NCBI GenBank assembly: GCA_046753765.1
Contig: JBHHUN010000003.1
Location: 21,001-85,000 of the forward strand
Direction of reading: 5' to 3'
DNA: 64,000 nucleotides
Source of the DNA: Candidatus Dojkabacteria bacterium
GTDB lineage: Bacteria > Patescibacteriota > Dojkabacteria > B142 > OLB20
Below the pieces are notes generated by a model, which was not told where the DNA came from, made no database searches, and saw nothing but the letters and a program-made list of their open reading frames with translations. Made by a program: the position numbers and the translations under genes. This document shows, one piece after another, positions 1 through 64,000 of the stretch (positions are counted from its first letter, which is position 1; every line of letters begins with the position of its first letter).

Positions 1-1
1 C

Positions 2-247
2 AGGTACAAGGTTACCCAGGATCTTGTGCTGGAATCCGAAGAAACCGGCGAGTACCTCGAGTATCTACAGGGGCTTTTTCCTAGCCTGGAGATTAAATAT
101 GATGCAGATATTGGAAGAGCTTTTGTTGAGAGTAGGAATGATCTTGAGGATGATGAGACGTTACTTGTCACTGGCTCATTCTACCTTTTGAATGCACTAG
201 AGCAATCTGGCAATTACAATCACAAGGATAATAGCGACAACCAATAA
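2..247 (+). CDS. C-terminal fragment of a Mur-ligase/folylpolyglutamate synthase (FolC)-like protein; the gene starts upstream of the window
   Basis: Open frame from base 2 with no in-window start. The C-terminal motif '...LLVTGSFYLL...' resembles the Mur ligase C-terminal domain of FolC/MurC-F enzymes. Confidence 0.45.
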   Translation, partial: RYKVTQDLVLESEETGEYLEYLQGLFPSLEIKYDADIGRAFVESRNDLEDDETLLVTGSFYLLNALEQSGNYNHKDNSDNQ

Positions 248-865
248 AAGACCCAGAACATCAAAGTACTTCTCTATGAGCTTCTGTATCTTTACACCGT
301 ATCTGCCTGTCAGATAGGCAACCAAAAGAAATCTAGCGCCGCGACCTATAATTGAGCTGATGATTAGTATTGGAAGTGATATCTTAAAAAGGCCTGTTGA
401 AATTGTAAAGACCTTGTATGGTATCGGTGTAATCGATGAGATGAGAATTGCGTAAAATGCGTTTTCCTCAAAGATTTTCCCAACGTGTGCAATCTCTTCG
501 TGTAAGTGGTAAAAATCGACCATAGGCTGCCCAATTGCTTCAAAAAGAGTAAAACCGATGAAATAGCCCAGAATTGCACCGAGAACACTGCCTGACAGGG
601 TAATTAGAGCCATTTTAAGCCATTGTTTGGGGCGTGAGACTGTAAGTGCGAGCATGAGTACATCGGGAGGTATTGGGAAGAACGAGCTCTCAGCGAAAGC
701 AAGTAGAAACAGTGCAAGTGTCGCATACTTGGTTTTGCCCCATTTGAGTGTCCAATTATACGCTCTTCTGCCAGTTCTACCAGGCCATTTGAGCATTCTC
801 ACTATTGTGTTTTTCTGTTGAGCTTCTTTTTCTGTATCTTTCATGTTAGTCAATAAATCGAACAA
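197..865 (-). CDS. DedA/YqaA-family (SNARE-associated) inner-membrane protein
   Basis: 222-aa polytopic membrane protein. The motif 'FAESSFFPIPPDVLMLALTV' is typical of the YqaA/DedA family. The true start may be a downstream Met (MLKWPG...). Confidence 0.6.
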   Translation of the reverse strand: MFDLLTNMKDTEKEAQQKNTIVRMLKWPGRTGRRAYNWTLKWGKTKYATLALFLLAFAESSFFPIPPDVLMLALTVSRPKQWLKMALITLSGSVLGAILGYFIGFTLFEAIGQPMVDFYHLHEEIAHVGKIFEENAFYAILISSITPIPYKVFTISTGLFKISLPILIISSIIGRGARFLLVAYLTGRYGVKIQKLIEKYFDVLGLLLVVAIILVIVIARLL

Positions 866-923
866 TTATGTACTCTAATGTCCGACAAGTCAAGCGGGGA
901 AATATATATCGTCAATAGGCATT

Positions 924-2825
924 TCAATTCGATTTTAAGACAGCTCTGGCAATATAACGTTTTAAGATGAGTCCAATTACAACAAATAGTACCCCAATTG
1001 CCAGGCCACCGAAATCGTCGATATCGGTTGCGGGGAGGTTGGTAAGAGTGATAGAGAAACCTGTTCCCATTTGTGTTCCGTTAGCTTTGACATTTATCTG
1101 GTTATCCCCTGCCAGAAGGCCTATTGGTGCCGAGACCAACCAACCACCATTAGAATCGGCGGTTGCCTGATTAGCTGATCCGTTTATGCTAACAGATACT
1201 GATGAGTTTGGATCGGCAGTTCCACTAATTGTCGTAATACCTCCCAGCTCCTGCCCCTGCCTTATTGAGTTGAGAGAGGTTCCGGGTTCAAGAGTGAGTT
1301 CTGAGATGCTGTTTAAATCTGAAGTTGTGCTATCCGAGCTGTTGAACTCTCCAACAGCGGCTAGTTCTACAGTATAAGTACTGGCACTGAAAAATGAATC
1401 AAGTGAGTCTCCGTAACTGTCCCCAAGTGCAAGCGAGATATTAGCTCCACCTGTAGCGTCAGATTTCCAAGTTGAATTTCCGTCCGAGCTTACTTTTCTA
1501 CCATAGACAATCTGGTCTCTATCGTTTTGTGATGCGAATGTTGTGTCGACTGTGAGCTCTTTGCTCTCAGGTGCTGGAGGTGCAGACGTTAAATCGGGGA
1601 TTGTGAATGAAAATTCTTCGGTCCCGGGGGGCGAAAACATTGTGTCGTTGCTTATGAGATCGAAATTTGTAACTGTGCCTGTGTTCAATGTAGACGTATC
1701 TATGGAAACGCTGTGGGTATAACGCTCTTTTCTTGTTTGCAGGGAAGAGTCGCGGATATCCAGGTATGTCGCTGTTTCACTCCCCTGTTCCACGCGCACT
1801 ACTCCTGTTGTCGGCTCATTTGTCCTCCAATTAACCGTGAAACTGTTAGCTGAGATGTTACTTACAAAGATCTCATAGGGAATTGTCGAATCGGTTTTCT
1901 CCTGGCTGGACGAGTAAGTGCTGAATAGTATCTGTTCGTGAATGGAAGTTTGCTGAGACGTCGTTGGTGTTGGTGAAGGTGTTGTTGTGGGAACAGTCGT
2001 GACTGCTGGTGATGTTGTTGGTCTAGTTGTAATGGTAGGCGTTCCCGATGGTGTCTCTACTTCTGGCAGGCTCGTCATAGTAGGTGAATACGTCGCAGCA
2101 TAACCTGGGGCTATGGTAATTGTTCCAGGAGAGCTGTCGCTGGAGTAAATAACCCCGCCCTTCGCCCCTTCTCCTGTGGATGCGAAGCTCAGAATCCTTG
2201 CATCGGTGAGATCGAAGGCAGACCCCGTTTCAGTATCTCGTAGTGTTCCAAGATCAAAGGTAAACGTTCCATTTTGAGCTGTTGAGGCTATTGCTGCTGT
2301 AGAAAACCTACCATCGTGGAAAGCATGCGTGTATACAAGCGCGCCCTCTTCTCGAGGTTCAATTCTCCCAAAATTTGGCTGGGGTGTTGCCACAGTATCG
2401 ACACTTGGGAGAGTTCTAAATGTGAATGGACTCCCTCCGTTGTCATACTCTACACCACCGATAATGGGGCTAAAATAGTATTCTGTATTCGCCTGCAGGT
2501 TTTTAAGGTCAATGATGTGTGTTGTATAGTTTCCTGAGGTCCCCGTTCCAATATCCCTGTTATCACTTGCAATCAGGTCCAGGCTGTCTGTAGATGTTCC
2601 ATATTTTAGGGTGGCATCTGTAGCCGCTGCAGGTGTTAAAAAACTAACAGTGGCGGATGTTGCTGTTTGATTTCCAATGACTATCTCTTTTGGAGTTTCT
2701 GTAGGTCCTGCTTTGGCAAATGGATTAAAACCAAGGTTGATAGCCAGAATCACGGCCGGTATACCGATAAGTAGAACCAGCACTATTATAATGGGTAGAA
2801 TGGGTGTTCGTGACTGTTTTGCCAT
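924..2825 (-). CDS. Large surface protein with an N-terminal signal/anchor helix, fibronectin-III/Ig-like beta-rich region, Thr/Pro-rich linker and a C-terminal TM anchor
   Basis: 633 aa. N-terminal hydrophobic helix (ILPIIIVLVLLIGIPAVILAI), TTxPT/SPTPT low-complexity linker, and a C-terminal hydrophobic segment (LAIGVLFVVIGLILKRY) followed by a basic tail. No recognisable enzymatic motif. Confidence 0.55.
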   Translation of the reverse strand: MAKQSRTPILPIIIVLVLLIGIPAVILAINLGFNPFAKAGPTETPKEIVIGNQTATSATVSFLTPAAATDATLKYGTSTDSLDLIASDNRDIGTGTSGNYTTHIIDLKNLQANTEYYFSPIIGGVEYDNGGSPFTFRTLPSVDTVATPQPNFGRIEPREEGALVYTHAFHDGRFSTAAIASTAQNGTFTFDLGTLRDTETGSAFDLTDARILSFASTGEGAKGGVIYSSDSSPGTITIAPGYAATYSPTMTSLPEVETPSGTPTITTRPTTSPAVTTVPTTTPSPTPTTSQQTSIHEQILFSTYSSSQEKTDSTIPYEIFVSNISANSFTVNWRTNEPTTGVVRVEQGSETATYLDIRDSSLQTRKERYTHSVSIDTSTLNTGTVTNFDLISNDTMFSPPGTEEFSFTIPDLTSAPPAPESKELTVDTTFASQNDRDQIVYGRKVSSDGNSTWKSDATGGANISLALGDSYGDSLDSFFSASTYTVELAAVGEFNSSDSTTSDLNSISELTLEPGTSLNSIRQGQELGGITTISGTADPNSSVSVSINGSANQATADSNGGWLVSAPIGLLAGDNQINVKANGTQMGTGFSITLTNLPATDIDDFGGLAIGVLFVVIGLILKRYIARAVLKSN

Positions 2826-3394
2826 TGTTACACCAGTTTATGTGGATTAGTTGTGGTAGTCAATGTATATATGCTTTTATGGGTTTCACACACTTCTACT
2901 AAGTTTTACGCTTAGTAGGTTACAAATACCTCACGATCATATTAGCTTAGCTCAATTAACTTCAAAGGGTTTCTCTGTCTTTGGTCTAGGAACTTGAGAA
3001 ACTTTCTATAACAGTTGTCCGAAGCACACAGATTCCGTCTCAGTTTCTTGGGTTGTATTTCTTTGCATAATCTGACGTACCTGAAACAGCCCCCAAATTG
3101 TTCCATCCATGACCTAAATAGCATAGAAATCAAAAAAACTTGACAAACATGGATTATAGGTTGGTGGTATTGCATACCATTACAGAAACAGAAGGCAATG
3201 TTACACTATTCGAAAGTCATGATACAAGATATAGCAGCAATCAGCATTTTTTGACTCGCTAAATTGAATCCATACTATATCCTATAGCCTAAATGCGAAC
3301 AGTCGTTTTGTCGTTGCTCACAAAAAGCGGCACACATCTTTGGTAAATTAGACAGCATCTCTATGCAAATTTATACGTATATAGGAGGAACATA

Positions 3395-3565
3395 ATGAAT
3401 GATACAGTGTGGATGGATTTGCGCGTAGGTGGGTGCCATATTGTTCGACAAAGTGTCAAGAGTGTACTAATTAACAGATCGAAGGTACTGGATAGGCGTA
3501 CTCACCGGATGTGGGAAATATTGATCAATCGCATAGTAATGGTTTCTGTGTCATTTGCAAAATGA
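3395..3565 (+). CDS. Candidate small protein (56 aa) inside the long intergenic island
   Basis: ATG preceded by a perfect Shine-Dalgarno sequence (AGGAGG, 6-nt spacer). The ORF is below the 60-aa cutoff of the ORF track and has no recognisable family, so the call is speculative. Confidence 0.25.
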   Translation: MNDTVWMDLRVGGCHIVRQSVKSVLINRSKVLDRRTHRMWEILINRIVMVSVSFAK

Positions 3566-4031
3566 TAATCTTGCCAGATTAATTGCTTCCATTAGATACG
3601 AATGCAACTCCCTCCTTCGCTACGGCTTTTTATCGGGTTTGATTGTGATCGTTCGATGAATCTACCTTGAGTCTCTATATCTAGACATTTAGATTGTCGT
3701 GGGGCCTATAGAAGGAGCCTTAAATTGTACAGTCTAGTAAGAAAGGAGCTTTGCTATAATTTTAGAAATATCCGTTTTGATCTAGTAACGTTGTCAAATA
3801 TTTATTCGAGAAATAGAGGATACGACGACGACAGACTAGGTATATAACCATGTTATCTAGATGTTCTTGTTTTTACTAACGCACGATGTGCGGGGAAAGC
3901 GTTTATGCTTCTTTGAAAGATCTCGTCTGCCTAACGAAATTTGGCTACAATAACACGTTTGTCGGACAAATTGGGACAAATTGTACCTGAAGTAAAGATA
4001 GAAGCTTATTGATGTTGAGGATGACTACGAT

Positions 4032-5690
4032 TTAACTGAACGTAGCTTTGAGGAATTCGAGAAACAAAGGATGCGGGTTTAGTGGAGTGGATTTGTATTC
4101 TGGATGGGCTTGAGTAGCAACAAAAAATGGATGTAGTTCTGTGGTGAGTTCAATCATTTCAACAAAGACATCGTCTGGTGATACTCCAGAGATAACAAAC
4201 CCCTTATTCTCGAGTTTTTCTCTATATTCATTGTTGAATTCGAACCTGTGCCTGTGACGTTCGGAGATAGTCCCTCTCTGGCCGTTCTTCCAATGATCAT
4301 ATTGATCATAGATACTGTAAGCCAGAGTACCGGGTTTCAGTATGCAATCAAAAGAACCGAGTCTCATTGATGTACTTTTTCCTTTAATGGTTTGATACTT
4401 CTTGTGGAATGGAATTGAGTGTATTATCTTGTGTTGTGTCTTTGAATCGACTTCTTCAGTGTGTGCATCTTTAAGCCCCAGTACATTTCTTGCAAATTCA
4501 ACCGCTGCGAGTTGCATACCATAACATAAACCAAGATACGGCACCTTATATTCGCGCGCGTACTTTATCGCCCTTATCTTGCCTTCAACGCCCCTTGTCC
4601 CCCACCCTATAGGCACTATGATCCCATTAGATCCCGCAAGAAGGCTCTCAACGTCATTTTCTGATTTCTCGGAATTGATCAGATTATATTCGATTTCTGT
4701 ATCGGTCTCAACAGCTGCAGATTCGATAGCATGAAGTAAGGCGTGGTATGAATCGTTAAGTTGAGAATCGCCAGTACCGAAATACTTGCCGACGATAGCT
4801 ATCTTTGCAGTGTTTGTTTTTCGTTTTTTGAGTTTTTTCAGGTAACTTCTCCAGTTATCGAGCTTTATAGGGGGGTGCTTCTTGATATCAAAGAAATCGA
4901 GTAAACGGGTGTCCAATTTTTGACCATGTAGATGCACCGGTACCTTATGTATGTTATCGAGGTTTTCTGCGGAGATAATATGTTCCTCTTTTATTCCAAA
5001 CTTCAGTGAGAACTTATACTTCCTTTGCTGATCAATAGGGACTTGTGACCTGGTTACAATGAAATCGGGCATGATATTCATACTCATCAGGTCTCTTATG
5101 CCCAGTTGGGCGGGCTTCGTCTTTGGCTCCCCAATATGTGAAGGCTGAAGAATATAGGTAACATGGATATGCGCCACAGGTTCGCTAAGTGACATTTTGC
5201 GCGCTGCTTCATAGTATAACCCATTGTTGTTCTCGTACTCGCCTACTGTCCCTCCAAGCTCAATTACAACAAAATCAGATCCATTCGCAGTTGATTTGAT
5301 TCTTCGTATGATCTCATCGACAACGTGTGGTATAGGTTCGACATCCTCTCCTTCGTAGTGCATATTCCTCTCATTTTGTATGACCTTAAGGTACAACTGC
5401 CCCATTGTCATAAAGTTGGAGTGTCCTACCTCTTGATCTAGAAAACGTTCGTAATTGCCGAGGTCCTGATCCCCCTCCAGTCCATCATCGCAGAGAAAAG
5501 GATCCCCGTGTTCGATGGGGTTTACGGTTCCGAAATCCCAGTTTAGGTTATTCTCGCATTTGATTGGTGTAACTGAGAAATTGCGTCTCTTTAGCAGAAA
5601 TGCGACAGAAGCCGCAGTAATTCCTTTTCCGAGAGCTGATATAACTCCTCCGGACACAAAAATATACCTAGTCTTTCCATGTTTTGACAT
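4032..5690 (-). CDS. pyrG: CTP synthase
   Basis: 552 aa. N-terminal synthetase domain (MSKHGKTRYIFVSGGVISALGKGITAASV...) and a C-terminal class-I glutamine amidotransferase domain with the catalytic Cys motif (GLCYGMQLAAVEFARN). Confidence 0.95.
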   Translation of the reverse strand: MSKHGKTRYIFVSGGVISALGKGITAASVAFLLKRRNFSVTPIKCENNLNWDFGTVNPIEHGDPFLCDDGLEGDQDLGNYERFLDQEVGHSNFMTMGQLYLKVIQNERNMHYEGEDVEPIPHVVDEIIRRIKSTANGSDFVVIELGGTVGEYENNNGLYYEAARKMSLSEPVAHIHVTYILQPSHIGEPKTKPAQLGIRDLMSMNIMPDFIVTRSQVPIDQQRKYKFSLKFGIKEEHIISAENLDNIHKVPVHLHGQKLDTRLLDFFDIKKHPPIKLDNWRSYLKKLKKRKTNTAKIAIVGKYFGTGDSQLNDSYHALLHAIESAAVETDTEIEYNLINSEKSENDVESLLAGSNGIIVPIGWGTRGVEGKIRAIKYAREYKVPYLGLCYGMQLAAVEFARNVLGLKDAHTEEVDSKTQHKIIHSIPFHKKYQTIKGKSTSMRLGSFDCILKPGTLAYSIYDQYDHWKNGQRGTISERHRHRFEFNNEYREKLENKGFVISGVSPDDVFVEMIELTTELHPFFVATQAHPEYKSTPLNPHPLFLEFLKATFS

Positions 5691-5757
5691 CCCAGATAGA
5701 GTTATTAACTATAACGCTTGAAAAAAGATCTCTGAAGTGTTGACCAGTGTACTTCGT

Positions 5758-6978
5758 TTACTCCGTCGACGCAAGATATGAATCTGGAGAAAGTGCATTG
5801 ACTATGAATGCAAATTCCGCCTGTCTTCCATCGTCTAGTGTAGCAAAGCCTTCAAACATATAGAACGGTTGCAGATAGTGTGTCCATGGCTCTCTGGTTT
5901 TCCACTCATCTGGCTCAATATAAATAACCCTGACAGAATCAACCAGCACATTGAACTCAACGACCCGGTACTGTCCAAACTCTCCGAAAACATCAATATC
6001 TTCTGGACGAAGCCAGATCAGATACCCGAGATTTGCCTGAATGTCGAGCCAAGCTTGCTGTGGTGAGATGAGTTGGTACACTCCACTTTCGCCGTACGTG
6101 TAGTCTTTGAAATCTAAGTGAACATAATCTGTGGAAGGTGTCTCTGCCGTCCCCTGAACGATAAAATTTGCTGGACCACTTAGGAAATCGTACTTTCTCA
6201 CCTCAGACACCACAGTTTCTGGTGGGCTTTCATCTTCTCTATCAGGTTTGTAATTTGGGGCCAATGTACTCGATTCTACACTTTTGTAAAGAGATATCCT
6301 GGCGTATCTACCATCCTCGGGATCAAGTACTCTAGACATAACGCCATTGCTGAAGTTTATGAAATCTACCCGGTTGAATTTATTTGAGAAGTTTGCGTTT
6401 GATATGCCTAGATTCGAAAGTAATCCACTAGCTTTTGATGTATAAAACCCCTGTTCACTTTTTAATGGGACGAATTGGGAAGTTGCAGAGTCAGTTGCTA
6501 TAGTAACATCGTAGTTCCATTCCTGCAGGACCTTGTGGTAGCTAAGGCTTCTGGTTAGGGTCCGATTTTCCCAAAAAAGGATATCATCGGCAAGACGGGT
6601 CTCCTGTCTAGGGAAACCAAGTACCTCAGCCATTGATCTGCCACGTTGAGTACTGCCAAATGTCTCTCGGGGTTCTAATATCTCATAAACATTTATCACT
6701 GGTGGGGAGTCAGGTAATCTACCAGCTTCGTCGAGTGCATAGGATGCCTGTGTTCCAGACTCAAGTGTAAGGGATGTGATCACTGGCCTGGGGATATCGC
6801 CCAGTGCATTGTCGACTTTAAGATATGCGGCGGGGTCGGAAGGAGTTGGGGTTGTCTTAATCCCTTCATCGACCAAATCAAGAATGAACTGGCAGATAAA
6901 AGTAAATATTGCAAAAACGATAAAACCGATAACGGCTTTACGGGCAAGACTTGTTGAGCGAGTTAGTTGAGATGCCAA
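5758..6978 (-). CDS. Hypothetical membrane-anchored extracytoplasmic protein
   Basis: 406 aa with a single N-terminal TM helix (AVIGFIVFAIFTFICQFIL), then a hydrophilic domain with no recognised motif. Confidence 0.5.
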   Translation of the reverse strand: MASQLTRSTSLARKAVIGFIVFAIFTFICQFILDLVDEGIKTTPTPSDPAAYLKVDNALGDIPRPVITSLTLESGTQASYALDEAGRLPDSPPVINVYEILEPRETFGSTQRGRSMAEVLGFPRQETRLADDILFWENRTLTRSLSYHKVLQEWNYDVTIATDSATSQFVPLKSEQGFYTSKASGLLSNLGISNANFSNKFNRVDFINFSNGVMSRVLDPEDGRYARISLYKSVESSTLAPNYKPDREDESPPETVVSEVRKYDFLSGPANFIVQGTAETPSTDYVHLDFKDYTYGESGVYQLISPQQAWLDIQANLGYLIWLRPEDIDVFGEFGQYRVVEFNVLVDSVRVIYIEPDEWKTREPWTHYLQPFYMFEGFATLDDGRQAEFAFIVNALSPDSYLASTE

Positions 6979-7041
6979 ATTACTTCTGACTAATAATTAC
7001 ATATAAGTAGCAATGTTATCCCAGGCTCGGTATTATATATT

Positions 7042-8367
7042 ATGGAGCAGAACACAGGGAGTTACAAGCGCAGAGTGAAAATTAACCTTGATAAGCAGAT
7101 GGCAAAGAAAAGGCCAGCCGGAAGAAAGACTACTCTTACCGCTTTCAAGCCATCTTTTAAGCAGATATTCCTGTCTGTTTTAGTATTCGCTGCGGCGTTC
7201 GGCGTCATATACGCTGTTGATACCTCTGGAATATTGAAACCAAAGCTGGATATAGCTACCGGATATTACCTGGTGAGCACGAACGCCGAGGTAACGCCAC
7301 CGAGTATAGAGATCCCCATACCACCTCAGGTTAGGGATAAAGAGAACCCTATAAACGGAGTGTTAATGACGAAAAAGGATTACAGCAACCTTCTTAAAAG
7401 GACTCCTGTAGCCGTAACTATAAATAATACTTCAATTGCAAGGCCTCAGCATGGGCTAACACAGGCAGATACCGTTCTTGAAGTACTCGCAGAGGGAGGC
7501 ATTACACGGTACGTCGCAATGTTTTATCAGAACTTCGATATCTCAAAGATCGGACCTGTGAGGTCCCTCAGATATTACATGATAATGTGGGCTTCGGGGT
7601 ACGCTGATGCGATAATTTTGCATGAGGGACAGGCAGGATATGATAATGCACCCTGGGAAACCTATCGAGAGAAGGCTGATGCAAGGGGTGCACTGTACAA
7701 ATTTGGAATAAAAAGTATGCAGTCAGCTGGTAGTAGGTATAGAGATTATGACAGGGCTGCTCAGGTCGGACTTGTCCACGCGCTTTATACTGATTTCAGT
7801 TTAATAAAGCCGGAGATTTCGAGATTAGGTTCAATTTTGGGATGGAAAATTGGATCAAAAAATTTGGAGCCATTAAAATTCAAATACGATGCCGAAACTG
7901 AGGAGAGAGGTGAATTTAAAGCAGTAACACTAGAATTTTTAGGACTGAGCACCGCTGACTACAGCTCAAGATTCGTTTATGATAAGAAAAGCAACACATA
8001 CAAAAGGTTTGTTGGAGGAGTAGCGGATATAGATCAACTCAACAATGAGCAGATTGCACCAAAAAATGTGGTTATTGAGTGGCACAACTATGGCGATGCA
8101 AATGATGGGCATGGAAGGATTATCATAGATATGCTTGGTGAAGATAAGGTCACGGTCTTGCGCGATGGTAAGGTGATTAACGGAACCTGGAAGAAAGAGT
8201 GCAGAACTTGCAGGACCAATTACTTTGACACAAAGGGTAACGAAATTGAGTTTGTAAGGGGGCAGATATGGGTAGCTAATGTTGTAAAGGTTGGTGATAG
8301 GGAGGTGAGCAATGTCTTCATAAACGATGGCTCTACTAAAAACAATGAACCTGCTAATAAAACTTAA
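7042..8367 (+). CDS. DUF3048 (YerB-like) family secreted/membrane-anchored protein
   Basis: N-terminal TM helix, then the motif 'ARPQHGLTQADTVLEVLAEGGITRYVAMFY' characteristic of DUF3048/YerB-family proteins. Function unknown. Confidence 0.55.
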   Translation: MEQNTGSYKRRVKINLDKQMAKKRPAGRKTTLTAFKPSFKQIFLSVLVFAAAFGVIYAVDTSGILKPKLDIATGYYLVSTNAEVTPPSIEIPIPPQVRDKENPINGVLMTKKDYSNLLKRTPVAVTINNTSIARPQHGLTQADTVLEVLAEGGITRYVAMFYQNFDISKIGPVRSLRYYMIMWASGYADAIILHEGQAGYDNAPWETYREKADARGALYKFGIKSMQSAGSRYRDYDRAAQVGLVHALYTDFSLIKPEISRLGSILGWKIGSKNLEPLKFKYDAETEERGEFKAVTLEFLGLSTADYSSRFVYDKKSNTYKRFVGGVADIDQLNNEQIAPKNVVIEWHNYGDANDGHGRIIIDMLGEDKVTVLRDGKVINGTWKKECRTCRTNYFDTKGNEIEFVRGQIWVANVVKVGDREVSNVFINDGSTKNNEPANKT

Positions 8368-9703
8368 AACTGGATTCAAGAAGAAAGCCGTGCTGACAGT
8401 AGTAGTATTGTTTACACTGGCTGCCTGTAATGGCGGTGGGGGGACCGGGGAGACAACCCCGACACCTACTCAGCAGGAAGATATTGTGCTGATCTGGTGG
8501 AATATGTTTGAACCCAAGGAGAATGTTCAGCCGTTGATTGATGCATACGAGTCTGCTCACCCTAATGTAACTATCCAGTACGATGAAAAAGGTGTGAACG
8601 ATGGTGTTGATGGTTACAGGAGCACTCTAAACACGGTATTGAGTGACGAGGATGCGCTTAGTACGCCTGATATCTTCATAGTTCATAATAGCTGGGTTGA
8701 TAAATACAAGCAGTTCATTAGGGTTGCATCTGAGTCAGATGTGGCTCGGAACAACTTCAGTGACTTCTACCCTATTGTAGAGAATGATTTTTCTGACTCA
8801 AGTGGGATTTACGGGCTGCCACTTTACTTGGATACGTTGTCGATTATCTACAATAAGAACAAGTTAATCGAGAGTGGTTATACGGTACCAAGTGATGACT
8901 GGTCAGAGTTCCAAACACAGGCAAAAAACCTCACCAAACGAAGTGCAAACAATCAGATCGTCAGTGCAGGATTCTCAGCAAATATCGTAAAAAATACGGA
9001 GTTTTACTTTGATCTAATAAATCTCCTCTTCTTGCAAAACGGGGTAAACATGACTGATACTACAGGCGAGGACGCTATTTTCGGTACTGAGCCAGAACTG
9101 ACAAAAGCCAAAGACGCCCTAACCTTCTATCAGGACTTCCTTAAAGGGGACAAGGCTACCTGGTCTGACGATCTCAAGATAGATATTGCGAGTTTCCTTG
9201 AGAAGAAGCTAGCAATGTTTGCAGCTCCAAGTTGGCGACTAATCAACATCCTGGACTACAATCAGAAGTACAATCTTGGTCTTGATGTTGGGGTCGTCCC
9301 GATGCCCCAACTTGGCGGTGATAAGACTGTCGCCTGGCCAACATACTGGGCGCAAACAGTTGCGAAGGATAGTGCTAATCCGACCGCTGCATGGGACTTC
9401 ATTAACTTTATTACTCAAGCGGAACAGCTCCAACTGCTTGATAGCACTGTACAGCAAAATGGGCGACCGTTTGGTATTCTTTTTCCTCGAAAAAGTATGG
9501 AAAGCCAGATTATTGACAGTGTTCAGTTTAAAGATACGCTCGGTCCCTATGTGCAGCAGTTTTCAAAGCTTGGGGATTGGCCAATGGTAGATGGCTTCGC
9601 AGTGAGACAGGTTTTTGATGATGAATTTGATAAGGGCAGTGACTTGACGACAATTGAATCCAGAGTTGATTCTATTATCCAATCTAAAGGTGATCCACCG
9701 TGA
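8345..9703 (+). CDS. ABC transporter extracellular solute-binding lipoprotein (family 1, sugar/oligosaccharide type)
   Basis: Lipoprotein signal peptide with a lipobox (…VVLFTLAAC) and a Gly-rich tether. SBP_bac_1-like sequence throughout (IVLIWWNMFEPKENVQ...). The ORF track starts it at 8327; the Met at 8345 gives a canonical signal peptide. Confidence 0.7.
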   Translation: MNLLIKLKTGFKKKAVLTVVVLFTLAACNGGGGTGETTPTPTQQEDIVLIWWNMFEPKENVQPLIDAYESAHPNVTIQYDEKGVNDGVDGYRSTLNTVLSDEDALSTPDIFIVHNSWVDKYKQFIRVASESDVARNNFSDFYPIVENDFSDSSGIYGLPLYLDTLSIIYNKNKLIESGYTVPSDDWSEFQTQAKNLTKRSANNQIVSAGFSANIVKNTEFYFDLINLLFLQNGVNMTDTTGEDAIFGTEPELTKAKDALTFYQDFLKGDKATWSDDLKIDIASFLEKKLAMFAAPSWRLINILDYNQKYNLGLDVGVVPMPQLGGDKTVAWPTYWAQTVAKDSANPTAAWDFINFITQAEQLQLLDSTVQQNGRPFGILFPRKSMESQIIDSVQFKDTLGPYVQQFSKLGDWPMVDGFAVRQVFDDEFDKGSDLTTIESRVDSIIQSKGDPP

Positions 9704-11757
9704 TTATGAAAGCAGCGCCGAAAAATCTTGTGCTAGTGATCTTGGTGCTTCTCCTGGTGCCGGTCGGAGTATTGATTCCGAAAGATGTTGGTGCAATATC
9801 TAACGGGAATGATGAGATATATTTAGCCACACCACTAAACAAAGCTCTTGTTGAAGGCAATGAGCAGTTTAGTTGGTTTATGAAGGATCCGGATCAAACT
9901 AAGATTCCCTTCCAGGTAGACTTGTTCAGAAAGAACTGTGGAGCTAACGGTTTATTCTTTGGAGTCGTTGTTACAGGTGAAAAAACATCAGTCAGTGGTG
10001 GAAAGATTTATAATGGGACGTGGGATACAGATGGGCCCATATTGGATAAATCCAAAATCAATGATGGTAACTACTGTATGCGTATCTGTGCCGTGTTCAA
10101 GCGTAACCCCAGTAATTTCTATGCACTTTGTGACAAGCACTCAGTTAAAGTTGTTAATACCAATCGTTCACCTGAAATAACAAGCAATCCTAAGGGGCTC
10201 AATCTGACCCAGGGAGATGACTTTAAATATGATGTACAGGCTAAGGATCCCGATGGTGATAAGCTGACATACACATTTCAGAAAAAGCCTAAATTCCTGA
10301 AGATCAACAACGACAGTGGTGTCATCACCTCCAAAGGTGCGATCAGTAACGTGGGCAGTTTCGAAGTTAAGGTGAAAGTTGCAGATGGTAAGGGGGGGAC
10401 GGACTTTCAGGTCTTTACTATTAATGTGACAGCGCAGGAGACAGATTTTAGTGTTAGTTTTACAAGTCCCGATTCGGAGAGTGTTTTTTCAAAGGATGAG
10501 AACCTGGTTAGTTGGAACGTCTCCGGAGATATCGACGTCGAGGAGATTACACTGTTTTATTCAACTGATACTGAGGAGTGGGCAGAAATCTCGTCAATCG
10601 AAGGCAACCCTGAGCAGTTTAGTTGGGATGTGACAGGTATGACTTCCGGAGAATACTATCTGAGACTCAGGTTAAAAGATACTAGCGGTAATCTGTTTGA
10701 AGTTGTAAGTGATAAGTTTACTGTGGCAACTGATGACGATGATGGTGGTGGTGAGGAAGTGCCATTGATAACTCCAAAGGATCCGGCGGAAGATGGTGTG
10801 ACTACCGAAACCACCCCAAAGATCTCGTTTAGTGCTGCACCATCGGAAGGGGCGGAGATTGATTCACAGTCAGTCACAGTCAAGCTTAATGATACTGAAT
10901 TGGAGGATTGTAGCCTTTCTCAAGGAGTTGTTGAGTGTATCGTTGAGACAGACCTTGAACTTGGTAGGCATAAGTTGTTTGTAGAGGTGACTGACAGTTT
11001 GGGGCAGAGTGCAGTTAAGGAGTGGTTCTTCGAAGTAGTGACCCCCGTGACTCCCACTCCCCAACCCGGACTGGGTGAGAATATAACCTTGTTTGGCAAC
11101 AGGATTCCAATAGAAACGTTCGGACTTGCAATTGGCATTTTGTGCGTTGGGTTGTTGCTACTTCTGATACCGTGGTTGTTATATCTGTTCATCATACGAA
11201 GGCGCCAGGAACAAAGCTATGATTACTATCCCGACGAGTCGGGCACAGGATACGAAGTTGGTGATTACTCTCCTACCCCTGATTATTCAACTTCGACGGG
11301 TGACATCGAGATATTTACACCCGGATCAGTTGGTGCTCCTCCAGCTGACCCCCTGTCACCTGAACCACTGGAACCAGAGCAGCCTACTCCGCCTGTAGAG
11401 CCTGCCACAGATATCCAGCAGCCAGTACAGGAAGACGCTGCCTACGAACCAACAGTTGGGGACCAAACACTTGGTGAGGAACAGTTTGTCACTCCTGAGC
11501 CGTATTCCCCTAGAGAAACAGCGTCAGGAGGAGCCAAAGGAGCAGAGCCTGCTCATATGCCCAGTATATACTCCGATGAGGAGGTTCCTGACTGGTTGAA
11601 GACCACAGATGAGAACGCGAGCGCTCCTGTATCACCTTCTGGGGAAGATTTTGAGAGTAGGCCAGGTGTTGTTGGAAGTGATGATACCTCAAAACCCTAT
11701 CAGGATTATGGATTGGCATCGAGGAATGAAGATAACCCGGATAAACAGGGTGAATAA
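9700..11757 (+). CDS. Surface protein with a cadherin-like/putative Ig (He_PIG-type) domain, single TM helix and a Pro/acidic-rich cytoplasmic tail
   Basis: Signal peptide, then the motif 'PEITSNPKGLNLTQGDDFKYDVQAKDPDGDKLTYTF...GSFEVKVKVADGKGGTDFQVFTINV', typical of dystroglycan-type cadherin-like/putative Ig domains. TM helix LAIGILCVGLLLLLIPWLLYLFII followed by RRRQ and a Pro/Glu/Asp-rich tail. GTG start overlaps the upstream stop codon. Confidence 0.6.
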   Translation: MIMKAAPKNLVLVILVLLLVPVGVLIPKDVGAISNGNDEIYLATPLNKALVEGNEQFSWFMKDPDQTKIPFQVDLFRKNCGANGLFFGVVVTGEKTSVSGGKIYNGTWDTDGPILDKSKINDGNYCMRICAVFKRNPSNFYALCDKHSVKVVNTNRSPEITSNPKGLNLTQGDDFKYDVQAKDPDGDKLTYTFQKKPKFLKINNDSGVITSKGAISNVGSFEVKVKVADGKGGTDFQVFTINVTAQETDFSVSFTSPDSESVFSKDENLVSWNVSGDIDVEEITLFYSTDTEEWAEISSIEGNPEQFSWDVTGMTSGEYYLRLRLKDTSGNLFEVVSDKFTVATDDDDGGGEEVPLITPKDPAEDGVTTETTPKISFSAAPSEGAEIDSQSVTVKLNDTELEDCSLSQGVVECIVETDLELGRHKLFVEVTDSLGQSAVKEWFFEVVTPVTPTPQPGLGENITLFGNRIPIETFGLAIGILCVGLLLLLIPWLLYLFIIRRRQEQSYDYYPDESGTGYEVGDYSPTPDYSTSTGDIEIFTPGSVGAPPADPLSPEPLEPEQPTPPVEPATDIQQPVQEDAAYEPTVGDQTLGEEQFVTPEPYSPRETASGGAKGAEPAHMPSIYSDEEVPDWLKTTDENASAPVSPSGEDFESRPGVVGSDDTSKPYQDYGLASRNEDNPDKQGE

Positions 11758-11763
11758 GAGGAG

Positions 11764-14700
11764 TTAAAGGTTGGCGATCCCCGAATTATTAAGATAGCTG
11801 CCCTCGTAACCTCTACCAGTTGCAATATTAACGTCTCCGTTAGCGATCTTGGCAAGTGTTCGAAGCTTACTTGCAAGTTTTGGGCCTACATATTTGTAGT
11901 AACTTACCTCGCCCGGCGACAGCGAAACTATCAAGACCTCTGAATCGAAATAGTAGTCCTTTTCACCGATTACGAGTATTAATTCACGTTCGTTTAGCTT
12001 CTCCATGAAGTCTGGGCCAAGATCGTTCAACACATTTAAAATAGAAGTTGTCTGTTGTCTGGTCCATATACTTTCGAATCCTATTAGTCGTACACCGTAG
12101 TGCGATAGCTCCAGTTGTTGATACTCAGTACTGGCCTCAGGGACGTCGTTTGATATCGGAACGTTATTCATTGCTTGCTGAGAGCTAGTGCTCATCGCCC
12201 CAATAAGCATGATCAGCGACATCATAAACGGCACAACATTACTTACATTAATGCCCCTGAAAGCCATATTGGCCAGATTTAGGAAGGCTCCGGCGAGGTT
12301 GAACAGCATCATTGATGCGTTCATTAAGGCATTTATTGCTCCGTTGAGAGGGACATCAATCAGATAGTGCCCGAGGGCTTGTCCAAGGAGCTGTCCTAAG
12401 AAAGTTCCAAATCCCGTCCCGAGAGCGATGAAAAAAGGTGTTGCGAGGGCTCCTAGACCCCCCGTAATTGTCGTAGCTATTGCTGACGTACTGGCAGCTA
12501 TAGCTGTGCCTACGGCGCTACCGATAGCAATTCCAGCTACACCTCCTACTGCGGCACCAACGCCTGCACCAACCATTGCTCCGATACCGGTTCCAAGATT
12601 GAAAGCTGCACCCACAGCAAATCCTAATATGCTGCCAACTGTAAACCCAACTGTCGCCGGGTTGACTCTTGGGATAAGCCCACTTGCAAACCCTCTTAGT
12701 GTTTGCGCACTATAACGCCCGAAATTACCGAAGCTTTGAAACGCCTCCCCAAAGGTGAGTAGTCCTTCTGTACTTGCTGTAGGGATCCCCATTGCTCCAC
12801 CTGTGAGTGCATACGCTGATCTACTTAGTGCATTTGTTGTTTGTAAGTACCCCACCGCTCCAAGGTAGTTTCCGCCAACGGTGATAACATTGAGAAACCC
12901 CGTTCCCTGATAAAATGTGAAGCTGTCTCGAAGATATCTGTCGAGATCGCCGTCGTATTCATCCTTCAAGATCTGTGCCTGTTGGCCTATCCACGAACCA
13001 CCGATCATTCTGTTCATAAATCGTGTACCCGGGATCCGTGCAAGTTTGGCAAACATTGAACTATCCCCCCTAAGACTTTGTGCGACGCCCTTCCCTATTA
13101 ATGAGTCCCAGATGAACCTGGCGCCCGCACCGGCCGCAAACCCCGCACCGGCCGCAAGCAGTGGGTTGACGCCGGTAATAAGCCCGACTGTGGCTGCAAT
13201 GGATGCTACAGTTAAGCCGGTATTGATTGATCTAAAGAGCCTTTGAGAATTAGAATAGATATTTCGCATACCTTTCACCTGATCCTGAAGCTCAGATGTG
13301 AGGTCTGCTTGTGCCTTCCATGTTCCATTTGGCATTCTCCATTTTCTCAGGTTGTATGATTGCATATTTTGTATTGCAGCCAAGGCTGTACCTGTTGCGC
13401 CACCAAGTACCATTGCCGTTGGGTTCAATCCAAATATAGCAGCTGTACCAACACTGGTCAGTAGCCCTTTGGGGAGTGCACGTGCTGTTGATGAGGTTAC
13501 CCTGTATCCCGTTCGAAGCACCCTACCGGTTGCTGTAGCCACTCTGACTGTACCTCTTGCCACTGCCTTAACACCTCTTCCTGTGGCTCTTGCCCCTCTG
13601 ACGCTCAATCGTGTCAATCTGGCATCTCTGACCGATCTATATAAATTACGGCCACCCTCCTGCACCCTTTGAGTTGCCCGTCCTGCTATTTCAGCTGCTT
13701 GCTCACTTTTTTGGGATGCGTACTCTGCGGTTCTGGAGTTAACGACCCGCTGACCTACCCTTGAGCTGACAAATCTGGCTCTAGCTGCCCTACTGATAGC
13801 TGTGCCCGTCTTACCTATTGCTTTGACAACCCCCTTGGCTGTATCGAATAGCCCCTTGAAGAACATGCGAAGCACCAAACCTCGAGCAGCCTTTTCATTC
13901 TCTTCCTTCTTCTTTTTTTTATATGCCCTGCGTGTCAAGATTATCCGACCCTTTAGCTGTCGACGATAGAACTTCTCGGACTGCTTTTGCAGCCTCTTTG
14001 ATCTGTCCTTAACTCTTTCGGGTACAAATCCTGAAACATTCGCACCTGTCCATCGCGCGACATCTTTCCCTTTATTCACCACCGGTCTTCCAAAAAACAC
14101 TGCCGGCTTTGCAACAAAGTTTCTTGCTGTAAATTTTGCTGCCCCAATAGCGAAATTCTTGGTTCCCTCTTTTACATTCTCTTTAAACTTCTTTCTTTTT
14201 TGTCGAAACCTTTCACGCAGTCCAGGTTTTTTTGCATCATAACGGAAGTCTTCCATCTGGAAAATGTTGTACCACTTACCTCTTAAGAATGCGTCTTCCA
14301 TCTGCCGGGTTCTTTTGTTCATTGACTCGCTCCAATGGGGGTTGTCCCAGGCATAAAACTGTGCTTTCGTTTCTTGACCAAGCCATCGTGCTCCACGTTT
14401 CAACTTGTCTGCACGAGATTCTTCCCTCTGAACTTCTACTTCAGGGGCAGGAACAGGTTCAGAAGGAGGGGGCAATGTAGCTTCTGTCTCTCCTGTGGGT
14501 TTTGGTGTAAATTCCCCAGCAGGTTGTTCGTCTTTGGGTAATCCAGAAGGTAGCTGTGCGGCTTCTGTGGGCGTGACAGAGCCCATTTGAATTTCTGACT
14601 TTACCCCGTTGAGATACTGAATGATAGCTGTTGCTGCTGGATGCTTGCTAATATCGGGGTGATATTTCTTTGCGAGGTCTCTGTAGGAGGCCTGGATATC

Positions 14701-15000
14701 TTCTCCCCGGCCTGCAATGTCGTAGAGTCCGTCTATCTCCGCTTTGACCTCAGGAGGAACCCCGGTTGCATCCGGTCGTGGTTGCTCAACAGCTTCTGCC
14801 TTTTGTTCGGGAATGGCAATTGCCGATGAGGCTCTCACCTGTTGCAGTACTTTATCAGCTTCCCGTAGTATTTCCTCGACAGACTTCCTTTGTTCCCGGT
14901 TTTCACGCAGGAACTTCTCTACAGCTTCAATTAGAGCAGCAGTATCACTCCCCAGCTCTGAGATCCTATCTTGTATTCGTTGCATTGGTTCAACTGCCAT
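11764..15000 (-). CDS. Giant (1078 aa) J-domain-containing membrane protein: N-terminal coiled coil, DnaJ-type J domain, Arg/Lys-rich region, Gly/Ala-rich glycine-zipper hydrophobic region and a C-terminal globular domain. Last gene of the six-gene operon
   Basis: Residues ~88-135, 'LYDIAGRGEDIQASYRDLAKKYHPDISKHPAATAIIQYLNGV', match the J-domain consensus, including the invariant HPD (nt 14653-14661, minus strand). Residues ~180-470 are very Arg/Lys-rich. Residues ~500-880 contain many GxxxG/AxxxA hydrophobic stretches (e.g. VGAGVGAAVGGVAGIAIGSAVGTAIAA). No signal peptide. Confidence 0.65.
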   Translation of the reverse strand: MAVEPMQRIQDRISELGSDTAALIEAVEKFLRENREQRKSVEEILREADKVLQQVRASSAIAIPEQKAEAVEQPRPDATGVPPEVKAEIDGLYDIAGRGEDIQASYRDLAKKYHPDISKHPAATAIIQYLNGVKSEIQMGSVTPTEAAQLPSGLPKDEQPAGEFTPKPTGETEATLPPPSEPVPAPEVEVQREESRADKLKRGARWLGQETKAQFYAWDNPHWSESMNKRTRQMEDAFLRGKWYNIFQMEDFRYDAKKPGLRERFRQKRKKFKENVKEGTKNFAIGAAKFTARNFVAKPAVFFGRPVVNKGKDVARWTGANVSGFVPERVKDRSKRLQKQSEKFYRRQLKGRIILTRRAYKKKKKEENEKAARGLVLRMFFKGLFDTAKGVVKAIGKTGTAISRAARARFVSSRVGQRVVNSRTAEYASQKSEQAAEIAGRATQRVQEGGRNLYRSVRDARLTRLSVRGARATGRGVKAVARGTVRVATATGRVLRTGYRVTSSTARALPKGLLTSVGTAAIFGLNPTAMVLGGATGTALAAIQNMQSYNLRKWRMPNGTWKAQADLTSELQDQVKGMRNIYSNSQRLFRSINTGLTVASIAATVGLITGVNPLLAAGAGFAAGAGARFIWDSLIGKGVAQSLRGDSSMFAKLARIPGTRFMNRMIGGSWIGQQAQILKDEYDGDLDRYLRDSFTFYQGTGFLNVITVGGNYLGAVGYLQTTNALSRSAYALTGGAMGIPTASTEGLLTFGEAFQSFGNFGRYSAQTLRGFASGLIPRVNPATVGFTVGSILGFAVGAAFNLGTGIGAMVGAGVGAAVGGVAGIAIGSAVGTAIAASTSAIATTITGGLGALATPFFIALGTGFGTFLGQLLGQALGHYLIDVPLNGAINALMNASMMLFNLAGAFLNLANMAFRGINVSNVVPFMMSLIMLIGAMSTSSQQAMNNVPISNDVPEASTEYQQLELSHYGVRLIGFESIWTRQQTTSILNVLNDLGPDFMEKLNERELILVIGEKDYYFDSEVLIVSLSPGEVSYYKYVGPKLASKLRTLAKIANGDVNIATGRGYEGSYLNNSGIANL

Positions 15001-15001
15001 A

Positions 15002-16051
15002 TTACCCCAACATTGATAGATGATTTTGAATAGTCCGTATATCCCTCCTGATGTTTTCTAATTCCTGGGCGTATTTCTTGATCTGGTCCAGCTGGTTTTG
15101 CATATCTGTTGCCTTGGCCTGCAACTGGGTGGTAGCTTGAACAAGCGTTGTCTGTGATGCTGGATCATTCTGCCCGGTAAGAGACTGTGCCTGTTGTTCC
15201 AGGTTTTCTACCTCTACCTTTAACTTGTCAATATAGTCGCTGGTTTGATCTATATGTTTTGCCAAAGCATCAAACTCCTTCATCCGCCTTTTCAACCTTT
15301 TTCTTAGTCCCTTCCTTTGCTTATCTAAGAAATACCTCTGATTTAGATTTTTGAAGAGTGCGTTGATTTGCTCTGTGTCAATCTCGACGTCCTTTTGATG
15401 TTCCTGTTGCTGTGCCTTTAGAGTGCCATAAATCCCCGAAAGAATAGTCAGTGCTTCCCTCTGGGCAGGAGTCATTGGTACGAGCGTATTGGGTTGGTTG
15501 GTGTATGGGCGTACTGCTAATGCTAACAGCCTTTCATACTCCTCAATGTTTGAGATACTGGTGTATTGTTGTAGTTTTGCCTCTTTTTGATAAAGACCGG
15601 GTACGAGAGAGGGCTGTTTCAATGTCAAGGTTCCTATCTGTTGCTTCAACATCGCCTCATGTTTTTTGACCTCCTCTTTAAACTCGTCTTTAACAAATGC
15701 CCAGTCCTTAAGAAGACTCATTATCTGCGAAGCAGGGGTAACTGCACTCTTAAGCGCCATGTGGTCTATCCACTGGCTCAGCGTCATCACTGCAATTTGT
15801 AGATCGCGGGGTTGTACTCCACCAGCGAAGGCCAAAGTACCAAAATCAAATTCTTGTGTTGCTGGTGCATTTCGTGCGGATAGTCCTTTCATGACATGAT
15901 CCATTGTTCGCTCGTACAAACTAACTTTCTTTGCATAATCTGGTATACCCTCTGTTTTCCTCTCCCCGCTTACCGATTGCCATGTACTTTTAAGATCAAT
16001 CAGGTCGTTAAGCGAAACTGCAGTTATGGCACCTTTGTTGTTTGTTTGCAT
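15002..16051 (-). CDS. Hypothetical coiled-coil protein (operon gene 5)
   Basis: 349 aa, Gln/Glu/Lys-rich with heptad-like segments (…QLQAKATDMQNQLDQIKKYAQELENIRRDIRTIQN…). No TM helix. Start abuts the downstream gene (15002/15000) and its 3' end overlaps the upstream gene's start at 16051. Confidence 0.55.
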   Translation of the reverse strand: MQTNNKGAITAVSLNDLIDLKSTWQSVSGERKTEGIPDYAKKVSLYERTMDHVMKGLSARNAPATQEFDFGTLAFAGGVQPRDLQIAVMTLSQWIDHMALKSAVTPASQIMSLLKDWAFVKDEFKEEVKKHEAMLKQQIGTLTLKQPSLVPGLYQKEAKLQQYTSISNIEEYERLLALAVRPYTNQPNTLVPMTPAQREALTILSGIYGTLKAQQQEHQKDVEIDTEQINALFKNLNQRYFLDKQRKGLRKRLKRRMKEFDALAKHIDQTSDYIDKLKVEVENLEQQAQSLTGQNDPASQTTLVQATTQLQAKATDMQNQLDQIKKYAQELENIRRDIRTIQNHLSMLG

Positions 16052-17232
16052 CAGTTCTCTTCTGCCAGATAGTCATTTAAAGTAAATTTGGGGTTTTCAA
16101 GTCCGTTTGTAACAGCGTTGAATATTTCGTATTTTGCCTCATGCGTGAAATCTACGTTATATGTTTCGAATGGCTCGGGGAGTACGTTCCCGTCGTCCAT
16201 TACAAGATACAAGTCAATCAGAAAGTTGAACTTTCGCTCATCTTTGTCAAACTGTTCAGGCGGTCTGAACCGGAGCTGATAGAGATTGACGGGAGTAAAC
16301 AGTCCGGAGTTGATATAGTAAAGCAGTAGCTCTTTGTAGTCTTCAAGAAGAACTTTACGTGTTTCGGGGTACAGTGACTTCATTGCTCGCAGTCCATCTG
16401 TAATAACTTTAACAACTTGATCTTCAAGATCTTCGAGCTGTGGCGGGAATTTACTTTCAGTGTTATTAGTTATCTTTCTGTAATACGCATTGAGGTTTGC
16501 CTTAGCCTGTCCTGGACTCATACCTCTGGCAAGATAGGAGTATAGTCTTGGTGTGAAGTACATATAGCAGGTTTCGGCTACTGTTTCGTTTAGAAGACGC
16601 AATTCGTCCACGTAGAGTAATGGTACCATTCCGTACACAGTGATATCATCCAGGTCATCGATCATCTGATCGCGAATACCAGTAAACTCGGTAAGTGCCG
16701 AGAGGTATGATTTCATTATATTTTCCCTTTTCTCGCGCTCGCTAGTTGCTTGAAAATCAAGGACCCCAAAATCGTTGATGACAAATGCATCTGGAATGGC
16801 AAAAGTTATTGTGGATGGTAGAAATTTTTGATCCTTCGGCACGTCCATTGACTTTATGATACTGCGTTCAAGTTTTGTTGGTACACGTACCAGCTGGTAC
16901 TCAGCAAATTCAAGCCTTGCTTCAAGATACCGCATTATGTAGAGATCATGCATTGCTTCAAGGAAGATTTCTGGTGTTTTTTTGCCTGTTTTGTCCAGTT
17001 TAAGCTCATAAAGACTAACGAGCTTTTCGATTATCTCTATGTATCTGAGCATCAGCCGCTCTGTCTGGGGAGACGTTTGCTCTATTTTAATATCTAGCGA
17101 CTCTTCTTTTGAAAACAGGAAGATGTAATCGAGGATCTCGGGTCCCAGAACAGAGATAAGCTGCTTTTCTATATCACTGAGATCAGTAACAAGTGTCGAG
17201 ATAGAATTGGTGTTTTGTGTTTCTGTAGCCAT
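16051..17232 (-). CDS. Hypothetical cytoplasmic protein (operon gene 4)
   Basis: 393 aa with no TM helix, no Walker motifs and no recognisable family. It lies 9 nt downstream of the membrane-protein gene. Confidence 0.5.
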   Translation of the reverse strand: MATETQNTNSISTLVTDLSDIEKQLISVLGPEILDYIFLFSKEESLDIKIEQTSPQTERLMLRYIEIIEKLVSLYELKLDKTGKKTPEIFLEAMHDLYIMRYLEARLEFAEYQLVRVPTKLERSIIKSMDVPKDQKFLPSTITFAIPDAFVINDFGVLDFQATSEREKRENIMKSYLSALTEFTGIRDQMIDDLDDITVYGMVPLLYVDELRLLNETVAETCYMYFTPRLYSYLARGMSPGQAKANLNAYYRKITNNTESKFPPQLEDLEDQVVKVITDGLRAMKSLYPETRKVLLEDYKELLLYYINSGLFTPVNLYQLRFRPPEQFDKDERKFNFLIDLYLVMDDGNVLPEPFETYNVDFTHEAKYEIFNAVTNGLENPKFTLNDYLAEEN

Positions 17233-17241
17233 CTTTCATCT

Positions 17242-18771
17242 CTATCCCTGATTTGATGTCCCCGGCGCATAACTAGTAAGTCTTTTTTTGGTCTCATTCA
17301 ACAACCCGCCAAGAGCCGTTGTTCTCTGACTAACTACCTGGAAGAAGATATTACCAGTTGGTACACCCATATTGTTTTTAATTAGATCCGGAATGCTTGG
17401 TGAGAACAGGAAGACCGAGTAAACAACAATAATTTTATAGATGCCACCACCGAACTGTGATGCTTCGCTACCGTACCCGAGCAGTGGGGGTGCCCATTCA
17501 ATTGCACCAGCATCCCGGAATGCACCGGTCAAACCGCTGCTGTTACCCACAATTATGAGAAATAGAAATACACCATATAGAACGATAAACACAAGACTGG
17601 CAGCCAGAAGTGTTTTGAAGTAATTGCCCACTATAGTACCGGTTCTACCAGGTATGGCTGCAGTCAGGAATATAAACGGCGAGAATATGGGCATTGTGGT
17701 TAGAATTATGTAGTTATTAAGCAGTGCGAGAAACAGCTTAAAAGCTGCGCCCAGGGCAACAAGTCCAAGCAGTAGCTTAAGTAGATCTCCGGCGAGGCCA
17801 CCTCCCAAGGCTGAGAAAAGCCCCGTGAGAAATGTCTCCTCCACACCGCCTATGAGAGGAAACCACCCGATCTCACATGTGTCAAGTTCGCCCTCAGTAG
17901 GAATAAGTGGATCAGGGTCACAGATGTGGATTGCAGACGAGCTCCAGATATTCATAAAGCCAAGCTGATAATCGTCCGGCTGAAGTTCATTAATCTTGGG
18001 TCCGGAGTAGCCAGGGGCCCCCTGAACGCCACCTTGAAAGATATCGTAGCCCGGAGCTCCAGGGGCTGTGACCATTACACTTTGGACAAAATTAGTGCCG
18101 ATCGTAACAAGATCTACAAATAAAGCAGATATCGGATAGCTTAGGGTTACCAATAGCAGGGCGATCAACACCGACGGTAGTGAGTTAGCGACATTCACTA
18201 TAGTTTGCCCACCAAGATTTTGTCGGAACAGCACAAGGAAAGCTATCACGATGAGAATGACTATGAAGAAACCATAGGCGATATTTCTTGTCCACTGCCA
18301 GAAACCAAGGATCGGGCGAAGAAGTTCAAAACCTAACCCAGGGAAGTACGTTGATGGATTCGAGTCATTTTGGGCGAAAACAGTAATAGATTCGTAGCCA
18401 AGAATTTGGTTGTACTCGTTCTGTGCCCAGACAATCATACTGGCTGGCGGGTTATCATACATACCATCGCTCAGGGCTGCTATCTGTAGGACAGCCCCTT
18501 TTTGAGACACATCGTCTTTACCTTCAGCTGAGCCTGTTGCCGTCAGATGATTCCATCCACCTGCAAACCATGCAGAAAGACTGCCAAGGTCGTTCCTCCC
18601 TTGTGGAGCAACGTAAGTATGAATGGCCGATCGAGGTTCAGCCACAGCTTGAGTCATCGGCACATTAGACAGCAGAAAAAATGCAATCAACCCTACGACC
18701 ATTAGGGTCTTAAATACCGATCTCTGCTTCCAGCCCTTCTTAATCAGGCTCTTTACCGTGGGACCCTTCAT
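17242..18771 (-). CDS. Polytopic membrane protein with VirB6/TrbL-like topology: signal peptide, ~125-aa extracytoplasmic domain, ~6 TM helices (operon gene 3)
   Basis: Signal peptide (…LLSNVPMTQAVA|EP), a hydrophilic N-domain, then hydrophobic helices (IAYGFFIVILIVIAFLVLF; LPSVLIALLLVTLSYPISALFVDLV; LLKLLLGLVALGAAFKLFLALL; IILTTMPIFSPFIFLTAAIP; LLAASLVFIVLYGVFLFLIIVG; IYKIIVVYSVFLFS) with a Cys-containing loop. The call rests on topology only, not sequence similarity. Confidence 0.55.
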   Translation of the reverse strand: MKGPTVKSLIKKGWKQRSVFKTLMVVGLIAFFLLSNVPMTQAVAEPRSAIHTYVAPQGRNDLGSLSAWFAGGWNHLTATGSAEGKDDVSQKGAVLQIAALSDGMYDNPPASMIVWAQNEYNQILGYESITVFAQNDSNPSTYFPGLGFELLRPILGFWQWTRNIAYGFFIVILIVIAFLVLFRQNLGGQTIVNVANSLPSVLIALLLVTLSYPISALFVDLVTIGTNFVQSVMVTAPGAPGYDIFQGGVQGAPGYSGPKINELQPDDYQLGFMNIWSSSAIHICDPDPLIPTEGELDTCEIGWFPLIGGVEETFLTGLFSALGGGLAGDLLKLLLGLVALGAAFKLFLALLNNYIILTTMPIFSPFIFLTAAIPGRTGTIVGNYFKTLLAASLVFIVLYGVFLFLIIVGNSSGLTGAFRDAGAIEWAPPLLGYGSEASQFGGGIYKIIVVYSVFLFSPSIPDLIKNNMGVPTGNIFFQVVSQRTTALGGLLNETKKRLTSYAPGTSNQG

Positions 18772-18851
18772 CTATGCATTCTAATGTAACGAATAAACGG
18801 TAGTTTCTTCCACCAGTATAGGAAGTTATGGAAATGATTTCAACAAGATAA

Positions 18852-19328
18852 TCACTCGGGGAGTTTTTTTTCGCGTTTGAATTTGAACTTCCTCAGTTCG
18901 GGGTACTGTTTTTTCAGTTGTCCTATCATACGGTAGTCATCGACAAACCAGTCACTTATCTGGATGAGTGCATCGTCATCCATTCTGGCAAAGAAATCGG
19001 CTGCCATTTCGTTTTCAAACTTCATTAATTTTTTTTCAATAATGTCGTTTAACTTCGGGTGTTTCCCCCTGATTTTAAACATCATTTTATAGAACTTCTC
19101 GAGATTCTTTGCCTGTTCCTTTTGGTTCAGTGTTGTGTCGCTGAGCTTATCAAGCTCCTCATCGTATTCCTTTAACTTGTTCTCAGAAAGGAACAAGATG
19201 GTTTGCTGTATTTCAACCTGCATCTTCATTTCAAGGTACTCATGTCTCATCTGCATAATGACGTAGTCATCATATCCAAACTGATCCTGAACTAGTTTTG
19301 CAAATCTCTCGTCAAACAAAAAAAACAT
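18852..19328 (-). CDS. Small hypothetical cytoplasmic protein (operon gene 2)
   Basis: 158 aa, charged and helical, no TM helix. It lies 16 nt downstream of the giant gene. Confidence 0.5.
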   Translation of the reverse strand: MFFLFDERFAKLVQDQFGYDDYVIMQMRHEYLEMKMQVEIQQTILFLSENKLKEYDEELDKLSDTTLNQKEQAKNLEKFYKMMFKIRGKHPKLNDIIEKKLMKFENEMAADFFARMDDDALIQISDWFVDDYRMIGQLKKQYPELRKFKFKREKKLPE

Positions 19329-19344
19329 GTATATTCAATAACAA

Positions 19345-22300
19345 CTAAGGCAGAGCAATAAACTGTTTCCCAAGCTCCCAGAAGTCTTTAGAGGTTCTCT
19401 GAGTGAGATTTTCGCTGTATTTAACGACATCGTTGTATGCTGGCATAGTTCCCTCCCACTGGGCATCAATTGCCCCCATATGGGTGAACAACATAGCTAT
19501 ATTGTCGCTTGATAGAGCCTGTCCGGCCCTTGCCTGCTCAAACACACTTCGCATGCCCTGTAGTTTACCAAGTGTCTCGTCGGCAATCTTGGACCTTGCC
19601 CCCCAGCCATCTCTGGATCGGTCAAGAAAGCGGGAAAACATCCAATCCCAGGCAAAGATTCCGACAAGCGGTCCACCGAGACTTGGAAGCATGCTTGCAA
19701 ACTGTAAACCCAGAAATGGCACGCTAACGTGAGCGAACCCAAGAATCACGGAGGTGTAGATCGTCCACCTCAGGATCTTATTCACTTTTGCAAGCCAACC
19801 CCAAAGCTTCTTTTTGTACTTGGCAACATTTGCAAATTCGTCCATCTGCTGCAACCGCTCCTGATACCTAAAAAATAGATCAAGGGCAAGCTTTTTATTT
19901 GCTATCTCGCCATCTATATTGCCGTCTATTGTGCCCTTCTCCTTAGTTTTTATCAGGTTGCCGTCATCATCTCTTGCGAGTTGTCCAGTATCCGTTAACT
20001 CAAATCCAAATAGATGTGCAAGTTCTGCGGCCGAGACTCCAGGTACTGGAGGGTAGTCTATGAAGAATCCTTGAGGTGTTTTCTTTTTGATTGATGCGGT
20101 TTTTGAGTATTCACCCTGAAAGTACCTTATCATTCTGCCACGGGGGCCGAACGTTTCGCGTCTAATGACTACAACTGACTTACCTTTGTCGTCTGTTACA
20201 GTCGTGTAACCGTCTCGCTCAAGAGATGCCAGAGCTGCTCTATCGAGTCGTGGCAGCTTTATGTCTTGATTTTTACTGTCTTTTGGGTACGGTGAGAGAT
20301 TATCTAACCACTCCTGTGCGGGGACCGGGCTTCCTTGATCGTCTCGAAAAGGTTTTCCCTCATCATCCCTCCGGTAGGCTATATCGAATCCGTAAACACC
20401 GACCTCCATAATCCTCTTTGCTTTAGCTTTGAACATATGTCGTATGAAGTCTTTGACAATCTCGGTGTCCACGTACAATGCTTCATTCCCATGCCCAATT
20501 CGTACATCAATATTGGGCCAGGTCCCCTTCCCGTCTGGGCTTCCCTCCGGGACTGTTGATTCTGGCCCATGGCCATATTCCAGTCTTTTCATCCTGTCGA
20601 GTAGTTCGTAAAGCGTGAAGTGGTCTCCAGGAATGTTGTTATCAGAAAACGTTGACTTGTCTTCACGCATCATTGCATCAGCTATCAGAGCGAATGCATC
20701 AGAGATGCTCTTTTTCTCATCGGCAATATCGTATTTTGTTGCGTCGCGTTCTTTTGGATCTATCATTTCGATAATATCTCCCTTCAGACTGTCAGACATC
20801 TGACCTTTCCGAAGCCTGGATTCTCCATCAAAGGCATCACTTACACCTTCTCCTAAGAGGGTGTCACCTGTCAGACTTGTTGTAATACTCGCTGGAAACC
20901 CTCCCAATTGTGCAAGTACAGGGTTTTGTCGGTGTTCATCAATCTCTTTAAACCCCTGCCAACCAGCAACAAATCTGCCCGACGTAACGTCTTGTTCAAA
21001 CCCACCGATAGCTTCGAGAATTATCAAAGTTTCACTTGAGCTTCTGCCGGACTGTTGAAGTTCGTAAGCTATTGATTGTGAGTGTTGTTCGACTGTGTCT
21101 CGTGCGTGCGGTGAGGTTAGTTTAGCTCTAACATCTTGATGCGGTGCAATAAACAGTCGTTTTCGTAGGTCTTTCAAGATTGGAAGTGTTCCCAACCCTC
21201 CGGGTAGACCTTTGCCTATTGGATCCGCTCCTAATTGCTCTGTAAAGAATATTCCTCCGACTTTGCTCCCCAGACGTTTTCCTAGTACTTTTTTAAATGC
21301 TCCCATTCCATATGCACCAAAAGCTTCATTCATTTTGTAAGGAGTTATGCCCAAAATATCCAGAGGGTTCCAAAACCCCTTAAGGAAGAACAGGGCGCCC
21401 CCCCTCGTGTCTTCGTGAGGGATAGACTTTGTTCCGATCATTGAGTGCCAAAGATTCACCTTGTTTCTCTGGAGTGTCTTTCCCGGATTGAGGTCGCTAC
21501 GCAGGTATTTCACCATGTTTGCTGAGTAGTGTCCCTGGTACCTGGTCATTATGTTGCCATTTTTATCTATTAGGATTTTCAGGTGCTGCGACTGGTCACC
21601 AATGTTGTCTTCGCCTATCATTTCGCGAATCTGCTCGTTGAAACCCTCTTCCAAAGATCGCCTTCGTGTTTCGTAATCGTTCTTTGACACATCTCCGTCT
21701 TCAAATTGGCTATCTAGGTTCTTGAGTGCTGTGTTGAAGTCTTCGCGTATGCTAAAAAGATCTTCTGCAGATCCTGAGTAGGTTGTCTCTCCGCTTTGTG
21801 GGTCAATAGAATCTACGGTGGGCATATTGATACCTTCGAACAGCTCAGGGTATCTTCTTTTTAGTCTCGTTAAGAATCCAGGCAGGTGATCGACGGTTCT
21901 GGTGCCGTTTTGTTCCAACAGAATGGCCATTGAAACTCTCGCTTTTTTGTATTTTGTAAACAACTCCAGGTATGTTTCCTCATCTTCTTCACCGAGTTCA
22001 ACGCGAGTTTTTAGTTCGAGGAGTTTGTCATGTATGCCATTTATGGCTTTGACGGTCATTCCGGCTACTATTTCATGCTCTGTAATTACACCTTCCGCGC
22101 CTAGTTTCTCGGGGTTGATTCCTATCTCCGCCATAGTAAGGCGTTCAGTAATTGGTCTCATATAAAGTGCTGAGCCAATCTCTTCAAGGTGTGGTGGTTC
22201 GGAGAGAGCCTCGTGCAGACGCTTAGCTCTTTCGGCTCGTCTGCTGCCCCCCCTATCGGTGATATGCTCTGAAAACAGCCGAACATCCTGTTCTAGCCTC

Positions 22301-24522
22301 TGTGTGTGGTCGGTGTCGGCCATATAGTCGGGTGTTACCAAATACCTCCTCGCTTCAGCAAGGAAATCCTGAAGCTGGGGGTGAGATTTCATCTGCTCAG
22401 AAGCCACCCTGTTTAGCTCGTCAAGTGCCTTCAGTTTCGCTGCCTTTTCTGCATCGGTTTTTGCAGTCTCAGGAATATTAAGTTCAGACCTGTGAATTGA
22501 TCTGAAATAGTCCAGGACCAACCTGCGACTTAAGATTTTGGCTCTTGCTTCAGCCTGAGCGGCTTCCAATGCCTGCTTCACCTGATGCCCAAGCTCGTGC
22601 ATGGTAGAGCTGTCGCTAGCTATTATCAGTCTGTCTACGTTACCAATGACTGCACCCGCGGGAACTGCTTCTCCGGGGCCAAACTCTTTGCCGTAAATCA
22701 CTGCGAACAGTTGTTGAATCTGGCTCTGTTCCATAATGAGCGCTGGTCCAGCTGCTGTGATCTCTACTCTGACACTGGGATTGTCTGCTAACTCCGAGAT
22801 AACTCCGGTAATCTGTTCTTTGTTTATTTCTACAGGGTTACCGTCTTCGTCAGTTGCTCCAGCAAGTTCACTGAACATCTGAGTCAGTGCAAATTCCTTT
22901 TGAGCCTGAAGCCCCCTCTGCTCAGCTTCGTATCTTTCGGTTGGACTTAGACTATCGAGGTGTTCGTTTCCCTCCTTCACGAGCGATGCGATTGTCTGAT
23001 CCCGATTTTCGCCAAAAACACCCAGGTAGTAGTGCCGCATGTGGTCAGCCATTTTGTTGTTCCTTTCGACAAGTGTGTCAACCAGGGTGTCTATCTCTAG
23101 ATGTGCTCTTTGCAGATACGGCAGTTTTTCTCCATCACTTCTCAACTGGGCCATCTCTTTTTCGTTGAAATATTGTCCGTATGCCTTTAGGATCCTTTCT
23201 CTGATTGCGTTTCTCGTCGAATCTCCATGACTGTACTCACCACCTTTGGTGGGACTGACACCTTCAATTATCCTTGTGCCAATCTCAACTGCGTTGACTG
23301 GGTCAAGGAACATGTCGGCAACAAACTCATTCATTACTATCTCATTTGCGGCAGCTATCTTACCTGACGCAGATACCGGTCTGCCTCCAGCCAGAGCCTC
23401 AGTGGCTGCTCCGGTTAGCTCTTCTACAGCTCTTTGTCTGACCTTTGCGAGCTCACGGATAAGACTTTTCTGGTCCATCGCCTCTATGTTACTCCCCCCC
23501 GGGCTGAGCACCTGCTCCACTTCGTCTTTGATATCTGCCTCTTTTTCCGCCAAGGTTCTAGCTTCTGCTGGTTTTTCTCTTGCTTCAGGCATTTTTGCTC
23601 GGACGGTTTCGCCTACAGTTCCCACTTCCACTTTCTCGGGTGGCCCAGGTCGCCCGGTGGTATCGAGCAGATCTTCAGGTTGCGCTTCTGAAACTATTTC
23701 CAGCTCTTCGGTGGCTACCTCTGTTTCTGTTGCTTCTACGGCGGTTGCCTTAGCCGGCGGGTCACCAATAAGTTCATGTATCTCTGCTTCAGTGAACCCC
23801 TTGCTAAGTAAGTACTGCTTTCTTTTCGAATGCTCGGCTCTAGTCATGAAAACCAGTCTGAGCCTGGCCCAACGCTTAACTAAGGCACTCTTTATTTGGC
23901 TGAAAAAATTGATCTTCTTCTTTTTGCGAACCTCGTTTTCATCCTGCTCCAACCTGTCTCTTACTTTGTCAGCCTCTGCAAGTGCATATTTTGCCTGTTC
24001 GTCTACTTCGGGATCACTAATCTCTGATTGGACTTCCGCAAGTTCCTTTGGATCAGGCTCTTCTTTTGCTTCGGGTAGCGGAGTTTGCTCTGTTTCAACT
24101 GTGATATTCGCGAGCTCGTGTCTTGCTACTTCACGCAGCACTTCCTCTTCATGTGCCTGAAGCTCACCGCTTTCTCTTAATTGCCTGAGGATTAATTCGA
24201 CCTCAAGTGGCGACTTTGCACTTCTGATCTTTGTTTTTATTTCGGCTGAGATTTTTGGAAGAACAAATGCGGCTGCACTAAGTAGTCTTTTATCGACCTG
24301 CGCTGGGTTTATCCACCTAAGCTGAGGTGATTCATGAACGCTGCTACTTGCAGCAGGAGTTAGTGGTTCATGTCCATTCCCTGAGATATCCGGAGCCTCT
24401 GCAGCCGCCTCGACTGTTGCCGCATCAGCATCTTTTTGAGCTTTTGGCAAGCGAGGTTCCTCCCCGGTTCCAGAAGGATGGGTTCTTTCTTTTGGTGGTG
24501 TTGGTGCAAGTCCTATTGCCAT
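19345..24522 (-). CDS. Giant (1725 aa) hypothetical protein with acidic/coiled-coil N-terminal region, an HELGH motif and a C-terminal TM hairpin. First gene of the six-gene operon
   Basis: Uninterrupted 5.2-kb ORF with no signal peptide. Charged coiled-coil-like N-terminal 300 aa. HExxH motif 'MHELGHQ' at nt 22585-22599 (aa 642-646). Two hydrophobic helices near the C-terminus (WTIYTSVILGFAHVSVPFLGLQFASML...PLVGIFAWDWMF). No recognisable family. Confidence 0.6.
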   Translation of the reverse strand: MAIGLAPTPPKERTHPSGTGEEPRLPKAQKDADAATVEAAAEAPDISGNGHEPLTPAASSSVHESPQLRWINPAQVDKRLLSAAAFVLPKISAEIKTKIRSAKSPLEVELILRQLRESGELQAHEEEVLREVARHELANITVETEQTPLPEAKEEPDPKELAEVQSEISDPEVDEQAKYALAEADKVRDRLEQDENEVRKKKKINFFSQIKSALVKRWARLRLVFMTRAEHSKRKQYLLSKGFTEAEIHELIGDPPAKATAVEATETEVATEELEIVSEAQPEDLLDTTGRPGPPEKVEVGTVGETVRAKMPEAREKPAEARTLAEKEADIKDEVEQVLSPGGSNIEAMDQKSLIRELAKVRQRAVEELTGAATEALAGGRPVSASGKIAAANEIVMNEFVADMFLDPVNAVEIGTRIIEGVSPTKGGEYSHGDSTRNAIRERILKAYGQYFNEKEMAQLRSDGEKLPYLQRAHLEIDTLVDTLVERNNKMADHMRHYYLGVFGENRDQTIASLVKEGNEHLDSLSPTERYEAEQRGLQAQKEFALTQMFSELAGATDEDGNPVEINKEQITGVISELADNPSVRVEITAAGPALIMEQSQIQQLFAVIYGKEFGPGEAVPAGAVIGNVDRLIIASDSSTMHELGHQVKQALEAAQAEARAKILSRRLVLDYFRSIHRSELNIPETAKTDAEKAAKLKALDELNRVASEQMKSHPQLQDFLAEARRYLVTPDYMADTDHTQRLEQDVRLFSEHITDRGGSRRAERAKRLHEALSEPPHLEEIGSALYMRPITERLTMAEIGINPEKLGAEGVITEHEIVAGMTVKAINGIHDKLLELKTRVELGEEDEETYLELFTKYKKARVSMAILLEQNGTRTVDHLPGFLTRLKRRYPELFEGINMPTVDSIDPQSGETTYSGSAEDLFSIREDFNTALKNLDSQFEDGDVSKNDYETRRRSLEEGFNEQIREMIGEDNIGDQSQHLKILIDKNGNIMTRYQGHYSANMVKYLRSDLNPGKTLQRNKVNLWHSMIGTKSIPHEDTRGGALFFLKGFWNPLDILGITPYKMNEAFGAYGMGAFKKVLGKRLGSKVGGIFFTEQLGADPIGKGLPGGLGTLPILKDLRKRLFIAPHQDVRAKLTSPHARDTVEQHSQSIAYELQQSGRSSSETLIILEAIGGFEQDVTSGRFVAGWQGFKEIDEHRQNPVLAQLGGFPASITTSLTGDTLLGEGVSDAFDGESRLRKGQMSDSLKGDIIEMIDPKERDATKYDIADEKKSISDAFALIADAMMREDKSTFSDNNIPGDHFTLYELLDRMKRLEYGHGPESTVPEGSPDGKGTWPNIDVRIGHGNEALYVDTEIVKDFIRHMFKAKAKRIMEVGVYGFDIAYRRDDEGKPFRDDQGSPVPAQEWLDNLSPYPKDSKNQDIKLPRLDRAALASLERDGYTTVTDDKGKSVVVIRRETFGPRGRMIRYFQGEYSKTASIKKKTPQGFFIDYPPVPGVSAAELAHLFGFELTDTGQLARDDDGNLIKTKEKGTIDGNIDGEIANKKLALDLFFRYQERLQQMDEFANVAKYKKKLWGWLAKVNKILRWTIYTSVILGFAHVSVPFLGLQFASMLPSLGGPLVGIFAWDWMFSRFLDRSRDGWGARSKIADETLGKLQGMRSVFEQARAGQALSSDNIAMLFTHMGAIDAQWEGTMPAYNDVVKYSENLTQRTSKDFWELGKQFIALP

Positions 24523-24668
24523 ATCAAGACTAATTATATCATCCGAACTCTCCTATCAGCATATAATCTTTACTGCTGTTTTACAATCGATTCGGTACAT
24601 GTCCGTCTTGTTTTTTGTTTCCATTCGTGTAAACTATTACTAATAATACTTGTTTAGTTCAAGAAAAT
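24523..24668. promoter_or_regulatory. Divergent promoter region between the giant-protein operon (−) and the P/A/T-rich tail-anchored protein gene (+)
   Basis: 146-bp AT-rich intergenic region. On the minus-strand sense a TATAAT hexamer sits 13-18 nt upstream of the operon's ATG (…GATGATATAATTAGTCTTGATATATG), suggesting a short or leaderless 5' UTR. Confidence 0.35.
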
Positions 24669-25622
24669 ATGGCAATACCGAATGTATCACCTAATCCACA
24701 GAATCCCGACCCTGCAGCGGGCGGAGCGTCACCAGCTCCAGGGGGGACACCTGCACCATCAGGTCCGGTTACACCTGTAACACCATTGAATAACGCTCCG
24801 CAGATTAGTGATCCGTCTGCAGTTCCCGGGGCAACACCAGTTTCAGCAGACCCTGGGTCGGTCGACCCAGTAGATCCAGCTGCAACACCGGTGATGCCGC
24901 CAACCGATATGTCTGCGCCGTCTGTAGATCCGGCAACTCCAGTGGATACTTCAGTTTCAGGGTTACCGCCCGTAACAGAAGGAACAACACCAGCAACACT
25001 TGAACCCACGGCAACACCTACTGCAGCTGACAAATCCACGGCAACACCTGCAGCTGACACTGCAGTGTCTGACGTAACCGCAGGGATTGATGCAGCACAA
25101 AGTGCAGCAACCGGCACAGCCTCACCAGATAGTACTCTAGCGGGAATAGTTGAAACACCTGGCCCAGCAATAGGCGGAGAACCAAGGGCTACTGGTGACA
25201 CCCCGCCACCCCCAAGCCAGGGACAGATGCAGAGTGATCCTGACCCAGTAGCAGGTAGTAGCTCGCCCGCACAGCCTTCAACAGCAGAGTTGCAGCCGAT
25301 AGCTCCTTCACCTACGACTGAGGCGCCACCCGTTCAAGCAGCGGATACTTCATCCGCATTGCCACCGACTCCTATGGCCGTACCGCCAGCAGCACCCACG
25401 ACGGCTAACGCAATGGCAACCCCGGGACTCGCTCCTGATGCAGGTGCTGGCACCCTTCCCGGTGCACTTCCACCACTCGGAGAAGAGGCTCCAGGAGCTG
25501 AAAAAAAAAGTAAGGGTGGCAGAAGAGGGTTGATTTTAATCATTGCTCTGGTCATCATTATTGGTATTATCCTCTTTCTGGTAGGTGTGATGTTGGCATC
25601 TGGCTTACAACTTCCGTTTTAA
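24669..25622 (+). CDS. Pro/Ala/Thr-rich low-complexity protein with a single C-terminal TM anchor (tail-anchored topology)
   Basis: 317 aa. Almost entirely P/A/T/G/S/D low complexity. Ends with 'KKSKGGRRGLILIIALVIIIGIILFLVGVMLASGLQLPF' (basic patch, hydrophobic helix, short tail). No N-terminal signal peptide. The antisense ORF 24659-25201 is judged a low-complexity artefact. Confidence 0.45.
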   Translation: MAIPNVSPNPQNPDPAAGGASPAPGGTPAPSGPVTPVTPLNNAPQISDPSAVPGATPVSADPGSVDPVDPAATPVMPPTDMSAPSVDPATPVDTSVSGLPPVTEGTTPATLEPTATPTAADKSTATPAADTAVSDVTAGIDAAQSAATGTASPDSTLAGIVETPGPAIGGEPRATGDTPPPPSQGQMQSDPDPVAGSSSPAQPSTAELQPIAPSPTTEAPPVQAADTSSALPPTPMAVPPAAPTTANAMATPGLAPDAGAGTLPGALPPLGEEAPGAEKKSKGGRRGLILIIALVIIIGIILFLVGVMLASGLQLPF

Positions 25623-25701
25623 ACACCATATCGTTGGTTGAAACTAATACTTGTCATCATATCGGCAATTATGCTATTAGTTCTATATATCAGGACTACA
25701 G

Positions 25702-26649
25702 ATGTTTATTGATAAGGTGAAAGTAAACGTTATCGCAGGTGCAGGAGGCGCGGGTGCAGTTTATTTTGCATCAAATGGTAAACCCAACGGCGGTGACGGC
25801 GGCAAAGGTGGTGATGTGATTCTTGAAGGATCCAGCAATATAAAGGATCTCTCGGGATACAACAAACGCGACCTATTCAAGGCAGAAGATGGTATTCCTG
25901 GAGGAAGGGAAAGAAAACGTGGCAGTTCTGGCAAAGACCTTGTTCTCAAGGTACCCATTGAGACAGCCGTCATAGATGAAGATGGTGAGATTGCCACCAC
26001 AATTACCAAATCGGGTCAAAGATATACTTTTCTCGAGGGTGGTCGAGGGGGGCTTGGCAACTATAACTTCCGTGCCGGACAAAAAAACACACTTACAAAA
26101 CACACCCCCGGAAGTCCCGGTGAGGAATTTAAAGGTTTTCTCGAACTTAGAATAGTTGCTGACGTTGTCTTTATTGGTTTCCCCAATGCAGGGAAATCAA
26201 GCATGTTGAATGCGCTCACAAATGCAAGCGTTAAGGTTGCAGCCTACCCCTTCACAACCCTCAACCCAAATATTGCAATCGCAGACGATCTCACCCTGCT
26301 TGACCTGCCAGGATTAATTAGAGGAACTGCAAAGGGGAAAGGTCTCGGCACCAGGTTTACAAAACACATCAGCAGGGCTGGAATGATAGCTCATTTCATA
26401 AGTCTTGAGTCTGAAGATATTCTGGAGAGGTACGAATCGATGCGTGAAGAGCTTTCGGAGATAGATGAAACGCTTATAAATATCCCTGAACTAATAGTAC
26501 TCACTAAATCCGATCTCATCCCTCCAGAGCAAAGAAGTGCCACGGCAGACAAACTGAAGAAAATGGGGAAACATGCTATTATTACATCTATATACGATAT
26601 AGATTCGCTTCAGTCACTGCTCAATTTATTTAAGAAGATAATTTCATGA
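25702..26649 (+). CDS. obg: GTPase Obg/CgtA
   Basis: N-terminal Gly-rich Obg fold (MFIDKVKVNVIAGAGGAGAVYFASNGKPNGGDGGKGGDV), then a G domain (G1 box GFPNAGKSSMLNAL, plus DLPGLI). Confidence 0.9.
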   Translation: MFIDKVKVNVIAGAGGAGAVYFASNGKPNGGDGGKGGDVILEGSSNIKDLSGYNKRDLFKAEDGIPGGRERKRGSSGKDLVLKVPIETAVIDEDGEIATTITKSGQRYTFLEGGRGGLGNYNFRAGQKNTLTKHTPGSPGEEFKGFLELRIVADVVFIGFPNAGKSSMLNALTNASVKVAAYPFTTLNPNIAIADDLTLLDLPGLIRGTAKGKGLGTRFTKHISRAGMIAHFISLESEDILERYESMREELSEIDETLINIPELIVLTKSDLIPPEQRSATADKLKKMGKHAIITSIYDIDSLQSLLNLFKKIIS

Positions 26650-27974
26650 TGAAGTTTCTGTTTGCCCTTGCTCTTATTGCCCTGGTATTCGTTGGAGGAC
26701 TGATAATTCTTCCACGATCAAACCTGTCTGGTGCAGATTCGTTTATCCTTGTCCTCGAAGAAGGAGAAGTATTTTACAAGACATCCGGTGAGTACATCCA
26801 GCTCGACAGTGATGAGATAAAGCTTGAATCAGGCACTTTTGTTAAGACAGGTGACGGGCTGGCACATGTAATCCTTGCGGATAATTCACTGATCTCTATG
26901 GACAAAGATACAGAGATGCAGGTTAGTTTCGATGATGAGGGAACAGATATCCAGCAACTGATTGGCAACACGTGGCACAGAGTCCAGAAACTATCATCTG
27001 ACCAGGAGTACGAGGTCGAGACACCAAATCTTCTGGCGGCTGTCCGGGGAACAAAGTTTGGCGTAAATGTGGCAGGGAGTGATGACTCTGAGGTGTTTGT
27101 TGTTGAAGACACTGTCAAGGTTGGTGAGTTTGAAAAAAAAGATGGGAAGAGGGTGTTCAAAGACAGTTATGATCTTGTAAAAGATAAGCACTTTGCCCTC
27201 AGAGAGGGCAAAACCGAGATGGGCGAGATACAGGAGACGCTCAGAAAGATGTCCTGGTTTATTAACAACACTAAGCTCGATACGGAGTTTGATAAAGCTG
27301 ATTTCAGTGAGTTTAAGAGCAATTTTAGAGAGAGGATCATCCTGAAACTCCGTCCGGAGCTGATAGACAAAATCCAAGACAACAGAGACGGTATACTCAA
27401 TAGAGTTGAGATCATCGAAGAGAGAATAACGCTTGGCGAGATTCTAAACAGATACCGCCTCGAAACATCTGGAAGTGACCTTTGCAGCAATGTGAACAAC
27501 ACCACTCAATTTGATGAGGACGTTGATCTACTGGCTGGTGCAATGGATCAATCTACAGATCATGCTGATCAGCTTGGCTCAGTGCTCGACTACATGGGCA
27601 CAGTTGAGGCAGCATGTGAAGATGGAAAGATCGATGAAGGCGAGAAAGCTGATATGAAGCAGATACTGGGACCAGTTGATTTTGACAGTCAAGTCGATAC
27701 AATTGGTTTTAGCGAGTTTGAGTCTGCAATAGCAAGCAGGCTTGACTTGTATCTGAATATTGTTGACGATGGTCGAGATATATGCGAGAACTATAAAAAC
27801 AGATCAGCCGATGACATCCTTTCTGAGTTGACTGCACTTGAGATTCAGTATGATATTGAGCCTCGGGTTGCTGAGGACCTTGGAGAACAGGTGCGAACAA
27901 TAAGTAACGCATGTGAGGACGGATGGATTAACCAGTCAGAGCATAATATTCTATTCCAGTTATCGGACACTTGA
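26646..27974 (+). CDS. FecR-domain membrane-anchored protein
   Basis: N-terminal TM helix, then a FecR-like beta region (…TPNLLAAVRGTKFGVNV…), then a long acidic C-terminal region. Confidence 0.4.
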   Translation: MMKFLFALALIALVFVGGLIILPRSNLSGADSFILVLEEGEVFYKTSGEYIQLDSDEIKLESGTFVKTGDGLAHVILADNSLISMDKDTEMQVSFDDEGTDIQQLIGNTWHRVQKLSSDQEYEVETPNLLAAVRGTKFGVNVAGSDDSEVFVVEDTVKVGEFEKKDGKRVFKDSYDLVKDKHFALREGKTEMGEIQETLRKMSWFINNTKLDTEFDKADFSEFKSNFRERIILKLRPELIDKIQDNRDGILNRVEIIEERITLGEILNRYRLETSGSDLCSNVNNTTQFDEDVDLLAGAMDQSTDHADQLGSVLDYMGTVEAACEDGKIDEGEKADMKQILGPVDFDSQVDTIGFSEFESAIASRLDLYLNIVDDGRDICENYKNRSADDILSELTALEIQYDIEPRVAEDLGEQVRTISNACEDGWINQSEHNILFQLSDT

Positions 27975-28537
27975 AGATCTATACCAAAAAAGGTGACAAG
28001 GGAAAAACATCACTTTTGGATGGTATCAGAGTGAATAAGGCAGATCCAATTATTGAAGCAATAGGTATTGTTGACGAGCTCAATGCTATTATAGGTGTGA
28101 TTACGGCCAGCAATCTAAAACAAAGTTCAGATTACAATCTAAATCGAATACAGGGGGATTTGTTTAGCGTAGGGGCGGACCTTGCCACACCATTGGACAA
28201 CTCTGAACAACGTGATATTGGGCACAAAGCGCTACGCATAAAAAGTGAACATATTAAAAGACTTGAAGGTGAGATAGACGAATGGGATCAACGGCTCGAC
28301 TCTCTGAATAACTTCATACTTCCCGGTGGCAGTGAAGCTGGCGCACTATTGCATCTTGCTCGTACTGTTTGCAGAAGAGCTGAGTGCGCGGTTGCAAAAG
28401 CCCAAAGACAAGTTGAAATCAATCCCAGGATTATAACGTACTTAAACAGACTGTCTGACTGGTTATTCGTGCTTGCAAGAACTGTCAATAAGCAAGAGGG
28501 AATTGCTGAGGTTGTCTGGTCATCTCAAAAAGAATAG
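27971..28537 (+). CDS. PduO-type ATP:cob(I)alamin adenosyltransferase family protein (MMAB/PduO fold)
   Basis: 188 aa. N-terminal 'MKIYTKKGDKGKTSLLDGIRVNKADPIIEAIGIVDELNAIIG' matches the PduO/Cob_adeno_trans family signature (TKxGDxGxT). Confidence 0.7.
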   Translation: MKIYTKKGDKGKTSLLDGIRVNKADPIIEAIGIVDELNAIIGVITASNLKQSSDYNLNRIQGDLFSVGADLATPLDNSEQRDIGHKALRIKSEHIKRLEGEIDEWDQRLDSLNNFILPGGSEAGALLHLARTVCRRAECAVAKAQRQVEINPRIITYLNRLSDWLFVLARTVNKQEGIAEVVWSSQKE

Positions 28538-28564
28538 TGTAATCTTGTTGTAGAGGTTAACGAG

Positions 28565-28771
28565 ATGAATCATAGCAAGAAAAAAACAGAATCCGACGGT
28601 TATAAACTCGATCAGGTTATTTTGGGGGTTGCGGTTGGAGTTCTTGTCGCTTCAATGATAATAAGTGTTATCACTTTCTACTCCGTAAAAGAGATAAACG
28701 AGACTACCAGGGATACGCTGCAGCTTGTGCAGGAGAAAATCATTGAACTTGAAGATGTAAACACAAAGTAA
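28565..28771 (+). CDS. Small single-pass membrane protein
   Basis: 68 aa with one TM helix (VILGVAVGVLVASMIISVITFY) and a coiled C-terminus. Confidence 0.35.
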   Translation: MNHSKKKTESDGYKLDQVILGVAVGVLVASMIISVITFYSVKEINETTRDTLQLVQEKIIELEDVNTK

Positions 28772-28788
28772 ATTTTATTGCAGCAGAG

Positions 28789-29487
28789 ATGGCAAAACCA
28801 CGGGTTGAATTTGAACCAAGTACAAAAAGTCTGGCACTGGGTATTGTGATTGGGGTTACGATCACAGCAGTAGTTGTCAGTATTCAGTCGTTCCTTGGAT
28901 ATACAGATTTCAATCAGCAGCTCAGATACACAATAGATTCCCTAAAAAATAGGGTTGTCACTGAAAATTCAGCCGAGATAATCCAAGAGAACGATTTTGA
29001 ATACCCCCTACTGGAAGATATCACAGCGGTTGACACCTCCGACTGGAATACTTATATAAACGATGAATTTGGCTTCAGCTTCTCCTATCCTGACAACTGG
29101 GAAATTGATACTAACGGGACAAAAGATTGTACAAAGGCAGGTGTAAGGAGGGATTGTTTTGGGGTTGCTGTCTTTCAGACCGATCCTGTGGAAGGGGATT
29201 CAAAATCTATTCTAATTTCAACAAGTGACGAACTTAAGAAGCTACAAGATGTTGGTACATTCTCAACTGTAATGAATCTTTCGGGCAGCGAGAAGATCTT
29301 TCAGCAATACAGAAAATCCAGCTGTTTTGTAGATCACGGAAAGAAAAAGCACTGCACTAAAGATGCTGATGGATACTTGCAATTTACTTACACCGGCTTC
29401 ACAACAAATGGGAAGAAGTTGCATATCTACGTATACGGTAATCCTGACTTGAATCTGGCAGCCATACTGGATAACTTTCAGTTTTAA
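28789..29487 (+). CDS. Hypothetical membrane-anchored protein
   Basis: 232 aa with an N-terminal TM helix (LALGIVIGVTITAVVVSIQSFLGY) and an extracytoplasmic domain with no known motif. Confidence 0.45.
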   Translation: MAKPRVEFEPSTKSLALGIVIGVTITAVVVSIQSFLGYTDFNQQLRYTIDSLKNRVVTENSAEIIQENDFEYPLLEDITAVDTSDWNTYINDEFGFSFSYPDNWEIDTNGTKDCTKAGVRRDCFGVAVFQTDPVEGDSKSILISTSDELKKLQDVGTFSTVMNLSGSEKIFQQYRKSSCFVDHGKKKHCTKDADGYLQFTYTGFTTNGKKLHIYVYGNPDLNLAAILDNFQF

Positions 29488-31605
29488 ATGACCGCAAAGA
29501 GAAACTTTTTACATCCTGGGAGCATCGCCATAGTTGGCGCTTCCCGCGACCCCAGTAAGATTGGAAGTGTTGTCCTGGATAACATCATCAAGTCGGGTTA
29601 CAAGGGACACCTCTACCCAGTTAATCCCAACGCTAGAGTAATCAGAAAGCTCAAAGTACACAAGTCTGTTCTTGATATTCCAGGCAAAGTAGATATGGCT
29701 ATCGTGATTATCCCGGCGAAATACGTCGCTGAGGTTGTGGCAGATTGCGGTGTTAAAGGTATTAAAGACGTTGTTATTATATCTGCAGGTTTTGGTGAGA
29801 CAGGTGAGAAGGGCTACGGGAGAGAGGTAGAACTTATTGAGTTAGCACAGAAATACTCCCTCAATATTCTTGGACCAAACTGCTTGGGATTTATGAACAA
29901 GGGAGCAGATCTTAACGCAACTTTTGCCTACGCATTTTCGCATGAGGGGTCACTTGCATTCGCGTCACAGTCAGGCGCAATGGGGACATCATTCCTTGAT
30001 TGGGCATCGAAAAACAATATTGGTCTGAAGTATTTTGCGTCTATTGGAAATAAGGCAGTGTTGAATGAGAACCATTTTCTAAAGGAGTTTGGAAAAGACA
30101 AAGACGTTTCTACGATACTGTTTTACCTGGAGGATTTTGCAAATGGACGGGAGTTCTATGAGCTTGCAAAAAAGATATCACTAAGAAAACCTATAATTGT
30201 CTTGAAACCGGGTGCCTCCGAAGAGGCCCAGCAGGCAATGGCTTCCCATACCGGTTCAATTGCTCAGGACGACAAAATTATTGATGCTGCTCTTGCAGAG
30301 TCAGGGTGCATCAGGGTGGGGACAATCGAGGAGTTGTTTCAGATCACAAAATTGGTAGCCTGGCAGCCGCTGCCAAAGGGCAACCGAGTCGCTGTCATAA
30401 CTAATGCTGGAGGTGTAGGGATTCAATCTGTTGATGATCTCGAAAACAATGGGCTGCATGTCATCCCCTTTAGTAAGTCACTGCAGAAGAAGCTAAAAAA
30501 GCAGCTCCCAGGTGAGTCGAGTGTTCAGAATCCTGTGGACTTGCTGGGAGACGCTCTGGCAGAAAGATACAAAGAAGCACTTGAGTTAGTAATAAAAGAT
30601 CGCAGTATAGATTCGGTACTGGTTGTTTTGACGCCCCAGATGGTCACACAGTCGCTCGAGACCGCTAAGTTTGTCAACACGATTGCCGACAAAAATAAAA
30701 AAACCGTCATGGCGTCATTTGTCGGCGGTGAGAGCATTAGTGAAGCAGGAGATCTACTAGCAAAAGAACAGATACCTCAATATCATTTTCCTAACGATGC
30801 TGCCCGTGCTTTGGGGCTTCTGCACAGGTGGCGCACAGAGATTAAGCGGATCAAGACAGATAAAGCCAAGATATACAATCCTACACTAGTCAACAACGAT
30901 CTTGCGTGGGGCTCAGACAAAGGCGTAGTGTACCTTATGAGGGCTCAGGAGCTGATTCGGAAGTATAAGATCCCACTACTTGAAAGTGCTATCAGGGAAA
31001 AGCGACAGGACGTGATTAAAGCCGCGAAAAGGGTAAAATACCCACTTGTATTAAAGTTGGTTCATCCCAAGTTGATTCATAAAACAGAGTTTAAGGCTGT
31101 CAGGTTGGGTATCGATAACGAGTTTCAGCTCCAGTCTGAGCTTCGTGAGCTGGACAAACTCGCGCATCAAAACAAACTTAAGGGGTACAGCTTTGAGCTC
31201 CAGCCGTATATTGAAGACAAAATCGAAGTGATTATTGGCATCAAGAAGGACACTGATACTTACAGAAAGTACAAAGACAAAGACTATTTAAAAACTAAGG
31301 GGTTTGGTCATATCCTGCTGTTTGGTTCGGGGGGGATATACACTGAAGTATACAAAGATGTCAGTTTAAGACTGCTTCCAATTAGTAAATTGGATGCCGA
31401 AGAGATGATTTTAGAAACAAAAGTGGGGAAGATTGTGCAGGGAATACGCGGGAAGAGCTATAACTTCTCAGGGATCATCTCGGTTCTTGAGAATCTATCC
31501 AAGCTGGTAAGTGAGAACACTAATATCTCTGCCATCGATATTAACCCCCTTTTTGTGACGAAGCACGATGTTTATGTCGCTGATCTGAAAATGTTTGTAG
31601 GGTAG
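29488..31605 (+). CDS. Acetyl-CoA (acyl-CoA) synthetase, ADP-forming, fused alpha/beta domains
   Basis: 705 aa. N-terminal CoA-binding Rossmann motif (SIAIVGASRDPSKIGSVV), a succinyl-CoA synthetase-like ligase-CoA domain, and a C-terminal ATP-grasp domain. Its ATG follows the upstream stop codon directly. Confidence 0.8.
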   Translation: MTAKRNFLHPGSIAIVGASRDPSKIGSVVLDNIIKSGYKGHLYPVNPNARVIRKLKVHKSVLDIPGKVDMAIVIIPAKYVAEVVADCGVKGIKDVVIISAGFGETGEKGYGREVELIELAQKYSLNILGPNCLGFMNKGADLNATFAYAFSHEGSLAFASQSGAMGTSFLDWASKNNIGLKYFASIGNKAVLNENHFLKEFGKDKDVSTILFYLEDFANGREFYELAKKISLRKPIIVLKPGASEEAQQAMASHTGSIAQDDKIIDAALAESGCIRVGTIEELFQITKLVAWQPLPKGNRVAVITNAGGVGIQSVDDLENNGLHVIPFSKSLQKKLKKQLPGESSVQNPVDLLGDALAERYKEALELVIKDRSIDSVLVVLTPQMVTQSLETAKFVNTIADKNKKTVMASFVGGESISEAGDLLAKEQIPQYHFPNDAARALGLLHRWRTEIKRIKTDKAKIYNPTLVNNDLAWGSDKGVVYLMRAQELIRKYKIPLLESAIREKRQDVIKAAKRVKYPLVLKLVHPKLIHKTEFKAVRLGIDNEFQLQSELRELDKLAHQNKLKGYSFELQPYIEDKIEVIIGIKKDTDTYRKYKDKDYLKTKGFGHILLFGSGGIYTEVYKDVSLRLLPISKLDAEEMILETKVGKIVQGIRGKSYNFSGIISVLENLSKLVSENTNISAIDINPLFVTKHDVYVADLKMFVG

Positions 31606-31621
31606 TTGTTCGCTGCTACGA

Positions 31622-32845
31622 TTAGTTTTTCTTGAGTGTGTAGATTATCTCCTTTAAGCTTGGTTTGCGGTTGTTCATGAGTGCTCCCAGATCAAATAGC
31701 TTAAGCGCAAGGAAGAACGCAATAACCACATACACAAACACGAGCACAATCCCCAGCAACAGTTCGGTGGGGAGTAGGTCTGTCACAGAGTTGCGAATTA
31801 CAAAGATCATTGGTGCTGTAAAGGGAAAGTAGCTCGTAATTTGTGCGATAACGCCGTTTGGATCGCTCAGTAGTATAAGAATAAAGTACATCGGCATGAT
31901 CCCCAGGATGATAAACACTGACGACATGCTTGAGCTTTCTTTGTAGTTTGTTGTAATTGAGCCTACTCCGACCATTATTGCAGCGAAGAAAAGAAATCCC
32001 ATAAATGTGAAGTAGAGATTTATTGGTATTGCACCCAGTGGGATGTTGGAGAGCTCAATGGGTAAAGTGAACAGCTCGTTATTGAAGCCGACTAACAACA
32101 GTATACCCGCTGCACAGACCCAAACAGAAAGTTGAGTTAGAACTGCCCCTGAAAGACCGAAGATTTTTCCGTAGATAAGGGTTTTTGGTTTGATCATTGA
32201 TAGCAGCGTTTCTATCATTCTGTTTTCTTTCTCTTCGGATACGCTTTGCAGCAAAAGTCCCGCCCCAATAAAAACGCTGAGGAAAAAGATTATAATTGAA
32301 ACGATGGGGACAATGAATTTCTCAATCCCAAAAGAAGTTTCAGCACCATCCTTATCGAAAATTATCAACTCCTCTGACAGTTCACCAGAGAGAATCTGCT
32401 GTTGTCTGGGGTTCTCAAGACCCAGTAAACTGCTTTGATAGGCAAGACTTCCACCCAGTGTCGTGAAAGGGGTTGAGCCAAGGAGGCCCTGTTCGGGCGC
32501 GTAAACCTCAAACTTGTTCTCCTCCAGGAGTTCATCAGAATACACGATAACGGCATCAACATCACCCGCCTTGAGGGACTTAATAGACTCTTCCTTGTTT
32601 GTGGCTACATATAATGGCGGAACGATCAGATCGTGGTTTATTATCCCGGCTTTATCAACAACAAGTACACTGTCAATCTCTTCGGAGAGTTCTTCCAGCT
32701 TTCGCTCCCCTTCCGACGAGCTGAATACAGATATCATCATAACAATCACCATAAACACCGGGAGGAAAAGGGTCGTAAACCAGAATGCTGGCTTTTTTAC
32801 TGTGCGGAGATACTCAAATTTTGCAACGAGAAATAGCTTTGACAT
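31622..32845 (-). CDS. ABC-2 type transporter permease
   Basis: 407 aa. N-terminal TM helix, large extracytoplasmic loop, then five TM helices: the ABC-2 permease architecture. Its start overlaps the ATPase stop. Confidence 0.65.
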   Translation of the reverse strand: MSKLFLVAKFEYLRTVKKPAFWFTTLFLPVFMVIVMMISVFSSSEGERKLEELSEEIDSVLVVDKAGIINHDLIVPPLYVATNKEESIKSLKAGDVDAVIVYSDELLEENKFEVYAPEQGLLGSTPFTTLGGSLAYQSSLLGLENPRQQQILSGELSEELIIFDKDGAETSFGIEKFIVPIVSIIIFFLSVFIGAGLLLQSVSEEKENRMIETLLSMIKPKTLIYGKIFGLSGAVLTQLSVWVCAAGILLLVGFNNELFTLPIELSNIPLGAIPINLYFTFMGFLFFAAIMVGVGSITTNYKESSSMSSVFIILGIMPMYFILILLSDPNGVIAQITSYFPFTAPMIFVIRNSVTDLLPTELLLGIVLVFVYVVIAFFLALKLFDLGALMNNRKPSLKEIIYTLKKN

Positions 32846-33747
32846 TATTTATTGTGATTGTGTTTCGAGATTTTAATAAAGATCTCGTTCAGACCTGGAT
32901 AGTCTATCTTGAACTCGAGCAACTTAACATTTTTATCCACAAGGAAATTCAGTATCTCCTGTGGATTCACACCCTTTGCTGGAGTAATCTCGGCGCTTTG
33001 ATTGACGATTCTGGCATCAAAGAGCTTGCTCTCTTGTGGAAATTTACCCGCGAACTGTATATGAATATTATCCTTGCCATAGGATCTTCGTACCTCTTCC
33101 TGTGTGCCGTATACCTGTTCTTCCCCTTCATCGATGATAATCAGGCGGTTTGCCATCTTTTGTGCTTCATCGATTACGTGTGTGCTGTACATGATGGTTG
33201 TACCGGCTCCGTTCAGCTCTTTGAAGATCTCAATGAACAGCTGTCTATTCACTGGATCAAGCCCCTTGAAGGGCTCATCGAGTATAAGTATCTCCGGTCT
33301 GTGAAGAATTGCCATTCCGATCTGAGCTTTCTGCTGCATTCCGGAGCTTAGTTTTGCGATTTTCTGTTCTTTGTGGTCGATTAAGTCGACTCTTTCGAGG
33401 TATTGTTCTGATAACTTTTTAGCCTTCGACTTTGAGATCCCCCTGAGTGTGGCAAAGTAAACAAACAGGTCGATAACCTTTACTCTGGTATAGATGCCTC
33501 TCTCTTCGGGGAGGTAGCCTATGTATTCATTAAGTTTATATGAATACTTCTCACCTTTGATCAACAGTTCACCTTCGTCGGGTTGATAGATATCGAGAAG
33601 GCAACGTATGGTTGTTGTTTTTCCCGAACCGTTGCTTCCAAGAAAAGCAAAAACGTCTCCTTTGTACACGTCAAATGAAAGATCTTTTACAGCGTGTACC
33701 CGTGCAAATGATTTTGAAAGGTTTGATATTGAAAGAATGCTTTTCAA
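32845..33747 (-). CDS. ABC transporter ATP-binding protein
   Basis: Walker A (FLGSNGSGKTT), ABC signature (LSSGMQQK) and Walker B (ILILDEP). Confidence 0.9.
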   Translation of the reverse strand: MKSILSISNLSKSFARVHAVKDLSFDVYKGDVFAFLGSNGSGKTTTIRCLLDIYQPDEGELLIKGEKYSYKLNEYIGYLPEERGIYTRVKVIDLFVYFATLRGISKSKAKKLSEQYLERVDLIDHKEQKIAKLSSGMQQKAQIGMAILHRPEILILDEPFKGLDPVNRQLFIEIFKELNGAGTTIMYSTHVIDEAQKMANRLIIIDEGEEQVYGTQEEVRRSYGKDNIHIQFAGKFPQESKLFDARIVNQSAEITPAKGVNPQEILNFLVDKNVKLLEFKIDYPGLNEIFIKISKHNHNK

Positions 33748-33756
33748 GGTTGGATC

Positions 33757-34638
33757 TTACTGAAACCCATTCATGAGTTCTGAAATATCGTAATGCTTAA
33801 CCTCATCTTTGAGCGCTGTTTGATAGTCTCTGCGGTACTCCAAACGCGAATAATAGGGAATACTCTCCGGATCTTGATATAGAATCCCTGTTGCAACTCC
33901 TGACTCTTCAATTTCACTTATACTGTACGCATAATCCCGGTCGTTCTTGAAGTTTTCGTCTTCTGTTACATCATACACTCTATCTGCCAGCCACTGATGA
34001 TCCTGAAAGTGATTGTAAGTAGGACAGTGTTGAAGTACGTCAAGGTAAGAGAAGCCCTTGTGATTAATTGACGCTCTAATAAGGGAGGTCAACTGGGTAA
34101 TATTCCCTGTAAATCCTCTGGCGATAAAGGATGCATTCATTGACAACACAAGTTTGACGGGATTCATTCTATTTTCAATGACACCGGTTGGAGCGGTGTT
34201 CATTTTTTCGCCAACCCATGTGGTCGGTGTTGCCTGCCCAGTGGTTAAACCGAAATCGCAGTTGTTATGCATTAAGAATGTGATGTTATAGTTGCTGCGT
34301 ACACCGTGGATCAGGTGACTAATCCCCTCATCAAGTGTTCCGCCGTCACCGCCAATCGCAATGACCGGAAGCCCCTGATTTGCAAGCTTAGCTCCAATCG
34401 CAACAGGAATGGCCCTACCGTGCAGTCCTTTGAATACGTAGGCATTGATCTTGTCCGCCATATTGCTGTTGCATCCAACGTCAAAACATAAAAGAACGTC
34501 TTTGGGGCCGATACTTTCAGCTGCAAGCGCTTGTTTAAGTGCACTCCATATGGCGAAATCTCCGCATCCGGGACACCACGTAGGTGTTACTGGTGAGTGA
34601 AAGTCTTTTACAGCTGGCTTCTGTTCCTGTTTTGCCAT
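33757..34638 (-). CDS. 2-oxoacid:ferredoxin oxidoreductase, beta (TPP-binding) subunit
   Basis: 293 aa with the 'WCPGCGDF' motif and a TPP-binding GDG motif (IGGDGG), typical of KorB/OFOR beta subunits. Translationally coupled to the alpha subunit (shared nt 34638). Confidence 0.85.
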   Translation of the reverse strand: MAKQEQKPAVKDFHSPVTPTWCPGCGDFAIWSALKQALAAESIGPKDVLLCFDVGCNSNMADKINAYVFKGLHGRAIPVAIGAKLANQGLPVIAIGGDGGTLDEGISHLIHGVRSNYNITFLMHNNCDFGLTTGQATPTTWVGEKMNTAPTGVIENRMNPVKLVLSMNASFIARGFTGNITQLTSLIRASINHKGFSYLDVLQHCPTYNHFQDHQWLADRVYDVTEDENFKNDRDYAYSISEIEESGVATGILYQDPESIPYYSRLEYRRDYQTALKDEVKHYDISELMNGFQ

Positions 34639-36401
34639 TACTTTTTGCTCATGATGTCAGTTAAGTAGTCTACAATATCTTCAAGGTAGAATGGTCTTGA
34701 ATCGTATTTTGTTAACCTATCTGTGATCTGTACTCCTGTCACTTTCTGGAAAAGACCCGCAAACTGTCCACCATAGTTGTTTTCAATAGCAAGTGTGTGG
34801 CTCGCTTTTTTCATCATCTCGAGTGCCGTATCTGGCTTGATTGGCCAAACATAGCTGTAATGGACAAAAACCATTCTATTATCAGGTGTATTGCCGTCTT
34901 CTAACTCTGCCATTGCGTCCAGAATTACGCCTTTGTTGCTGCCCCAGGAGATAATACAGATAGAGGGATTTTCCTGGTCGCCAAACACCTCTGGGTCAGG
35001 CAATTCAGACAAAATTGTTGAGTATTTGCGCATACGTTTTTCAAACATAGGTTGAATTTCATCTGCAATCTCAGTTGAATAACCTTTTGGTGTGTGTTCA
35101 TCACTGTTACCAACGAAAGTATTAGCGTTGTCGCCTGGTACCCACCTTTGTGAGACCCCGTCGTTTGTGAGCTTATATCTCTCTTCTTTCGCCATAGAAG
35201 ATAGATCTGCGCCGGTAACAAGCTTGCCTCGATCCACTTTGTTGTCAGAAAGTACAAATGAGGGTGTGCAGAAAAAACTCTCTGCAAGATATTTATCAGT
35301 TAGAAATACTACTGGAGTCTGGTACTTCTCTGCCAGGTTGTGTGCTTCTAAGGTCAGCTTAAAGCTCTCTGTTGAGTCTCCTGGAGCAAGAACGATCCTG
35401 GGAAATTCCCCGTGACCGGCATTCACAACTACATCCAGGTCACCTTGGGCAGTCCAAGTTGGGACTCCCGTACCTGGACCAGGTCTTTGACCTACGACAA
35501 CAACAAAGGGCGTCTCAGTCATTCCTGCAAGCGAGAAAGTTTCCTGCATTAGGTCGAATCCGCCTCCACTTGTGCCGCACATGGCTCTTGTGCCATTAAA
35601 GGACGCTCCAACAACCATATTAGCTGCCGTGATCTCATCTTCAGCCTGTTTAACCACCATTCCAAGCTTCGTACCTTCCTTTGCGAGGTAGGTGAGGATG
35701 GCACTTGCCGGTGTCATTGGATAGCTCGAATAAAGCCTGACCCCAGCTGCGATTGCGCCAAGTGCTGTTGATTCATTTCCGCTGATTATCAAGTGATTAT
35801 TGAACTCATCTTTCGGTGTAAATGTTTTTTCGAAGTAGGAGTCGGTATCGCCCAGAGAGTCGTATCCTGCCCTCACCGCATCCCTGTTGATTTTAATCAT
35901 ATCTTCGGTTTTATTGAAAATTCCGGCGACAGTATCCTGAAGTATAGTTATCTCCAACCCAAAGATCTTCCAAATCGCACCAAGGCTCACTGTGTTCTTC
36001 ATAAGAGCGGTACCACCACTTTCTTTTGCAAGCTTAAGCAGTTCTACAGGGATCACCTGTATCTTCTTCTCTTGGAAATGTTTCGCATGCTCTTCATTGA
36101 TTGAAAATGCGCCATCGTCAAATACAATGATTCCCCCATCAGCAAGCTCTTCTCTGTGCAGGCCTATTGATTCCTCATTCAGGACCAGGAGTACATCTAC
36201 AGTCTTTGTTATAGAGTTAATTGCCTTGTCTGAGATCTCAATTTGAAAGACATTATGTCCCCCACGTATTAATGACGGATATTCAGTATATCCGAAGTTA
36301 CAAAACCCTGCCCTTTTCAGTGCTTTTGAAAGCACCAAACCAGAGGTTTTAACCCCCTGGCCTGCCGCTCCTGCTACTTTGATTACGTACCTGCTATTCA
36401 T
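34638..36401 (-). CDS. 2-oxoacid:ferredoxin oxidoreductase, alpha subunit (fused gamma-alpha domains)
   Basis: 587 aa with the POR/KOR N-terminal gamma-like domain and the pyrimidine-binding transketolase-like domain (…GTSGGGFDLMQE…). Confidence 0.85.
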   Translation of the reverse strand: MNSRYVIKVAGAAGQGVKTSGLVLSKALKRAGFCNFGYTEYPSLIRGGHNVFQIEISDKAINSITKTVDVLLVLNEESIGLHREELADGGIIVFDDGAFSINEEHAKHFQEKKIQVIPVELLKLAKESGGTALMKNTVSLGAIWKIFGLEITILQDTVAGIFNKTEDMIKINRDAVRAGYDSLGDTDSYFEKTFTPKDEFNNHLIISGNESTALGAIAAGVRLYSSYPMTPASAILTYLAKEGTKLGMVVKQAEDEITAANMVVGASFNGTRAMCGTSGGGFDLMQETFSLAGMTETPFVVVVGQRPGPGTGVPTWTAQGDLDVVVNAGHGEFPRIVLAPGDSTESFKLTLEAHNLAEKYQTPVVFLTDKYLAESFFCTPSFVLSDNKVDRGKLVTGADLSSMAKEERYKLTNDGVSQRWVPGDNANTFVGNSDEHTPKGYSTEIADEIQPMFEKRMRKYSTILSELPDPEVFGDQENPSICIISWGSNKGVILDAMAELEDGNTPDNRMVFVHYSYVWPIKPDTALEMMKKASHTLAIENNYGGQFAGLFQKVTGVQITDRLTKYDSRPFYLEDIVDYLTDIMSKK

Positions 36402-38838
36402 TCCATATAAGTCTTGATCCGAGTTTGATTATTTCTGTAAGTGCTAGATCCAATACTGCTAGGAATATAATAAGTGCTACCTCGGCAGTATTCAAGGGGA
36501 CAGTCCCAAAAAGTTGTTGGAATGGTTCAGAGTAGATTGACAGCATTAGCAACCCTATCCCGATCAGTAGCGATATGTTCAGTATTTTATTATTAAAGAT
36601 CGGGCGATTCCATATGTTCGAATCGACCGTTTTTGCAGAAAACAGAAACAACAGTGAGCTGAGAGAAACACCAGCATAAATCACAGTTCTTGCAGCGCCA
36701 AGGTCGTAGTGTGCATCTACCATATGTTTATACAATATGAAGTAGATACCATCGATAATAAGACTGATTATTATAATAGCGGTAATAACCTTTTTATCGA
36801 ATATTGAATCTTTTTTTGATCGAGGTCTGTCTTTGAGCAAGTCTTTCTCAGGGGGGTCAAAGCTAAGTGCAAGACTTGGGAGTCCATCTTCGATAATATT
36901 AATCCAGAGCAACTGTAGTGGAAGCAATGGTAGTGGAAGACCTGCAAGCAGACTGGCAAATATTAGAACAGTTTCAGACAGGCTGTCTGCAAACAAGTAC
37001 ACCATAGTCTTTCTAAGGTTTTGGAAGATATTTCGCCCCTGTTCCACTGCGTCGACAACCGTCTGGAAGTTAGAGTCCAAGAGTATCAGATCAGCAACCT
37101 CCTTAGTTACATCTGTTGCAGAATCGACCGATATTCCGATCTCCGCTTTTTTGACTGCAGGAGCGTCATTAACCCCATCCCCCATCATACCAACCTGGTT
37201 GCCTGATCTCTGCAGGCTGAGGACTATATCAAGTTTCTGGTCGGGAGTTGTGCGGTAGAAAAGTTTAGTTTTTGCGACACTCTTGTCGAACCGTGCACTA
37301 CCCTTGAGCTCATGCAGTCCCTTACCAGAGATTATCTCTTCATCTTTAACCTTGAAATTTAGAGTCTGCAATACATTCATACTTGTCTCTTTGAGGTCCC
37401 CTGTAATGACCTTTACCTCAATCCCCGAGTCAATGATCTTGTCCAAGGATTCTTCAGCAGTGCTGCGAACGGGGTCACGTACAAACACCAATCCTAAAAA
37501 TTTCATGTCTTTGAAGTCATCTCTGGTTGCCTCTCTTTTGAGTTTAAATGGCTTGTATGCAACAGCCACCATTCGGTTGCCGAGCTTTGCCCGGTCTGTA
37601 ATCTCTTTTTTCCACTCTCGACCCGTTTTTCTTGAGAATTTGAGTATCTTCTCAGGTGCCCCCACCGCATAAAGGTTTCTGCTGTCTCTTGCTCCGGTGT
37701 ACTTTCGAAGTGAGCTGAAGGGAAAGAACTGCTTTCGTTTGTCTTGGTGTGTTTCCAAATATCCCGGCTTTGTGTTTTTTTGCAGATATTCGATTATGGC
37801 GTCGTCGATGTAGTTGGTTCCATTGTTACTAACGGCAAGAGCCTGATATCCCAGTTTTGAGTCTGTGAAATGCGTGTCAATGACCTGCATATTGCCTAGG
37901 GTAAGCGTCCCTGTTTTGTCGATGCACAGAATGTCCACAGCTCCAAGTGTTTCGGCAGCGGGAAGGTTACGAACGACTGATCCCTTACTCATTATCCGGT
38001 TCATACCAAGTGCAAGAGTAACCGTAAGGGCGATTATTAAACCCTCCGGAATAGTGCTCACTCCCAGGGCAACTGATGTAAGGAAGATTTCTTCAAATTC
38101 AATCCCTCTTGAGAGGCCAAGCAGAAGAATCATGATCGTTATAAACACGACAACAATAGCCAGCGCTTTACCTATCCGTGCCAATTCCATTTTTATCGGT
38201 GTTGGTGGGTCAAATTTTGACTCCAGCGATGCAGCTATCTTTCCGAATTTGGTGTCGTCTCCGGTCTTTTCTACCCTGGCAACTCCATACCCTTCGAGTA
38301 CGCTTGTTCCAGTAAAAACTTGGTAAACATCTCCAACTTCTCCATACTTTTCTTTTCTAAGTGCTTTTTTGTGTACTGGCGAGGACTCTCCGGTGAGAAT
38401 AGCTTCGTTAACAGATATCTCTGATGCCTCCAGTAGAGTGCAGTCAGCAGGAATTTTGAGCCCGGACTCAATCACTATCAGGTCTTGGGCTACAAGATCG
38501 ACTACCGGAACCGACTTGTGTTTCCCATCCCGGATTACCTTAACGGTTTTTGAGACCTTTTTCTGAAGGGCAAAAAGAATATTTTCAGCACGATACTCCT
38601 GGAAAAATCCCAAACCTGCGTTAATCATCACCACCAGTAGAATGAATCCGGCGTCTGTATATTCGACAAGAGCAATAGAGAAAAATGCTGCTATGAGCAA
38701 TACGTATATTAATGGGCTCTTAAATTGATTGAAGAGGATCTGGAAGGCAGTGAGTTTACCGGGTTCAGTTATTGTGTTCGGCCCCATTCGTTCCAGTTTG
38801 GCTGCGGCCAGTTTACTTGTCAGTCCTTCATAGATCAT
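36394..38838 (-). CDS. P-type cation-transporting ATPase (P2-type, Ca2+/Mg2+-like)
   Basis: 814 aa with the phosphorylation motif 'CIDKTGTLT', the TGES-like actuator motif (TGESSPV), the hinge motif 'MMGDGVNDAPAVKKAEIG', and 8-10 TM helices. Confidence 0.9.
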   Translation of the reverse strand: MIYEGLTSKLAAAKLERMGPNTITEPGKLTAFQILFNQFKSPLIYVLLIAAFFSIALVEYTDAGFILLVVMINAGLGFFQEYRAENILFALQKKVSKTVKVIRDGKHKSVPVVDLVAQDLIVIESGLKIPADCTLLEASEISVNEAILTGESSPVHKKALRKEKYGEVGDVYQVFTGTSVLEGYGVARVEKTGDDTKFGKIAASLESKFDPPTPIKMELARIGKALAIVVVFITIMILLLGLSRGIEFEEIFLTSVALGVSTIPEGLIIALTVTLALGMNRIMSKGSVVRNLPAAETLGAVDILCIDKTGTLTLGNMQVIDTHFTDSKLGYQALAVSNNGTNYIDDAIIEYLQKNTKPGYLETHQDKRKQFFPFSSLRKYTGARDSRNLYAVGAPEKILKFSRKTGREWKKEITDRAKLGNRMVAVAYKPFKLKREATRDDFKDMKFLGLVFVRDPVRSTAEESLDKIIDSGIEVKVITGDLKETSMNVLQTLNFKVKDEEIISGKGLHELKGSARFDKSVAKTKLFYRTTPDQKLDIVLSLQRSGNQVGMMGDGVNDAPAVKKAEIGISVDSATDVTKEVADLILLDSNFQTVVDAVEQGRNIFQNLRKTMVYLFADSLSETVLIFASLLAGLPLPLLPLQLLWINIIEDGLPSLALSFDPPEKDLLKDRPRSKKDSIFDKKVITAIIIISLIIDGIYFILYKHMVDAHYDLGAARTVIYAGVSLSSLLFLFSAKTVDSNIWNRPIFNNKILNISLLIGIGLLMLSIYSEPFQQLFGTVPLNTAEVALIIFLAVLDLALTEIIKLGSRLIWNE

Positions 38839-38911
38839 AGATTCTTACGCATTTACGAGTATTGTACTTACTTCATAATAGAGATATATTGAATGTAATT
38901 AAAGACATATT

Positions 38912-39331
38912 ATGAAGATACATAAGTTGTTTTTAGTCTCGGTTTTATTATTTTTGAGCGGATGTAATTTGCTTGGTTTGGGGGGAACTCCGCCCGATGA
39001 CTCTGAGTTCGATACGCCAACCAGACCAACTACCGGAGAACTGACTCACACATTCAAAACAGAAGGTTTTAAATTGGAGTTGTTTTATGAAGATGCCGAG
39101 TTTACATATTTTGGCACAATGCAGACTCCAACTCCTTGCTCTGAAGTTCAGGTTGAAACACTAATAGCCGAGAGCTTCCCTGAGCAGGTATCTATCAATT
39201 TCACAACTAAGGAATCAGATGAGATCTGTATCCAGGTGATCGGAGAGAGGACATTTTCAGGTACGGTTACAGTTGACAGAGAGGCATCGTTTTCTGTAAG
39301 GGTGAACGGACAGCCAATTTCCGAAGTTTAA
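38912..39331 (+). CDS. Hypothetical lipoprotein
   Basis: Signal peptide plus a lipobox (LFLSGC). 139 aa, no known motif. Confidence 0.5.
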   Translation: MKIHKLFLVSVLLFLSGCNLLGLGGTPPDDSEFDTPTRPTTGELTHTFKTEGFKLELFYEDAEFTYFGTMQTPTPCSEVQVETLIAESFPEQVSINFTTKESDEICIQVIGERTFSGTVTVDREASFSVRVNGQPISEV

Positions 39332-39334
39332 AGC

Positions 39335-39778
39335 TTAAATTATTTCGAGGAGTTCAATCTCGAAAATGAGTGTCGCCCCGGGTGGTATTATTTCTCCTGA
39401 ACCGGCATCTCCATAACCAAGTTCTGGTGGGACCGTAAGCTTTCGTGTTCCTCCAACTTTCATCCCCTGAACGCCTTGCTCCCAGCCGGCAATTACTCCT
39501 CCACCCCCTAGTATAAACTCAAAGGGCTCTCTGCCTTCATCCTTTGAACTGTCAAACTGTGTGCCATCCTCGAGTGTCCCGGTGTAGTCAACGCGTAGTG
39601 TGTCCCCTGCTTTTGCTTCTGCACCTTCACCTGCGACAATGTCCTCGATTTGAAGGTCTTCGGATACCTCTAATGGTGGTGGGGTTGGTGTTATTACGTT
39701 TCCAAACTCATCAAGCGACTCTATGCAGCCACTGAGTACTAAGCTCAAAACAATCATTAGCGTGATTTTTTTTAGCAT
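39335..39778 (-). CDS. FKBP-type peptidyl-prolyl cis-trans isomerase lipoprotein
   Basis: FKBP domain (FEFILGGGGVIAGWEQGVQGMKVGGTRKLTVPPELGYG). Lipoprotein signal 'MLKKITLMIVLSLVLSGC' starting from the internal Met at 39778. The ORF track extends to 39826. Confidence 0.85.
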   Translation of the reverse strand: MLKKITLMIVLSLVLSGCIESLDEFGNVITPTPPPLEVSEDLQIEDIVAGEGAEAKAGDTLRVDYTGTLEDGTQFDSSKDEGREPFEFILGGGGVIAGWEQGVQGMKVGGTRKLTVPPELGYGDAGSGEIIPPGATLIFEIELLEII

Positions 39779-40004
39779 TGCGAAATCGATAAAATAATTA
39801 TGGCCAGAAAAGATATGGATTACCAAGGCCCCCTACAGAGTTGTTCACCCAAAGAAACACTCCATTCCACAAGCAGCAAAACAGTGTGGACGTCACCACA
39901 AGTACAATAACAGCTGCGATGAGCAGTTTCTTAGTATCTATCTCTGGCAGCTCGGCCTTTTCTCCTTCCATATTCGTACTAATATATCATGCAATGGATC
40001 AAAA

Positions 40005-40295
40005 TCAATCCCTGATCCAGACTTCGTAGGCTCCCTGCCCACCATTCTCGACTGATCCCACTTTGAAATCCTCAACAAGGGGATGCTTACTTAGGTATTT
40101 TGCTACCAGTGGCTTTAAAATGGGGCCGCTTGGCGAATGAAGTCCTTTGCCTGTGATTACGAGAACAGTATCTCTGTCATCTGCGTGCTGCTCTGTGAGG
40201 AAGTTGCCGAGAATGATCTCTATATCTGCATTGGTAAGCCTTCCCTTATCATGGAGATCTAGTGTGGCTTCTGCGACAAACGGTTTTATATGCAT
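40005..40295 (-). CDS. Smr-domain protein
   Basis: 96 aa with the motif 'LDLHDKGRLTNADIEII...DTVLVITGKGLHSPSGPILKPLVAKYL', matching the Smr (small MutS-related) domain. Confidence 0.65.
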   Translation of the reverse strand: MHIKPFVAEATLDLHDKGRLTNADIEIILGNFLTEQHADDRDTVLVITGKGLHSPSGPILKPLVAKYLSKHPLVEDFKVGSVENGGQGAYEVWIRD

Positions 40296-40306
40296 TGATT
40301 GTACAT

Positions 40307-41044
40307 TTATCTTTGGTTATCTATTAGTCTAGACTCTATCTCACCAAGTGCCCCTCTAACCTTCTCTCTCATCTCTTTTGAGTAAGGATTATAAAGCTGC
40401 ATATCTCTAAACAGCTCCCAGCTGTCGTGTGTTACATAGTTCATTGCTTCATAGATAATCTTGAATCCCTTTGTATCGATTGGGGTTGGCTTTATACCTG
40501 CAATTTGGCCTACGCGTCCGATAAGGTGATTGTAATTGATTGTGTAAGCCGAATAGCGGTCGTGCTCTTCGGGGGTTATCTCGAGTACATTGACTCCAAG
40601 TTTAGTCCAGAAGTCTTTTACGAAGTCATAAATTTTACGGTCGGCTGAGATGTTGGACAACATCATATTTAGACCTTCAAATTCTTCTCCATTGTTGGTG
40701 CTGTCCGGGCCGAAAACCGGGTGGCTGGCAATAATCTTTGTGCCAGCTTTAAGGTGTTTCTTCATCCATTCTACTGGTTTGACTTTCACTGATGAGACGT
40801 CCATCACCGTTGAGTTTTCCGGAAGTACAGGTGAGATTTTTTTTATTACTGACTCTAAGGCACCTATAGGGACTGCTGGAATGACGAGGTCTGATTTTAC
40901 CGTCTCATTGAAGGAGAAAAACTTCTTGCTGTTAGGTTTTGAATTGATGTCGTAGATCAGGATTTCAACTCCTTCGATATGCTCAAAGAAAATCTTCTCA
41001 AGAAGGGATCCGAATCTGCCGTAGCCGATGATGCCGATTTTCAT
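40307..41044 (-). CDS. NAD(P)-binding prephenate/arogenate dehydrogenase-like protein
   Basis: N-terminal Rossmann motif 'MKIGIIGYGRFGSLL'. The 245-aa length and layout resemble short TyrA-type dehydrogenases. The specific activity is uncertain. Confidence 0.4.
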   Translation of the reverse strand: MKIGIIGYGRFGSLLEKIFFEHIEGVEILIYDINSKPNSKKFFSFNETVKSDLVIPAVPIGALESVIKKISPVLPENSTVMDVSSVKVKPVEWMKKHLKAGTKIIASHPVFGPDSTNNGEEFEGLNMMLSNISADRKIYDFVKDFWTKLGVNVLEITPEEHDRYSAYTINYNHLIGRVGQIAGIKPTPIDTKGFKIIYEAMNYVTHDSWELFRDMQLYNPYSKEMREKVRGALGEIESRLIDNQR

Positions 41045-41105
41045 GACTTACTCATTAAACAGAGGTAGTTTATCAGTTTTAGTATTGTTATGAACAGAGT
41101 ATATT

Positions 41106-41758
41106 CTAAGCGATTGAGATGTTACTCAATGCCAAAACATAAGAGAGTCGCCTTTTACCTTTGTCTATCCAACCTTCGCCAAACTGAAAGCTTGAAGCAT
41201 TGATATTCGTGAGGCTGTCAAGTGGTCGCCCGGTAGCTCGGTTACTTGTTGTCCCTATGGTTGTTCTGATGATCTCGGCATCTGTAGCCGCTCTCATAGC
41301 GAACATCGCAGAATTTCCCGGGTCTCTTCCTTGCAGGAGCACTTGCATTGAATTAGCGATTGAGAAAAGTTCAGCCGGTTCCATCTCAGGGTCAAGGAAG
41401 TAAACGCCTGTCGGGCAGTTAGGCATTGAAGCGGCAACACGTGTGAGTTGTTTTGTATCATAACCCTCTCTAAGAAGGTGATTTGTGCCTTTGTGACTCT
41501 TCTGCTTATAACTCTTATTGTAGAACCATCTGGTACTAAACTACTTACTGCAGATATTGCTGCGGGTTCAGATGAGACCACAACCAAAGATGTGTGCAGG
41601 GAAGGATGATTATTTGCTAAGTCTTCGCGGCCGAGAAGTGATTTAACCACCTGATATCTTCGATTGAAGGGGAACTGGCCTCTTTCTTGCTGGTAGGCTG
41701 ATAATCCTTTCAAGTATGCAAAAGAATCCTCGGTTGTTCTGTAGTCAATAAGTTCCAT
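41106..41758 (-). pseudogene. Two overlapping minus-strand ORFs in different frames (41294-41758 and 41106-41426): possible frameshifted gene or sequencing error; product unknown
   Basis: The ORFs overlap by 133 nt in different frames, with no plus-strand alternative. Neither has a recognisable motif. Confidence 0.3.
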
Positions 41759-41908
41759 CCGTATCAGAAATTGACTTTATATATCGCAAATATCTCTCAG
41801 ATATTACACTTTAAATGTCAAAAGCGCCAGTGTATTCTTGTTTGTAAGATGATTCGAGAAAGATTGTTATTACGTCTATGAGCAACCAGAGTCGGGAATT
41901 CGAGGGCT

Positions 41909-42373
41909 TCATTTCAGCATGTTAATCTCATCAATTAGAGTTCTATTGACTGTGAAATGATGAGTGTTTAATCCTGCCAGCCGTGCGATTCTAATATTCC
42001 TTGCTTTGTCGTCGATAAACATGATTTCATCGGGACTAATCTTAATTCGGTCCAAAACAAGTCGGTAGATCTCGATGTTTCTTTTGTTCATCCCCATTAC
42101 TTTAGTTATATAGACGTCCCTGAAAAGTTTGTCGATCCTGGATTTTAGTATTGGGAGCTCGAGAAGGTCGGTGCTACCTGTAAACAGATACATATTGAAG
42201 CTATCTTTAATGCTCTCAAGGTACTCAAAAAGCTCCTCATTAACGTAAAAGTGCTGGTTGAATTTTTCCTGGTTTCTGAGTGCCTGTTTGTAAAGTTTGT
42301 TGACACTTCTAATAGTTTCATCTTTTGGTAAGACCAAAACCCGTGCAAAATCAACTAGAAGAGTTGTAATCAT
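41909..42373 (-). CDS. HAD-superfamily hydrolase (paralogue 1)
   Basis: 154 aa. N-terminal 'LLVDFARVLV' and C-terminal 'FIDDKARNIRIARLAGL' (HAD motif IV region). Paralogous to the adjacent gene. Confidence 0.6.
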   Translation of the reverse strand: MITTLLVDFARVLVLPKDETIRSVNKLYKQALRNQEKFNQHFYVNEELFEYLESIKDSFNMYLFTGSTDLLELPILKSRIDKLFRDVYITKVMGMNKRNIEIYRLVLDRIKISPDEIMFIDDKARNIRIARLAGLNTHHFTVNRTLIDEINMLK

Positions 42374-42855
42374 TACTGAAGACTTTGATCTAAATAGCTG
42401 AAAAGCTTTTTGTTACTTGCAAACTGATGGACATGCAGCCCCGCCATCATCGCTGCGTCAATGTTTTGATGCTTATCGTCGATAAACAAAACCTCACTGG
42501 GTCGTTTCCGGATCTTCCTTAGGACCTCCTCGTAAGCAGTGTGAGATTTCTTGCTTGTCCCCAGTTGCTTCACTGTGAAAATCTTATCAAAGGTAGCCTC
42601 AATATCTTTCTTTATCTCTTTTGCAAATACGATATCACGGCTGGCGGAGTACAGGTAGATCTTGTGACTGCTCTTAAGAGCCTGAAGTTTCTTGATTAAT
42701 GCCTTGTTTAGGCGAAAGTGCTTACCGAAATCCTTTCCTTCCTTCCTAATTTTGTCGAAAAGATCGCTCATGCTGGGAATGTCGGAGTGCTTGGGGATGA
42801 GAACGACTCTAGCGAAATCAACGAGTAGAGTATTTATCTTGCCGTCCTTATCCAT
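42373..42855 (-). CDS. HAD-superfamily hydrolase (paralogue 2)
   Basis: 160 aa. 'LLVDFARVVLIP' … 'FIDDKHQNIDAAMMAGL'. Tandem duplicate of 41909-42373. Confidence 0.6.
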   Translation of the reverse strand: MDKDGKINTLLVDFARVVLIPKHSDIPSMSDLFDKIRKEGKDFGKHFRLNKALIKKLQALKSSHKIYLYSASRDIVFAKEIKKDIEATFDKIFTVKQLGTSKKSHTAYEEVLRKIRKRPSEVLFIDDKHQNIDAAMMAGLHVHQFASNKKLFSYLDQSLQ

Positions 42856-42960
42856 AACAGATTATACATGATTCTCTTTTGTAAGTCTTCTCGCAGAGGT
42901 GTTTTTGAGTTGCATAATGGGTCTATGTTATGCTTGGATGATACTTCTTAGAAATTACGC

Positions 42961-44085
42961 ATGAACCCAACAACTCAGGACTTCAAACTTGCCGGGATCT
43001 TTCTAGATCACTCACTCAAGATCAAAGCTAAGGAAAAAGTGTTAATCTCTGTCTCAGAGCACATCTCGAATCCACTGATAAAGGCTGTGTACATTGAAAC
43101 GTTGAAGCGTGGTGCCTATCCGGTGATAGACAGTGGAATTTCAAACCTATATGTAAACAGGGCGAGCTTTGATGGGTTGAATTACCAGTTGTACAAGCTC
43201 GCGAACGATTGGCAGCTAAACTATATACCTGAGGATATTTTAAAGGCTTATGTAGACTGGGCTGATGCGTTTGTGCGGATAACCTCGATTTTTAACAAAA
43301 CAGAGTTGAGTCAGATTGCAACTGACAAAGTAGGTAAAAGAAAGAAGCTGGTTTCTCCGATCTTTGAGAGTATGATTAACTCTGATAGATGGGTTCTGAC
43401 GTATTATCCTACATATGCTATGGCCCAGGCTGCAGGTGTATCCCTTGAATGGTTAACAGACTTTTACTACAAGGCTTGCATAGTCGATTATGCCAAGATG
43501 GAGGCTGAGCTCCAAGGGCTTGAAAAAGTGTTAGACACAGGAAAAGAGGTTAAGGTGATGGGTGAAGATACCGATCTTAAGCTGTCTATTGCAGGTAATC
43601 TTGCAAAGGCTGCGTATGGCGAAGCGAATATTCCAGATGGCGAAGTGTTCTTAGCACCTATCCCTGAGAGCGTTGAAGGAAAAGTATATTTTGATATGCC
43701 GACGCTTTACCACGGTAGTGAAATGCATGGTATCAGGCTGGTATTTAAAAAAGGAAAGGTTGTTAAGGCAACTGCCGAGGTTGGTCAGGCTGCTCTGGAG
43801 GAGATTCTGAATACTGACAAAGGATCAAGATATCTTGGTGAGTTTGCTATCGGAGCAAACTACAACATTAAGGATGCGATGAAAGAGACCTTGTTTGACG
43901 AGAAGATCGGTGGAACGATCCATATGGCGCTTGGCAGAGCATACAAAGAGAAACGCGGCGGTGCGCCTGAGGGCGGAAACAAATCGGTGATTCACTGGGA
44001 TATTGTAAAAGATATGCGCAAGAAGGGTTCGGTAGTGTTAGTGGACGGGAAAGAGGTGCTTAAAGATGGGAGAATCTTGTTCTAA
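42961..44085 (+). CDS. Aminopeptidase, M29 (AmpS/aminopeptidase T-like) family
   Basis: 374 aa. The overall pattern and length resemble M29 thermophilic metalloaminopeptidases. Assignment is by overall resemblance only. Confidence 0.45.
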   Translation: MNPTTQDFKLAGIFLDHSLKIKAKEKVLISVSEHISNPLIKAVYIETLKRGAYPVIDSGISNLYVNRASFDGLNYQLYKLANDWQLNYIPEDILKAYVDWADAFVRITSIFNKTELSQIATDKVGKRKKLVSPIFESMINSDRWVLTYYPTYAMAQAAGVSLEWLTDFYYKACIVDYAKMEAELQGLEKVLDTGKEVKVMGEDTDLKLSIAGNLAKAAYGEANIPDGEVFLAPIPESVEGKVYFDMPTLYHGSEMHGIRLVFKKGKVVKATAEVGQAALEEILNTDKGSRYLGEFAIGANYNIKDAMKETLFDEKIGGTIHMALGRAYKEKRGGAPEGGNKSVIHWDIVKDMRKKGSVVLVDGKEVLKDGRILF

Positions 44086-44124
44086 TCAACTTCTGTGCTG
44101 CATGGGTTCAAGGGATTTCTGATC

Positions 44125-44151
44125 ATGAGGGGTGCCTACGGCACCCCTCAT
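44125..44151. terminator. Perfect 12-bp GC-rich inverted repeat (ATGAGGGGTGCC-TAC-GGCACCCCTCAT) between convergent genes: candidate bidirectional terminator hairpin
   Basis: Read directly from the sequence: a 12-bp stem and 3-nt loop between the aminopeptidase (+) and 44177-45292 (−) stops. No flanking U-tract. Confidence 0.45.
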
Positions 44152-44176
44152 CAAATTCAAATCTAAACCTGCAATC

Positions 44177-45292
44177 CTATTTATTCTTCTTTCTTTTCTT
44201 TGTTTTTCCGGTTGTTCTAACCCCCATCAGTGCCCTCTTCTTGTTTACAACCATCGCTCCAAGAGTCCATGAGACAAGTAGTAGGTTGATAAAGAAGATT
44301 ATGATTCCACCGAGAAGTGGTATTAAGCCGAGAAGGAGTATCACTCCTTCAACAACTACGAACCCAACTACCAGTGGCAATGCCCTGCCGGTGTTTGGTC
44401 GTCCAAATTTCACCAACAAGTGTCGACCGACGAAGTAGTTTGCATACACTCCAGTAAGGTACCATGCAAGTAGACCGATGATGCCCAGCACGATTGCCGT
44501 GTGCAGACCGAAGATCGTAAGTAACAGTACCAATAAGAGTACCGGGGCAACAATCAAAGTTACAAATCCAAGTAGAACCGATTTCCAACCGTCATTTTTC
44601 ATGGCGGTCAGTGTGTTTTCGCTGAATACCGGGAATAATCGCAGTACAACGTAGGCGGCAATAATGCTACCTATTAACATAATCAGTTTCAGGATGAGCG
44701 ATACGACGAAAGATGCTCCTAAGAAAGCTCCAACAAGTGCTCCAAGATCTTCATCAGAGAATTCAAAGCTAGAAAAGCCACCACTAAAGTGACTTGCATT
44801 GGTTAAATCCACTGGATTATCTGTCGTTCCTCTTACACCGTGCCCAGCTGAGAGAATCTCCTGACCACCGACAAATGATTCACTGGAAATCGAATATCTA
44901 CCAGCAAATATGACAAGGTCACCTGAAACGGTTCCGTTGATATATACCTCTCCTGCTGCAATCCGAAGGTCGCCAAGAACGTCACCGTTGATAACAACGT
45001 ACCCGGCAGCGATCATTGCGTCTCCGTTGACAACGCCGTCGACCTGAACGGCACCTGCAGCAGCAAGTAGGTTATCACCAACTTCTCCACTGATGACGAG
45101 CTGGTCGCCTGCAATTAAAAGGTCTCCGGCTACATCATCGGAATATGCAGTAGTACCCTCTTCAAGGGTCACGTACCGGTTAGGCGAATCAGTCCCGAGT
45201 GTTGCAAACTGAGCAGACACCGGTAAGACGAAAGCCAAAGGGAGCGCAATGGCTGTGAGCAGTACGCCAAGACGGGTTAGCTTGCGCTTCAT
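44177..45292 (-). CDS. Secreted beta-helix-repeat (bactofilin/polymer-forming-like) protein with a C-terminal polytopic membrane domain
   Basis: Signal peptide (…LPVSAQF). Repeats of the form 'GDLLIAGDQLVISGEVGDNLLAAAGAVQVDGVVNGDAMIAAGYVVINGDVLGDLRIAAGEVYINGTVSGDLVIFAG'. Then ~5 TM helices and a KKRKK tail. Confidence 0.5.
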   Translation of the reverse strand: MKRKLTRLGVLLTAIALPLAFVLPVSAQFATLGTDSPNRYVTLEEGTTAYSDDVAGDLLIAGDQLVISGEVGDNLLAAAGAVQVDGVVNGDAMIAAGYVVINGDVLGDLRIAAGEVYINGTVSGDLVIFAGRYSISSESFVGGQEILSAGHGVRGTTDNPVDLTNASHFSGGFSSFEFSDEDLGALVGAFLGASFVVSLILKLIMLIGSIIAAYVVLRLFPVFSENTLTAMKNDGWKSVLLGFVTLIVAPVLLLVLLLTIFGLHTAIVLGIIGLLAWYLTGVYANYFVGRHLLVKFGRPNTGRALPLVVGFVVVEGVILLLGLIPLLGGIIIFFINLLLVSWTLGAMVVNKKRALMGVRTTGKTKKRKKNK

Positions 45293-45427
45293 AATTTGGA
45301 ATAATAATAAATAAGTTAGTACCTCTTATCTTAGTAAACTTATAAATCGCTGTAAAGCAAGCTGGAAGACGATTTTGTTGACTGAAGCAGGATGATTTGA
45401 TAGTGTTGGCTCAATAGTGAGACTAAA

Positions 45428-45925
45428 ATGAAGCAGATTGCACTGATGATAGTTATTCTCCCATTTGTGGCTGCATGCTCTACGACAGCGATTCACGAGA
45501 ACAGAACTGTTAACTTCAACTATAAGAGTGTCAGGGTTGTGTATTTCGCAATGGATGCCGTCTTGAAGGTTGATTCGGTGACCTGGGATTTTTTTCCATC
45601 ACAGGGTGTGCTTGAGCATGAAACAGACGAAGAGATGCAGTTTGTGAAGGTTAGCTTGACGTTTGATAATAATAGTCCCGACAGTTTTCCCCTTAACTAC
45701 TCCTCCTTTAAACTTGCAGTTGCAGATAAACACTACCAACAGACTGCTTATATTAATTCGGGGCAGGTAGACGACATACTTAAGTCTCAAGAGATTATGC
45801 CTCGAAACAATGTGTCTGGGGCGGTATATTTTGAAGTTCCAGCAGAGGTCGAACAATCAGAGGTTAAACTTATCTACACAGGGTTTGATAATGGAGAGAA
45901 AGAGTATGAGCTTGGTCTCGAATGA
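45428..45925 (+). CDS. Hypothetical lipoprotein (DUF4352-like)
   Basis: Lipobox 'ILPFVAAC'. 165-aa beta-rich protein. Confidence 0.45.
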   Translation: MKQIALMIVILPFVAACSTTAIHENRTVNFNYKSVRVVYFAMDAVLKVDSVTWDFFPSQGVLEHETDEEMQFVKVSLTFDNNSPDSFPLNYSSFKLAVADKHYQQTAYINSGQVDDILKSQEIMPRNNVSGAVYFEVPAEVEQSEVKLIYTGFDNGEKEYELGLE

Positions 45926-47143
45926 TTATTCGTACCGCAGTGCGTCAATTGGATTGAGGTTTGCTGCCGTATAGGCAGGATAGAATCCAAAAATAACACC
46001 AATTGTCGCCGAGACAGATGTCGCAAGGATTACTGCTTCGGGTGAGAGTATGACCGGCAGGTCTCCAATGGTTCCAATGATATTCCCCAACAAAACCCCG
46101 AAGATGATACCCAATACACCTCCAATTAGCGTAAGTGTGACCGACTCAGCGAGAAACTGCGATAAAATTGCACTTTGTTTCGCCCCAACAGCTTTTCGCA
46201 ACCCAATTTCTTTGGTTCTTTCTGAAACGGAGACAAGCATAATATTCATTATTCCAATGCCGCCAACCACTAATGAGATACCTGCAATTGCTGTTAGAAG
46301 TGTGGTGAATATTGAAGTTACAGTGCCTGCTAAGGAGGCTACATCCTCTGATGTGACAATGCTGAATGGAGCATCTTCGCCGTCCTTTACATGGTAAAAC
46401 TCGTTGAATGCTGTCTCGATTTTGATTGCGACTGAATCAACAAGTGTCTCCTTTTCTACCTGTACAATGATCGCAGAGGGGTCATCTGAGCCAAATAAGT
46501 TGCCCGCGGCGGTATTGAAGGGGATATAAATCTGGGTGTTAAACTGATTGCTTTTTGGCTCTAGAACGCCGATAACTTTGTAATTAGTACCGTCAATCCT
46601 TATGCTCTCATCCACAGCTTCACTTTCGCCGAATAGAGTGGCGTAGACATCGGATCCAAGTACGGCGTACTTCCTGAGTTTTGCATCATCTCTGTCTGTA
46701 AAAACAACGCCGTTGTCTGTCACTAAACCCCGTATACTGAAATAGTCTGCGTTAACACCGGAAACACTGCTAAAAGATTGTCTTGCGCCCCTTGTAACGC
46801 TAAATGATGTTGAGACCTCAAACCCAATGCTTTGAACCTCTTTAAACTTCACATCGTTTTCAAGGAGATTGAGCAGACGGCTATCTAAGCGCTTGGTCGC
46901 GAAGTTAGCAAAGTCCGCACGCGTGTTGAAACTGGAAAAGTCAGATATGGGAATTACATTTACGGTATTAGCCCCCAGTCCCGCGACCTGATCTAATATG
47001 AGTTGCTGCGCGCCTTGTCCCACGGATAGGAGTGCAATCACTGCCGCAATTCCGATAATTATCCCGAGGATAGTCAGAAACGACCTGATCTTGTTTGCAA
47101 CTATCGAACTAAAAGAAACTTTTATTACTTCAAATATACTCAT
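45926..47143 (-). CDS. ABC transporter permease, FtsX/MacB-type
   Basis: 405 aa. N-terminal TM helix, large periplasmic domain and a C-terminal 3-TM FtsX domain. Translationally coupled to the upstream ATPase. Confidence 0.8.
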   Translation of the reverse strand: MSIFEVIKVSFSSIVANKIRSFLTILGIIIGIAAVIALLSVGQGAQQLILDQVAGLGANTVNVIPISDFSSFNTRADFANFATKRLDSRLLNLLENDVKFKEVQSIGFEVSTSFSVTRGARQSFSSVSGVNADYFSIRGLVTDNGVVFTDRDDAKLRKYAVLGSDVYATLFGESEAVDESIRIDGTNYKVIGVLEPKSNQFNTQIYIPFNTAAGNLFGSDDPSAIIVQVEKETLVDSVAIKIETAFNEFYHVKDGEDAPFSIVTSEDVASLAGTVTSIFTTLLTAIAGISLVVGGIGIMNIMLVSVSERTKEIGLRKAVGAKQSAILSQFLAESVTLTLIGGVLGIIFGVLLGNIIGTIGDLPVILSPEAVILATSVSATIGVIFGFYPAYTAANLNPIDALRYE

Positions 47144-47859
47144 CAGTTTGATCGTGTATGGACTATTTGGCCGTCTCTAAGATAAATTATCTTTTCTGCA
47201 TAATCCGCGATGTTTTTTTCGTGCGTGATCAGGATAATTGTATTGCCATCCTTGTGAATCTCACTTAAGATTCTCATGATGTCTTCTGCCATCGCAGAGT
47301 CGAGATTACCAGTTGGTTCATCTGCCATTATGATGGCTGGACTCATGATTAATGCTCTGGCGATAGCAACTCTCTGAGTCTCTCCGCCTGACAATTGGTT
47401 TGGTATGTTATGTTCTTTCTTTTTGAGGCCGACTTTGTTTAACACGCTCCGCATCTTACTCTTTCGTTCGGCTACATCACCATAGAGAGTCGGAAGGATT
47501 ATATTTTCAGCGACAGATATCTTTGGCAGGAGATTAAACTGCTGGAAGACGAAGCCGACATCATTGTTACGAAATTCAGCCAGTTGATTTGAACTAAAAG
47601 CGCTTATATCTCTTCCACGGACGAGGTACTCTCCTGAGGTCGGTACGTCCAGTGCACCAAGAATGTTCATCATAGTGCTTTTCCCCGAACCGGAAGGTCC
47701 CATGATGCCTACGAACTCACCTTTGTCTATCTTGAGGTTAATTCCTTTAAGTGCCTCGAAGGCGTTTTCCTTACCAGGATTATACGTTTTGTAAACGTCC
47801 TTAAGCTCGATCAGGTGTCGGTTCTCTTTTTTTTCTGTAGTAGATTTTCGATCAGACAT
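47143..47859 (-). CDS. ABC transporter ATP-binding protein (MacB/LolD-type)
   Basis: Walker A (GPSGSGKST), signature (LSGGETQRVAIARAL) and Walker B (IIMADEPTGNLD). Confidence 0.9.
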   Translation of the reverse strand: MSDRKSTTEKKENRHLIELKDVYKTYNPGKENAFEALKGINLKIDKGEFVGIMGPSGSGKSTMMNILGALDVPTSGEYLVRGRDISAFSSNQLAEFRNNDVGFVFQQFNLLPKISVAENIILPTLYGDVAERKSKMRSVLNKVGLKKKEHNIPNQLSGGETQRVAIARALIMSPAIIMADEPTGNLDSAMAEDIMRILSEIHKDGNTIILITHEKNIADYAEKIIYLRDGQIVHTRSN

Positions 47860-47863
47860 TGAA

Positions 47864-48775
47864 TCAATTAAATATGAAAAAGCTTCGGGTTGCAGTAAAG
47901 GATGGCTCTACGATCTCATCGCCCTCGCTCAGCCCCGACTCAATCTCTATAAACCTATCAGTTTCTAGACCTGTTGTAACCTCTACTTCAGTGATAGTAA
48001 ATTCCGTCCTCTCCTCGTTATCGTATGTTAGGACTTTGACGAAATTCTTGTCATCCCTTTCTATTACCGAGCTCTCAGGTACAGCAATAACATCCTGAAC
48101 TTTTGCAGTAAGAATTTCGATGTCCACACTCATACCTAATCGCACTTTTTTGGGGACGGTGTCTGGCTTCACACGAACGATATAATTCACAGCACTTGTG
48201 CTTGGCTCCGCGTCTGGAGCAACATATATAACTTTTCCGTCATATTCATCTTTAAATGAGAGTGCTGGAAAGACAAGAGTGGTAGTCTGTTTTCTTTTCA
48301 CATCCACAATATCATTTTCGTTTACACTGACTTCGACAACGTATCTGCTGTCGTCAACAATTCTAACCCCAAACGTTCCCAATGGAGAAAAGGTGTCTTC
48401 ATCAACATTTACTTCTGTAACCAATCCTGCAATTGGGGCCTTTATCTTTTCTTCACTTGTTGAGAATGCTCCGTTTACCTCTACCTCAGCTAGAACCTGA
48501 TCTACCTTAACTCTATCCCCAACCTCAACGTTTACACTAACTACTCTTGACTGTGAAGGGAAAACGACCTCGCTCTCTTCGATTCCCCTGAGTTTCCCGT
48601 CGACAGAAACAACACGCTCAACATCCCGGATGCTGACCTTTTCTATAGCCTCAGATGGAAGTGTCGAGCCCTGATCCCGCATATTAAACATTAGGAATAC
48701 TAGAACAACAATGACTACAATCAACAGTCCAATGATCAATCGAAACTGCTTAATTCTCTCTTTCAATCTACTCAT
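47864..48775 (-). CDS. Efflux periplasmic adaptor (HlyD/MacA-like membrane fusion protein)
   Basis: 303 aa. N-terminal TM helix, then a beta-barrel/lipoyl-like MFP region. It sits first in the MFP-ATPase-permease order typical of MacAB systems. Confidence 0.7.
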   Translation of the reverse strand: MSRLKERIKQFRLIIGLLIVVIVVLVFLMFNMRDQGSTLPSEAIEKVSIRDVERVVSVDGKLRGIEESEVVFPSQSRVVSVNVEVGDRVKVDQVLAEVEVNGAFSTSEEKIKAPIAGLVTEVNVDEDTFSPLGTFGVRIVDDSRYVVEVSVNENDIVDVKRKQTTTLVFPALSFKDEYDGKVIYVAPDAEPSTSAVNYIVRVKPDTVPKKVRLGMSVDIEILTAKVQDVIAVPESSVIERDDKNFVKVLTYDNEERTEFTITEVEVTTGLETDRFIEIESGLSEGDEIVEPSFTATRSFFIFN

Positions 48776-48814
48776 GGTTTTAACAGATAATATATATTAA
48801 ATAGTTAATGAGAT

Positions 48815-49537
48815 CTAAGATCTAAAAAAGGTTCCTACAATAAAGGCTATTAAGGCTGCAACTCCACCAATCACAACAATCTCACCTACTGACCTAAATA
48901 AAGACTCCTTTGTTATTCTCCATCTAAATATTCCCAGTAAGATCAGGGCTGTGAATGTCGCTGCAACGGAGTGGATGAAAGCTGGTGCCGACTGTTGTAT
49001 AAAAAGATAAGATATCAGAGGGATGAACCCAAAAGATACAAAGGAGACAAATGTGAATATGCCGGTGATAAGTGGATTGCTTGCCTCGGGGTTAGGTACA
49101 TTGTGCTTATAGCGGAGCAGAAATTCGCTCCAGAAATCTTCGTTCTTGCTGAAGATGTCACTTAATGCTTCGGAGTCACTAATACTGAATCCCTGTTCCG
49201 TCAAAATCTCAGTTGTCGCCTTTTGGTTCTCTTCCTGCCCAGATTTAATGACTTCAATTGCATGGGACTTCAGGTTCTTGTATACATCTTGCTCCGACCT
49301 GATTGAAAGAAAGTTTCCGAGACCCATTGATGCTGCATCTGCAAACAGGTTCGCTAGTCCGAAAAGTAAAACAACAAAAATCGAAATAGCTATAGTCTGC
49401 TCACTGCCACTATTGGCACCGGTAAAACCTGCTACGACAGCAAAAGTGGTTACGATACCATCATTCCCACCATATACGATCTCCCGCAGATGGGTGGAGA
49501 CGAATGGAATCTTGAATGGTTTTATTAAGCTCTTCAT
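48815..49537 (-). CDS. VIT1/CCC1-family (DUF125) iron/manganese transporter
   Basis: Motif '[21 protein letters not shown]' and C-terminal TM helices typical of the VIT family. Confidence 0.75.
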
Positions 49538-49539
49538 TA

Positions 49540-50850
49540 CTATCTGAATACTGCAGTAATATATAATCCGCTTTTTCCGAGACCAATGTGGCTGTGACTG
49601 CCAAGCATATTTGCATTGTGTCCAGAGCTGTTAAATGCAATGTTCTCTGCGTCACAGGTCGTTCCCTCGTTCTGACAACGTTCCCAGGACTGCGAGCCAC
49701 CGCTTCCTGTATGGCTAAGTGTTCCAGTGGAATTCATCCACGAGGAGTGTTTGCTCGAAGCCGAATTCAGTTTGCTGTCGAAATTCAGTGCACCTTTTCC
49801 ATTGGCTGCCCGATGTGAGTTAATTAAGTTTAGTAGCTGCTGGTTGAAGCTACTGCTTCCTCCGGAGGAGCCACCATCGTCGCCATCGAAGCTGCATGCC
49901 GGGTTGCCACACATCCCGCACTGGGTATTGCCAGTGCATTTATCAGCCTTCGTAATTGTGACAATCTTCTTAGTGTTATTGCCGGATGAATCGATAGAAA
50001 GAACAGTAAATGTATTTGTTCCATTTTTTACTTTAAATGCTTTTTTGAAGACACCGTTTTCATCAACTACTAATGCCGTTCCGTTTACCCGAACTGCCGA
50101 TCCTGGTTCGGTCTCCCCTTTGATTGTTATTTTACTGTTTTCAGTCTGTTTTGTAGTTGGGGAGAGGATTTTGAGCTTTGGTCCACTCGTGTCTTTGAGC
50201 TCGTCGGGCAGTTCGATAACGGTTTCAAGCTGTGAGAGAAACTCTTTCCAGATGTCCGCCCCACTTAAATTCTCTCTTTTGAAGTCATCGATTTGGAATT
50301 TACCACCTGTTACGGTGATTCGTCTGTTTCTTCCTATTGAAGTGTCACCACGGATCTCGACTTTGCCATCAACAGTGATTAGTCGCTTTGATTCAGGGAT
50401 ATATAACGCTTTGAGGCCCTTTTGCATCTGAATCTCTTTATTCCCTACAAGTATAGTCTGTTTGCGGTCAATCTCTAGGTATGTAATCCCCTTTATGATT
50501 TTGAGCTCCTTATCGCTGTTCCAGATCAACTCCCCGGGTGAAGCGGTGTAGAGGGTGTTGTCGTTGTAAGATATCCCTCCTAAGTCCTCCTCCCACGCGA
50601 TTGTTTCGTCGAGGCGGTAGAGGTCGAGCTGTTCGCCTTCCGCAGTATACTTTGTAAACTGGATTTCGGCTGGATTAGAGATATCTAGCTGAATGCGTAT
50701 AATCACAAGTCCGATAAGAATTCCCAGGCTGAAAAATGCTATGAAAGTAAGTAAGACTGCAGGTATGACTACCTTATACCTGGTACTAAGCTCTCGTTTC
50801 ACCTGTGTGAAAATTCTACCTATGTCTGTTGTTACCTGAGAATCTGCCAT
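49540..50850 (-). CDS. Membrane-anchored protein with a C-terminal CAP/SCP (PR-1-like) domain
   Basis: N-terminal TM helix. The C-terminal ~110 aa ([31 protein letters not shown]...HTGSGG...[10 protein letters not shown]) resembles the CAP domain consensus. Confidence 0.55.
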
Positions 50851-50891
50851 AATAGCGTCCAGCTACAGACATTTTAGGGTAAAACCGGGCG

Positions 50892-52679
50892 TTAGTAAAT
50901 TTCGAAGCTTTGAAGTAATTTCTTGTTGCCCTCGATCTGGTACTTGAGAAGATCGGAGTAGATCCCCCTTTTGGTTGAAAGATCTTTTGGTTTGCCGGAA
51001 TCGGCGATACGCCCTTTATCCAGGACTATCACCCTGTCCACATTCTGTATTGTCGAGAAACGATGAGCGATGATAATAACTAACTTCTCTTTCATTAGCT
51101 TTTCAAGCGCATCTTGAACCAGCTGTTCAGACCTGGAATCCAAATTACTTGTTGCTTCGTCAAGGATCAATATTGGTGCGTCATCCAGTATGGCTCTGGC
51201 TATCTGAATTCTTTGCTTTTGACCACCTGATAGTTTAATGCCTCTTTCACCTATTTCAGATTTCAAACCCTTTGGAAGCTTTTTGACGAAGTTATATGCA
51301 TTTGCCTGCTTAAGGGCTCTGATAATCTTTTTGTCTGAGAGTTTTTTGCCATAGGCTACGTTTTCTCTGACAGTAGACGAGAACAGCTCGTTCTCCTGAA
51401 AGACAAGTGAGATGTTGCTCCTGATAAATTGGTGGTCAAGCTCACCGTATGCCTGATCGTCTAAAAGTATTTCTCCTGATGTCGGTCTGTACAGCCTGAG
51501 GATTAGGTTGATGATGGTTGTCTTTCCGGCACCGCTGTGTCCTACAAGTGCAACTTTCTCTCTGGAATCAAGCTTGAACGACATCTTGTTTAAAACCTGG
51601 TCACTATCTTTATATTTAAAGGCAACATCCTTAAATTCTATAGTGGGGGTCTCCAGTTTCTTGTAGGATCTTTTGCGTGCTGAGAAAGGTTCGGTTGATT
51701 CAAGATCGAGTACCTCAAAAAACTCCTTTGATCCGCTTTCGGTGTTTTGAATTTGAGTAAGAATAAATGACATGGCGAATAGTGGCCTGCGTGCCTGAAC
51801 AACCAGCTGGATGATTAGCACCATGTCACCGATAGACATATTTCCCTCGAAGGCACTAATGAATACAATGATATTCACAACCAATAGAACAAGTATAAGT
51901 GAGAGATTCCGCAGGAAGTTGAAGAAATGATAAATTCTACTCTGTCTCGAGTAAATCCTGTTTATTGCTGATTGATTTTTTGAGATGAATCTGAATTCGT
52001 TCTGCTCATTGTTAGAGCTCTTCACCAGTTTGATGTTGCCAATGACCTCTGTAATACGGCCTCTGCCGATGTCTTCAAGCTTGTTTTTCTTCTTTTCCTC
52101 CTCGCCCCAGCGTTTGGCTGAGATATAGCTAATCACGAGGTAGATCGGAAACAATGCAAATACAAATATTGCAACCGGAACATTAAAATACGCCAGTACA
52201 GCAACTGTAAATACACTCTGTAAAAATGTCGGCAGAATGAAATTTGTGGAGGTGTTTGCGAATCCCTTGATGGTTATGATCCCCCTTGAGAGCTGGTTAA
52301 CTATCTTTCCTGAGATTTCGCTGTCAAAGTACGATTGGGGAAGCGAGAGCACTTTGCTGTAGAATTTTTGTGTTAGGTATTTCTGCAATTTCGCTGCAAA
52401 TCTATCGCCGAGCCTCTCCGTAAGGAACGAAATCACTATACCCAGAAGGCTGAATCCGAAGCTGGCTCCAATAAGGATAGCAAGTTTGTTTACGTCCCCA
52501 TCTCCCGTTTGGATCTGCAGCACAATTTCGTCAACAATGAACTTGGAAAGAACGGGCGCTACCTGCTGCAAGACAGCCCCGGTCAGGATTAGTGAAGCAA
52601 TCAGACCGATAAGCCTGTAAAGAGGACGAGAGATTTTGATTATGCGGAGAATATTTTTCATGCGAGGTTTATTATACAC
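50892..52679 (-). CDS. ABC exporter, fused permease-ATPase (MsbA/type-I exporter-like)
   Basis: 595 aa. Six-TM N-terminal domain plus an NBD with Walker A (GHSGAGKTT), signature (LSGGQKQRIQIARAIL) and Walker B (ILILDEATS). Confidence 0.9.
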   Translation of the reverse strand: MYNKPRMKNILRIIKISRPLYRLIGLIASLILTGAVLQQVAPVLSKFIVDEIVLQIQTGDGDVNKLAILIGASFGFSLLGIVISFLTERLGDRFAAKLQKYLTQKFYSKVLSLPQSYFDSEISGKIVNQLSRGIITIKGFANTSTNFILPTFLQSVFTVAVLAYFNVPVAIFVFALFPIYLVISYISAKRWGEEEKKKNKLEDIGRGRITEVIGNIKLVKSSNNEQNEFRFISKNQSAINRIYSRQSRIYHFFNFLRNLSLILVLLVVNIIVFISAFEGNMSIGDMVLIIQLVVQARRPLFAMSFILTQIQNTESGSKEFFEVLDLESTEPFSARKRSYKKLETPTIEFKDVAFKYKDSDQVLNKMSFKLDSREKVALVGHSGAGKTTIINLILRLYRPTSGEILLDDQAYGELDHQFIRSNISLVFQENELFSSTVRENVAYGKKLSDKKIIRALKQANAYNFVKKLPKGLKSEIGERGIKLSGGQKQRIQIARAILDDAPILILDEATSNLDSRSEQLVQDALEKLMKEKLVIIIAHRFSTIQNVDRVIVLDKGRIADSGKPKDLSTKRGIYSDLLKYQIEGNKKLLQSFEIY

Positions 52680-52994
52680 GAATCTGGCCCAGGCTCACCT
52701 GAGTATTTTTGTCTTGTAAATCGCTGTATACGTGTTATATAATCGCAGATCGTTATGGGAAATGAAGAAAAATCACAATTGCAAGGTCAACCCCTTCGGA
52801 GAAAAAGCAGTGGAGTTAAATCCGGCAGCTGTGTTTGATACAGTTGCGACAGCTATAGAAACTGTTCAACGCAGCCAGAACCCTAATCGCTTCCCTCTCA
52901 CAACAATCAACGATCATCAAAAAAAACGCAGCAAGTCGTTGCAAATTTCCCCAAATAAGCATAAACTACTACGGTAATAGTAGAGAGCTTTCTT

Positions 52995-53597
52995 GTGACC
53001 GAACAATCAACAGAAAAAAACACGATACTTTACATTGTTGTTGGCTTTTTCCTCATCTTGCTGGTTTTAGGAGGAGCAATCGTGCTTCTGGGCAGTGGCC
53101 AGCCTGATGCAGAGGTATCCATGTCTGGCAATGTACAGATAATCGATGGTGACTCTGCGGAGTATCATGTTAATGATTTTGACGAGCTCTTCTTTACCGA
53201 CCACAACGGCAGCGAAGTGAGACTCTCAGACTTTAAAGGTAAGATAATCGTTGCCAACGTCTGGGCTACGTGGTGCCCTTTCTGCATCAATGAGATGCCT
53301 GACTTCGCCAGGCTAAAACAGGAATTTGGTGATGATATCGTTGTGCTCACGATTGATAGAAGAGAGTCCCAGGAGGAGCAGCAACTCTATCTTAGTGATC
53401 TGACAGATAGTAGCGGAGTAGATCTAGGCAGCAGCCTGATAACACTGAATGACCCAACGGACTCGTTTTATAGAGCGATTGGCGGGTTCTCAATGCCAGA
53501 GACCATCTTTTTTGATTCAAAGGGAAGAGGATTTGAGCACATTCGAGGACCAATGACTCTCGAAGATATGAAGGAGATGGTAGCTAATCTTATGTAA
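52995..53597 (+). CDS. Membrane-anchored thioredoxin-like thiol:disulfide oxidoreductase (TlpA/ResA family), copy 1
   Basis: N-terminal TM helix and a thioredoxin fold with a CxxC motif (WATWCPFC). Confidence 0.8.
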   Translation: MTEQSTEKNTILYIVVGFFLILLVLGGAIVLLGSGQPDAEVSMSGNVQIIDGDSAEYHVNDFDELFFTDHNGSEVRLSDFKGKIIVANVWATWCPFCINEMPDFARLKQEFGDDIVVLTIDRRESQEEQQLYLSDLTDSSGVDLGSSLITLNDPTDSFYRAIGGFSMPETIFFDSKGRGFEHIRGPMTLEDMKEMVANLM

Positions 53598-53627
53598 AAG
53601 AATCTATTTATTTGATACATAAAAGCA

Positions 53628-54389
53628 ATGATTGAGCCAACATTTGTACTATCAGCATTCTTTGCAGGTGTACTTACATTTCTTGCGCCATGTACATTTC
53701 CTTTAATCCCTGCATACCTGGGCTTTATAAGTGGAAGCTCTACAAAAGAGCTCGAAGATCCAGAGAAAAGAGGTGAGCTTAAGTTGAAGATCATTAAGAA
53801 TGGTTTGTTTTTCGTGCTCGGGTTCAGCACTGTTTTCATCTCATTCGGAATCCTCGCCGGATTCCTAGGTGGAAGACTTCTCGGAGAGCTTAGGGTATGG
53901 CTCAGCAGAATTGGTGGGGTGGTAGTCATTGTATTTGGTCTATTTATGATCGGTATAGTTAAAATCCCTTTTTTAGAAAGAACACAGAAGATCCAGCTTC
54001 CAAAGTCCATGAAGGTAGGAACACCGTTTAGCTCTTTTTTTGTTGGGGCTACGTTTGCCTTCGGATGGACTCCCTGTGTTGGACCGATTTTGGCAGCCAT
54101 CATTGCACTTGCAGCAACATCTGCAACGGCACTGCAGGGAGGGTTGCTTTTGGCAGTGTTTTCATTAGGGTTAGCAGTGCCCTTTATGGTATTGGCAATC
54201 GGTGTTGGGTCTGCACTCAAATATGTGAAAAAGATCAACAGGTATTTGAAAGTGGTATCGGTTATTGGCGGAGTCTTCCTGATTATTGTGGGGATCCTGC
54301 TTCTGACTAATAACTTCACGGCAATAATCGAGTTTGGATTCAGACTGTTTGGATTTATTAACTACGAAGGGATACTCGATTATCTATGA
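53628..54389 (+). CDS. ccdA: Cytochrome c-type biogenesis/thiol-disulfide transporter CcdA (DsbD family), copy 1
   Basis: 253 aa, 6 TM helices, with conserved Cys in TM1 (LAPCTFPLIP) and TM4 (GWTPCVGPIL). Confidence 0.8.
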   Translation: MIEPTFVLSAFFAGVLTFLAPCTFPLIPAYLGFISGSSTKELEDPEKRGELKLKIIKNGLFFVLGFSTVFISFGILAGFLGGRLLGELRVWLSRIGGVVVIVFGLFMIGIVKIPFLERTQKIQLPKSMKVGTPFSSFFVGATFAFGWTPCVGPILAAIIALAATSATALQGGLLLAVFSLGLAVPFMVLAIGVGSALKYVKKINRYLKVVSVIGGVFLIIVGILLLTNNFTAIIEFGFRLFGFINYEGILDYL

Positions 54390-54424
54390 ACCTCTGATAT
54401 ATTTGTAAATATTAAGAACTTCGC

Positions 54425-54982
54425 ATGAGTTCAAAAGCTATTATTGGGGTTATAGGGATTTCTGTTTTGGTAATCGTTGGCTTAGCTGTTCTTTTATCTC
54501 CAACGGAAGGGAACATTGAGTCAGTATCCCCGGCAACAGGGCAAGACAACTTAGCAGCTCCTGCAGCAACCACGGGGGCTGAACTTGCACCGGATTTTCA
54601 GCTGAAGCGCCTTGGCGGTGGAACGCTAAGTCTCTCACAGTACCGAAGTGAAAAGGCTGTTATCCTCGACTTTTTTGCAACCTGGTGTCCTAACTGCCGT
54701 AGAAATATGCCGAAGCTGTCGTCTATTTACGAGAAGTACAAGGACGATGTTGAGGTCGTTGGTGTGAATCTGCACGAGGATGAGGGTACTGTTCAAAGTT
54801 ACATCAAGAGCCAGAATATCCTTTACCCTATCGTTCTCGATCCAGCGAGCAGCGCTGCCAATACATACGGTGTGTTTTACACCAACTATCACGTTTTTAT
54901 CAATAGAAGTGGAGTGATTGTAAACTCGGTCCCTGGCGACGTATCGGAACAACAGGTAATAGACTTAATTTCATCAGAGTAA
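54425..54982 (+). CDS. Membrane-anchored thioredoxin-like thiol:disulfide oxidoreductase (TlpA/ResA family), copy 2
   Basis: N-terminal TM helix and a CxxC motif (FATWCPNC). Confidence 0.8.
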   Translation: MSSKAIIGVIGISVLVIVGLAVLLSPTEGNIESVSPATGQDNLAAPAATTGAELAPDFQLKRLGGGTLSLSQYRSEKAVILDFFATWCPNCRRNMPKLSSIYEKYKDDVEVVGVNLHEDEGTVQSYIKSQNILYPIVLDPASSAANTYGVFYTNYHVFINRSGVIVNSVPGDVSEQQVIDLISSE

Positions 54983-54994
54983 GGCTTACTAATT

Positions 54995-55747
54995 ATGCAG
55001 GAGGTAAACTTCATTACAGCTTTCGGTGCAGGTCTGTTAACTTTCTTTGCACCATGTACATTCGTGACGCTCCCAACGTTCATCAGTTACCTGATATTTC
55101 AGGCTACCGGGGAAGAGACTATTAGGAGTGGAAAGAGATATAAGTTGAAGGTTTTGCTTAGTGCTGTCAGTTATGTATCAGGGTTTCTGCTTGTGTTTAC
55201 ACTGCTAGGTGTAACAGCCACAGGAGTGGGCTCACTGTTTTCGAGAAATAAGGACCTCCTAACTAACGTTGGCGCAATCGTCATTATTCTTTTTGGCCTA
55301 CTTATCCTTTTTGGCGAGAGAGTGAAAAAACTGCAGTTTCTATTCAAGGAGAAAAAGGTTGAAGTAAATACAACGAGATTCGGAAAAGGGTATGTTTTTC
55401 CATTTATTATAGGGGTCACTTCGGCATTTGCATGGACACCGTGCATTGGTCCTATCCTTGGGGGGATTTTATTTTTGGCAGGCACATCAACCGATACAGC
55501 CCTACAGGGGGGTGCTCTTCTGTTTACCTATGGTCTCGGTATCTCAATTCCGTTCATATTAATAGCAGTATTTTTAGGGTCGGCACAAAAGTGGATGAGG
55601 AAGATTAATAGATACACAGGCACAATTCACAAGATCAGTGCTCTGTTGTTGATCATACTTGGTGTAATGCTGCTGACAGGATTTGCGGACCAGGCTTATG
55701 GCTTTCTGTTTCGTTTGTTTACGAGCATTGGATATATGCCGAAATAG
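54995..55747 (+). CDS. ccdA: CcdA (DsbD-family) thiol-disulfide transporter, copy 2
   Basis: 250 aa, 6 TM helices, with 'FAPCTFVTLP' and 'AWTPCIGPIL'. Confidence 0.8.
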   Translation: MQEVNFITAFGAGLLTFFAPCTFVTLPTFISYLIFQATGEETIRSGKRYKLKVLLSAVSYVSGFLLVFTLLGVTATGVGSLFSRNKDLLTNVGAIVIILFGLLILFGERVKKLQFLFKEKKVEVNTTRFGKGYVFPFIIGVTSAFAWTPCIGPILGGILFLAGTSTDTALQGGALLFTYGLGISIPFILIAVFLGSAQKWMRKINRYTGTIHKISALLLIILGVMLLTGFADQAYGFLFRLFTSIGYMPK

Positions 55748-55780
55748 TAGGTGTCGTCTATTGATCCTTTGTCTGTTCTG

Positions 55781-56443
55781 TTACTCTGTCTCTGGATCAA
55801 TAGTACTCTCAAGCTCCTCCCCTGCTATTGATGTCCCTTCTCCATCATCGTTTTTATCCTCTGCATGGGTGGTTGTGCCATTGCCCTTTTTATCTGTGTT
55901 GGGTTTAGAGGGTTGACCACCATCCTCACCAGCTAATATCATCTGATCGAGGTATGAGTTAATCTGAAAAGTAAGTACGATAGCAGTTGTATAATCCTCT
56001 TTTTTGAAAGCTGTTTGAGCATCATAAAGGTAAGCTTTGAGAACCGTGATATCGTCCGTATCCAGTTTTGCGATGCTCACCTCTGCTCGATCAATTGCAT
56101 CCTGAGCGTAGTCCTTTCTGGCTTTACTAGAGGACTGTTCGATGTCAAAATCACCACTATAGGCAGCAAGGTCAGTATTAATCTTGTAGATAGTTTTTGG
56201 CACAGGTTGAGGAGTTGTTAACAGCAAAAAACTGAGCGTTAAGGCAAACACCGTGGTCAGAGCAAGCTTCAGCTTTGTTATTACAAATAACGATTTCAAC
56301 CCCTCTATGAAGGTTGGTTTTGGTTTGATGGTACCAGCAAGAGAAAGATAGTCTTCCCTTGTCGTGGCTGTCCACCGAGCATCAGGTCTGATGCCAGAGG
56401 CTACCTCTCTTAGCTTATCTTCAGTTTTGGATAGTTCTTCCAT
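55781..56443 (-). CDS. Putative anti-sigma factor (single-pass membrane protein) partnered with the ECF sigma factor
   Basis: 220 aa. Cytoplasmic N-terminal segment, one TM helix (LALTTVFALTLSFLLL), then an extracytoplasmic domain. It lies 4 nt downstream of the sigma-factor gene. Confidence 0.45.
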   Translation of the reverse strand: MEELSKTEDKLREVASGIRPDARWTATTREDYLSLAGTIKPKPTFIEGLKSLFVITKLKLALTTVFALTLSFLLLTTPQPVPKTIYKINTDLAAYSGDFDIEQSSSKARKDYAQDAIDRAEVSIAKLDTDDITVLKAYLYDAQTAFKKEDYTTAIVLTFQINSYLDQMILAGEDGGQPSKPNTDKKGNGTTTHAEDKNDDGEGTSIAGEELESTIDPETE

Positions 56444-56447
56444 GAGC

Positions 56448-56963
56448 TTATTCTAAAGACTTTCTTAATTTTTTTATAGCTCTAAATCTGACAACACGTA
56501 TGTTGCCCGGAGGCTTGCCAACAACAAGACTAATCTCTTTGTCGTTGAGCTGGGCGAAATACGTAAGCTCAACGATCTCTCTTTCCAGCTCTTTTAGATT
56601 GTCAAATTTCTCTTTTATCCGCTCAATTACCATTTGGTTATCGGATCGATCCTCGTGATCTGTGGAGTCTTCTGCGATTTCAATCATTTCGTTCGAAGAA
56701 ACGAATCGATTTTTACGCAGCATATCTATTAGGGTATTACGGGTGATTGTGAACAACCAGGCTTCAAAATTTTTGTCCACATCGAGCTTATGAATATGCT
56801 CGATGACCTTAATAAATACGGTACTGGCGAGGTCCTCAGCTGTTTCTTTGTTGTGTATACGAATGTAAATGTACCTGTATACCCTATCAAGATAATTATC
56901 AAAGATCTGTGCTAAACATGCTTTATCACCTTGCTTGGCTTTGAGCAGAATCCCTTTATCCAA
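56448..56963 (-). CDS. ECF-type RNA polymerase sigma-70 factor
   Basis: 171 aa with a region-2-like motif (…YRYIYIRIHNKETAEDLASTVFIKV…, …FEAWLFTITRNTLIDMLRK) and a region-4 helix-turn-helix (LTYFAQLNDKEISLVVGKPPGNIRVVRFRAIKKLRK). Confidence 0.8.
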   Translation of the reverse strand: MDKGILLKAKQGDKACLAQIFDNYLDRVYRYIYIRIHNKETAEDLASTVFIKVIEHIHKLDVDKNFEAWLFTITRNTLIDMLRKNRFVSSNEMIEIAEDSTDHEDRSDNQMVIERIKEKFDNLKELEREIVELTYFAQLNDKEISLVVGKPPGNIRVVRFRAIKKLRKSLE

Positions 56964-57460
56964 TGTCTTTTGTTTTCATCAATTTTGCAAACATAAAGTG
57001 AAAGGATAGTAAATTATATACGTTATTGCCAATCAAAGGTTTCAAAAAAACATCCGAGAAAATTACAGTTTCAATCCTTATATTACAGATATGAATCGAG
57101 GCTATATGGTGTTGATATCGTTGGTGTGTGGGTTGGTCAGCAATATGGTGTGATGGTTAGGAGGATTGGTTATGGATGTTCAAAATTTATAACGAAAAGA
57201 GTTATAAACTGTTTACATCAGCATGAGATTTTTCTATGATGACTTCACCTTCACTTTTGCTATAGATTCGGTATACACCTCGACTGTCTTTTCTTTTTTC
57301 CAAATTTATAGAAATTTTTTATTGGCTATATTATGGCTGAAACTGCCCTATTGATTTTAAAAAGAGTGCACCGGTTTCTCATTAGAGATCCATAGAAATC
57401 CTTAAAGCTATCCCTGACTTAGTTTTCATATATTTTTATATTTTTTAAGACATACAAATT

Positions 57461-57889
57461 ATGGCTGTAGCTGCCCCTATCCCTACTGAAACAATTCAAG
57501 GCGGCGAAGTGTTTCTGACGAGAGCTGAAATTGTCCGTCCCGTAGAAATAATTACAGACGTTCGCCCTAGAGTGGTAATAGTTGAAAATCCTGAAAGTGA
57601 TCATGGCCAACTGCTTGAGGTTTCACTAGGGATGCATGGTATCTTCACAGAACCTCTTAAAAGCGGTGATATTTTCAGGGTTGGGAATCAAGATCTTGAT
57701 GGTATCGTAAGGTTAACCAGAGAGTTAAAGGCTACAGGAAAAATCCAGGATACCGTTTTTGTAGTCGGAGATCATGTTGGTTCTCCGGTGTACCCAAAGC
57801 TAGTAAAGCACGCTTTATCAGTTGGTACTCCCCCAGACGGGCTTCCCACTGTAATTTTGAGGAGAACTGAAATCTCGGATGGCTTATAA
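57461..57889 (+). CDS. Hypothetical protein
   Basis: 142 aa with no recognisable motif. Coding-like composition only. Confidence 0.35.
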   Translation: MAVAAPIPTETIQGGEVFLTRAEIVRPVEIITDVRPRVVIVENPESDHGQLLEVSLGMHGIFTEPLKSGDIFRVGNQDLDGIVRLTRELKATGKIQDTVFVVGDHVGSPVYPKLVKHALSVGTPPDGLPTVILRRTEISDGL

Positions 57890-58088
57890 CAGGCATATGC
57901 CAGATTAGTTCATGATCCTGCATCGGGTGTGCTGCAACAACCAATTCAGATGTTAGCAATCGGCACTGATACTCTACGAACTATTGCGATGGATCCTGAA
58001 TCGTTGGGATATCCTGGAAATGATTTTGCGGCGATATTGAGAAACATCAGAACAGCTGCTGCAGCTAGAGTATATCAAGCGGCATAGC

Positions 58089-58748
58089 CTATTTAAAAAG
58101 CTTTTCGATCTTTTTGTTATTGATGTAGATGCGAGCACTGTCAACCCATTCAAATTGGAGTACAGTGCTCTTGAGTTGCTCGCGGAATCTAGGTCCATCA
58201 CAATCGTCTCCCAGCTTAAATATGCCCGAGAGTTTTACGATTGCTGTCCTGTCTTTGATTTCGACTGATTCAATTTTCAGAATTGAGTTATAGAGTGCGG
58301 TGTACAGTCCTGTTTGACCAAAGTTGGGGGTTTTATACGACAACAACTCAGTGATAGCCCTTGTGATCGGTTCTCGAGTGTACTTTATAGGCACAACAAC
58401 GCCTACCAGACTATCTCCACAACCGATCTGTTCTCCTGATGCACCGAAGTCCCCGATGGAAGTGAAGTAGATATTGAATTCTCCCTCAACTGTGTGGCCT
58501 GCCTCCTTTTCTGGTACGCGACCCTCTGCTGTAGGTGTTGGTGTAATTGATACTGTTGTATCAGTGTCAGCAGGTACTGGTTGTTCAGTCCCAGTTGATT
58601 GATCTCCAGCAAGTAGTGCCTGTGTGAGAATTGATGAGAGGACCGCTGAGACAATCATGGCCACTACCAAAAGAAAATACGCTTGTGTTCGAAGTATCTT
58701 GGGTTGGTCTGTTTTTTCGGTTTCCTTTGCAGTTTTTTTACCCGCCAT
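58089..58748 (-). CDS. Membrane-anchored GerMN-like (sporulation/germination-domain) protein
   Basis: N-terminal TM helix, Thr/Pro linker, and a C-terminal region (…YFTSIGDFGASGEQIGCGDSLVGVVVPIKYTREPITRAITELL…) resembling the GerMN domain. Confidence 0.45.
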   Translation of the reverse strand: MAGKKTAKETEKTDQPKILRTQAYFLLVVAMIVSAVLSSILTQALLAGDQSTGTEQPVPADTDTTVSITPTPTAEGRVPEKEAGHTVEGEFNIYFTSIGDFGASGEQIGCGDSLVGVVVPIKYTREPITRAITELLSYKTPNFGQTGLYTALYNSILKIESVEIKDRTAIVKLSGIFKLGDDCDGPRFREQLKSTVLQFEWVDSARIYINNKKIEKLFK

Positions 58749-58806
58749 CTTAACAATAGTGTACTACTTTGTGGACTTGAAATTAAGATTGAGTAATAAT
58801 GTATTT

Positions 58807-60090
58807 ATGGACGAGGGAATGCAGACTGCCCAGGAGGTAGTGCCACAAGTTGAAAACCCAGAAATGGAGAGAAGAAGCTCCAGGTTGCCGAAGATACTGA
58901 TACTGTTGTTATTATTGATTTTGTTAGGTTTTGCAGTCTTCTGGGTGGTCAGTAACGGGTCTTTGGGGATTCAGCTATCTGAACCCGGCGTGACACCGAC
59001 TGCCACTCCAAGCCAGGCTGTTAGCCCTACACCAACAGTTACAGAAGTTGGAGAGAGCATTTTCCTTGCCAATGCGGCAGGTGATAATACTATAAGAGCA
59101 TTCGCCTACGACTTCACTAACGACAACGTGTTGTTTTCGGAGACTGTAAACACAGTAGACTCATTGTGGGCGACGGCAGAACTGGGGTCGAATAAGGTGA
59201 TTCAGTATCTTCCATCAACAAATGAGCTTTATTATCTGACCTCCGGTTCAGATTTGGGTTGTGAAGTGGGCTGTACACCAGGTAATGCAGACGGAACAAC
59301 TGAAACCAGATTATACCGTCAGAACCTCGAGGTGGAGCAGGAGGAATTAATTAAGGGTTTTGGTGACATACCAGGTCAGGGTGGAGCAATAAAATTTGCA
59401 GTTAATCCTCAAACCGGGATAGTCTATGTTTTTACTATCTCCACAGAGCCGGACAACGAGTATAAGCTGTTTAGTATTGATTCAAAGTCACAAACTGAAA
59501 CCGAGCTTCTAAGTCAAACGTTTGTTGGAATAGAGGATTTTCCTCAGGTAAGTATGCTCTCTTTCGATAATAGTGGGGAAAACATATATGTAGCTATTGG
59601 AATTCAGGGTGACATCGTCCTTACCAGAGTCAACCTTGCCTCAAAAAAGACAGTAAGTTTTGATATACCAGAAAAAGAGTTTGCATCACCTGACTGGGGT
59701 ATCTCTCCTGATGGTAATCACTATGGTTACTACGCAGATACAGAACTGTTTGTTTATAAACTAAAGGAGAAAAAGCAGTCTAAAGTAACGATCAAAGGAA
59801 AACTGGAAAACGTTGGTTTGATCTGGATGGGAGACAACCAGCTCATAAATAACTTTAATGCAGTTTACGACCCGGTTTCAAAGAAGAACTTCAAGCTACA
59901 AGACACGTTTAGTTATATTGAAGCTCCAGGTTCGCAGAGTCGATTTGTTTACCTTTCAAACGGTGGTAAAGCACCATTGAAAATCTATGATTTCTCGGCG
60001 AAGTCTGACATTCTGGGGTTGCCCGACGCACTTCAGGATTTCAAAGACGACATTGGAACTTCCAATCCGTTTGGCCTGTCCTGGTTTTAG
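58807..60090 (+). CDS. Hypothetical membrane-anchored protein with a beta-rich (propeller-like) extracytoplasmic domain
   Basis: The ORF track starts at 58624 and would overlap the divergent gene's 5' end. The internal Met at 58807 (MDEGMQ…) precedes a TM helix (ILILLLLLILLGFAVFWVV). No family recognised. Confidence 0.45.
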   Translation: MDEGMQTAQEVVPQVENPEMERRSSRLPKILILLLLLILLGFAVFWVVSNGSLGIQLSEPGVTPTATPSQAVSPTPTVTEVGESIFLANAAGDNTIRAFAYDFTNDNVLFSETVNTVDSLWATAELGSNKVIQYLPSTNELYYLTSGSDLGCEVGCTPGNADGTTETRLYRQNLEVEQEELIKGFGDIPGQGGAIKFAVNPQTGIVYVFTISTEPDNEYKLFSIDSKSQTETELLSQTFVGIEDFPQVSMLSFDNSGENIYVAIGIQGDIVLTRVNLASKKTVSFDIPEKEFASPDWGISPDGNHYGYYADTELFVYKLKEKKQSKVTIKGKLENVGLIWMGDNQLINNFNAVYDPVSKKNFKLQDTFSYIEAPGSQSRFVYLSNGGKAPLKIYDFSAKSDILGLPDALQDFKDDIGTSNPFGLSWF

Positions 60091-60473
60091 TAGCGGTGTC
60101 CCCTCCTTCTCTCAGACTCACGGACCTCCTGTTCGTTCATTCCAAAATGATGTGCAATCTCATGCCAAACAACGTTGGTTACAATCTGTTTCACCTGTTC
60201 GGGTGACTGACTGTAAGCCTCTATTGGCTTCTTGAAGATTGTTATTTTGTCCGGAAGAAACCCCGAATAGTTTGTCCCACGCTTTGTTTTCGGGACTCCC
60301 TCGTAAAGGCCAAACATACCCCATTTGGTGTAGTGCCTTCTCATCTTCTGCAGTTGGTATGGTGAGGGGAAATCGTCAATTACGATAGATACGTTTTCAA
60401 GCTCTTCTAGAAACTTGCCTGGTATCTGCGAAATGCCGTCATCGACTAGTTGTTCAAACTCTGACCGCTCCAT
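60087..60473 (-). CDS. Small zincin-like metallopeptidase-family protein (DUF1025/COG3824-like)
   Basis: 128 aa with the HExxH-containing motif 'VVWHEIAHHFGMNE', characteristic of this family. Confidence 0.6.
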   Translation of the reverse strand: MERSEFEQLVDDGISQIPGKFLEELENVSIVIDDFPSPYQLQKMRRHYTKWGMFGLYEGVPKTKRGTNYSGFLPDKITIFKKPIEAYSQSPEQVKQIVTNVVWHEIAHHFGMNEQEVRESERRRGHRY

Positions 60474-60501
60474 TACTACAAGTATAGCAGAAGCGTCAAT
60501 T

Positions 60502-61416
60502 TTATTTAGTTTGTCTTGCGTGTTTAGCTAGAGGCACCGCAGCTGCTGCCATTGATTCTCCCGTAAAACTCCCTGAAGGGTATACGATTATCATAGAAGA
60601 CTCCTCCTTGGAGATCTCAGAGAGGTTCTGAATCTCACGGAGTTTGAATCCGCCTTTCTGATTTTCAAGAATCTTACTGGCCTCGGCAACTTTTTCAGCC
60701 ACCTTCACCTCTGCTTCGGCCTGAATAGTTTTGGCTTGTGCAGCCCTTCTTGCTCTGGCGATAACAGCCAGCTCCTCTACGAGTTCTGGAGGGGTGTCAA
60801 TATCAGTAATTCTAACGGCTCTAACATTTATTCCGTAAGCTTCAGCCTGCTTGTCTATTTGGTCCTTAAGGTCAGTAGCAATGTCGTCTCTGTTACTGAG
60901 AAGTTCCTTAAGAGTTAAGCTTCCGATTGTGTTTTTTAATGCTTCTGTGGACATCCATATGACCGAACTCAGATAGTCTTTTACGTCGATAACCGCCTTT
61001 TGAGGGTCTTCAACTTCGAATTCAAGGGCGGCTGTTACTCTTGTTGGAACGTTATCCTGGGTAAGTGTAGCTGTTGCTTCAACCTGCTGGGTGATAATTC
61101 GCGTATCAACTATTGCTGCTACAGAGTATATGAATGGTGGAATTATAAAAAGGCCTGGCCCTCTGACACCAGCGAACTTACCAACTCTAAGCAAAACAAG
61201 TCTCTGCCATTCTGGGAGTACGTAGAACATTCTGGCGACTACAAGCGAGAGGAAGAAATCGAATCCAAGAAATCCTAAGAGAAGAAACTGAGAGAAGAAA
61301 CCGATTCCAAACAATCCATATAAAGGGATAATGAACACAACAGCAAGAACACTGAATGTAACTAGAAAAGAGAGTATTCTGAGGAATGTTTGAACGGAGT
61401 TGACGTTCGAAAGCAT
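60502..61416 (-). CDS. SPFH/band-7 (stomatin/prohibitin-like) membrane protein
   Basis: N-terminal TM helices, then an SPFH domain (…EWQRLVLLRVGKFAGVRGPGLFIIPPFIYSVAAIVDTRIITQQV…) and a C-terminal coiled coil. Confidence 0.8.
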   Translation of the reverse strand: MLSNVNSVQTFLRILSFLVTFSVLAVVFIIPLYGLFGIGFFSQFLLLGFLGFDFFLSLVVARMFYVLPEWQRLVLLRVGKFAGVRGPGLFIIPPFIYSVAAIVDTRIITQQVEATATLTQDNVPTRVTAALEFEVEDPQKAVIDVKDYLSSVIWMSTEALKNTIGSLTLKELLSNRDDIATDLKDQIDKQAEAYGINVRAVRITDIDTPPELVEELAVIARARRAAQAKTIQAEAEVKVAEKVAEASKILENQKGGFKLREIQNLSEISKEESSMIIVYPSGSFTGESMAAAAVPLAKHARQTK

Positions 61417-61522
61417 AATGGGATTTATAATGGATAAATTATCTAGTTGATTATATTAGCTTTGGACTGGTTGGTAAAGGTGAAACGTTGCGCACGGACC
61501 TTATCTTACATACAATAGTCAC

Positions 61523-63382
61523 ATGATAGATATTGGCAAAAACAACCTCGATAGATCGACCTCTCCTTATTTGCAGCAGCATAAGGGTAACCCTGTTTTC
61601 TGGCAGGAATGGAACGATGAGATTTTGGGTGAGGCAAAGAAGATCAAGAAACCACTGTTCGTTTCGATAGGGTATTCAACCTGTCACTGGTGTCATGTAA
61701 TGGCAGCCGAGGCTTTTAGTGATAATGAGATCGCTGATTTTCTAAACGACAACTTCATTCCAATCAAAGTTGACAGGGAACAGCGTCCTGATATCGATAA
61801 GTTTGCAATGAATTTCCTGGTGGCTACTCAGGGTCAGGGTGGATGGCCGCTTAATATCTTTCTCTCGCCTGATCTAAAACCATTTTTTGCCGGTACGTAC
61901 TTTCCGGTTGAAGGGAAACATGGGCTGCCACCATTTATTGACATTCTGGAAAAAACTCTCAAATGGTATGAGGAGCATAAGGCAAAACTGGAACCATTTG
62001 AATTACCGATCAAAGCTTCCAGTGAGGGCGAAAAGCAGGGACCAAAGTACAACGAAAAAGGATTGGTTGACGTTATAAAACAGAACATCGATTATCAGCA
62101 CTTTGGATTTGGTTACAAGAACAAATTCCCGCCGTACAATACACTCCTCTTTCTAATGCACTACTATGCGATCTCCAAAGATGCAGATATTGTACGTCTG
62201 ATAACTAAAACTCTTGACGCGATGGCTATGCGTGGTTTGCATGATCATCTGCAGGGGGGATTTTTTAGATACACAGTTGACAGGGAATGGACGATCCCCC
62301 ACTTTGAAAAAATGCTTTACGATCAGGCGATGCTGCTTTGGACATATAGCATTGCTTATAAACTTTTCGAAAGAGAAGAGGATAAGATTGTTGCAGAAAA
62401 AATACTAAAAAACCTTGAGGAGACATTTGAAGATGATGGACTCTACTTTGCCGGGCATGATGCTGATACCGAACATGAGGAGGGGGCAACCTATCTTTGG
62501 ACCGTGGAAGAGATTAAAGAGATATTAAGTGAGAAGGAGTTTGAGGGATTCTCCAAGCTGTATGACATCGAGGATGGAGAGTTTGAAGGGAAAATGCATC
62601 TTGTCAAAACAAAAAATAAGCAGCTTGATGACATTGAATCAAAACTTCTAGTGGTCAGGAAGAAAAGAAAGCAGCCGTTTGTTGACAAAAAGAAGATAAC
62701 CGGCTGGAACAGCTTGCTTGGATGTGCACTCATCGCCTGCTCACGATATTGCGGCAACGAGAACGCTTTAGAGAAAGCAAAGATAATAGCAGAGAAACTA
62801 TTTGAAACAAACGTAAAAGATGAGACCGTTTTCAGAAGCTCAATTGACGGGGTCGTGCAAAAACAATCGTTTCTAGAGGATTATGCTGCTTTAGCTCTTC
62901 TTCTGACCTACTTGTACGAGGAGGAAGACATTTACAAGGAGGAGCTTCGTGAGATCGGAGAGAAGTTGCAGAAGTTCAATACTGATGGCAGATGGCACAT
63001 GAGTTTAAACAGCGAGCTCGGCAGGATTGTTGCCGAGGAGGACGATCACCCTCAGCCATCTGCTGTGTCTCTGGCAGTTCTTGCTGAGTTCAGATCAGAG
63101 ATTCTCCTCAGGGATGACAAGGGTGGAGAAGGGAGCAATAAAACTGAAGAAAGTTCTGATGTCACGGACTTCAAACCACCATTTGCAGGTGATTTTTACA
63201 ATATAGTTGTCCTGCTCGCCAGGGGAAACCTCAATGAGATCCATTCTCCAGGAAAGCTAAGCTGGCAGACACTTCCACTCACGTCAATACAGATAAGGTC
63301 CGATCGTTATCAACTGTGCCGTCATTTCCACTGTCAGGACTTTAAAACAGAGGAAGCTTTGTTGAAAGAGATACAGCTATAA
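61523..63382 (+). CDS. Thioredoxin-domain protein, DUF255/YyaL family (N-terminal thioredoxin-like domain plus alpha/alpha-toroid domain)
   Basis: The motif 'SPYLQQHKGNPVFWQEWNDEILGEAKKIKKPLFVSIGYSTCHWCHVMAAEAFSD' is the DUF255 signature. Confidence 0.85.
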   Translation: MIDIGKNNLDRSTSPYLQQHKGNPVFWQEWNDEILGEAKKIKKPLFVSIGYSTCHWCHVMAAEAFSDNEIADFLNDNFIPIKVDREQRPDIDKFAMNFLVATQGQGGWPLNIFLSPDLKPFFAGTYFPVEGKHGLPPFIDILEKTLKWYEEHKAKLEPFELPIKASSEGEKQGPKYNEKGLVDVIKQNIDYQHFGFGYKNKFPPYNTLLFLMHYYAISKDADIVRLITKTLDAMAMRGLHDHLQGGFFRYTVDREWTIPHFEKMLYDQAMLLWTYSIAYKLFEREEDKIVAEKILKNLEETFEDDGLYFAGHDADTEHEEGATYLWTVEEIKEILSEKEFEGFSKLYDIEDGEFEGKMHLVKTKNKQLDDIESKLLVVRKKRKQPFVDKKKITGWNSLLGCALIACSRYCGNENALEKAKIIAEKLFETNVKDETVFRSSIDGVVQKQSFLEDYAALALLLTYLYEEEDIYKEELREIGEKLQKFNTDGRWHMSLNSELGRIVAEEDDHPQPSAVSLAVLAEFRSEILLRDDKGGEGSNKTEESSDVTDFKPPFAGDFYNIVVLLARGNLNEIHSPGKLSWQTLPLTSIQIRSDRYQLCRHFHCQDFKTEEALLKEIQL

Positions 63383-63384
63383 AA

Positions 63385-64000
63385 ATGTTCAATCGGAAAC
63401 ATGATAGAGTTATTGATTCTCTTCTGAGGCAGGCAGATAGATATGCTCTAGCCAGAGGTTTCAAAGATAATGAGATCAAACAACGGATGATTGATCTCGA
63501 GCACCAGAACGAGGAAAACAAGCAACATCCAATAAGGGTTGAAGTAGATGTTGAGGGGATTGGTGAAGTTGCTGTTTACATTTCGATATTGGGTGGTAAA
63601 ACTGCGGGTAGCAAAACATACATTACGCTGGGGGGCGGACTCTCACATGCAGGTAGCATGAAAACACTTGCCTTCCCTATCGCTGCCTTAACTGGTAGCA
63701 GAGTGATTATGTTGGCGAATGTGTTTAACGGTGAGAGCAAGATCAAATCAAAAGATTTGCGAAACAGATTTTACAGTTACGACAAAAAGCATGGTGGATA
63801 CACCTCTGATGGTTTATTTTATGCACAGGTTCTCGAGAAGCTTCACCGGCAACAGTTACTTGGCGATCAGATCGAATTAGTGGGTCAATCAGCGGGTGCT
63901 GCTGGTTTGCTGCGGACAGCTGCCTATCTTAAGAGTCAAAACAGTGAGATTTTTCATCGGATAAAGAGGGTGACACTGATTTCACCGGCAGGTGTTTTTC
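63385..64000 (+). CDS. Alpha/beta-hydrolase-fold protein; its 3' end lies beyond the window
   Basis: ATG at 63385. The GxSxG nucleophile elbow 'GQSAGA' is present. The ORF runs open to the window end. Confidence 0.45.
   Translation, partial: MFNRKHDRVIDSLLRQADRYALARGFKDNEIKQRMIDLEHQNEENKQHPIRVEVDVEGIGEVAVYISILGGKTAGSKTYITLGGGLSHAGSMKTLAFPIAALTGSRVIMLANVFNGESKIKSKDLRNRFYSYDKKHGGYTSDGLFYAQVLEKLHRQQLLGDQIELVGQSAGAAGLLRTAAYLKSQNSEIFHRIKRVTLISPAGVF

Follow-up and report, generated by a model that had tools for sequence, protein, structure and literature searches.

Six closely packed genes on the minus strand

The window, a 64-kb stretch of DNA from a Candidatus Dojkabacteria bacterium (CPR/Patescibacteria), holds six minus-strand genes, here called A to F, whose ORFs were all recovered in the ORF listing where the first-pass annotation had placed them. 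Gene A (19345..24522) encodes a protein of 1725 aa with no signal peptide; it is followed by gene B (18852..19328) for a soluble, charged, helical protein of 158 aa, gene C (17242..18771) for a polytopic membrane protein of 509 aa, gene D (16051..17232) for a soluble protein of 393 aa, gene E (15002..16051) for a protein of 349 aa with a C-terminal coiled coil, and gene F (11764..15000) for a membrane protein of 1078 aa. The measured spacings agree with the tight packing described earlier: 16 nt separate A from B, 80 nt B from C, and 9 nt C from D, the end of D shares 1 nt with the start of E (cTGATGc), and a single nucleotide lies between E and F (TAAtATG). We infer co-transcription of the six genes from this packing only. 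The 146 bp upstream of A (24523..24668) separate it from a divergently transcribed gene, U, and by position are presumed to form the promoter region of both. A promoter scan found no sigma-70-like site on the minus strand of this interval, its sole match being a weak one on the plus strand (24618-24647), and counts of consensus promoters and terminators in the region did not exceed the shuffled expectation. Rfam and tRNA scans of the window returned nothing.

Hydropathy agrees with the membrane features proposed for A (a C-terminal anchor) and C (an N-terminal signal/anchor followed by about six TM segments); it predicts several Gly/Ala-rich hydrophobic segments in F and no TM segment in B, D, or E. 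Searches of Pfam, NCBIfam, PHROGs, and PADLOC with all six proteins gave nothing above any curated threshold, the sub-threshold matches being coiled-coil noise, to which those of E are confined, and a DnaJ match of F discussed below. The six proteins have no conserved Walker A motif. PDB sequence-profile searches with A, C, D, F, and the HExxH region of A yielded nothing significant, and D has no PDB or Pfam match. Beyond this lineage, no relatives of A, B, D, E, or F were detected, so for these five of the six the earlier claim of no recognizable homology holds.

The housekeeping genes pyrG (4032-5690) and obg (25702-26649), said to flank the operon, are both present by Pfam, but neither adjoins it. 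Its direct neighbors are an operon for an Ig-domain protein, a solute-binding protein (SBP), and a DUF3048 protein on one side and, on the other, gene U (24669..25622, plus strand), which encodes a tail-anchored, Pro/Thr/Ala-rich, low-complexity protein of 317 aa that contains a basic patch and, at its C-terminus, a strongly hydrophobic TM segment. The Ig-domain surface protein (9700..11757, plus strand; Pfam He_PIG, Big_13, and Big_7) is encoded convergently on F.

Conservation of the operon across the Dojkabacteria

The gene order A-B-C-D-E-F is kept, together with the flanks, in at least 11 related genomes or contigs, and more distant genomes have five-gene variants of the order A-B-C-D-F (loci L018, L019, L021, and L071 are without E). 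Since synteny throughout the class, at 35-55% protein identity, covers the operon as well as its two flanks, it is a lineage-core locus and not the chromosomal accessory island that it had been taken for. Order, sizes, and reading frames are moreover preserved in independent NCBI, ENA, JGI, and Logan assemblies at 15-55% protein identity, which implies that all six genes are under purifying selection. Conservation is highest in C and D (D, second to C, at 30-50% identity) and lowest in E (14-26%), while B has syntenic orthologues of 140-158 aa at 19-39% identity. Gene U is syntenic in all Dojkabacteria loci, with a match to the U HMM in L012, and is for this reason a possible seventh member.

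These data bear on two trivial readings of the locus. One is that the six are unconnected hypothetical genes or over-called ORFs that share no function, and that the giant ORFs are artefacts; the very poor conservation of E and the division of A into two ORFs in WS6 OLB20 would fit this. That division is seen in WS6 OLB20 only, however, and A and F keep lengths of 1618-1778 aa and 929-1104 aa, respectively, in the independent assemblies, which rules out the giant ORFs as assembly or annotation artefacts. Given that synteny and length conservation, we regard this reading as scarcely credible.

The other is that the genes are the remnant or cargo of a mobile element, such as a conjugative element or a prophage tail/tape-measure module, lodged between housekeeping genes. 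The region does contain a VirB6-like gene (see below) and giant Gly-rich proteins, and the GC content over parts of A and F reaches 0.49-0.50 against about 0.44. This GC shift, however, matches the Ala/Gly/Arg-rich composition of the proteins, the operon has the same location and the same flanks throughout the class, and no integrase, relaxase, tRNA, or repeat boundary is present. Apart from a weak match of F to be described below, PHROGs gave nothing above noise for the six proteins, and tblastn found no match for A or F in 50,697 phage records or for C in 72,556 plasmid records. A mobile origin is thus largely refuted, and we consider it very improbable.

Protein C, a VirB6/DotA-like membrane protein

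Protein C has an N-terminal signal/anchor, a region of about 110 aa predicted to be extracytoplasmic, and about six long hydrophobic helices, a hydropathy pattern (N-terminal segment plus about six TM helices) that is kept in seven orthologues. A loop of about 90 aa (aa 236-325) holds two conserved cysteines, C284 and C299, which are invariant among Dojkabacteria. The AlphaFold2 (AF2) model of C (pLDDT 77.8) places helices at residues 148-182, 194-235, 326-370, 377-409, 443-467, and 475-501. When this model was searched with Foldseek, the five best matches were all TrwI, albeit at E values of 0.15-0.9, and TrwI accounts for the best four to five matches of two independent models. UniProt names the OLB20 and OLB21 orthologues of C TrbL/VirB6. 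At the sequence level, by contrast, the TrbL/VirB6 model PF04610 gave no Pfam match for C, four homologues, or 59 family members, and a C profile run against the PDB reached TrwI at a non-significant E value of 1.8. The C family itself, which is unannotated and has no Pfam model, comprises at least 3,984 cluster representatives (50% identity) at E<=1e-3.

The identity of this family is also indicated by its gene context in another lineage, the Microgenomatia. In Daviesbacteria, a C homologue lies between six T4SS_pilin genes on one side and genes for PrgI, a TraC-like protein, and VirB4 on the other. At least one type IV secretion system (T4SS) marker was found in 36 of 43 Microgenomatia-type metagenomic loci of the C family; pilin arrays lie upstream of C in 26 of the 30 loci that have upstream sequence, and PrgI, TraC-like, and VirB4 genes were found in 14 of the 16 that extend at least 7 kb downstream. 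The resulting order, a pilin array, then C, then PrgI/VirB3, the TraC-like gene, and VirB4, puts the C family in the VirB6 position.

This gene context, the structural matches, and the UniProt names of the two orthologues bear out the suggestion that the 509-aa protein is VirB6/TrbL-like, C being related, though with very strong divergence, to VirB6/DotA, the channel subunit of type IV secretion machines. The accompanying statement that no known secretion-system component can be recognized at the locus does not stand, as the C family takes the place of VirB6 in the T4SS of Patescibacteria. VirB6 has been described as "scarce" in Microgenomatia, "suggesting extreme sequence divergence" (PMC12102498), and the C family is plausibly this "missing" subunit. 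Forms of C of about 850 aa carry a C-terminal extension, which we considered as a possible C-D fusion; in hhalign comparisons it showed no relation to A, B, D, E, F, U, the Ig protein, or a large unknown protein beside C in Microgenomatia (termed "big"), and we reject such a fusion.

TrwI of plasmid R388, a TrbL/VirB6 protein (PF04610) that forms the stalk/channel subunit of T4ASS machines, resembles C in being a polytopic inner-membrane protein with long hydrophobic helices, and the C family occupies the same place in the Microgenomatia loci, beside VirB3, VirB4, and pilins. C nevertheless lacks significant sequence similarity to TrwI, is about 170 aa longer than its 342-aa sequence, and differs in its N-terminal signal/anchor, its extracytoplasmic region, and its cysteine loop; in Dojkabacteria, moreover, the C gene is not near virB4, and no VirB5-like partner was recognized. 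The architecture common to DotA and VirB6 consists of a pair of N-terminal TM helices and five long hydrophobic ones; DotA has in addition a signal peptide ahead of the pair and a large extracytoplasmic domain with disulfides (10.1101/2025.06.23.660953). The layout predicted by the model of C is comparable to this architecture. DotA, which forms a protochannel with IcmX in the Legionella Dot/Icm T4BSS, shares with C a signal peptide, TM helices, an extracytoplasmic part, and long hydrophobic helices, but the two are only 8% identical, DotA has at least 857 residues and works in a diderm machine of 27 proteins, and no IcmX-like protein was found here.

The giant proteins A and F

The conservation profile of A divides the protein into an acidic, poorly conserved N-terminal portion of about 1000 aa, a better conserved stretch from aa 1000 to 1400, and a C-terminal membrane anchor. 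The anchor, a hydrophobic hairpin at about aa 1575-1640 (19603..19800, minus strand), was located by a Kyte-Doolittle scan, and its position is kept in all orthologues, as is the hydrophobic segment of aa 1588-1606. Following a hydrophobic strand, A carries an HELGH sequence (aa 642-646; 22585..22599, minus strand) that conforms to HExxH and may represent a zincin-type metal-binding or catalytic motif. Its two histidines and its glutamate are invariant in 9 of 11 giant proteins found at the A position, in an alignment of these nine in which they are only 15-24% identical, and the glutamate, E643, reaches a conservation of at least 90% in the alignment of 11 sequences. Pfam searches with 11 A orthologues gave no shared family and no peptidase-family match; a PDB profile search with the HExxH region gave no match, nor did searches of the PDB and PHROGs with A.

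F has a variable N-terminus, a polybasic region (about aa 200-600, of which aa 301-600 have a net charge of +46), a Gly/Ala-rich multi-TM region (about aa 520-950), and a C-terminal domain of about 130 aa. Residues G610, G620, G624, G815, G850, G873, and D882 are invariant across 11 orthologues. Pfam searches with these 11 gave no shared family, and F had no match in the PDB.

The J domain ascribed to F is present as a J-like stretch with an HPD motif (aa 100-126; 14623..14703, minus strand), which PHROGs also detects at an E value of 0.003, but the Pfam DnaJ match covers just 27 residues and scores 22.2 bits, below the gathering threshold of 27.8. The stretch is specific to this genome: HPD is absent from all five close orthologues, and DnaJ matches 1 of 11 proteins at the F position. 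We thus reject recruitment of DnaK through a J domain, which had been proposed as part of the machine, as a feature of the system. J-domain membrane proteins of the Mycoplasma TopJ type share with the F of the window a KYHPD stretch and weak NCBIfam and Pfam J-domain matches, but these matches are sub-threshold and short and are not a family property of F.

Separation of the operon from other T4SS genes

No protein of the VirB4 type (AAA_10/DUF87/P-loop_TraG) is encoded in the 64-kb window or in 14 kb of contig extending from its two ends, where PrgI/VirB3, TraC-like, and pilin genes are missing as well, and a VirB4 HMM found no match in the window or in 24 related and adjoining loci. In 22 Dojkabacteria-type loci, the 10 kb around C were searched with T4SS HMMs built from the Microgenomatia loci, and no gene for VirB4, PrgI/VirB3, a TraC-like protein, or a pilin was revealed, with two exceptions, a pilin-like domain in L011 and a weak, unconfirmed match of the PrgI profile (17 bits, E 4e-4) to the ORF at the E position in L007. 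In hhalign comparisons with profiles of PrgI, the TraC-like protein, VirB4, the SLT protein, x253, and pilin, the probability did not exceed 2.7% for A to F and stayed below 12% for U and the Ig protein, with a maximum of 11.9% for U against pilin; against "big", it was at most 0.1% for all eight proteins. When homologues of VirB4 were searched for, the best 120 of 8,000 matches were all from Microgenomatia. In Table S1, at least two Dojkabacteria-class assemblies, out of five mentions of the class in the supplement, are scored VirB4-positive (PMC12102498).

This separation raises the possibility of an autonomous, undescribed machine, in which a VirB6-like channel would have been co-opted into a VirB4-independent complex with two giant proteins, forming a translocation or attachment device of its own that is energized or assembled in another way. 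In line with such a device, none of the Dojkabacteria-type loci examined has the operon joined to T4SS marker genes, and its five orphan partners form a conserved set, no member of which resembles any of the Microgenomatia T4SS-locus proteins compared; in other lineages, too, C is found away from VirB4 yet beside an Ig protein (L011, L022, and L024). Against it, the operon encodes no ATPase or motor, its only identifiable component belongs to a family that lies in T4SS loci in 36 of the 43 loci sampled from a sister lineage, and at least two assemblies of the class are scored as having VirB4. We consider such a machine possible but unlikely. In its most specific form, it would be a self-contained envelope machine of Dojkabacteria and close relatives only, in which a VirB6/DotA-type channel was captured by two giant proteins to give a new device for host contact or translocation, A possibly contributing a zincin-like HExxH site and F a polybasic arm, which might bind nucleic acids or lipids, together with a glycine-zipper, pore-like domain; we hold this version to be rather doubtful.

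Matches to the Ig HMM beside C were obtained in L011, L012, L018-L022, L024, L025, and L071, and this proximity to C-family genes, which extends to distant lineages, makes the Ig protein a candidate adhesin partner. One could go further and propose that the operon forms an envelope complex for surface attachment or nutrient capture with the Ig adhesin, the solute-binding protein, and the DUF3048 protein, C being a membrane platform and not a secretion channel. Indeed, the Ig protein, usually together with SBP_bac_1, is the most persistent neighbor of C outside Microgenomatia, and remains so in loci that lack A, B, D, E, and F (L011, L018-L025, and L071). The Ig, SBP, and DUF3048 genes, however, form a separate, convergent operon on the other strand, and none of the 43 Microgenomatia loci has an Ig HMM match near C. 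Adhesins are, furthermore, normal accessories of monoderm T4SSs (PMC12102498), so that adjacency to an Ig protein does not separate the hypotheses. We judge an attachment or nutrient-capture complex of this kind improbable.

Discussion

On balance, the operon is probably a relocated and elaborated, VirB6-centered membrane module of a Patescibacterial T4SS-like host-interaction machine. This reading is supported by the conservation of the operon, the presence of the C family in Microgenomatia T4SS loci, the fold matches to TrwI, the UniProt names, and the VirB4-positive assemblies. Counted against it are the lack of T4SS genes near the operon, the lack of a significant TrbL/VirB6 sequence match, and the dissimilarity of A, B, D, E, and F to the genes of the Microgenomatia T4SS loci. 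The first-pass annotation had seen in these genes a dedicated membrane machine, a view with which the conservation and close packing of the six genes agree, but instead of a wholly undescribed system the operon is most likely a variant module of a known kind.

A relocated module of this kind would amount to a membrane complex conserved across the Dojkabacteria and built around C. The gene of the C family would have left the locus of VirB4, VirB3, and the pilins in Dojkabacteria and entered an operon of its own with five lineage-specific partners. C would oligomerize in the cytoplasmic membrane as a translocation channel or platform, with both giant proteins as membrane partners: A tethered by its C-terminal hairpin and carrying the conserved HExxH, whose catalytic role is putative, and F with a polybasic half in the cytoplasm and, after it, a multi-pass domain of the glycine-zipper type. 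B, D, and E may act as soluble, helical or coiled-coil cytoplasmic adaptors or scaffolds that associate with this complex, and the energy would come from cooperation with a VirB4 whose gene lies elsewhere in the genome. In an epibiotic lifestyle, such a machine would be used for contact with the host and for transport.

Two comparisons place such a module among known systems. The T4SS of Patescibacteria, which is MPF-FATA-like and consists of VirB4, TrsD, PrgI/VirB3, and arrays of VirB2-like pilins, is essential for the epibiotic growth of Ca. Southlakia epibionticum (PMC12102498). The C family is a fixed member of its Microgenomatia loci, but the operon of the Dojkabacteria combines C with five orphan proteins, two of them giant, and has no local pilins, ATPase, or hydrolase.

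In the Rickettsiales, arrays of "extended VirB6" (RvhB6) paralogues are dispersed from virB4, and the giant size of these proteins is due to extensions of VirB6 itself. By analogy, VirB6-type genes detached from the ATPase locus, with very large proteins and in a host-dependent bacterium with a reduced genome, could be seen as a parallel to the present case, but the giant proteins of the Dojkabacteria operon are encoded by separate genes and have no similarity to VirB6. Dispersed T4SS islands in Rickettsia are also mentioned in work on the Patescibacterial system (10.1101/2025.01.22.634366, preprint of PMC12102498).

T4SS-like genes are among the few that have been shown to be essential for the Patescibacterial lifestyle, and, according to earlier reports, major classes have few or no recognizable copies of their channel subunit. 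Here, a very large unannotated family is assigned to the VirB6/DotA slot, and one class appears to have moved this VirB6-type subunit into a conserved operon whose other products are five orphan proteins, the two giants among them. Patescibacteria account for much of bacterial diversity and live attached to other microbes. The proteins of this operon are concrete, testable candidates for lineage-specific parts of a host-interaction machine, and the locus offers a natural experiment in how far a VirB6 module can uncouple from the T4SS ATPase.

Organization and conservation of the operon

Our ORF listing reproduced all six minus-strand ORFs of the first-pass annotation: A (19345-24522, 1725 aa), B (18852-19328, 158 aa), C (17242-18771, 509 aa), D (16051-17232, 393 aa), E (15002-16051, 349 aa), and F (11764-15000, 1078 aa). 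Intergenic gaps measure 16 nt (A-B), 80 nt (B-C), and 9 nt (C-D), with D and E overlapping by 1 base and 1 base lying between E and F. It is this packing that argues for co-transcription of A-F, because consensus promoter and terminator counts in the region do not exceed those of shuffled controls, and no sigma-70-like site was found on the minus strand of 24523-24668. A possible internal promoter sits inside the B-C gap, where TTGAAA-17-TATACT (10/12; 18815-18843, minus strand) is the region's strongest sigma-70-like match; overall promoter-like counts are not above shuffles. A Ser/Ala-rich antisense ORF of 304 aa within A (23246-24160, plus strand) is most likely a by-product of the composition of A and not a gene.

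A Kyte-Doolittle scan places a conserved C-terminal anchor in A, an N-terminal signal or anchor followed by ~6 TM helices in C, and several Gly/Ala-rich hydrophobic segments in F; hydrophobic segments are absent from B, D, and E. None of the six proteins matches Pfam, NCBIfam, PHROGs, or PADLOC above any curated threshold, and no conserved Walker A motif was found in them.

A hypothetical protein from a MAG assigned to Candidatus Dojkabacteria (WS6, CPR/Patescibacteria) matches C at 100% identity. In loci fetched around C homologues, synteny, on which the first-pass annotation had made its proposal depend, is kept: the order A-B-C-D-E-F recurs in WS6 OLB20, in a complete Dojkabacteria genome of 1.17 Mb, and in no fewer than eight other assemblies; more distant genomes carry five-gene variants without E (L018, L019, L021, L071). 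The flanks are likewise conserved: on one side the divergent gene for the tail-anchored, P/T-rich protein U, obg, cobalamin adenosyltransferase, and ADP-forming acetyl-CoA synthetase, and on the F side genes for an Ig-domain protein, SBP_bac_1, and DUF3048. Conserved order and flanks across Dojkabacteria assemblies refute the accessory island first proposed and rule out an assembly artefact. GC is modestly raised over A and F, matching the Ala/Gly/Arg-rich composition of both proteins. Identity of orthologues to the window proteins is highest for the slowly evolving C (35-55%) and D (30-50%), the remaining members being fast: A, 16-35%; B, 19-39%; E, 14-26%; and F, 23-28%.

Protein C as a probable VirB6/DotA-type subunit

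When 1.84 billion representatives were searched with a profile built from 13 homologues, at least 3,984 C-family proteins were recovered at E ≤ 1e-3, of which 2,164 reached E ≤ 1e-30; none of 59 sampled members (59/59) belongs to a Pfam family. A Daviesbacteria homologue, 31% identical to C, is flanked on one side by six T4SS_pilin genes and on the other by genes for PrgI (the VirB3 counterpart), a TraC-like protein, and a VirB4-type ATPase, all markers of type IV secretion systems (T4SSs). We sampled 43 metagenomic loci of the corresponding subfamily, which is of the type of the sister lineage Microgenomatia, using the Daviesbacteria locus to seed the jackhmmer profiles that labeled neighbors. 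Of the 43, 36 carry one or more T4SS markers, with pilin arrays immediately upstream of C in 26 of 30 loci having upstream sequence and PrgI/TraC-like/VirB4 genes in 14 of 16 with at least 7 kb downstream. Hence, the C family holds the VirB6 position in Microgenomatia T4SS loci. A survey of Patescibacterial T4SSs found VirB6 homologues scarce in Microgenomatia, "suggesting extreme sequence divergence" (PMC12102498).

UniProt names two C orthologues "TrbL/VirB6 plasmid conjugal transfer protein." C itself does not match PF04610 and thus falls outside VirB6 at the sequence level; its profile match to TrwI is not significant (E 1.8), and tblastn against plasmid records gave no match. A first AF2 model of C, built on 13 sequences, was of poor quality (pLDDT 56); with 150 family members as input, a second model improved to pLDDT 77.8, with pTM 0.75. 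For both, TrwI/VirB6 of R388 fills the top 4-5 ranks of a Foldseek search against the PDB, at E 0.15-0.9 and TM-scores of 0.31-0.46, none significant. DotA and VirB6 are structurally similar, sharing two N-terminal TM helices and five long hydrophobic helices, with DotA additionally having a signal peptide (10.1101/2025.06.23.660953). We consider it very probable that C is a VirB6/DotA-type subunit, and this part of the first-pass interpretation is supported.

About a third of the C-family representatives among the matches listed (49/161; P0059-P0160) are ~850-aa forms bearing an Arg-rich/beta-rich C-terminal extension of ~316 aa unrelated to A-F; in lineages with these forms (L011, L022, L024) the giant neighbors are absent and the Ig/SBP neighbors kept. 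In a VirB4 search, the best 120 of 8,000 matches were all from Microgenomatia; identity among these VirB4 proteins is 72-78%, against only ~40% for the adjoining VirB6-like proteins. Judged from these identities, the channel subunit appears to evolve far faster than the ATPase. In the Microgenomatia-type T4SS loci (L026-L068), an unannotated soluble protein of 650-1817 aa is always convergent on the VirB6-like gene, as usually is one of 320-480 aa. Neither matches Pfam, and the large one lacks similarity to A-F; both can be added to the dark components of this Patescibacterial T4SS locus.

The partner proteins

A, B, D, E, and F gave no match in PDB sequence-profile searches or phage records, and no profile-profile similarity to the Microgenomatia T4SS-locus proteins compared, including the large ones convergent on C. 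A carries an HExxH motif (HELGH, aa 642-646) just behind a hydrophobic strand. Of 11 giant proteins at the A position, nine keep the motif invariant despite identities of 15-24% elsewhere, which points to a putative zincin-like site. In two independent assemblies of WS6 OLB20, A is split into two overlapping ORFs of ~752-767 aa and 1025 aa (L003 4120-9452; L020 3808-9185). The break comes immediately after the HExxH, a position suggesting that A may be modular. The large protein encoded immediately downstream of C weakly matches Peptidase_M23 in two distant variants (E 0.017, L006 2027-4723; E 0.005, L025 10949-16078), a hint that in some lineages giant partners may act as cell-wall hydrolases.

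One half of F is polybasic, with a net charge of +46 across aa 301-600, and is followed by a Gly/Ala-rich multi-TM region containing seven invariant Gly/Asp positions. The J domain initially presented as a feature of the system does not hold up: around KYHPD (aa 112-116), the DnaJ match covers only 27 residues, and its 22.2 bits fall short of the gathering score (27.8); HPD occurs in 0 of 5 close F orthologues, and DnaJ matches 1 of 11 F-position proteins. The J-like stretch is at most a peculiarity of the window genome.

Neighboring genes and relation to T4SSs

U (24669-25622, plus strand) comprises ~280 aa of Pro/Thr/Ala-rich low complexity, a KKSKGGRRG patch, and, at its C terminus, a strongly hydrophobic TM helix. 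Its gene diverges from A and is syntenic in every Dojkabacteria locus, which makes U a possible member of the system. Convergent on F is a tightly packed plus-strand operon (7042-11757) encoding DUF3048 (441 aa), SBP_bac_1 (458 aa), and Ig-domain (685 aa) proteins. This Ig-adhesin/SBP operon still adjoins C-family genes in lineages without A-F. The Ig gene, usually with SBP, persists there even in distant lineages (L011, L018-L025, L071) that lack A, B, D, E, and F or have other genes in their place. This favors a functional tie between the two operons, which we nevertheless rate as improbable and which is compatible with either of the readings below.

Neither the window nor 14 kb of sequence past its ends contains VirB4, PrgI, TraC-like, or pilin genes, and none lies within 10 kb of C in any of 22 Dojkabacteria-type loci; at least two Dojkabacteria-class assemblies are scored VirB4-positive in part of a published dataset (PMC12102498). 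The operon is most likely a VirB6/DotA-type module detached from an ATPase locus and set in a class-conserved operon of orphan proteins. We lean toward its being a split, elaborated T4SS channel module, most of whose mechanistic steps we infer; the main rival, an autonomous VirB6-centered machine, seems unlikely. The C family may supply the VirB6 that is "missing" from two Patescibacterial classes. The operon further yields five concrete candidate partners without known relatives outside this lineage, of relevance to CPR and T4SS specialists alike.

Follow-up and report, generated by a model that had tools for sequence, protein, structure and literature searches.

Gluzincins (MEROPS clan MA(E)), such as thermolysin (M4), the botulinum neurotoxin light chain (M27) and anthrax lethal factor (M34), have a helix that starts with an HExxH motif, with strands directly before it, and a conserved Glu as third ligand on a later helix, roughly 20–70 aa away in the known families; in the M27 family, this ligand is the second Glu of an ‘EE’ pair. 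Zincin (MPTase) domains are also present, as Iyer and co-workers are said to have described in 2017, in the giant polyvalent proteins of conjugative elements and phages. Monotopic or short-loop membrane hairpins, as in stomatin/SPFH, caveolin and chlamydial Inc proteins, and SLATT-type 2-TM modules have in common a hydrophobic stretch of ~35–43 aa, broken by a conserved Pro, and long flanking helices, and secreted effectors that target membranes, chlamydial Inc proteins for instance, can contain hydrophobic hairpins of ~40 aa. In monoderm type IV secretion systems (T4SS) of the MPF-FATA type, the VirB1/PrgK/TcpG-type hydrolases combine an N-terminal anchor with extracellular SLT, CHAP or M23 domains. 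PMC12102498 presents large membrane-anchored hydrolases as standard components of monoderm T4SS, describes T4SS as widespread across the classes of Patescibacteria and reports that epibiotic growth of the related Saccharimonadia requires T4SS genes; Dojkabacteria genomes among the entries listed from its Table S1 are given as VirB4-positive.

The protein considered here (1725 aa, hereafter ‘the giant’) is encoded by a member of the Dojkabacteria, which are uncultivated Patescibacteria with tiny genomes. As in gluzincins, its HExxH motif stands at the predicted start of a helix, with predicted strands directly before it and a conserved Glu on a later predicted helix as candidate third ligand. 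It differs from them in the absence of detectable sequence or fold similarity, in the spacer between HExxH and EE, which is variable (~70–135 aa), and in that the candidate domain forms part of a much larger, membrane-anchored protein of 1700 aa. With polyvalent proteins, it shares a very large multidomain build, a zincin motif and a putative genetic link to type IV secretion genes; unlike them, it has a single chromosomal gene that is inherited vertically at one fixed place, and a C-terminal membrane hairpin, while no DNA-related domains were found in it and neither the giant nor its family matched the polyvalent-protein MPTase domain in Pfam. VirB1/PrgK/TcpG-type hydrolases are likewise large, membrane-anchored, equipped with a hydrolase-type motif and encoded beside a VirB6-like gene, whereas the giant has a C-terminal hairpin, a bulk predicted to be cytoplasmic and none of the SLT, CHAP or M23 domains. 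Its hairpin has the length, the Pro and the flanking helices of the hairpin anchors and SLATT proteins without being related to them in sequence, and the conserved WDWxxSRFLNRSRDGWG motif has no known counterpart.

Retaining a 5-kb gene in the same place, as all genomes examined do, is a considerable investment for a tiny genome, and this gene stands beside one for a secretion-channel-like protein and four or five further unannotated genes. If the HExxH...EE centre is a working protease, the giant and its relatives would be a new family of zincins, unusual in its split active site and equipped with a membrane hairpin, and the cluster would be a concrete candidate for an envelope or host-interaction apparatus of Dojkabacteria; if the centre is non-catalytic, the giant stays an ordinary lineage-specific hypothetical protein.

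A narrow gene family at a conserved locus

The gene (NCBI locus ACE5DX_01105, annotated ‘hypothetical protein’) is, as an earlier sequence-only reading had noted, the largest in the window (the whole stretch of 64,000 nt analysed), the next ORF coding for 1078 aa. It is confirmed as real; intact ORFs of the family, 1618–1778 aa long, occur in six genomes, and the called ATG start is supported by a conserved N-terminus (MAIGLAPTP versus MAGLAHTP in OLB20 in the homologue alignment). In two assemblies the gene is split (P0004 and P0006), the split in OLB20 being a simple frameshift with homology that runs on in the other frame. The mass of the protein is ~190 kDa.

The same reading had called the protein an orphan, a description that must be given up: it is a member of a small, narrow and unnamed family, so far found in Dojkabacteria only, with at least nine sequences recovered by an exhaustive HMMER search and context look-ups, each of which comes from a Dojkabacteria (WS6) genome or from an unlabelled contig of a metagenome. 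Since a word-index homology search, run with the giant alone and with the family alignment, returned only the giant itself, the exhaustive HMMER search was needed to detect relatives, five of which were found among 1.84 billion representative proteins; further full-length members were recovered through gene-context look-ups. Identity is 15–20% between subgroups and 15–35% among homologues overall, and 41 of the 1339 columns scored over seven sequences are invariant, including 12 in the N-terminal 1000 aa. The companion statement that no recognisable family runs along the protein stands: no family match above threshold was obtained in NCBIfam, PHROGs and PADLOC, Pfam yielded only sub-threshold noise for the whole giant and seven segments, and PDB sequence searches gave no match. 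Matches of the giant, its segments or family members to RecX_HTH3, Pex14_N, GvpG, AP205 coat and DUF2066 were rejected as such noise. Profile searches against the PDB returned nothing, whether the profiles were built from the giant (N-domain, HExxH core and C-terminal half) or from two of its neighbours, and comparison with the described peptidase families in Pfam, NCBIfam and the PDB (sequences and family profiles, E up to 10) nothing relevant.

The giant gene is the first of six minus-strand genes (Table 1) that are tightly packed, with gaps of 16, 80, 9 and 1 nt and one 1-nt overlap. The order is the same in all eight other loci examined, two of which are cut off by the contig end at the last gene, and the position is fixed in all genomes, between Obg/CobA and He_PIG/SBP/DUF3048 genes. 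Because synteny between these related genomes extends across the whole neighbourhood and takes in its housekeeping flanks, co-location alone is no proof of a functional unit. The fixed flanked locus and the lack of matches on plasmids led to rejection of a mobile-element origin, and a PADLOC search to rejection of a defence-system origin. The cluster showed neither internal repeats nor paralogy, and the window no tRNA or Rfam element. An internal transcription boundary is possible after gene 2, where the 80-nt gap holds promoter-like and terminator-like sites of a kind no commoner than in shuffled sequence.

Table 1. Features of the giant gene and its cluster (positions in the window; gene 1 is the giant)
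Feature	Position (nt)	Strand	Basis or remark
Giant coding sequence, 1725 aa	19345..24522	-	ORF list, translation, NCBI annotation
N-terminal region, aa 1–383, charged, Ala/Glu/Lys/Pro-rich, variable length	23374..24522	-	Composition, alignment
Conserved basic amphipathic helix, aa ~205–227, INFFSQIKSALVKRWARLRLVF, then GFT..E motif	23842..23910	-	Alignments; hydropathy
Candidate zincin-like core, aa 578–668, with conserved TAAGPAxI	22519..22791	-	Alignment A12; low-confidence AlphaFold secondary structure
HELGH, aa 642–646 (H642, E643, H646)	22585..22599	-	Position; conservation in alignments
E780-E781 in PPHLEEIGS, candidate third metal ligand	22180..22185	-	Invariant 9/9; start of predicted helix
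Gly/aromatic-rich segment, aa ~1035–1110, EDTRGGALFFLKGFWNPLDILGITPYKMNEAFGAY...LGADPIGKGLPGGLG	21193..21420	-	Conservation, alignment
Mixed alpha/beta domain, aa ~1134–1374	20401..21123	-	AlphaFold pLDDT 60–90
Basic amphipathic stretch KYKKKLWGWLAKVNKILRW, aa 1568–1586	19765..19821	-	Sequence, homologue flanks
Hydrophobic hairpin, aa 1587–1629, R-W on one side, W-D-W on the other	19636..19764	-	Hydropathy, alignments
Conserved helical tail, aa 1630–1725, SRFLNRSRDGWGARNGIAEE ... MWEDLMPSYDKVVKY	19348..19635	-	Alignment A3
Gene 2, 158-aa helical protein	18852..19328	-	Starts 16 nt after the giant gene
Gene 3, 509-aa polytopic membrane protein, VirB6/TrbL-like by genomic context	17242..18771	-	
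Gene 4, 393-aa acidic soluble protein, pI ~4.5	16051..17232	-	
Gene 5, 349-aa protein	15002..16051	-	Sub-threshold coiled-coil protein matches only
Gene 6, 1078-aa very basic (pI ~10) membrane protein, Gly-rich transmembrane segments	11764..15000	-	

Orthologues of the gene 2 product measure 140–158 aa and are acidic in most genomes (pI 4.4–4.6), and the gene 4 product shows 44–51% identity between genomes. Matches of the gene 5 product to WXG100, Rad50, SMC and tape-measure proteins were discarded as coiled-coil noise. A J-domain in the gene 6 product (22.2 bits versus a Pfam threshold of 27.8) was rejected since the HPD is not conserved, KKYHPD being absent from both aligned orthologues.

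According to hydropathy, the product of gene 3 has an N-terminal transmembrane segment and at least six more, and one of its loops carries two invariant Cys; this agrees with the build of VirB6/TrbL proteins, which are polytopic, with an extracytoplasmic domain at the N-terminus and at least five transmembrane segments. It looks VirB6-like because a distant homologue from Daviesbacteria (E 3e-29 and 1e-41) is encoded in a type IV secretion cluster of Patescibacteria, together with PrgI, six T4SS_pilin genes, a VirB4-type ATPase and a TraC-like gene; the label thus draws on genomic context and on a database name, the OLB20 orthologue being called TrbL/VirB6 in UniRef. One family member matches the CD3337/EF1877 mobilome membrane-protein family weakly (E 0.007), none of 13 members matched Pfam TrbL at E up to 1, NCBIfam VirB6 models gave no match, and tblastn of the 509-aa protein against plasmids gave no match. 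A gene for such a VirB6-like polytopic membrane protein adjoins the giant gene in every genome examined, and the cluster may be linked to secretion; VirB4, pilin, PrgI and coupling protein were found neither in the cluster, nor in the window, nor in the eight homologous loci. Two loci from outside Dojkabacteria carry a VirB6-like gene (L007 and L013) and have no homologue of the other five cluster families, the giant (searched with family HMMs) included. In L013, the gene for the distant homologue of the 509-aa protein precedes one for an 898-aa membrane protein that carries an M23-like motif at its C-terminus, an arrangement that parallels the pairing of the giant with its VirB6-like neighbour.

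The HExxH...EE site

An HExxH motif had been reported at nt 22585–22599, and HELGH is found exactly there. From the composition of the giant (38 His, 166 Glu), ~0.08 such motifs are expected by chance, so that the motif alone is weak evidence and its conservation is decisive. Among the eight homologues covering the motif, H642 is kept in seven and E643 and H646 in all, the sole departure being EEGLH in L009; the check proposed in the sequence-only reading, i.e. conservation of HExxH among homologues, therefore came out in its favour (HExxH in 7/8, Glu and second His in 8/8) at identities of 15–35%. Among the 1339 scored columns, H642, E643 and H646 rank 27, 42 and 5 in conservation, and H646 and H642 are the only well-conserved residues among the 38 His. 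Judged from these alignments, the motif is under constraint.

That reading had seen no obvious third ligand downstream, for which a candidate can now be named, namely the EE pair at aa 780–781, which is invariant in nine of nine sequences although subgroups share only 15–20% identity. E643, H646, E780 and E781 account for four of the 12 invariant columns of the N-terminal 1000 aa. AlphaFold was run twice on shallow alignments (4 and 6 sequences; mean pLDDT 53) and places EE where a predicted helix begins (model residues 395–405; pLDDT <50 at the motif). The predicted order in the core, also of low confidence, is strand-strand-helix-strand-strand, then a long helix starting at HExxH, and this secondary structure would, at that low confidence, fit a zincin. 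The structural comparison that had been proposed, done here with AlphaFold and Foldseek, gave only meaningless matches for this region (pLDDT <50 at HExxH) and no peptidase match. Zinc binding and peptidase activity are putative properties of the giant.

Membrane hairpin, other regions and topology

The layout given by the sequence-only reading, with a charged N-terminus, a central HExxH and a C-terminal hydrophobic hairpin, agrees with the present analysis, as do its placing of the hairpin ~150 aa from the C-terminus after a basic stretch and its claim that a signal peptide is absent. The stretch KYKKKLWGWLAKVNKILRW begins at aa 1568, 158 aa from the C-terminus, and Kyte–Doolittle hydropathy exceeds 1.4 only at aa ~1587–1612, in the sole hydrophobic stretch, which lies ~140 aa from the end. 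The hairpin is the only hydrophobic region in all homologues, where it has a core of 34–43 aa, a Pro 12–14 residues in, then a second polar/Pro break, and K/R on both flanks; a helical hairpin thus fits better than a single transmembrane helix. In most homologues, the basic flank before it has a net charge of +6 to +7. In the AlphaFold model, the chain turns at the conserved Pro, with a long helix on either side, and the helical tail that follows has a mean column identity of 68% (alignment A3).

Since no hydrophobic segment was detected at the N-terminus, the giant lacks a Sec-type signal peptide. An N-terminal transmembrane helix is likewise absent. The distance of 940 aa between the HExxH domain and the only hydrophobic segment downstream and the strongly positive N-flank of the latter would place the HExxH domain inside the cell; a cytoplasmic location is thus predicted from hydropathy and charge. 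In monoderm bacteria, proteins destined for export tend to lack Cys, and the giant has none in 1725 aa (window background 0.52%, P ~1e-4), its homologues having 0–1 per ~1700 aa, which could mean an exported rather than a resident cytoplasmic protein. Other Cys-free proteins of the window, e.g. Obg, are cytoplasmic.

Conservation is unevenly spread over the remaining regions. The first 383 aa are poorly conserved (mean conservation 0.2–0.6), with 29 D/E and 13 K/R in aa 101–200. The helix INFFSQIKSALVKRWARLRLVF within them is hydrophobic enough in L005 to score as a transmembrane segment; it also gives weak sub-threshold Pfam matches to RecX_HTH3 and Pex14_N. The most conserved span of 30 aa (aa 1051–1080) falls in the Gly/aromatic-rich segment, where conservation is 1.8–2.5 over aa 1051–1110 and no confident structure is predicted (AlphaFold pLDDT <40). 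Fair AlphaFold confidence is limited to aa ~1134–1374, a domain with the motifs EAIGG, DExRxN, LRKGQMSD, HFTxxELI and FKAKAK..E.GVYG and without fold match in the PDB or BFVD in structure searches. Otherwise, the Foldseek matches in the PDB were either membrane transporters or coiled-coil hairpins (p85 iSH2, PcsB), at E 0.04 or worse, and those in BFVD were uncharacterised viral proteins and, as a weak resemblance with non-significant E (0.07–0.4), SLATT/PspA-like helical hairpins.

Proposed role and alternatives

The explanation tentatively preferred here is that the giant may be a gluzincin-like metalloprotein, anchored to the membrane but with most of its length in the cytoplasm, that belongs to a lineage-specific envelope module. 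Its C-terminal helical hairpin would hold it on the cell membrane with nearly all of its mass on the cytoplasmic side. Zinc would be bound by H642, H646 and, as third ligand, E780 or E781, with E643 serving as general base; a spacer of variable length would connect both halves of this site. The giant would act, possibly in physical association, with the five co-located products, namely the VirB6-like polytopic channel protein, the basic Gly-rich membrane protein and three soluble helical or acidic proteins, and the six would make up a module of the envelope that is akin to the type IV secretion apparatus of Patescibacteria or has split off from it. As a metallopeptidase at the cytoplasmic face, it would process or gate a protein partner of this module.

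Alternatively, the giant could be a non-catalytic membrane-anchored scaffold or tether that organises the neighbouring membrane proteins, with HExxH...EE as a structural metal site, a partner-binding site or an enzyme relic devoid of peptidase activity. This is a possible, if somewhat unlikely, account: one family member has EEGLH, conservation peaks at the Gly-rich segment (aa 1051–1110) and the C-terminal hairpin module instead of the motif region, long helical and low-complexity regions are present, and no similarity to any peptidase family or fold was detected. Against it, HExxH and EE are among the very few invariant positions of a fast-evolving N-terminal half, the catalytic-base Glu is kept in 8/8, and the L009 substitute is a Glu, still able to bind metal. 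It is unlikely that the giant is instead a translocated effector, exported possibly by a type IV-like route involving the VirB6-like neighbour, with the acidic 158-aa protein as chaperone, a hairpin that enters the membrane of a host bacterium and a metalloprotease domain that acts there. The near exclusion of Cys from the family, the adjoining acidic helical protein, the adjacent VirB6-like gene, the rapidly evolving N-terminus and, by analogy, a hairpin resembling those of the chlamydial Inc effectors would be in keeping with such a role; however, a secretion ATPase was not found nearby, Cys depletion is common in charged helical proteins (the Cys-free Obg of the window is cytoplasmic), and the gene, which all genomes examined carry once and at an unchanging chromosomal position and whose product has a highly conserved C-terminal module, resembles a core structural gene more than one for an effector. 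A bolder combination, in which the six proteins form a lineage-specific envelope machine around a diverged VirB6-type channel and the cysteine-free 190-kDa protein is a new zinc-protease family delivered by its hairpin into the membrane of the host bacterium, with help from the acidic neighbour, as an effector by which an uncultivated episymbiont manipulates its host, must be regarded as improbable.

An extracytoplasmic role as a cell-wall metallopeptidase, i.e. a counterpart of VirB1/PrgK-type hydrolases that cuts own or host peptidoglycan, is very unlikely. It is suggested by the M23-like motif of the 898-aa protein after the VirB6-like homologue in L013 and by the standard presence of large membrane-anchored hydrolases in monoderm T4SS (PMC12102498), but the giant has neither signal peptide nor N-terminal transmembrane helix, its HExxH domain lies far before a hydrophobic segment with a strongly positive N-flank, and no lytic transglycosylase, CHAP, M23 or wall-binding domain was detected. 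Finally, the ~0.08 HExxH motifs expected by chance and the gene split in two assemblies could hint at a chance motif in a mis-called or decaying ORF, an idea that has hardly any probability left: ORFs are intact in six genomes, homology persists in the other frame after the OLB20 frameshift, and the conservation of HExxH among homologues effectively refutes it.

An unnamed family of giant proteins

The 1725-aa product is, as the sequence-only reading had it, the largest encoded in the window (Table), the next ORF specifying 1078 aa. Its assignment to no recognisable family also stands, with no match in Pfam, whether the protein was searched entire or as seven overlapping segments, none in NCBIfam, PHROGs or PADLOC, and none in a PDB sequence search. 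The term 'orphan', however, has to be abandoned. A word-index homology search matched the protein to itself alone, whereas exhaustive HMMER with aa 401-1600 against 1.84 billion cluster representatives retrieved five relatives (E 1e-15 to 1e-109), including KXK26497.1 from candidate division WS6 (= Dojkabacteria) bacterium OLB20. Context look-ups via a neighbouring gene added intact full-length members of 1675, 1618, 1778, 1646 and 1694 aa, one of them from a complete 1.17-Mb genome (CP129475.1), and one partial member. In OLB20, a frameshift about ten codons past HELGH (L001 ~7455-7490, JYNZ01000003.1) yields ORFs of 767 and 1025 aa; since homology carries on in the other frame, KXK26497.1 is a fragment. 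Two database relatives (P0004 and P0006), apparently from one 8.5-kb ENA contig, resemble a similar split. Identity is 26-35% inside the main group and only 15-20% to a subgroup of two loci (L009 and L010). The family is without a name and so far restricted to one candidate class; large lineage-specific hypothetical proteins are common in Patescibacteria.

Features of the giant gene, its product and its surroundings
Feature	Window position (nt)	Strand	Position in giant protein (aa)	Remark
Giant gene	19345-24522	-	1-1725	ATG start
HELGH	22585-22599	-	642-646	HExxH motif
Gly/aromatic segment			~1035-1110	highly conserved; unstructured in AlphaFold
Alpha/beta domain			~1134-1374	AlphaFold, fairly confident
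Basic stretch			from 1568	KYKKKLWGW...
Hydrophobic region			~1587-1612	only strongly hydrophobic one
509-aa polytopic membrane protein	17242-18771	-		best conserved cluster member, 45-55% identity
Gap, cluster genes 2/3	18772-18851			80 nt
1078-aa protein	11764-15000	-		last cluster gene
Antisense ORF, 304 aa	23246-24160	+		in low-complexity N-terminal coding region of giant gene
317-aa protein	24669-25622	+		divergent from giant gene

Candidate metal centre and predicted fold

The HExxH motif lies exactly where the earlier reading placed it. In a protein with 38 His and 166 Glu, about 0.08 such motifs are expected by chance, so that its occurrence is by itself little proof; what rules out a chance motif or artefact is conservation. 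The motif is kept in seven of the eight sequences covering the site, as HELGH (twice), HELSH, HEMLH, HEMGH (twice) and HERAH; in the remaining member (L009 4136-9472, 1778 aa) it is replaced by EEGLH. Non-conservation of the HExxH residues, which the earlier reading named as a refuting result, is thus not what the alignment shows. A seven-sequence alignment has 1339 scored columns, of which just 41 are invariant; the first 1000 residues hold only 12 of these, E643, H646, E780 and E781 among them. Out of 38 histidines, only H646 (8/8) and H642 (7/8) exceed two-thirds conservation among the sequences. The sequence-only reading saw no obvious downstream third ligand, but the E780-E781 pair is a candidate: located 134 aa past HExxH in the context P-x-x-E-E-x-G/A, it is invariant in 9/9 sequences and retained in the EEGLH variant. 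As far as sequence goes, the conservation pattern is that of a gluzincin, yet with a long and variable spacer; if the protein is a zincin, it would be a new, atypical one in a new architecture.

AlphaFold modelling of aa 384-1000 from a four-sequence alignment gave a mean pLDDT of 52.7, with values <50 around the motif. There the predicted order is strand, strand, helix, strand, strand and a long helix starting at HExxH; a later helix begins at E780-E781. This order is compatible with a zincin without establishing one. The structure search proposed in the earlier reading (Foldseek against PDB) gave no E-value below 0.2, and family profiles of the candidate core matched nothing in PDB or Pfam.

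Predicted membrane anchor, VirB6-like neighbour and alternative readings

In each homologue the sole hydrophobic region lies close to the C-terminus, where it is bordered by R-W and, at the opposite end, by W-D-W. Its length (34-43 aa), a Pro 12-14 residues in followed by a second break, and K/R on both flanks (N-flank +6 to +7 in most sequences) favour a hairpin with both ends cytoplasmic, in line with the earlier proposal, which had also recognised the preceding basic stretch. The hairpin and the next 100 residues rank among the protein's most conserved parts. In the AlphaFold model of aa 985-1725 (mean pLDDT 53.5), two very long helices meet in a turn at the conserved Pro of the hydrophobic stretch.

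Downstream of the giant gene, on its strand, lie genes for 158, 509, 393, 349 and 1078 aa, with gaps of 16, 80, 9 and 1 nt and one 1-nt overlap; none of the five has a Pfam family. This six-gene order is identical at 8/8 other loci examined (two contig-truncated at the last gene), and the flanking genes agree at all loci, with Obg and CobA at one end and He_PIG, SBP and DUF3048 genes at the opposite end. The locus is therefore chromosomal and vertically inherited, but the synteny extends into the flanks, so that co-location is no independent proof of a functional unit. The family profile of the 509-aa protein gathers 14 relatives, including one from Daviesbacteria (E 3e-29; 1e-41 with an HMM built for this analysis) whose gene belongs to a T4SS-like cluster (L007) with six T4SS_pilin genes, PrgI, a VirB4-type ATPase and a TraC-like gene. 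The OLB20 orthologue bears the UniRef name TrbL/VirB6, and one family member shows weak similarity to a mobilome family of membrane proteins. Pfam TrbL has no match in the family, no T4SS ATPase or pilin occurs near the Dojkabacteria cluster, and the other five cluster families have no relatives in the two T4SS loci bearing a VirB6-like gene (L007 and L013). Most Patescibacteria classes have a chromosomal T4SS of monoderm type, with VirB6 genes often far from virB4 or too diverged for detection, and the Dojkabacteria genomes in the visible part of Table S1 are VirB4-positive (PMC12102498).

The reading we tentatively prefer is that of a multidomain protein held at the membrane, its bulk cytoplasmic, which would carry a gluzincin-like metal centre and act together with a VirB6-like channel protein as well as further partners, membrane-bound and soluble, that are specific to the lineage. 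Its main rival, a non-catalytic scaffold, is less probable and draws on the EEGLH variant and on the lack of fold evidence of any kind. Less probable still is a translocated effector. Cysteine is nearly excluded: the 1725 residues include none, compared with a background of 0.52% for the window (P about 1e-4), and homologues of 1618-1778 aa (L004, L005, L009, L010 and L011) have 0-1; an acidic 140-158-aa neighbour adjoins the giant gene, and there is the VirB6 link, but all three are non-specific. An extracellular wall hydrolase is unlikely, the topology arguing against it.

Further observations on the locus

The 349-aa neighbour lacks Cys in 6/6 genomes and the 1078-aa protein has 0-2, while the VirB6-like protein has two invariant loop cysteines, in contrast to the Cys-poor giant family. 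Downstream of a further distant VirB6-like homologue, an 898-aa membrane protein (L013 2027-4723) has a helical, cytoplasmic N-terminal portion as well as transmembrane segments, and its Cys-rich C-terminus bears an M23-like motif (GSHIHLL...VDP); it may be a VirB1/PrgK analogue.

The 1078-aa protein has a pI of ~10 in all genomes; its N-terminal half is rich in K/R, and its transmembrane segments are Gly-zipper-like. A J-domain was rejected for it, the DnaJ-like HPD not being conserved: KKYHPD (aa 100-126) occurs in this genome's copy only, with a sub-threshold Pfam DnaJ score (22 bits). The 317-aa protein, rich in Pro, Thr and Ala, adjoins the giant gene at the same position in every genome and has a pI of 4.1 in 6/6 genomes checked; it looks tail-anchored, given a lone C-terminal transmembrane segment just after KKSKGGRRG. 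The antisense ORF is most likely a by-product of biased codon composition. The window's remaining genes are ordinary Patescibacteria housekeeping genes (Obg, CTP synthase, POR, ABC transporters), and tRNA and Rfam scans of the window returned no match. The region's best promoter-like match (10/12) and a terminator-like hairpin both lie between cluster genes 2 and 3, so that the six genes may form two transcription units; such sites show no enrichment over shuffled sequence.
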